A stretch of DNA of 24,507 nucleotides, taken from positions 1 through 24,507 of IMG/VR virus record IMGVR_UViG_3300017658_000245; one strand, written 5' to 3'. Positions within the stretch are counted from its first letter, which is position 1, and the number at the start of each line of letters is the position of its first letter. The stretch is from a virus (lineage: Duplodnaviria; Caudoviricetes). Positions 1-24,507 of the stretch are shown piece by piece. The notes below the pieces were generated by a model. It saw nothing but the letters and a program-made list of their open reading frames with translations. It had not been told where the DNA came from and searched no databases. A program made the position numbers and the translations under genes.

Positions 1-255
1 CATTTCCTGGTGAATGAAATCGAGGCATTAGGGTCTGATGTGCGGCTCTATGCTTCTCGCGACGGCGGGAGTACCTGGCAACAGGGGAACCTCGAACAGC
101 TTGGCAATCTTGGGACATTAAAACTGTGGCGTGCAGCAGAGATTGACGTGTCCGGACAACCCTCAGGGCAATCGCTTGCTTTGCGGATTGTCACCTCGAA
201 TGGCAAGCAATATAAAATTCACGCTATTGCTGGAAATGGAAGAGTCGCATCATGA
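1..255 (+). CDS. C-terminal part of a probable virion structural protein (5' truncated by the window)
   Basis: Frame 1 is open from base 1. Contains an Asp-box-like SRDGGSTW motif and beta-rich sequence. Stop overlaps the next start (ATGA at 252-255). Confidence 0.55.
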   Translation, partial: HFLVNEIEALGSDVRLYASRDGGSTWQQGNLEQLGNLGTLKLWRAAEIDVSGQPSGQSLALRIVTSNGKQYKIHAIAGNGRVAS

Positions 256-1088
256 GTTGTACTGTCGTTTTTTATCACGACACGCCGGGGGAATCGTTAA
301 CGCTGACGTTACGTAATAACGCTGGTGCGATTGTCAATAGTGGTGGGACATCCTTCACGGAGGGAAGCGGACTACGCTACACAGCTAGTGTGTCACAAGC
401 ATTGGCCGGCTGGTACATCGCCCAGATTTATGATGCGGATGATGATGTCATTTATACCGGCAGCGTGAAAGTTGCAAATGACAGTGGTAGCTATCGGATT
501 GATGATCCACAGGCGGGGATTCCTCCGGCCGCGCCGAGTGCATCAGTGATTGCGACCGCAGTCTGGGAAGCCACTGAGCGGACGTTGACGGAGTTTGATT
601 TCCCGGTTGATGTAGCGATCGATCCCGAATTGTTGCAGGACGCCTTGCAGGACGCCTTCGGGGACGGCGTGGATGTGCGGAGTTTCTCGACTCCTGCGCT
701 GGCTCAACTGGCGGGGAAGACGATCGTGGTCAGCTATACCGCGATCGTGAACAATCAGCTGCAGCCCCCCATTGTGCGGGGCGATACCTATTCCGCCGCG
801 ATCGGCAATCCGATCGATCTCTCCCACAGCGACTGGCCTGATCTGCCGGACGGGACAGCGATCAAACTGAAAGCCTCTCAGAAACGAACGGGGCAGGCAT
901 TCGATGTGGATGGCAGCGTGATTGTCGGAACCGGTGCCAAGGTGATCCGATTTGAAATGACTTCCGCGCAGACCTCTGGATTCATGGCGGGCGTCTACAA
1001 CTTTGAAATCATCGCCACGATCCCCAGTGCCAAGCCGGTCCATCTTGTCGGTCCGGAGACCACGCTCCGCGTGCTGGATGGATTATGA
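252..1088 (+). CDS. Putative virion protein with a C-terminal BppU-like Ig domain
   Basis: 278 aa. N-terminal beta domain, an IATAVWEATERTLT motif typical of phage virion proteins, and a C-terminal IVRGDT...IRFEMTSAQT...GVYNFEI pattern resembling BppU N-terminal Ig-like domains. Confidence 0.55.
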   Translation: MSCTVVFYHDTPGESLTLTLRNNAGAIVNSGGTSFTEGSGLRYTASVSQALAGWYIAQIYDADDDVIYTGSVKVANDSGSYRIDDPQAGIPPAAPSASVIATAVWEATERTLTEFDFPVDVAIDPELLQDALQDAFGDGVDVRSFSTPALAQLAGKTIVVSYTAIVNNQLQPPIVRGDTYSAAIGNPIDLSHSDWPDLPDGTAIKLKASQKRTGQAFDVDGSVIVGTGAKVIRFEMTSAQTSGFMAGVYNFEIIATIPSAKPVHLVGPETTLRVLDGL

Positions 1089-1121
1089 TCGGGGATCGGG
1101 GATCGGGAATCGGGGATCGGG
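1087..1121. repeat. Tandem heptamer (GATCGGG)x5
   Basis: GATCGGG GATCGGG GATCGGG AATCGGG GATCGGG fills the spacer between two convergent genes. Confidence 0.95.
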
Positions 1122-1122
1122 A

Positions 1123-1458
1123 TCAGGCGGGCAGATGATACTGATCGCCGTCCAACAGCTGGGCGGGAGTGGGGATTTCGGAGCTGTCTTGAGTTGCGCC
1201 GGGATTCATCACTGCGAAATGCTGTCGCAGACTTCCAAGAGTGGAATGCACCATGCGAGCAGCATGGCCTTTTGCACGCCAGCCCAAAGCCCAGGCGATA
1301 TTTTCCATCGTCCAGCCGTGACTGTAGAGCGTGACGGCTGCCAGCCGGCGCAGGCGGGCAGGATCGTCTCCGGCCCAGTCCCGATGGAGCTGTAACAAAA
1401 ACTCTTCGGCATCGCCGCGCGGGGCGGCCTGTGTGCCGTCAATGTGCCTCATGGACAT
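1123..1458 (-). CDS. Sigma-70 region 4-like HTH DNA-binding protein (candidate transcriptional regulator)
   Basis: RRLAAVTLYSHGWTMENIAWALGWRAKGHAARMVHSTL fits a sigma4/LuxR-like HTH. Start refined to ATG 1458, with GGTGA upstream. Confidence 0.6.
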   Translation of the reverse strand: MSMRHIDGTQAAPRGDAEEFLLQLHRDWAGDDPARLRRLAAVTLYSHGWTMENIAWALGWRAKGHAARMVHSTLGSLRQHFAVMNPGATQDSSEIPTPAQLLDGDQYHLPA

Positions 1459-1484
1459 GGATTTCACCAGCGAAAGGGTAGCGG

Positions 1485-1513
1485 GCGCACCGCGGGGAGG
1501 GGACAATTGAGGG
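1485..1513 (+). promoter_or_regulatory. Recurring element GCGCACCGC-N15-GAGGG (copy 1)
   Basis: Same two boxes at the same spacing at 19217 and 22573; the core 9-mer also occurs at 11242 and 3575. Confidence 0.5.
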
Positions 1514-1526
1514 GCGTCGATCGACG

Positions 1527-1571
1527 GGGACCGCCCCAGGCCATGGAAGTGCCGGAGCGGTCCCTTTTTTT
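1527..1571 (+). terminator. Intrinsic terminator-like hairpin with an ATGGA apical loop
   Basis: GGGACCGC (1527-1534) pairs with GCGGTCCC (1557-1564), followed by T7 (1565-1571). Confidence 0.7.
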
Positions 1572-1648
1572 ACCCCTGGTCAATCATCCGGTCCAGTGGA
1601 GTTGATCGGCAATTTCTGCCGATACTCCCGGAATTGCAAAGTTTGCAA

Positions 1649-2206
1649 ATGCTGCTCAGAGACGTCGAACACCTGATCCGTCCGGGCGATCTGTTCCTGT
1701 TTCGCGGTCGCGCACTGCATTCACGGCTGATTCAGCGTGTGACCCGATCTGTCTATTCACATGTGGGCATCGCGCATCGACCTTGCACCTCCGGACGCTG
1801 CTGCCTGGACGTCTTGGAAGCGCGGGAAGGGACAGGAGTGGTGACGCATCCACTCCACTCCTACCTGCAGCGGGGTGATGCCGTTGACTGGTTTCAGCTG
1901 CACGAAGACGTTTCGATCAACCGAGACAAGGTTGTCCAGTGGGCGTGGGATCGCCGCGGCAATCGCTATGCCAGCTACCACCAGTTGATTCGATCCTTCA
2001 TCTCTTTGCCGCTGGCCCGGCTGCTGGGCCTCGACACCAAGATCGATGATCGCCGCTGGTTCTGTTCGTTTTTCACCGCCGAGGCCCTTCAGGCGGGCGG
2101 CTGGATTCCACCAGGGGACGATCGTCTCCCAAATCATCTCTGTTCCCCCGGGGGCGTATCCCTCTTCCCCTGTCTGCAGCGGATGGGTCCGCTGCGTCTC
2201 AATTAA
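1649..2206 (+). CDS. Permuted papain-like NlpC/P60 (YiiX/YebB-like) cysteine amidase/peptidase
   Basis: IRPGDLFLFRG...SRLIQRVT...YSHVGIA...LEA...WFCSFF: catalytic His precedes Cys, the permuted arrangement. Start at ATG 1649 (TTG 1634 is an alternative). Confidence 0.85.
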   Translation: MLLRDVEHLIRPGDLFLFRGRALHSRLIQRVTRSVYSHVGIAHRPCTSGRCCLDVLEAREGTGVVTHPLHSYLQRGDAVDWFQLHEDVSINRDKVVQWAWDRRGNRYASYHQLIRSFISLPLARLLGLDTKIDDRRWFCSFFTAEALQAGGWIPPGDDRLPNHLCSPGGVSLFPCLQRMGPLRLN

Positions 2207-2219
2207 AAAGGAAGCCAAG

Positions 2220-3356
2220 ATGTCTTATTCAACTGCCGATCGCTGGCGGCACAACATTCCCGCAACCGACCGGCCCCGTTTGCGGATGCCGCTGTTTGCC
2301 TGCCTGATTTCGGTGCTGATGATCATCATTGGCATGGGGGCAATGGTCTCCCTCGCCAGGGGGGCGGATTGGCATCCGTCTTCAGCGGTGACGCAGACTG
2401 CCGATCGACCGGTCACTCCGGAGCTGGTAATCATCGGACAGAGCGGTTGCATTCCCTGCCAACAGCTGAAAGATGCGGCCATGAATGGCGCGATCAGCGG
2501 TTACCAGATTTCAATTGTGAACAGTCAGGATCCACTGTATGCGGAGTTTCTGAATGCGGTGCCTCCCTTGGATCAGCCGATGGATCCCAATCGTGTGGGA
2601 GCCGTGGGGCGGCGTCCTGTGGCGGGACAACTCTTCCCGATCACATGGATCCGGGGCGCGAACCACTACTGGACCGGATACACGCCAGAAACATTGGCGG
2701 GCCTGCAACAATATCTGGCGAACTACAATCCCCGGCGTCTGTCAACGGCGGTGTCTGGCAGCCGGGCAGCGAATGTTGTCTCCCCACAATCGCCCCCCCA
2801 GCAATCGCAACTGGCGGAGGCATTTGAAGGGGTCTGTCTGGTGGTGACGGTCGCCAATCTCTCTGACCAGATGCCGGACTTCCGCGCGGACGTGGCCCGG
2901 CGGGCGGATCGGGCCTTGAGCGAGCTGGTTCGACAGACAATTGGAGACAAAGCGACGGCCCGCATCATCGCCCAGGTGGCTGATCCAGACCGCTATGACG
3001 CTGTCTGCAAAGCCAGCGGCGTGAAGCCCGGCGCCAACGGGATTCCGGTTGCCTGCCAGCTGCTCATTCCTGAACAATTCAAAGGAATGCAAGGGATTAT
3101 TGCCGCGAAAGCGGAGCAGGCATTAGATCAACACTTTCTGGTTCCGCTGCAGAGCGCCGGAATCAGCGTGATTATTGAGCGGATCCATGGGGAAACCTAT
3201 GGTGCCGTACTGGAAGCGGCCACGGGTGATCCAGTTGGCGATTCAAGCCCCTTGGACCCGGAGCAGGTCGTTCCGTTTGGGGTGGCTGCCTATTTGTCTG
3301 AACGGAGCAATCTCGCCAGGAAGCTGCTGGCCATGCTGGGGCTGTGCCGGGAGTGA
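2220..3356 (+). CDS. Membrane-anchored protein with a thioredoxin/glutaredoxin-like CxxC domain
   Basis: ATG 2220 follows AAGGAAG. Hydrophobic helix LFACLISVLMIIIGMGAMVSLA, then LVIIGQSGCIPCQQLK and a later FP motif at the cis-Pro-like position. Confidence 0.65.
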   Translation: MSYSTADRWRHNIPATDRPRLRMPLFACLISVLMIIIGMGAMVSLARGADWHPSSAVTQTADRPVTPELVIIGQSGCIPCQQLKDAAMNGAISGYQISIVNSQDPLYAEFLNAVPPLDQPMDPNRVGAVGRRPVAGQLFPITWIRGANHYWTGYTPETLAGLQQYLANYNPRRLSTAVSGSRAANVVSPQSPPQQSQLAEAFEGVCLVVTVANLSDQMPDFRADVARRADRALSELVRQTIGDKATARIIAQVADPDRYDAVCKASGVKPGANGIPVACQLLIPEQFKGMQGIIAAKAEQALDQHFLVPLQSAGISVIIERIHGETYGAVLEAATGDPVGDSSPLDPEQVVPFGVAAYLSERSNLARKLLAMLGLCRE

Positions 3357-3373
3357 CCTGACTTCCAATGCCC

Positions 3374-3401
3374 TCACTCTTCATCCTTCATTCTTTTACT
3401 T
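3374..3401. repeat. Degenerate pyrimidine-rich heptamer tandem
   Basis: TCACTCT TCATCCT TCATTCT TTTACTT in the intergenic spacer. Confidence 0.7.
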
Positions 3402-3419
3402 CTTCCCCTGGAGTTCTCC

Positions 3420-3707
3420 ATGTTTGGAATCCCGATATCCGTCATCCTGGGCGTGGTCTCAGGATTTGCCGTCAATGCTCTGGGCGTGCTGACTTCGCCC
3501 GGTGGGTCAATGGTGCTGAAGCTGCTGCCGTCTGCCATTTCTCTGGCTCACACCGTGGCCAGCGGAAAGGATGCGCGCACCGCGGCTGAGAGCTTTTTAG
3601 AGAAGGTTCCCGCCGCCCTGGCCGCGAAGCACAAGCCCGAGGAAGTGAGCGAAGATGTCAAAGCCCCTGCGTCCACAGCTGCGAACAAGTCAGCCAAGAA
3701 ACGTTGA
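3420..3707 (+). CDS. Small membrane protein, holin-like candidate
   Basis: 95 aa, GGAG RBS, hydrophobic N-terminal half, charged and basic C-terminus (NKSAKKR). Confidence 0.5.
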   Translation: MFGIPISVILGVVSGFAVNALGVLTSPGGSMVLKLLPSAISLAHTVASGKDARTAAESFLEKVPAALAAKHKPEEVSEDVKAPASTAANKSAKKR

Positions 3708-4122
3708 CGCCCCCTGTCCAGCACCTGGGATTACGACTCCCGGCGTGCTGACGAAAATCATTGACGGCGACACCGTCGATGTGGAGATCCGCCGTACCGT
3801 CCGTGTGCGAATGCTCGATTGCTGGGCTCCGGAGAGTCGGACGAAAGACCTGACGGAAAAGGCCCTGGGGATTGCCGCGAAAGAGCATCTGGCGGAGATT
3901 TGCCCTGTGGGATCGCCGGTCACGCTGTTCATGCCGACATCGATCGACGGGCATATTGATTCTGTGTTCACCATGGGCCGTGTGCTGGGGTCGATCTGGT
4001 CGGCAGATGATCCCCGAGACCTCGCCCAGCGCCAGCGGGATGCCGGTCATGCCACCCGCACTCAGGAAGAATCCCAGTACAGCGGAGCCGCCAAGCGGAA
4101 ACGCAAGAAGTCTGCCGGCTAA
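3655..4122 (+). CDS. Thermonuclease (staphylococcal nuclease-like) family protein
   Basis: KIIDGDTVDV...VRMLDCWAPE...EKALGIAAKEHL...GRVLG...GHA motifs. Confidence 0.85.
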   Translation: MSKPLRPQLRTSQPRNVDAPCPAPGITTPGVLTKIIDGDTVDVEIRRTVRVRMLDCWAPESRTKDLTEKALGIAAKEHLAEICPVGSPVTLFMPTSIDGHIDSVFTMGRVLGSIWSADDPRDLAQRQRDAGHATRTQEESQYSGAAKRKRKKSAG

Positions 4123-4171
4123 TCACGTCATTTTCCCCTCTCATTTCTCCCCTCTGCACGGAAGCCCCCAA

Positions 4172-4462
4172 ATGTTAACACGCGAAGAATCGGAGACGTT
4201 ACTCCGGAGCCAAGTGGCGCTCCAGAATGCCGTGCTGATTGTGCTGGATGAAGTCAAGTTTCTCCGCCAGCAGGTGGCGGAACTGACCCGTTTCGACTGT
4301 CCCCCCGGAGTGCGGGCGGCAGTGCAGCTGACAGCGGCACTCCCCGATTACATGGCCGGATTGGTCGTTGATCAATTCGAACTGATTCATCAATCCGTTC
4401 TCGATCGGATTAAACACGAGCAAGGAAATGTCCATGTCCCAGCCCCGGCTGTCGAGTCATGA
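4172..4462 (+). CDS. Hypothetical helical protein (96 aa)
   Basis: ATG 4172 lies inside ORF 3872..4462; amphipathic/coiled-coil sequence; stop overlaps the HNH start. Confidence 0.6.
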   Translation: MLTREESETLLRSQVALQNAVLIVLDEVKFLRQQVAELTRFDCPPGVRAAVQLTAALPDYMAGLVVDQFELIHQSVLDRIKHEQGNVHVPAPAVES

Positions 4463-4896
4463 TGCAGGGTCGACAGCTCCGCACGCGAAAGCGTTCGCGG
4501 CGTCCATCCGCCAGCGACCGACAGCGGAGCACGAGTTCCCAGCGTGGCTACGACGCGAGATGGAGGAAGTCCTCCAGTGCGTTCCTACTAGCTCCTGTGA
4601 ATGCACTGTGCAGGGAGTGCCGGAAACGCGGGAAGCTGACGGCAGCCACCTGCGTGGATCACATCATTCCCCATAAGGGAGACCGGCATCTGTTTTGGGA
4701 CAAAACCAATTGGCAGCCGCTTTGCCATCAGTGCCATTCGATCAAAACTGTGAAAGAAGATGGCGGCTTCGGGAGACAGATCAAACATGGCACGCACTCG
4801 CAAACGCAAGATGCTCACACCAGCCCTGCAACAGGAACTGGCGATGCAGATTTTGGAGATCCGGGAAGAGGGCCAGCGTCTGCGGGCAGAGCATGA
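4459..4896 (+). CDS. HNH endonuclease, packaging-associated (HK97 gp74-like)
   Basis: RGYDARW...LCRECRKRG...VDHIIPHKGD...FWDKTNWQPLCHQCHSIKT..EDGGFGR; lies upstream of terS. Confidence 0.95.
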   Translation: MMQGRQLRTRKRSRRPSASDRQRSTSSQRGYDARWRKSSSAFLLAPVNALCRECRKRGKLTAATCVDHIIPHKGDRHLFWDKTNWQPLCHQCHSIKTVKEDGGFGRQIKHGTHSQTQDAHTSPATGTGDADFGDPGRGPASAGRA

Positions 4897-5140
4897 CAAG
4901 CTGCTCTCCCGCCTGCTCCAGAGCGTGAGGCCCGGTGATGTCATTGACCTGCCTGACAGCGCTCATCATCCGCGACGTCGAGTCACAGTTGCGGATCCGT
5001 TCTTGGATCAGTTCGGGGGCATTGTCCCCGTTGTTTTACATCAGCCTGTCCAGCGGTTCCGCCTGGACATCGAAACCATTGAGGAGACGTTATGCCCGAG
5101 TTCACCAGACCCGTCCGCACAGGCCCAGGGCGAGCCGTGA
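4787..5140 (+). CDS. Hypothetical protein (basic N-terminus, coiled coil)
   Basis: ATG 4787 preceded by GGGAG; MARTRKRK...; overlaps only the low-complexity tail of the HNH gene. Confidence 0.55.
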   Translation: MARTRKRKMLTPALQQELAMQILEIREEGQRLRAEHDKLLSRLLQSVRPGDVIDLPDSAHHPRRRVTVADPFLDQFGGIVPVVLHQPVQRFRLDIETIEETLCPSSPDPSAQAQGEP

Positions 5141-5319
5141 CAGTCTCGCTTCAAGTCGATGATTATTGTCTCGCCAAGAACGAGGCAGAGATGTTGGGGG
5201 TGTCTGTGAGTGCATGGATTGCAGGCATGTTGGCACAACCTCTTGACGTTCTGAGAGCGGCTGCCGAGGCGGCATCTCAACCGCAGGAATTTGAGGAAAA
5301 TACCGGTGAGACGGCGTGA
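5092..5319 (+). CDS. Ribbon-helix-helix-like DNA-binding protein
   Basis: GAGGAG RBS; VTVSL..DDY.LAKNEAEMLGVSVSAWIAGML fits the strand-helix-G-x-S-helix RHH pattern. Confidence 0.55.
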   Translation: MPEFTRPVRTGPGRAVTVSLQVDDYCLAKNEAEMLGVSVSAWIAGMLAQPLDVLRAAAEAASQPQEFEENTGETA

Positions 5320-5364
5320 TTTTGCGGGTTTTGGCACGGTCGCTGATCGACCGCATCGAAATGC

Positions 5365-5510
5365 AGCAGAGGGGGGGGGCGGGAGGTTGCCCGGCCCCCA
5401 AAGAAACCGCACTGTCTTCAGCTCGCGTGTAATTTGGCAGAAAATGGTGGGGGGGGCTTGGAGGCGGGGGGCTTTTGTTTTTCGCGATTCATTTCGCGCG
5501 TGAAAATAAA
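5365..5510. other. Candidate cos / packaging-initiation region
   Basis: Non-coding gap between the HNH block and terS with G9 (5371-5379), G8 (5449-5456), G6 (5466-5471) and repeated TTTCGCG. This is the position of cos in HK97-like phages. Confidence 0.5.
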
Positions 5511-5521
5511 GGGTGAACCAA

Positions 5522-6001
5522 TTGGCTGGAGTGAAGGGCCGGAGTGGGCGGAGAAAAAAACCCGCTGCCGAGAAAAAGAGGCAGGGGACGTTTCGCCCGG
5601 ATCGGGATTGTGACGCCGTCGATTTCCCCGCCGACTCCGGCCCGCCGATTCCCAAAGGCTTGCATCCCAAAGCCGTCAAAGAATGGGAGCGGCTCGCGCC
5701 GATCTGCATCAAGTTAGGTCTGCTGACAGATGGCGACTGGATGGCGTGGGAGGTTGGTTTCTGTGCGTATTCCACGTGGTGGGAAGCGCGTGAACAGATT
5801 AACCATCCCAGCAAATGGACCTTCATGACCGACAAAGGTTACGAGGGGATGGTCCCGCAGATCACCATCGCCAAACAGGCGGCTGCCGGAGTCATGCAGT
5901 TCTGCCGTGAGTTCGGACTGACCCCCTCCGCGCGCGGATCACTCAAGATCAACCCGCCCGAACAGCAGTCCGCCGACCCGATGGAGGCAATGCTCAATTG
6001 A
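5522..6001 (+). CDS. terS: Terminase small subunit (P27 family)
   Basis: (M)AGVKGRSGRRKKP...KKRQGT.RPDR...P.P..L...A..EW.RL...EFGLTPSAR. TTG 5522 is the likely start (GTG 5513 alternative). Confidence 0.92.
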   Translation: MAGVKGRSGRRKKPAAEKKRQGTFRPDRDCDAVDFPADSGPPIPKGLHPKAVKEWERLAPICIKLGLLTDGDWMAWEVGFCAYSTWWEAREQINHPSKWTFMTDKGYEGMVPQITIAKQAAAGVMQFCREFGLTPSARGSLKINPPEQQSADPMEAMLN

Positions 6002-7791
6002 CAACGGCACGCCGCAAGCCTAGTCGGTCACGCGCGTCGGCTGCTCCGGTCTCTCCGCATGCTGCTGACATTGCTGCCTATATGAAGGGCGTTCTCTCCG
6101 GAGAAATCGTCGCCAGTCGGCGGGTAATTGCCGCCGTCAAACGCCAGCTGCGGGATCTCGAGCGGTCACGCAAGGACTGGGAGTTTGAATTCGATCCGGC
6201 GACGGCTGATCGGGTCATCAACTTTATCCAGTGCCTGAAGCACACGACGGGCGAATTTGCGGGCCAGCCGTTTCTGCTGATGCCGTGGCAAAAATTCGTC
6301 ATCGCGGTCTTGTTCGGCTGGCGGCATAAGACCACCAAGCTCCGCCGGTTCCGCCGCGCGTTCATCACTATCGGACGTGGCAACGGGAAATCCCCGTTGG
6401 GGGCAGCCATGCTGCTCTACCTGCTCTGCGCGGACGATCCTCCGGAGCCGCGCGCCGAAGTCAAGATCGCTGCCACCGAACGGGGCCGCGCCGCGGCGAA
6501 CAGTGGAGCCATGATCGTCTTCAATGAATGTTGCCGGTTCATTCGCCATTCTCCCGCTCTGTCACGCGCCTGCAGCATTCTCACGGAAGCCATCGTCTTC
6601 AATAAAACCGAAGGGGTCATTAACCCATTGGGTAAAGAGGCAAAAACTAAAGACGGATTTAATATTCATGCGTACCTGGCTGATGAACTGCATGAGTGGC
6701 GTGAAGAGCATCAGGGGACATGGGATAAGCTGGAAACGGCGATGGGGAAACGCCGGCAGCCGCTGGGGATTGCCATCACTACTGCCGGCACGAATTACAG
6801 CGTGCTCTGGAAACGGATTCATGAGCAAGCCACAAAAGTTATCAAAGGTGTCTATGCGGATGAGAGGCTGTTCGTTTTCCTGGCAGAAATCGACATCGAA
6901 GAGGACGGCTTGCCCGGTGATGATCCATTTGATCCGGAAGCGGAAGCCAAAGTCTGGCCGAAAGCAAATCCTAACCTGGGGATCTCTGTAAAAACCGATC
7001 ACCTTCACGAACTGACCAACAAGGCAAAGCATGATGCCAGCGAAAAGTTTTTACTGCTGCGCTATCACCTGAACGTTTTCACAGCCGGTGTCGAACGCAT
7101 CATGAACATGGCCGAATGGGCGGCATGTGATGAGCTGGAGTTACCGGAACTCGACCGACGTGTTTGCCATGGTGGAATTGACCTGGGTTGGCGTGACGAT
7201 TTGGCGTCTTTCTATCTGTGTTTTCCTTTGCCGGACCAGCGCTATGCCGCGATGGGGTGGAACTGGATTTGCGAGGATGCTCCCAAACGAGATTTGTCAC
7301 GGGAGCCGTGGGCAACATGGATCAAACAAGGGAAGCTCATTGTCACACCCGGGGACGTCTTTGACCCGGCACAGATCATTGCCAAAGTGGCCTGGGCCAA
7401 AAAGCGGTATCGGTTGCAGACAATCGCACTGGATCCCAATAACGCCCGCTCCGTCGAGGTGGAACTGGTCAATCGACATTCCGTGCAGGTTTATAGTTGC
7501 GGTCAAAACCCAAAAAAATTCAATGAACCGATCAAATCTCTGCTGGAAACGGTCTCTGATCAGCGACTCGTTACCGGAAAAGATCAACTTTTGGCCTGGG
7601 CGGCATCGAACATGATCGTGCATATCGGTCGTGATGGACTGATGATGCCGGACAAGAAGAAGTCCATGGAGAAAATCGATCCAATCGTGGCTTTTCTGAT
7701 GGCTTATAGCGAGTGCCTGTATGCCGGCGCACCGAAGGCGGCGTACAACGAACGCGGACTGCGCCGCATTCGGGAAGTTTCGTCAGATTAA
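5998..7791 (+). CDS. terL: Terminase large subunit
   Basis: PWQKF, Walker A GRGNGKS, Walker B YLADELHE, ITTAG, KANPNLG, nuclease GIDLG and KIDPIVA. Confidence 0.97.
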   Translation: MTTARRKPSRSRASAAPVSPHAADIAAYMKGVLSGEIVASRRVIAAVKRQLRDLERSRKDWEFEFDPATADRVINFIQCLKHTTGEFAGQPFLLMPWQKFVIAVLFGWRHKTTKLRRFRRAFITIGRGNGKSPLGAAMLLYLLCADDPPEPRAEVKIAATERGRAAANSGAMIVFNECCRFIRHSPALSRACSILTEAIVFNKTEGVINPLGKEAKTKDGFNIHAYLADELHEWREEHQGTWDKLETAMGKRRQPLGIAITTAGTNYSVLWKRIHEQATKVIKGVYADERLFVFLAEIDIEEDGLPGDDPFDPEAEAKVWPKANPNLGISVKTDHLHELTNKAKHDASEKFLLLRYHLNVFTAGVERIMNMAEWAACDELELPELDRRVCHGGIDLGWRDDLASFYLCFPLPDQRYAAMGWNWICEDAPKRDLSREPWATWIKQGKLIVTPGDVFDPAQIIAKVAWAKKRYRLQTIALDPNNARSVEVELVNRHSVQVYSCGQNPKKFNEPIKSLLETVSDQRLVTGKDQLLAWAASNMIVHIGRDGLMMPDKKKSMEKIDPIVAFLMAYSECLYAGAPKAAYNERGLRRIREVSSD

Positions 7792-7800
7792 GGGCTCACT

Positions 7801-9456
7801 TTGCGGAAAACTCACTCAGTATGGCACCCTTCGCCCGCCCTGCTCCGCCAGCGGGCAGGAAAACAGGCGGAAAAACGCCAGCAAAGCCCCATGCAGCGGT
7901 TTCTGACCGCGCGGCGGATGGGGAAGTCCACCGCCAGCAAAATCGTCATCAACGAAGACACCGCACTGAAAATTTCGGCGGTCTTTTGCTCTGTGCGGAT
8001 CCTCTCCGGGCTGATGGCGACGATGCCAATCGATGTTTACGAGCGCAAAGGAGCCGGCCTGTCCGATGCCAAGGTTTCCAGCCATCCGCTGGCGGAATTG
8101 CTGGGGACTCGCCCGAACAGCTATCAGGTGCCGGCGGTATTTGAGGAACAACGGCAGGCCCATCTTTCGCTCTGGGGCAATGCCTATAGCGAGCTGATAT
8201 TCTCCCGCCGGGGGGCGGAGGTGATCAGCGCCATCAATCATCACCCCTACAACGTCGAACCGTTCTGGGACGATCAGAACCGGGCTTACGATGGTCTCCC
8301 TCGTCTGTGCTACCGGATCGCCGGGAAGGAACTGACGATCGATGCCAGCCAGATGAACCATGTTCCCGGCTTCGGGTTTAACGGCATCGAAGGGTTATCG
8401 ACGCTCTCCGCGGGGGCGGAATCATTCGGTCTGGCCGCCAGTAATGATAATTTGGTCGCGCAGTTCAACGGCAATGCAGCGAAGCCGTTCTTGATCATTA
8501 CACATCCCGGAGTGCTGGACGAAGGCCCCTACAACAGGCTCGCGCGGGATGTGCGCGAGGAATATTCCGGGGAGAATTCGTACGGAACATTGATTCTGGA
8601 AGAGGGGATGGAGGCAAATCCCCTGACGATTCCGTTCAAGGATCTGCAGCATCTGGAATCGCGGAAATTCCAGGGCGAGGAAATCACCTCGCGCTGGTTT
8701 GGTCTGCCCCCGCATCTGGCGGGATATCTCGACAATGCCCACTACGACAATATTGAGGAGCAAGACCGGGCATTGCTGGTGTTCACGCTCGCGCCGATGA
8801 TTTTGCGTCGAGAACAGGAATGGAACCGGAAAGGGTTCAGCCCCGCGCAGCAGGGCCGGTTTTATGTCAAATACAACGTGGACGGCTTGCTGCGGGCACA
8901 GCAGAAAGAACGCTATGAGGCGTTCAAATCCGCGATTCAGGCCGGCTGGAAAACCGTCAACGAAATCCGCAAGCTGGAAGATCTCCCGCCCATTGCTGGA
9001 GGTGATGAGCTGCCCCGGCCCGCGAACATCTGGGGGAAGCCGGATGGGGCTGCGCCGGGAGTCGCAAAAGACCAGCGGGAGTTTCAGCGGCAGATTGAAG
9101 AGCGCACGGATGCTGTCCCGGTCCCTGCTCCCCAGATCGATCACAGGCTGGCCGCTCTGACGCTGGATGTGATTCAGTCGCTCCAGCAGGCGGAAAAGAT
9201 CCACGCCGAGCGGGCCGCGCGGCATCCGGATGCGGCCATTCGCATCCGGGAATGGTATGAAGGACATGAGCTGAAAGCCCTGGACAAGCTCAAGGGCTTG
9301 CAACCCGAAGCCCGCGCCGTGCTGGCTCATTACCGCGAACACCGGGAGCAGCTGCTGCGGGCGGTTTCCGATGCCGATCCGTTCCGGGCCGTGGAGGCCT
9401 GTATCGCAGGCTGGAGCGATGATCCACAGCGGCTGGCGAAGCTGCTGGCCACATAA
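7801..9456 (+). CDS. HK97-family portal protein with a C-terminal extension
   Basis: ALKISAVFCSVRILS, HPLAELL..RPN, LWGNAY, GIEGLS, ILEEGM, FGLPPHL, NIEEQ, T.NEIRKLEDLPPI.GGDEL. Exact start uncertain. Confidence 0.95.
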   Translation: MRKTHSVWHPSPALLRQRAGKQAEKRQQSPMQRFLTARRMGKSTASKIVINEDTALKISAVFCSVRILSGLMATMPIDVYERKGAGLSDAKVSSHPLAELLGTRPNSYQVPAVFEEQRQAHLSLWGNAYSELIFSRRGAEVISAINHHPYNVEPFWDDQNRAYDGLPRLCYRIAGKELTIDASQMNHVPGFGFNGIEGLSTLSAGAESFGLAASNDNLVAQFNGNAAKPFLIITHPGVLDEGPYNRLARDVREEYSGENSYGTLILEEGMEANPLTIPFKDLQHLESRKFQGEEITSRWFGLPPHLAGYLDNAHYDNIEEQDRALLVFTLAPMILRREQEWNRKGFSPAQQGRFYVKYNVDGLLRAQQKERYEAFKSAIQAGWKTVNEIRKLEDLPPIAGGDELPRPANIWGKPDGAAPGVAKDQREFQRQIEERTDAVPVPAPQIDHRLAALTLDVIQSLQQAEKIHAERAARHPDAAIRIREWYEGHELKALDKLKGLQPEARAVLAHYREHREQLLRAVSDADPFRAVEACIAGWSDDPQRLAKLLAT

Positions 9457-9522
9457 GGGAACCGCCATGAAGAGACAGACGGCATCCATGCTGTTTCATG
9501 TCGCTTATAGAAAGATCATTCA

Positions 9523-10149
9523 ATGAATATCGAACGCCGATTTTTGCAGCTCGAAACCCGAGCAGATGAGACTGACAAGAACACCCTGACCGGCTACGCG
9601 GCAGTCTTTCACAAAGATGGGGACGCCGGCACGCAGTTTGATCTGGTTCCGGGGCGGTACATTGAGCGCTTTGCCCCGGGGGCGTTTGATGAGACGTTGA
9701 AAAGCGATGACATCCTGTGCCTGTTCAATCACGAGCGGTCATTCGTTCTGGGACGCAACAAAGCGGGGACGCTGACGCTCTCTGTTGATGCACGCGGTCT
9801 GAAATACAGCTGCGCATTGCCGGATACCAGTTGCGGGCGGGATATGCGGATTTCGCTGGAGCGGCGGGACGTGTCCGGCAGCTCCATTGGTTTCGTGGCG
9901 GAGCAGGTGACCTGGACTGAAGTGGAGGATGGCCCGACGATCCGCCTGATTGAGCGGGCGAAGCTCTTTGATGTGTCTCCCGTGACCTATGCCGCCTACC
10001 AAGGGACAGAAGCCTCTCTGCGTTCAGCGGGGACGCTGGATGACAAGTTGCAGGCGGAGCTGGATGCACTGCATTCGAAAGGTCGGGAACGCCGGGACAG
10101 GATCCGCAAGCTGAAGATCGCAGAACTCCGCCAGAAAATGTGGTGCTGA
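9523..10149 (+). CDS. HK97-family prohead protease
   Basis: LTGYAAVF, ERFAPGAF, LFNH, SGSSIGF, LFDVSPVTYAAY. Confidence 0.95.
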   Translation: MNIERRFLQLETRADETDKNTLTGYAAVFHKDGDAGTQFDLVPGRYIERFAPGAFDETLKSDDILCLFNHERSFVLGRNKAGTLTLSVDARGLKYSCALPDTSCGRDMRISLERRDVSGSSIGFVAEQVTWTEVEDGPTIRLIERAKLFDVSPVTYAAYQGTEASLRSAGTLDDKLQAELDALHSKGRERRDRIRKLKIAELRQKMWC

Positions 10150-10278
10150 ATGGGCAGCAAAAAACCACAGCCAGTTCCCGATCGTGCCAAGCCGCCGCCA
10201 CCTCCGCCGCCACCTCCGCCGCCGAAGAAGAAGAAATGCTACTGCTGCAAATGCTGTTGCAGAGGGTGCTGTGAATGA
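10150..10278 (+). CDS. 42-aa microprotein with poly-Pro, poly-Lys and a Cys-rich tail (not in ORF track)
   Basis: MGSKKPQPVPDRAKPPPPPPPPPPPKKKKCYCCKCCCRGCCE. ATG directly follows the protease stop; its own stop overlaps the next ATG; Pro and Cys codons vary at the third position. Confidence 0.65.
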   Translation: MGSKKPQPVPDRAKPPPPPPPPPPPKKKKCYCCKCCCRGCCE

Positions 10279-10376
10279 ATCGCAAGGCCGAACGCTGGGC
10301 CGCGAAGATCCGGCAGATGCCCCCAGCGGAGCGGAAAGCGGTCATGCTGCGGTTGATCGACGCGATCCGTGGATGA
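10275..10376 (+). CDS. 33-aa amphipathic microprotein (not in ORF track)
   Basis: MNRKAERWAAKIRQMPPAERKAVMLRLIDAIRG. ATGA-coupled to the previous ORF and ends 1 nt from the convergent XRE stop. Confidence 0.5.
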   Translation: MNRKAERWAAKIRQMPPAERKAVMLRLIDAIRG

Positions 10377-10377
10377 C

Positions 10378-10575
10378 CTATCGGAGCTCCGTCACCTGCA
10401 GGCCCAGCACGCTGGCCAGCTTGTCAGCGGTTTCCAGCTTCAGAGAGCGTTCGCCCCTCATGAAATAATCAATCATCTGCGGGCGGATGCCCGCCTGCTG
10501 TGCCAGCCGATAATGAGTCTGGCCCGATTTGGTGATCGCCTTTTTCAGGGCGTCCGTGATGGTGGATTGGCTCAT
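10378..10575 (-). CDS. XRE/Cro-type HTH regulator (65 aa)
   Basis: ITDALKKAITKSGQTHYRLAQQAGIRPQMIDYFMRGERSLKLETADKLASVLGL. ATG 10575 overlaps the upstream stop (ATGA). Confidence 0.88.
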   Translation of the reverse strand: MSQSTITDALKKAITKSGQTHYRLAQQAGIRPQMIDYFMRGERSLKLETADKLASVLGLQVTELR

Positions 10576-10859
10576 TTTCCTGCCTCCAGCAGTTGACGGG
10601 CATTCTCGGGATGGCCATCGAGAAGGGCGCTCAGGGCCGCTTCCAGCGCCTTGACGCGGGAGTCCATGTGTTGCCACATCATTTCCCTCGCCTGCTCCAG
10701 ATTGTCCGCGTAGGCCGCTTCTTCTTCCGCAATGATCCGTTGCTGGTAGGCCTTTTGTTCCGGTGTGGCTTGCAGGATCACGCGACGGCTGCCGGATGCC
10801 TTGGCCAGCCTCGCCTGTTCAAGTTGTTCCGAAGTCAGTTCAAACTTGTCCATGATCAA
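10572..10859 (-). CDS. Putative antitoxin (helical, 95 aa)
   Basis: Coupled directly downstream of the toxin-like gene; helical sequence rich in Glu/Gln/Ala; no DNA-binding motif seen. Confidence 0.55.
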   Translation of the reverse strand: MIMDKFELTSEQLEQARLAKASGSRRVILQATPEQKAYQQRIIAEEEAAYADNLEQAREMMWQHMDSRVKALEAALSALLDGHPENARQLLEAGK

Positions 10860-11095
10860 CGCTCCACTTCAAAGGCTGTGACAGGTTCCAGATAGGTTTC
10901 ATCAATCTGTTCATAAACGCAGAAAATCCAGCGGCCGTCTTCCAATTGTCCCTCTGCGAAATGCCGCCCCGTTTTCCGGGTCAGACCGGTCCGGGCCGGT
11001 TTCATTACAACAGACTCAAATTCATCGGGAGTAATGCCATGCTGGGCGACATGATCAATCGTTTCTTCCGTCCACAGGCAAATGTACCAAGGCAT
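10856..11095 (-). CDS. BrnT/DUF4258-like type II toxin (RelE-like fold)
   Basis: W.EETIDHVAQHGITPDEFESVV...GR..AEG....GRWIFCVYE.....PVTAF; GGGAG RBS. Confidence 0.75.
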   Translation of the reverse strand: MPWYICLWTEETIDHVAQHGITPDEFESVVMKPARTGLTRKTGRHFAEGQLEDGRWIFCVYEQIDETYLEPVTAFEVER

Positions 11096-11124
11096 TTTTC
11101 CGGCTCCCGTTGTGATGGGAATAT

Positions 11125-11162
11125 TCTATCTTATTTGAGACAGATATCTCAAGTGAGATAGA
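11125..11162 (-). promoter_or_regulatory. Sigma70-like promoter overlapped by a 16-bp-arm inverted repeat (operator) for the TA operon
   Basis: Minus strand reads TTGAGA-N18-TAGAAT. Arms TCTATCTTATTTGAGA (11125-11140) and TCTCAAGTGAGATAGA (11147-11162) match at 14 of 16 positions. Confidence 0.75.
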
Positions 11163-11387
11163 GGGAGGTTTCGGGATTTTTGGGAAAAAGAAGGGCTGCC
11201 GGCTCTCTTTCCCCTGGTCAATCACGTTTTTCGCCCCCTCTGCGCACCGCCCCCCGCAGAGGGTGCAAGCGGGTGAAAACGTACAGACGGATTCACCCCG
11301 GTGATGGTTTTGGCCCCCCGTGCAACGGTTTGGAGGCCGCAAGGATGTTTTCGGTGGCGCGGGTGCGCCAGTCCTCATGGAGGGGCA

Positions 11388-12779
11388 ATGGATCCTTTTT
11401 TGGATTTGGATAAAGAGCTGGAGTTTTCTCAGTACGAAGTGCGCAGTCTGATTGAAGGCCGCGTCAAAATTCTGGCGGAGCTGGAAAAACTGGGACCGGG
11501 CGGTAATCTCGCCGATCCGGCTCATGAGCAGCGGTATGACGGGCTGATCGACCGGGCCACGAAGCTGGATGCCTATCTCGATTCTGCCAAGCGTGTCGAG
11601 AAGCGATCCAGCGCACTGGCCGCCCTGCGTGCCAATGGCAACAAAACGACCGGCAGCGGCGTCCCCGCCGTACCTCCGCCGGCCAACTACCGCGCTGCAG
11701 AGCCTGCGGAAGAGCGGGATCTGCTGGAAAATCTGGATGGCGGTAAGCACAAATACAGCATCCTCAAAGCAGTGGAGTGCATCCGTTCGCATCGTCCCGT
11801 GGATGGCCTGGAGGCCGAAGTTTCTCAGGAGATTGAGAAGCGGACCGGCAAGGCGGCCACCGGGTTTTATGTCCCCTGGACACTGCCGATTTATGGCTCC
11901 GCGCCGGAACAGCGGGCCTTTGACTCAACAGCCGGAACGGGACTGATCCCGAAAATTCAGGCCCGGACGCTGGTGGATGTGCTGCGAAACCGCATGGTCA
12001 TGGCCCGCATGGGAGCCACCATCATGAGCGGCATGGTTGGCATCTTCGATCTGCCCAAGAAAACGGCAACCAGCGCTGCCTACTGGGTTGCCGAGGCCGG
12101 TGCCCCCACTGCCAGCAATGTGACGGTCGGTCAGATTGAGTTCACGCCAACCACCGTGGGAGCTTATACAGACGTCACCCGGCGGCTGATCAATCAGTCC
12201 AGCTTTGATGCCGAGAAGATCACCCGCGATGACATTCTGGCTGTGTTGCAGCTGGAACTTGACCGGGTGGGTCTGAACGGCTCCGGCAGCTCGAATCAGC
12301 CCAAAGGAATTTTGCAGGATTCCGGCGTTTCGGCGGTCTCCATCGGGACTGATGGGGGAGCGTTGACATTCGCGAAACTGGTTGAGCTAGAAACAGCCGT
12401 GGCCGCCGCGAATGCCGACCTGGGGACGCTGGGATATGTCACCAGCGCCAAAGGGCGCGGGCAGGCAAAGACAATCAAGAAGGATGCCGGCTCTGGCATT
12501 TTCCTGTGGGAAAATGATGAGATGAACGGCTACCGGGCGATGGCCTCGAACCAGATCCCCAGCGACCTCGAAAAAGGGGACGGGGAAAATCTGACGGCGG
12601 TCATCTTCGGGAACTTCGCCGATGCCGTGTATGCCATGTGGGGCGGGATCGACATGAACATTGATCCGTATTCGCTCTCCACCAGCGGCGGCGTGCGGAT
12701 TGTGATGCTGGCGGATTGCCAGTTCAAACTCCGCCGAACGGAATCGTTCGCGAAGATTGTCGATGCCGCCACGACATGA
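11388..12779 (+). CDS. HK97-fold major capsid protein
   Basis: ATG 11388 follows GGAGGGG. N-terminal coiled-coil delta domain, G.LIP, AYWVAE, G.GSSNQPKGIL, IFGNF, IDPYS. Confidence 0.95.
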   Translation: MDPFLDLDKELEFSQYEVRSLIEGRVKILAELEKLGPGGNLADPAHEQRYDGLIDRATKLDAYLDSAKRVEKRSSALAALRANGNKTTGSGVPAVPPPANYRAAEPAEERDLLENLDGGKHKYSILKAVECIRSHRPVDGLEAEVSQEIEKRTGKAATGFYVPWTLPIYGSAPEQRAFDSTAGTGLIPKIQARTLVDVLRNRMVMARMGATIMSGMVGIFDLPKKTATSAAYWVAEAGAPTASNVTVGQIEFTPTTVGAYTDVTRRLINQSSFDAEKITRDDILAVLQLELDRVGLNGSGSSNQPKGILQDSGVSAVSIGTDGGALTFAKLVELETAVAAANADLGTLGYVTSAKGRGQAKTIKKDAGSGIFLWENDEMNGYRAMASNQIPSDLEKGDGENLTAVIFGNFADAVYAMWGGIDMNIDPYSLSTSGGVRIVMLADCQFKLRRTESFAKIVDAATT

Positions 12780-12794
12780 TGAGGATGAACCTGA

Positions 12795-12831
12795 CGGCGG
12801 GGGCTGCGGGCCGGCCCCCGCCGGTTTTTTT
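12795..12831 (+). terminator. Intrinsic terminator after the capsid gene
   Basis: CGGCGGGGGCTG / CGGCCCCCGCCG stem followed by G and T7. Confidence 0.85.
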
Positions 12832-12881
12832 CGGCCCCTGAATCCACGAAACATTTCTGTATTAACAAATGTGAGGCCCAC

Positions 12882-13295
12882 ATGAGTGCTGCCCTGGTCA
12901 CTGTCACGCTGCTGATGGGAATGCTGATCGGAACTCGCTGGATGAAGCCGGGCGAGACGATCGACATGGAAGAGGACTACGCCAAAGAACTGGCTGCCAT
13001 GAAACCGCCTCGGGTACAGATTGGCGGGACCGTTCCGCAAGCTGCTCTCCCCGCTGATCATGACAAGTCCGGATCCGAGATGGAATCTGATCCAGATGCG
13101 GAATCCGACAGCCAGTCGGACAATTCTCTGGAAACATTCGGGTTTGCCGGGAAAACCCTGCACCTGTTGCAGGCGGCGGGCATCAGCACTGTGACGCAGC
13201 TCCGAGAAACTATTGACGCTGGCACCAAGATCGAAGGTGTGGGCGAAAAGACTCTGGCCAGCATCCAGGCGCAGCTGGAAGCGGCTGCCGAATAG
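12882..13295 (+). CDS. Post-capsid protein with a C-terminal helix-hairpin-helix (RNAP alpha-CTD-like) domain
   Basis: GAGG RBS. Small N-terminal domain (KPGETIDMEEDYAKEL), acidic linker, then GKTLHLLQAAGISTVTQL...KIEGVGEKTLASI. Confidence 0.65.
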   Translation: MSAALVTVTLLMGMLIGTRWMKPGETIDMEEDYAKELAAMKPPRVQIGGTVPQAALPADHDKSGSEMESDPDAESDSQSDNSLETFGFAGKTLHLLQAAGISTVTQLRETIDAGTKIEGVGEKTLASIQAQLEAAAE

Positions 13296-13298
13296 TTT

Positions 13299-13389
13299 GA
13301 CGGCGGGAGCGCCCCCGGTGTTCCGGGCGCGGCAGCAACGGCGTACACCGGCGCGAGACGCTGCCGCCCCGCTGGTCTTTTATTTTTTT
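13299..13389 (+). ncRNA. Candidate structured RNA element: three-way junction with complementary loops and a U-rich tail
   Basis: P1 13302-07/13368-73; P2 13309-14/13325-30; P3 13331-36/13360-65; loop CCGGTGT (13315-21) is complementary to ACACCGG (13345-51). Confidence 0.45.
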
Positions 13390-13399
13390 GAGGATTTGC

Positions 13400-14005
13400 A
13401 TGGCCTCGCTGGTTGTCTTAACTCCGCCGCCGCTGCCGCTCTCCGCTGCCGACATCCGCGCTCAGTGCCGGATTGACGACAACGGAGAGGATGCATTGCT
13501 GGAAGAGTACATCGCAGCGGCGTCACGCGAAGCCGAAGAGATCACCGGCCGTCCGGTGGGGGAAACGGTCTATCAATTGCGGCTGAACCGTTTCCCCCTT
13601 GACGGAGATCCGATCCTGCTGCCCCGCCCACGTGCGGTCACAGTGGAATCGGTCACGTATACCGATCAATCTGGAGAGTCACAGGAGCTGCCGGCCGAGT
13701 CACGGCAGGATGACCTGTTCAGCGAGCCGGCGCGGATTTATCCCGCCGTTGAATCACAGTGGCCGGAGACGTTGGCCGGGGCCATTAATGTCGTCGTGAT
13801 CACTTTCACGGCTGGCGCTGAGATCGTTGACCCCTTGTTTCTGCAGGCCATTCGGCTGGCAGTCGGGGACTGGTACGAGCACCGGGAAAGCACAGTCGAC
13901 GGCAAGCTCACCCAGCTGCCGAGCCTGCCCAACGGGTTCGATCGATTGCTGAGAACACTTCGATTCCGCTCTCGCGAGCTGGAACGTTTTTTGATGGATC
14001 ACTGA
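13400..14005 (+). CDS. Head-tail connector (HK97 gp6 / SPP1 gp15-like, long form)
   Basis: GAGGA RBS; PLSAADIRAQCRID...EDALLEEYIAAA...AEEITGR...FTAG...QAIRLAVGDWYEHRE. Confidence 0.92.
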   Translation: MASLVVLTPPPLPLSAADIRAQCRIDDNGEDALLEEYIAAASREAEEITGRPVGETVYQLRLNRFPLDGDPILLPRPRAVTVESVTYTDQSGESQELPAESRQDDLFSEPARIYPAVESQWPETLAGAINVVVITFTAGAEIVDPLFLQAIRLAVGDWYEHRESTVDGKLTQLPSLPNGFDRLLRTLRFRSRELERFLMDH

Positions 14006-14016
14006 GGAATTGAGAC

Positions 14017-14241
14017 ATGGGACATTGGCTGCTGCCCTGGCTAATTGGGCTGAGACCGAAGGCGAAACCGACGCCAAAACCGTGCGAGCATCCCATCGAA
14101 TATGTTCGGAGGATGCCAGTTAATCCGCCCGTGCGCGATGAACTCAGGGCAACCGACTGGCAGGAATGCACGAAGTGCGGCATGCAGCGGCTGATCCATC
14201 ACATTGCCGAAGACTGGCAGGTTCCTCGAGTCACACCCTGA
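14017..14241 (+). CDS. Small zinc-ribbon-like protein
   Basis: GAGGA RBS; CEH...ECTKCG ligand pattern after a short hydrophobic N-terminus. Confidence 0.6.
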   Translation: MGHWLLPWLIGLRPKAKPTPKPCEHPIEYVRRMPVNPPVRDELRATDWQECTKCGMQRLIHHIAEDWQVPRVTP

Positions 14242-14290
14242 CTCAGTCACGCTCTTTCCTGACCTCTTTCCCCTTTCCCCTCTCTACCTC

Positions 14291-14638
14291 ATGTCTGCCG
14301 GTCAGTACCGTTATCGCATCCGTATTGAGGCTCCCACGCGCACCGTCAATCCTGACGGGCAGACGGTGACAGTCTGGCCGTCCGAACACGATGCCCCCTT
14401 TCTCGCGCTCTGGGCAAACTACTTCATCAGTAGCGGAGACCAAGGGGAGCATCACAAACAGCAGCAGACGCAGGTGAATGCGATCTTCCGCGTCCGCAGC
14501 ACACCGGCAGCCAGGTCAGTCACGCCAGGAATGCGGGTCCGGTTTCGTGGTCAGATCTATGAGATCGCCACGGCGGAGGACATTGACGGACGTAACCGGG
14601 AAGTTGTGATTCAGACGACAGGGACTCGCGCAGCATGA
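14291..14638 (+). CDS. Head closure / head-tail adaptor (SPP1 gp16-like)
   Basis: MSAGQYRYRIRIE...DGQ...W...LWA...FRVR...PGMRVRFRGQIYEI...DIDGRNRE. Confidence 0.88.
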   Translation: MSAGQYRYRIRIEAPTRTVNPDGQTVTVWPSEHDAPFLALWANYFISSGDQGEHHKQQQTQVNAIFRVRSTPAARSVTPGMRVRFRGQIYEIATAEDIDGRNREVVIQTTGTRAA

Positions 14639-15054
14639 ATATTCAGGCGGCAATTCGTTCTCTGCTGGTGGCTCATGAGGAGATCAGCGATCTGGTGGGG
14701 GATCAGGTTCGTCCCGACAAGTTGTCAGAAAAAGACTCTCTGGCGATTCGTCCGGCCATCATCCTGGAGCTAGGGACGTTCAGCGATCTGGCCGACCTGA
14801 GTGGAACCAGCAGCAATGAAGCCGATGGCACCGTGCTGATTATCTGCTGTGCCCACACCCGGGCGGAAGCGGGAGAGGTAGAAGCCACTGTGAAATCTGT
14901 CCTGGATGGTTATCGCGGCGGCAGTTCCGGGCTGTCGTTGGAAGCCTGCAAATATCAATCGACCAGTTACGAGCATGAACCACCGGATGAAGATTCTGAT
15001 TCAAAAGACTGGTATTTAAACGTGGCGACGTATTACGTGTTCGCGCGGGCTTGA
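14635..15054 (+). CDS. Tail terminator-like protein (DUF3168-like)
   Basis: IQAAIRSLL.....LVGDQVRP.....PAII...VKSVLDGY; lies just before the tail tube gene. Confidence 0.78.
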   Translation: MNIQAAIRSLLVAHEEISDLVGDQVRPDKLSEKDSLAIRPAIILELGTFSDLADLSGTSSNEADGTVLIICCAHTRAEAGEVEATVKSVLDGYRGGSSGLSLEACKYQSTSYEHEPPDEDSDSKDWYLNVATYYVFARA

Positions 15055-15079
15055 AGTTGATCAAAACAGGGGGCATGAC

Positions 15080-15538
15080 ATGACAAAATATCCAAGTATC
15101 GGAACGCTGATTCAGACGGCAATCTCCAGCGTGCTGGTAACCGTGGCAGGCGTGACGGCGATCAACTTCCCGGACGGCGAAGTCCTGTTCTGGGACGCCA
15201 CGGCGCTTGACTCCACGTACGTGGAAGATGGCGAACTCGCGGGGTTGTCGACAACCGGGGAATGCTCCGGCGACGGGTTCTACGATCCGGCCGACACGGT
15301 GCAGATCGCGCTGTTCGGTGATCTCACCAGTGGCGGTGCTTACCGCGACTGGGCGATTGTGCGACCGGCTGCCGACCCGGAAGACCCTCCCGTTCCGGTC
15401 TGTTCTTTCAATGGCTCGATTAAAAAGTTCACGCCGAAAGCGGCCGTTAAAGACGGTCTCAAAATCGACTGGGCCGTGAAGCTCCGCACGATCGCGGAAT
15501 ATAGCGACGGCACTGAAGAAGGCGGCGGAGAAACCTGA
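15080..15538 (+). CDS. Major tail tube protein
   Basis: 152 aa acidic beta protein: GT.I...V.GVT.I..P......D.T.LDS...E...GL...GE.S..G.YDP...F.G.I; synteny agrees. Confidence 0.8.
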   Translation: MTKYPSIGTLIQTAISSVLVTVAGVTAINFPDGEVLFWDATALDSTYVEDGELAGLSTTGECSGDGFYDPADTVQIALFGDLTSGGAYRDWAIVRPAADPEDPPVPVCSFNGSIKKFTPKAAVKDGLKIDWAVKLRTIAEYSDGTEEGGGET

Positions 15539-15552
15539 GACACCTTTCGCGA

Positions 15553-15592
15553 TGGCCGGCAGCCCCGTCAGCAATGACGGGGCTGCCGGCCA
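15553..15592. terminator. Perfect 18-bp hairpin with a GCAA tetraloop (terminator or mRNA 3' stabiliser)
   Basis: TGGCCGGCAGCCCCGTCA-GCAA-TGACGGGGCTGCCGGCCA; only a weak U tract follows. Confidence 0.6.
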
Positions 15593-15634
15593 GTGAGTTT
15601 AGTTTCGGCAACACCTTTAATTCAGGAATCGACC

Positions 15635-15964
15635 ATGCCGCCCATTAAAAATGATTACCGCGTCCGCCTGATTAAAGACTGCCGGGCGATCAACCCTGAG
15701 TTCAATCCATTACAGGAAGTTGGACCGCAGAATCCTCGGTTTGTGACGTTCAAAGCGGGCCGGGAACTCTCTGGTCCCCATGCGTGGCTGCTCTGCCGGC
15801 CGGACGCTTACTTCGATGACGTGAAGGCCGAGCCTCTGGACGATTTCACGCGCGCCCGCGTGGAGCGCGAGGAACGTCGTTCCGCCGCGATCCTGGCCGC
15901 CCGCGAAAAACGCCTGCAGGCCGAAGCGGCGATGAAAGCTGCCAAGAAACGTCGTAACCGCTAA
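15635..15964 (+). CDS. Hypothetical protein with a basic helical C-terminus
   Basis: ATG 15635 follows AGGA; 109 aa. Confidence 0.65.
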   Translation: MPPIKNDYRVRLIKDCRAINPEFNPLQEVGPQNPRFVTFKAGRELSGPHAWLLCRPDAYFDDVKAEPLDDFTRARVEREERRSAAILAAREKRLQAEAAMKAAKKRRNR

Positions 15965-16063
15965 TACACCCGGCGCACCTCTCCCCAGGCCGATCACGTC
16001 TTGACCTGGGCGACGTGCATCAAGGCCGGGTCTTTCTCCCTCTTCTTTTCTCTGGAATTCCTC

Positions 16064-16441
16064 ATGGCTGTCACTCGTGAAAAACTGCTGGCATTCGGCA
16101 AAAAACGTCGATTCGAAACTGTTTCCATTCCAGGCCTGGGCGACGTACGGATTCGATCGCTCAAGGAACTCGAGCGCTCCCAATTTGAGCGGGACTATCA
16201 GGGGACTGACAATCCCGATCGACAGCTGGAGGGAAAACGGGCACTGATTGCAGCCTGCGTGTGCAATGAGGACGGGGAACCGCTCCTGACCGCTGCTGAC
16301 ATTGCCGAGTTGGCAGAGCATGACGGCGCCTTCACCGGGTTTCTGTTCGATAAGTGCTGGAAGCTGTGTGGGTTTTCCCGACTCGACATTGAAAGCATCG
16401 TGGGAAACTTACAGATGACCCCCGCCGCCGATTCGCCGTAA
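16064..16441 (+). CDS. Tail assembly chaperone (lambda gpG-like)
   Basis: MAVTREKLL...ETVSIPGLGDVRIRSL...ER..FE...LIAACVCNEDGEPL; slippery GGGAAAC near the 3' end. Confidence 0.88.
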   Translation: MAVTREKLLAFGKKRRFETVSIPGLGDVRIRSLKELERSQFERDYQGTDNPDRQLEGKRALIAACVCNEDGEPLLTAADIAELAEHDGAFTGFLFDKCWKLCGFSRLDIESIVGNLQMTPAADSP

Positions 16442-16776
16442 CACTGGCCCGTACGTTTGGACGCTGGGACATTGATCAGTTCCTGAGTGAGATCGAACCG
16501 TACCAGTTTGATGAATGGTATGCCGCCTATCTGCTCTCTCCCTGGGGAGAAGAGCGGGAAGACTGGCGACTGGGCATGCTGGCCTGTGCGATGGAGACGC
16601 TGTTTTGCGCACATGCGGGCGTTGATCCCAGCTGGGATCTGGGGGATTTTCGATATGGATCGAACGACGACCCGGAAGATGATCCCGATTTTGATCCACT
16701 GGCAAAAGATGCACAACCGGCAGAAATGCAGATTGCCATTTTGCAGCAGGTGGCTGCGCGGCACCGGGGGCGATGA
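16402..16776 (+). CDS. -1 frameshift extension of the tail chaperone (gpT / DUF4035-like), giving a gpGT fusion 16064..16776
   Basis: G GGA AAC at 16402-16408. The -1 frame is open to 16776: LTDDPRRRFAVTLARTFGRWDIDQFLSEIEPYQFDEWYAAYLLSPWGEEREDWRLGMLA... Confidence 0.88.
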   Translation, partial: GKLTDDPRRRFAVTLARTFGRWDIDQFLSEIEPYQFDEWYAAYLLSPWGEEREDWRLGMLACAMETLFCAHAGVDPSWDLGDFRYGSNDDPEDDPDFDPLAKDAQPAEMQIAILQQVAARHRGR

Positions 16777-17309
16777 TGCAGGGCATGGAAGAGCTGGAAG
16801 CGGCCATCCACGATCTGGCGAATGAGTTTCCCAGACAGGTTTCCACCGCGTCCGTGAATGCGGCCTTGGGAGTGATGGTCCGTGCTCTGCAAAGGGCGGC
16901 CCCCACGGGCAAGACGGGAAAACTCCGCCGCTCTCCCGGAAAGACCGTGAAACGCCGATCCGATGGAGCGGCGGGGAAAGCCGGGTTTGATGTGGGACAG
17001 AGTGCGGCCACGAAAGATGTGCGCGGACCTCATGCGCATCTCTACTATCTTGGCACACAGAAACGCTATCGGACCGGCTCCAAGGGGAAACCGCCCAAAG
17101 GGATCGGCGGGCGGTATCGGCCTGTTGAAATGCTGATCCGGCGCGGGGTCTATGCGCCGGATGTGGCGAAATACAAACGCCGAACCGGTTCGGCGCCGGC
17201 TCATTCTGGAATGGCTTCCGTGCTGAATGCCGCTGTGCCCGACGCGATGCAGGCGATGGTGAATGTTGCGGAAAAGAAGCTACAGGATCTGACGGAACGG
17301 GGGAAATGA
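16773..17309 (+). CDS. HK97 gp10-like tail completion/neck protein
   Basis: MQGMEELEAAIHDL...AAPTGKTGKLRRS...GPHAHLYYLGT; basic protein. Confidence 0.7.
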   Translation: MMQGMEELEAAIHDLANEFPRQVSTASVNAALGVMVRALQRAAPTGKTGKLRRSPGKTVKRRSDGAAGKAGFDVGQSAATKDVRGPHAHLYYLGTQKRYRTGSKGKPPKGIGGRYRPVEMLIRRGVYAPDVAKYKRRTGSAPAHSGMASVLNAAVPDAMQAMVNVAEKKLQDLTERGK

Positions 17310-17312
17310 AGC

Positions 17313-19202
17313 ATGGCCACGATCGGGGACCTGGTTGTCAAACTCCGTCTGTCAAATGGGACGTTCCGCCAGAACATGCAGGATGCGGGCCGTCAGGCCC
17401 AACAGCTCGATTACGACATCGTGAAGCTCGAACGCTCCACGTTGCTGGCAGAGGACTCCACGGCCCGCCTGGGACGGGCGATGGCTTCGCCGATTTATCG
17501 GGCGCAGCAATGGGCCACTGCGCAGGCGAAATCCAATCAATCCGTGATGCAGGCCCGGGCCGCCAATGATCAGCTGGCTGCCGGCCTCGCCAACTCGACA
17601 GTGCAGACCAATCTGGCCACGCAGGCCAGCTTGAAGCTGGACCGGGAAATCATGGAGACCCAGCAGCAAACCAAGCTGCTGGCCGCCACGCAGGCCGATG
17701 CATCGATGCAGGCCAAACAGCTCGCGCTGTCCGAGGCCCAGGCGGCGCAGGCACTGGTTCAGACAAAATCTGCCACCGCGCAGCTGGCAATATCCGCAAA
17801 GAGTGCCGCAATAGCCGAAAGCAATCTGGCCATGGCAGCAGAGCAGATGCTGCAACGCTCGCTGCAGGCGGCGCAAGCACAGCAACAGTTGGCCACAGCT
17901 ACAGAACATTTTGGGAGAACAGCCACAGTCAGTGCAGCCACGATGCGCCGGTATCGGAGTGAATTTGCCAAGGGGGCTGCCGCAACGGCTGGGCTTGGCA
18001 TGTCGAGTGGCAAGGCTCAGCTGGCAATTTCTCAACTGATCTTTGCTGTGGATGATGCATCTACAGTGTATGGCACTGCTGGACTTTCCGGCGCTGTGCG
18101 TGCTGCGGGGAACAATCTGACGATGTTCGCCAGCCTGCTGGGTGGACCATATGCGCTCGCCGCTGCCGTGGCACTTTCCGCTGGCATGCAGCTCTATTTG
18201 ACGTTCACTAAAGAAGCGAAAGCCGCTGATAATGAGACAGAAGCAATTAAACGGCAGATTGCCGCGCTGAGAGAACGTGCGCATCTCTTGGGTGTTTCCA
18301 CGACTTCCGACAAGGCAAACAAAAATGTCGATGAGCTGCGATCCGAACTGCGTGAAATCGAGATCCAGAAAAAGCTGCTGCAACAACAACAGTCAGACGC
18401 ACAGAATAAGTCCCGCATGGCTCACATCGCTGACAAAGCCACTTATTGGAACTATGTGTCTGGCGGTATTAATTCTCAGCAATACATGTTCGCCCGGGCT
18501 CACAAAGATGAAATCGCCGAAGCTGTCCGACAGAGGGACCTTGCCAAAGCTGCCGCACAGGAATTGATTGTTGTTGCCGAGCGTCAATCACAAGCTGAGG
18601 CCCATATTAACGCACTGCTCAAACAGCGATCTTCTCTCTACAAGAGGGAAACCGGCGGAGCCATTGCCGAACTGACTCGTCAGCAATTGGAATTCAATGC
18701 GCAGAATGACGCGAGGCGAGCCGAAGAGCAGAAAAAACAATCAGAGACTGAACAGCAAGCCAAGATCTCCGTAATGAGGTGGGGGTTTGATCAACAGCGT
18801 GAACGCTTCCGGGAGATTCGACCAGATCTTGCCCAAAAAATGGATGTTGCAGATCAATATCGCGAGCGCATGACACAGCTAAATGCTGTGGGTTTGGCAA
18901 TGCCGAAAGCGATGCGTGATCAGATTGCAAACGGTTTCTTGGGTTCCGCATTGCAGCAGATGAAAAAATTAAGTGTTTCCGACCCAGCGCGCGGACCAGC
19001 CGGTCTTGAGCAGGGCAGTCGGGAATCGCTGGAGCGGATCCGTCAGCGTGATCTTGAGCGATCCGCACCAAAGCAGACTCAGGAACAGTTGCTGCAAGAG
19101 CTCGTTAAGTTGATTAAAGCATCCAGCACAATCGAGAAGACGCAAAATGAAACGCTGTCGAAAATCCTCATAAAACAGCCTACGGCATCTGATCTTCGCT
19201 GA
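17313..19202 (+). CDS. Tape measure protein (629 aa)
   Basis: MATIGDLVVKL start, Ala/Gln-rich helical body, central hydrophobic Gly/Ala segment; follows the chaperones. Confidence 0.85.
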   Translation: MATIGDLVVKLRLSNGTFRQNMQDAGRQAQQLDYDIVKLERSTLLAEDSTARLGRAMASPIYRAQQWATAQAKSNQSVMQARAANDQLAAGLANSTVQTNLATQASLKLDREIMETQQQTKLLAATQADASMQAKQLALSEAQAAQALVQTKSATAQLAISAKSAAIAESNLAMAAEQMLQRSLQAAQAQQQLATATEHFGRTATVSAATMRRYRSEFAKGAAATAGLGMSSGKAQLAISQLIFAVDDASTVYGTAGLSGAVRAAGNNLTMFASLLGGPYALAAAVALSAGMQLYLTFTKEAKAADNETEAIKRQIAALRERAHLLGVSTTSDKANKNVDELRSELREIEIQKKLLQQQQSDAQNKSRMAHIADKATYWNYVSGGINSQQYMFARAHKDEIAEAVRQRDLAKAAAQELIVVAERQSQAEAHINALLKQRSSLYKRETGGAIAELTRQQLEFNAQNDARRAEEQKKQSETEQQAKISVMRWGFDQQRERFREIRPDLAQKMDVADQYRERMTQLNAVGLAMPKAMRDQIANGFLGSALQQMKKLSVSDPARGPAGLEQGSRESLERIRQRDLERSAPKQTQEQLLQELVKLIKASSTIEKTQNETLSKILIKQPTASDLR

Positions 19203-19216
19203 CATTCTCGCTCTCC

Positions 19217-19250
19217 GCGCACCGCGACGACTCGGGGGCGGAGGGAATCG
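19217..19250 (+). promoter_or_regulatory. GCGCACCGC-N12-GCGGAGGGAATCG element (copy before the tail-tip genes)
   Basis: Identical boxes and spacing to 22573-22606; both start 36 nt before an ATG. Confidence 0.6.
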
Positions 19251-19252
19251 TT

Positions 19253-20206
19253 ATGGCAGTTGTTGGAACTCCCCGGGAAGTCTCGGGACGGCCGGGGGGC
19301 ATGGTCGGGACGCTCGATTCTCGGACCGCACAGCGGACGTGGAACATCACCGTCAATTCTACGGCGGATGATGCGTTCACCATTCACGCGTCCGTTGGCG
19401 GGCTGTTGCCGGGTCTGTTCGCCTCGCATCCACAGAATCTTTTTTTTACGTGCCGAAGCCTCCGCTACGAAGAGACTGACAGCCGGTTTCACTGGCGGGC
19501 AATCGCCGATTATTCCTGTTCGCCACTGAGCAGAGAAGAAGAAGAGCGGGCCACCACGCCCAACCCGATGGATCGAGCGTTGCGGGTGGAAGTGGATTCT
19601 GTGGAGTTCGAGAGATACGCCACGAAAGACATCAATGGCTATGGTCTGGTCAATTCGGCGAACGATCCCTACTCCGCGCAGGCGGTGGAAGATTCCCGCA
19701 CGGTACTGATGATCGAGCGGAATATTGCAAACTGGTCCGGTGGCTGGGAGCTGATCAACAATACGCTGAATTCCGGTGCCGTCACGTTCACGGATGGCGT
19801 CACATCGCGCACGGTTCCTGCTGGATGTGGATACATCAAGCGCATTCGGAGAAGCTCGCTCCGAAAAGAAAACGGCTACGTGTTCTATATCGCCAGCGCC
19901 GAAGTGCATGTCAAAAGCGATGGTGAAGAATGGCGGATGCACCTGCTGGATGAAGGCTATTACCACTTGCAAACTGATGCCGGAAAGCAGAAGAAATCCT
20001 ATATCAAGGTCTGGGACGATGAGACCAAAGCGGCGGTGAACACTCCCACGGAGCAGCTCCTGGACGGCACTGGCCATATTCTTGACGATACCGATAGTGA
20101 TGGGGTGGTGGATTTTGGAAGCACGGGCACCAAGCACGATCCCGTTTTCATCGACTTTGACATGATCAGGGAAGCGGACTGGTCCAGCCTCCCGTTCTTC
20201 TCCTGA
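19253..20206 (+). CDS. Putative distal tail / tail-tip protein
   Basis: First gene after the tape measure; beta-rich, 317 aa; GGAGGG RBS. Assignment by synteny. Confidence 0.6.
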   Translation: MAVVGTPREVSGRPGGMVGTLDSRTAQRTWNITVNSTADDAFTIHASVGGLLPGLFASHPQNLFFTCRSLRYEETDSRFHWRAIADYSCSPLSREEEERATTPNPMDRALRVEVDSVEFERYATKDINGYGLVNSANDPYSAQAVEDSRTVLMIERNIANWSGGWELINNTLNSGAVTFTDGVTSRTVPAGCGYIKRIRRSSLRKENGYVFYIASAEVHVKSDGEEWRMHLLDEGYYHLQTDAGKQKKSYIKVWDDETKAAVNTPTEQLLDGTGHILDDTDSDGVVDFGSTGTKHDPVFIDFDMIREADWSSLPFFS

Positions 20207-20227
20207 CCTCTTTCCTCTACCTGTAAC

Positions 20228-20701
20228 ATGTCCGGAATCATCCTCACCCAATCCGCCGCTGATCGTCTCCGGCGCCAATTGCGGGACACTGAACGCAGGC
20301 CAGTGAGCAAGCTGCCGAGGCTGGGGCGGAAGTACCGGAGCGTCTCTGTTCAGGAAAAGTGCCCGGAGGTCGATGTCTTGACCTTGTTCGGCCCCATTAC
20401 CGGCGGAACGGTGAAGTTGCGTTATCGGCTTCAAGATGTCACAGCTGATGCCGTGCTGGACTGGGATACAGACGCAGATACGGCGCAAGCCACGCTCATT
20501 TCATCGCATTCAAAAATCAATTCTGGCGATGTCTTCGTGGTCGGTGGACCCTGGCCGACTGTCTCGCTGCACATTATCTGGGATGGCCAGTACAAGGGGA
20601 AATATGTTTTTTTCCCGGCTGTAATCCCCGACTTAACCGGCGGGGGAACGTGCAATTTCTGGAAGGCGTCTTCCTCAAACTGGAGAGGTTACTACTCCTG
20701 A
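20228..20701 (+). CDS. Putative tail-tip protein
   Basis: 157 aa; TGGT..L.Y.....T.....D.....Q..L......V.V.GGPWP....I.W.G beta module; TGATG-coupled to the next gene. Confidence 0.55.
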   Translation: MSGIILTQSAADRLRRQLRDTERRPVSKLPRLGRKYRSVSVQEKCPEVDVLTLFGPITGGTVKLRYRLQDVTADAVLDWDTDADTAQATLISSHSKINSGDVFVVGGPWPTVSLHIIWDGQYKGKYVFFPAVIPDLTGGGTCNFWKASSSNWRGYYS

Positions 20702-21963
20702 TGTGCTGTCCATCCACCGCAATCATGCCCAAGTGGGCCTCGCTGTTTAAAGTTCGCCTGTCCGATGGCGCGGTGATCTGGTGGTCAGCCAAGGGCAGAA
20801 TGGCCAATGGCGCACTAATTAGAGATTATACATTCCGGACAATGTCCGTTGTCGTGTCTGGAGATCTGGTCTATGAAATTGGTGGCACTTTTTATCCAAC
20901 GGGACCGCAGCGATCTTTTGCCGTTCGGGACGACATGGGGCCAACGTATGATTCTTTTTACGACTCCATCGCGCCGGATATCGAGCACCAAGCGAACTTC
21001 ACACACGGCATCTTAAATTCGTCCGGCGATCATATTTGGATGCCATCCCCTCTGATGGTGCATCGAGTCGAGGCCAACAGCGGAAAATGTGTCTTTGAAA
21101 AAAGTATCGACTCCTCATTCGTTGCCAATATTGGCGACGGAAACACGCCATACCTGAAAGAGAGCAACCCCGAACGATGGGTGGCATCGGCGCCCTCTGA
21201 TGGATTCGTGAACTGGGACAACAACTCACTAATGGTGAGGAGTTATGACAATAGTGGATCCAGCCGAGGAACTCTGTCAGGTGTCCGGTGGTTTTGCGAT
21301 CATGATGCGGATCATTTCATCTGCGTTCGACAGGCGACATCTCCGCTGGTTGAAAAACGCCTCAAAATCAATCCGGCGGGGTCTCCTACCGACACCTTTC
21401 CGGGATTGAGCGTCTACATCCCCGACAAACTCTCCTCGAACGGAAAGAATGTCTCTTTCACGAGAAATGGAACTGCCTTCGTACTGAATGAAGACTTTGA
21501 TGTCATCGTCGAAAGCGGAGATCCGACATTTTCAATGACTGGAGGCGGGTCAAATCCTTACCTCACAGCAACGGGAACGGATGGGATCTACCTGCTGTTC
21601 AACAAATACAGCAGCTATTCCGATGGAAAGCTGCTGATTCGAAAACTGACTGATGACGGCTTGGCATGGTCGAAAACGCTCAACACTGTCGATGTTTCAA
21701 ATACTTTCTACTATGTCACTCGCGTTATTGAGCGTGATGACGTGGTGTATCTCTCAGGTTGGTGGAAAGATGCTGATTCCGGAAAGATCATGAATCTGGC
21801 AGCACTGGACGCAGAGACGGGTGATGTCATCTGGCAACGGCAGCTTGTAAAGCTGACCTCAGAGTCTCTGGGCGGAGCGACCATCAATAGCCCGGGACTG
21901 CACTTCACATTTAAGGGGGAGTTCCTGTTTCTGGCCTGCAACGGCACCGTGAAAATTGGCTGA
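20701..21963 (+). CDS. PQQ-type beta-propeller protein, candidate receptor-binding protein
   Basis: ATG 20701 overlaps the upstream stop. Blade motifs LFKVRLSDGAVIW, VHRVEANSGKCVF, LAALDAETGDVIWQ. Begins MCC. Confidence 0.65.
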   Translation: MCCPSTAIMPKWASLFKVRLSDGAVIWWSAKGRMANGALIRDYTFRTMSVVVSGDLVYEIGGTFYPTGPQRSFAVRDDMGPTYDSFYDSIAPDIEHQANFTHGILNSSGDHIWMPSPLMVHRVEANSGKCVFEKSIDSSFVANIGDGNTPYLKESNPERWVASAPSDGFVNWDNNSLMVRSYDNSGSSRGTLSGVRWFCDHDADHFICVRQATSPLVEKRLKINPAGSPTDTFPGLSVYIPDKLSSNGKNVSFTRNGTAFVLNEDFDVIVESGDPTFSMTGGGSNPYLTATGTDGIYLLFNKYSSYSDGKLLIRKLTDDGLAWSKTLNTVDVSNTFYYVTRVIERDDVVYLSGWWKDADSGKIMNLAALDAETGDVIWQRQLVKLTSESLGGATINSPGLHFTFKGEFLFLACNGTVKIG

Positions 21964-22269
21964 TCACCCATCCCAGCCGGGGAGTTCCTGGAACTCGTCC
22001 CAGCTGATTTCTTTGCCGGGCAGGGCGGGCAACTGGCGGGACTGGTGAAACCGACCGATTAATCGGCCCTGGGGAGTCCGGCCCAGGCCGGCAGCGCCGA
22101 ACTCTGCCGAAAGCTGCTTTCGGATCTTTTTCGCCGCTCGCTGAAATCGGCTGAGCCTGCGAATGCGGACTTCGAGCCGCTGCAGTTTGCGGAACAGCGC
22201 ATCGGCATCATCACTGAGCTGAATCAATGCCCCGGCGGGAATGACGGCAGTCTTACGTGGTTGGGCCAT
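21964..22269 (-). CDS. Hypothetical basic coiled-coil protein
   Basis: ATG 22269 follows GGAAAGGG; 101 aa; abuts the convergent propeller gene. Confidence 0.55.
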   Translation of the reverse strand: MAQPRKTAVIPAGALIQLSDDADALFRKLQRLEVRIRRLSRFQRAAKKIRKQLSAEFGAAGLGRTPQGRLIGRFHQSRQLPALPGKEISWDEFQELPGWDG

Positions 22270-22477
22270 GAGATGCCCTTTCCATTCGCAGGATTTCATC
22301 GCGGGCAATGGACTTGAGCGTCAGCCAATCCTCTTTGAGCTCGGATCGTGCCGGCGCATTCACAAAGCGGGCCATGGCCCAGTTCAGCGCGCGGCGACGG
22401 GCAGCGAGGTCCAGCGTCTCCAGCGCGGCGGCAATCTCTCGCATGGCGGCAATTTCAACGGCAGTCTGCTCTTCCAT
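22253..22477 (-). CDS. Hypothetical helical protein (74 aa)
   Basis: GGGAGGG RBS; EIAAMREIAAALETLDLAARRRALNW helical hairpin. Confidence 0.65.
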   Translation of the reverse strand: MEEQTAVEIAAMREIAAALETLDLAARRRALNWAMARFVNAPARSELKEDWLTLKSIARDEILRMERASHGPTT

Positions 22478-22572
22478 GATCTTCCCTCCCTGGTCTGTCA
22501 CGGACACCGCCATTCTATGCGGAGTTCATCTGTCCCGGTAACCCCTCTTCTCCCCGCCCGTGTGCAGCCCCG

Positions 22573-22606
22573 GCGCACCGCCGCTGCCCCCCTGCGGAGG
22601 GAATCG
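22573..22606 (+). promoter_or_regulatory. GCGCACCGC-N12-GCGGAGGGAATCG element (copy before the metallopeptidase gene)
   Basis: Matches 19217-19250 in both boxes and spacing. Confidence 0.6.
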
Positions 22607-22608
22607 CG

Positions 22609-23250
22609 ATGGGAAGCCGGGGGAGAAAGTCAGGCAGGGGCGGAGTCAGCGGCAAGGGGCCGCATCATGTCACCGTCACGAAACAGGAGATCGAGGCCCG
22701 CATCACTAAGGAGATGAAGCGGGTGCCGTCGCCGCTCCGATCGATGCTGGCGAAGCATGATGTTCACCCGAAGGTGATCACGTTTGATGAAGCCAGACGA
22801 ATTGACTCGACGATCACCAGCAAGACGCGCGGCTTTCTGAATCCCAGTGCGGATCCCAAGAAGCGGGGCGCCTTTGTGATCATTGACAGGTTTCAGCACC
22901 GGCGGGGAGCGAAGAACGCCGCCATGACTGCTCTGCATGAGCAGGGGCACGCCCTGGACCAGCTGAAAGGAAAGGTGGGAGAACCGATCTCATCCAGCAA
23001 GGCATTCAAGGCAGCCATGAAAAAGGATCGCCAGCAGCAGAAAAAATTAAAATTCCCGGCAGAGAAACTTAATAATCTGAATTACACTCATTACAAGAAA
23101 GCGAACCGTCCCCGGGAACTTGCCGCGGAGGGATTCGCCACGATCTATGGTTCCGGGCGCCCCGCCAACGTGCAGGGAGCCAATAAAACAGCGGATTTCA
23201 AAAAAGCATGGCCAAACGTGATCGACGTCTTAAAGGCTGCCTTGAAGTAG
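22609..23250 (+). CDS. Anthrax-lethal-factor-like HExxH zinc metallopeptidase with an N-terminal MGSRG Gly/Arg tail
   Basis: ALHEQGHALD, ISSSKAF, Y...RELAAEGFA, KKAWP; very basic; begins MGSRGRKSGRGGVSGKG. Confidence 0.8.
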   Translation: MGSRGRKSGRGGVSGKGPHHVTVTKQEIEARITKEMKRVPSPLRSMLAKHDVHPKVITFDEARRIDSTITSKTRGFLNPSADPKKRGAFVIIDRFQHRRGAKNAAMTALHEQGHALDQLKGKVGEPISSSKAFKAAMKKDRQQQKKLKFPAEKLNNLNYTHYKKANRPRELAAEGFATIYGSGRPANVQGANKTADFKKAWPNVIDVLKAALK

Positions 23251-23267
23251 GCCCTCCCTATATCCGA

Positions 23268-23507
23268 ATGACACTCTGGCTCTGCCAGGATGGGACAATT
23301 GAATTCATGGGGAGCCAGGTCACTCCCTCCGGTCTGCTGTGTGATCTGGGAGGCCCGATCTGTCCGAACGATAACACGAACCTCGATGGCCTGTGCTACG
23401 AAGATTTCCGCGCGTTTCTGGACCAGTGCGGACTGAAAGCCCCCACGATTGAGATCCACAATGGAAAGATCGCCCTCCAGTCGAATGACCTGGATGATGA
23501 CGACTGA
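23268..23507 (+). CDS. Small acidic protein, candidate immunity/inhibitor partner
   Basis: 79 aa, Asp/Glu-rich, ends DLDDDD; starts 17 nt after the peptidase stop. Confidence 0.55.
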   Translation: MTLWLCQDGTIEFMGSQVTPSGLLCDLGGPICPNDNTNLDGLCYEDFRAFLDQCGLKAPTIEIHNGKIALQSNDLDDDD

Positions 23508-23510
23508 AGG

Positions 23511-24161
23511 TCAGCCGGATGCCTGCATTCTTCTCCGAGGTGACCACGCCGGCACAGTCACATAGCGCGGACCGGCGGGCAGTTTCTTAAGCAAACTTTC
23601 TTCAGCACCATAGAGCAGCACGGCGGATGGCTGGAGTTGCTCGATCCCTCTTCGCAGCCCCTTGAGCAGCAAGGCGGAATCTTTGAATCGCGGCCGGCAT
23701 TCACAGGCGAACGGGCTGCCAGTGTGCAGCCCACTTGTCATTTGCTGAACCGTCTGCCGGTTCCAAGCCAGCTGCGGGAGAACAGTTCTCCCCTGGCTTT
23801 GCCACCAGCGGGCCACCCAGCGGGACCGGTACAGATTACAGATTGCCACGGCAAACGGATGATCGCTGTACGCGCTAAAATCGGGTTCAATCAACACCAC
23901 ATCCGTGCCAAGCCGGGAGAGCGAAGCGGCAGGCCGTTCCCAGAGTGGTTCGAGCCGATAGTCATCCACCCAGAATCCGACCAGAGAACCGGCCCGAGGT
24001 TTCAGCGTGCGGTCGATCACCAGTGAACCCGGCCCCGAGTCTTCCGCCCGCAATGCCAGCCGGTCCGGCAATGTCACATCCTGCGCGAGCAACTGCGGAA
24101 TGCCCAGGTCATTCGTACTGGGGAAGACGGGACGGGTGGCGAGCGTCCAGCGTGTTTTCAT
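23511..24161 (-). CDS. DUF4417 domain protein
   Basis: NDLGIPQL...FWVDDYRLEPLWERP...IEPDFSAYSDHP....CNLYRSRW...WWQSQG..VLPQLAW...P..VLLYG. ATG 24161 follows AAGG. Confidence 0.88.
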   Translation of the reverse strand: MKTRWTLATRPVFPSTNDLGIPQLLAQDVTLPDRLALRAEDSGPGSLVIDRTLKPRAGSLVGFWVDDYRLEPLWERPAASLSRLGTDVVLIEPDFSAYSDHPFAVAICNLYRSRWVARWWQSQGRTVLPQLAWNRQTVQQMTSGLHTGSPFACECRPRFKDSALLLKGLRRGIEQLQPSAVLLYGAEESLLKKLPAGPRYVTVPAWSPRRRMQASG

Positions 24162-24507
24162 GACTGACCTTGCGCCCCAAGGGGAGCTGATTGAAATCGG
24201 CGGTGCCCAGGAGGATATTCCCCAGAGGAATAATTTCTCCATAGAGAATGGCAATGTCCGGATCGACCGGTACCAGCAATGCCCAAGCTTGCCAGAGAGG
24301 ACGGCAGTGGCGGGTGCACTCCAGCCCAATTGCTCGCATTTTGAGGAAACGCAATGTTCCGGCGGGATGACCATGGAACCGATGCTGGTTCAGCCGGTTC
24401 TGTGCATCCATCAGTAGACGGATCTTGCGGAGCGGCGCCCGATCCAGCACAAACAGCAACTCCTGGTCGGTCACATCCCAGGGCGGAACAAGGTCAGCGG
24501 CGATCAA
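24109..24507 (-). CDS. Hypothetical protein, C-terminal part (start beyond the window)
   Basis: Frame is open to the window edge and overlaps the DUF4417 start; no family recognised. Confidence 0.45.
   Translation of the reverse strand: MIAADLVPPWDVTDQELLFVLDRAPLRKIRLLMDAQNRLNQHRFHGHPAGTLRFLKMRAIGLECTRHCRPLWQAWALLVPVDPDIAILYGEIIPLGNILLGTADFNQLPLGRKVSHENTLDARHPSRLPQYE

Follow-up and report, generated by a model that had tools for sequence, protein, structure and literature searches.

In Cap10, a protein with the TGT fold, the active site accommodates the N-terminus of CdnD, which is Gly-rich and bears a deazaguanine, according to the relevant passages of bioRxiv 10.1101/2025.04.06.647259 and PMC13376578. 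The same preprint passages report removal of Met1 from CdnD and propose that Cap10 attaches CdnD to a target (bioRxiv 2025.04.06.647259). For DpdA, the active-site passages of PMC10164549 assign Asp95 to acid/base catalysis, Phe99 to stacking, Asp130 to base reading and Asp256 to nucleophilic attack. MuF, polyvalent and terminase-adjacent effectors are described in PMC3482391, PMC5512222, PMC9503650, PMC7824862 and PMC5712189, and the main-text passages of these papers mention no N-terminal Gly-(Gly/Ser)-Arg-Gly tag or TGT-like partner of the kind analyzed here. DUF4417 is a common family without an assigned function. The term occurs in PMC5478533 and PMC8066415, and the relevant part of a ParB survey notes phage ParB-DUF4417 fusions and gives no function. 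Our literature search, which covered the main texts of openly available papers, returned no description of a tag-DUF4417 pairing.

We analyzed a 24,507-nt stretch of viral DNA (IMG/VR record IMGVR_UViG_3300017658_000245; hereafter the window), in which a DUF4417 gene converges on a tagged peptidase gene and a small acidic ORF.

A three-gene module at the right end of an HK97-like prophage

Gene content identifies the window as an HK97-like prophage: genes for HNH, terminase subunits, portal, prohead protease, capsid, connector and tail extend from 4459 to ~21963 by Pfam and PHROG matches, and this head-tail cluster puts the module at the prophage right end (Table 1). The contig runs past the window into chromosomal-looking genes (L167), from which we presume a planctomycete host. 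Some 15 kb separate the module from the terminase, and the module includes no ParB domain. NCBIfam gave no useful match for 11 proteins, including flanking genes and the ORF at 19253.

Table 1. Features of the module and its surroundings in the window.
Feature	Position	Strand	Basis or remark
HK97-like head, connector and tail gene cluster	5513..21963	+	Pfam and PHROG matches
Small ORF divergent from the peptidase gene	22253..22513	-	Similar frame at the same place in L168
Translation-initiation leader with GGAGGG	22573..22608	+	Common to the tail-cluster ORF at 19253
MGSRG tag (Gly2-Ser3-Arg4-Gly5)	22609..22623	+	Followed by a low-confidence, likely flexible linker to ~residue 20
Basic, tagged zinc metallopeptidase, lethal-factor/PPEP-like (ATLF), 213 aa	22609..23250	+	Profile, fold, catalytic residues
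Candidate inhibitor: small acidic ORF of 79 aa (pI 4.05)	23268..23507	+	17 nt after the peptidase ORF
DUF4417 (PF14386, E 1.4e-29), 216 aa, predicted TGT-superfamily barrel	24161-23511	-	Pfam, model

All features of the arrangement set out in the preliminary description, namely a tagged basic HExxH ORF, an acidic ORF and, 3 nt from the end of the latter, the end of a convergent DUF4417 gene, are present, and the peptidase ORF is the single ATG-started MG[GS][RK][GN] frame in the window. Relative to a paralogous locus (L168), synonymous/non-synonymous codon changes in the three ORFs number 52/22, 24/19 and 51/16; since synonymous changes predominate in each, all three behave as genes. Contigs from four public DNA runs (two samples, one of them possibly the origin of the window) covering 19000-24507 support the assembly and contain both paralogues. 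A site-specific inversion behind the orientation was considered and rejected, as these contigs contain no joint or inversion and no notable inverted repeat flanks the module.

The leader said to be common to the peptidase gene and a tail gene is real. The leaders of the ORFs at 22609 and 19253 match at 73% over 40 nt, and their 29/39 identical positions rank at the top of 253 leader pairs, with the next best pair at 22. The ORF at 19253, inside the tail cluster, has no Pfam, PHROG or NCBIfam match. Promoter and terminator scans gave chance-level results, and a Shine-Dalgarno-occluding hairpin in the leader was discarded as unconvincing (z-scores of -0.66, -0.37, -1.89, -1.97 and +0.41 for five leaders). 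A second common leader, pyrimidine-rich (TCCTGACCTCTTTCC...), occurs at 14257-14290 and 20201-20227, in front of the head-closure gene and of the ORF at 20228; no clear Shine-Dalgarno sequence is seen at either. Elsewhere in the window, a permuted papain-like (Peptidase_C92-like) ORF below the Pfam cut-off lies upstream of the packaging genes (1634-2206), and the stretch of ~1.1 kb that separates the prohead protease gene from the capsid gene (10150-11300) is free of long + strand ORFs, a possible break or insertion.

The tagged ORF is a predicted lethal-factor-like protease

The peptidase ORF starts MGSRGRKSGRGGVSGKG, has a pI of 10.6 and carries HEQGH at residues 110-114. Its predicted model (pLDDT 91 overall) consists of the tag and one domain, with residues 1-20 at pLDDT 54. 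All five positions of the catalytic set (H110, E111, H114, Y159 and E170) are present; in a 30-sequence alignment, H110, E111, H114 and E170 are invariant and Y159 is conserved in at least 90%. The peptidase itself returned no Pfam match at E 0.01, no PHROG match and no MuF match. A four-sequence profile found 59 relatives, of which 20 of the 37 scanned match ATLF at E 0.001 or better and one, distant (P0052), is fused to MuF. The profile of the 30-sequence alignment (A7), which takes in ATLF-positive relatives, matched PPEP-1 at E 3.6e-8 and lethal factor (LF) at E 1.3e-7. The top rows of a Foldseek search with the model were all LF or PPEP, at E 1.6e-3 or weaker and probability 1.00. With zinc motif, profile and fold all matching LF/PPEP, the original assignment stands: by sequence and model, the protein belongs with the ATLF, or lethal-factor-like, metallopeptidases and is a predicted protease.

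Eleven relatives matched at E 1e-10 or better, two of them already in the query. Among the other nine, five start MGGRG, one starts MGRGR and three are N-terminally short; the strict tag recurs in one of the remaining 48, so the tag marks this peptidase clade and not ATLF proteins generally. Conservation is limited to G-(G/S)-R-G, and the resemblance to histone tails pointed out earlier is incidental; histone-tail mimicry was ruled out because the residues beyond position 5 vary. Neither the peptidase nor the portal, used as query, found relatives in viral scans, and sequence shuffles and permuted patterns were therefore used as controls for the tag in place of matched prophages.

DUF4417 is predicted to adopt a TGT-superfamily-type barrel

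The DUF4417 model, built from a 104-sequence alignment, has a pLDDT of 94.5. In a structure search of 48,161 chains, its four best matches all belong to the TGT superfamily (rmsd 3.5-4.1, 164-183 aligned residues), and a transglycosylase-like barrel is what the preliminary description had named as support for its reading. The Z score was 10.8 for arcTGT (rmsd 4.1, 183 aligned), 10.3 for QTRT2, 10.2 for DpdA and 8.9 for TGT; a second structure comparison put DpdA first (Z 10.7, rmsd 3.4, 165 aligned). Foldseek, the check originally put forward, gave no E below 0.001. Cap10 itself is not among the matches listed in these searches. Profile comparison of DUF4417 with five TGTs gave no match (probability 0.13), nor did a PDB sequence search with the DUF4417 profile, and Atlas searches returned DUF4417 clusters only. 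DUF4417 is predicted, with a moderate fold match, to be a TIM barrel of the TGT-superfamily type.

The nucleophilic Asp of TGT (D280) and DpdA (D256) is not conserved in DUF4417, in a register taken from alignment end points only. These pair TGT 281 with model residue 204 and TGT 282 with 205, placing the nucleophile at ~203-204, where 94 of 99 sequences have V/I/L in column 203 and 15 of 99 have Asp in column 204. A barrel lacking this residue is unlikely to carry out ordinary base exchange, and the known covalent chemistry cannot apply. D94 is found in 90 of 104 sequences (Asn in 14) and an aromatic residue or His at 98 in 99 of 104; by motif spacing, judged by eye, D94-x3-Y98 fits the acid/base site of DpdA (D95/F99). 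Position 132, by eye the likely equivalent of the base-reading TGT D156/DpdA D130, is S/N/Q/T. The most conserved acids are the near-invariant D66 (101/104) and the invariant D67 (104/104), for which we know of no catalytic counterpart in TGT; S96 is also conserved. QueC (PF06508) was absent from 48 of the 49 DUF4417-bearing records searched; the single match was partial (74/210 positions) and is the only one among the near-complete records (1/33). None of the 32 window ORFs scanned is a QueC. The missing TGT nucleophile together with the missing QueC indicates that DUF4417 is neither DpdA nor CBASS Cap10.

DUF4417 is linked to tagged ORFs with variable effector-type cargoes

DUF4417 matched 556 times in genomes (~760 genome stretches estimated). 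Among the best 80 of these 556 matches, an ATG-started MG[GS]RG ORF lies within 4 kb of DUF4417 in 69 loci and directly adjacent in 61. In 61 of the 80 loci, the distance from the DUF4417 stop to the tag start is between -70 and +100 nt, and 16 of 77 genome tags are not adjacent to DUF4417. First-order Markov shuffles gave 1/240, and each of five permuted patterns gave 0/80. Reciprocally, a DNA pattern for one tag subtype selected 121 viral loci, 80 with full flanks. DUF4417 is present in 70 of the 73 that have at least 1 kb upstream, and in 101 of all 121. The genome and viral locus sets are related, not independent, and relatedness inflates both counts. The linkage to MG(G/S)RG ORFs put forward in the preliminary description proved to be far above chance in each direction.

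The strict tag is not universal. It occurs in 7 of 25 metagenome loci, many on short contigs; a first viral set mostly carries MGRN(S/A)GG in its place; and no tag was recognized at loci L085 or L004. At the latter, a 131-aa protamine-like ORF stands behind DUF4417. Tags of the G[GS]RG form accompany D94 in 72 of 72 rows and occur in 0 of 14 rows of the N94 clade, which has other tags; on a quick tree this D94/N94 split is a single evolutionary event.

Broader tag patterns collected 245 distinct tagged ORFs, which fall into 62 cargo clusters, a few of them chance ORFs. Pfam names were obtained for 7 of 48 cargo representatives (ADP-ribosyltransferase, Gln_amidase, PBECR2, Ntox50 and ART-PolyVal), all effector-type, and none of the 48 is a nucleotidyltransferase. 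The cargoes, among them ADP-ribosyltransferases, a papain-fold toxin, RNase folds and the window peptidase, are unrelated to one another, in line with the variable C-terminal domains proposed at the outset, and pI exceeds 9 in 191 of 223 tagged proteins. The tagged ORFs share with polymorphic toxin systems a conserved N-terminus followed by a variable C-terminal effector.

Several loci deserve separate mention. The tagged ORFs of L170, L171, L172 and L176 are only 46-52 aa long and Gly/Lys/Arg-rich, with no room for an enzyme domain. In L257, one DUF4417 gene sits amid four tagged genes, whose cargoes are ART-PolyVal-like, PBECR2, Ntox50 and one without a name. A tagged cargo at L005:4569-4874 has no Pfam match at E 0.001 and contains a DGRHR motif, which we take to be ParB-like. 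In Mycobacterium phage Larenn (NC_028877.1; L081:1327-2340), the gene after DUF4417 is annotated from 1615; read instead from the in-frame ATG at 1327, which lies within the 3' end of DUF4417, it would give a 337-aa protein starting MGKRGG. Misannotated starts of this kind may hide the tag in cluster A phages.

The tag persists through changes of gene order

The tag is on the DUF4417 strand in 77 of 77 cases of the genome set and 101 of 101 of the tag-selected set. The window DUF4417 belongs to a supported nine-member clade of the quick tree, in which the tag lies as far as 0.9 kb from the DUF4417 stop, either upstream or on the other strand. Its gene orders are convergent (the window and L168), divergent (L001, with a 39% identical peptidase and its own acidic ORF) and tag-first (L003, with an ADP-ribosyltransferase cargo). 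The linkage, noted at first for the window to persist despite opposite orientation, is thus kept in three gene orders other than the usual one. The tag persists in them without DUF4417 overlap or co-transcription, so that the peptide, and not the gene overlap, is conserved and under selection.

Two loci of this group carry signs of rearrangement. L168:3877-6240, beside tRNA-His, is a degenerate paralogue of the module with DUF4417 cut at ~residue 65. Upstream of its peptidase gene, on the same strand, the 3' part of another DUF4417 survives, compatible with the usual order; the window, unlike L168, has no such remnant upstream of the peptidase. In the contig of L002 and L003 (G007), DUF4417 forms a 785-nt direct repeat, 95.5% identical, at both ends of 44 kb; one copy adjoins tRNA-Phe, and a single tagged gene, with an ART cargo, was found in the contig.

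Small acidic ORFs are enriched behind tagged genes

Of 59 tagged genes, 26 have a small acidic ORF behind them, compared with 28 of 383 other genes; two cargo families weigh heavily in this enrichment. The window ORF matches its L001 counterpart at E 0.012 only and has no family, and an Atlas search returned nothing for it. From its position, its charge and this enrichment, the acidic ORF likely keeps the peptidase quiet in the producing cell.

The pair is carried by phages and by elements without detected capsid genes

Phage records matching DUF4417 number 508, among them streptococcal phages and mycobacteriophages of clusters A and L. Many phages have the pair immediately in front of terminase, portal or minor capsid genes, often with DUF4417 fused to ParB, and portals of the HK97, lambda and SPP1 types are all seen alongside it. 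For six chromosomal loci of Chloroflexota and Actinomycetota, the flanks were scanned to 20 kb on either side at E 1e-10, using the first 450 residues of 78 of their 100 largest ORFs. The scan turned up coupling protein, relaxase, primase-polymerase and recombinases; none of the 78 ORFs was a capsid, portal or terminase. On a Rubrobacter plasmid, tag and DUF4417 adjoin a replication-relaxation gene. In a plasmid collection, DUF4417 occurs in 9 of 72,556 records, none typed as conjugative. Nine Chloroflexota loci (L195, L197, L199, L201, L218, L220, L223, L234 and L270) encode tagged proteins of ~680-980 aa, some beside a coupling protein or relaxase; the L223 protein, scanned whole, has no Pfam or NCBIfam match. 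The supposition that the effector is packaged and injected by a phage was consequently too narrow: it accommodates the phage carriers and leaves out the elements without detected capsid genes.

Discussion

By comparative sequence evidence, the tag and DUF4417 form a well-supported genetic system that lies outside every family tested; its mechanism is a proposal. We tentatively suggest, at somewhat short of an even chance, that DUF4417 reads the N-terminal tag and tethers a swappable basic cargo to the DNA of the mobile element. The barrel would likely bind the N-terminal Gly-(Gly/Ser)-Arg-Gly of the cargo, here the predicted zinc protease. By the general rule of N-terminal processing, Met1 is removed before Gly2, and such removal would expose Gly2 of the tag. 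The former base pocket (D94 and the aromatic residue at 98) would be filled by the tag Arg, in place of the deazaguanine read by Cap10. Tethered covalently or non-covalently, the cargo would likely travel with the genome into the next cell, with the acidic ORF likely silencing the protease in the cell that produces it. DNA as the common vehicle is suggested by the presence of the pair on both phages and relaxase-bearing elements. In an unlikely, more radical version, DUF4417 would excise a base of the element DNA and the tag, through the Gly2 amine or the Arg guanidinium, would take its place, so that the protein is written into DNA. Against a DNA tether we counted the distance of the window module from the terminase and its missing ParB domain, the incomplete spread of the strict tag among metagenome loci and in the MGRN(S/A)GG set, the unmatched TGT profiles with a weak Foldseek result and a moderate fold match, and the scarcity of DUF4417 on plasmids, none of them typed as conjugative.

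Other readings draw on parts of the same evidence. DUF4417 might bind or modify the tag inside the producing cell and so switch the cargo on or off, for defence or addiction and with no delivery. We consider this somewhat unlikely, though Cap10 gating CdnD is a precedent, the cargoes are toxin-type with acidic partners, the window module sits in a moron-like position at the prophage end, and elements without detected capsid genes also carry it. It is hard to square with the many phages that have the module directly before terminase, portal or minor capsid genes, and with basic tagged peptides too short for an enzyme. In the passages of PMC5712189 on phage L5, moreover, gene 1 starts the rightward late transcript; we match this gene by inference to the cluster A DUF4417. 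The gene neighbourhood in phages and the small basic cargoes would equally suit a capsid-targeting sequence, with DUF4417 as a head-loading adaptor. T4 internal proteins carry such a sequence, and the prohead protease removes it inside the head. Capsid targeting is distinctly unlikely here, given that HK97-, lambda- and SPP1-type portals all co-occur with the pair and that the same pair rides on apparently capsid-less elements with a relaxase or coupling protein, a distribution that favours a DNA tether.

We think it quite improbable that DUF4417 serves the element as a glycosylase or other DNA-modifying enzyme, with the tagged protein as co-substrate or regulator and the cargo domain hitchhiking. 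The TGT/DpdA-like fold, the conserved D66, D67, D94 and S96, and the frequent ParB fusion, reminiscent of the NTPase partner that DpdA needs, speak for it; the TGT position lacks a nucleophile, QueC is nearly always missing, and the strong diversification of the cargo would be left unexplained. Very improbable is a tag that arose as a by-product of gene overlap or recombination at the DUF4417 3' end and has no function in the protein. The tight spacing between tag start and DUF4417 stop in most genome loci is what such a by-product would leave; the window clade keeps its tag on the opposite strand or well upstream, a fifth or so of genome tags (16/77) are non-adjacent, and the five closest independent full-length peptidase relatives are all tagged.

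If DUF4417 does tether tagged proteins to DNA, a tag reader of this kind would account for the arrival of effectors in a new cell together with incoming DNA and would make a useful reagent; the base-replacing version would make it a genetically encoded protein-to-DNA ligase. G-(G/S)-R-G proteins would then pass through a phage portal or a conjugation pore, a delivery route common to phages and conjugative elements. The four-residue tag predicts effectors across more than fifty cargo clusters and offers a way to harvest new anti-host or anti-defence proteins. To this, the window locus adds a lethal-factor-like protease clade as cargo and a tag kept through changes of gene order.

Comparison with known systems

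The window peptidase has the fold and the HExxH, Tyr and Glu set of PPEP-1/2/3 and of the anthrax lethal factor catalytic domain (ATLF, PF07737). Unlike these, it is very basic and has neither a signal peptide nor a protective-antigen-binding domain, and nothing points to a eukaryotic target. The cargo types found behind the tag (lethal-factor-like peptidase, ART, papain-fold toxin, Ntox50 and PBECR) are those of MuF polymorphic toxins and polyvalent proteins, which in the passages describing them are likewise encoded near phage terminase and portal genes and on conjugative elements. In contrast to those proteins, the trafficking determinant here would be a four-residue tag with a separate barrel protein, in place of a MuF domain or a polyprotein of several domains.

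DpdA and the TGTs (PDB 7ui4, 1iq8 and 3unt) are the best structural matches of DUF4417, with Z of 8.9-10.8. Going by the published passages on DpdA and TGT, some DUF4417 relatives share the partnership with an NTPase, and D94 with the aromatic residue at 98 would, by spacing, correspond to the Asp and aromatic pair of the acid/base site. DUF4417 differs in being a 216-aa minimal barrel in which the Asp256/Asp280 nucleophile is not conserved, with no sequence-profile match and no 7-deazaguanine pathway alongside.

By analogy, Cap10 is the closest working analogue of DUF4417. In type IV CBASS, as set out in the passages on Cap10-CdnD, a TGT-fold protein likewise works with a partner whose N-terminus is Gly-rich, M(G/S)G(G/S)GG in CdnD. 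Cap10 reads a deazaguanine added by the QueC-like Cap9 and keeps its nucleophile, D248, whereas nearly all DUF4417 records searched are without QueC and the corresponding position is not Asp. The DUF4417 tag, for its part, has an invariant-like Arg, its cargo is swappable and not a CD-NTase, and its carrier is a mobile element.
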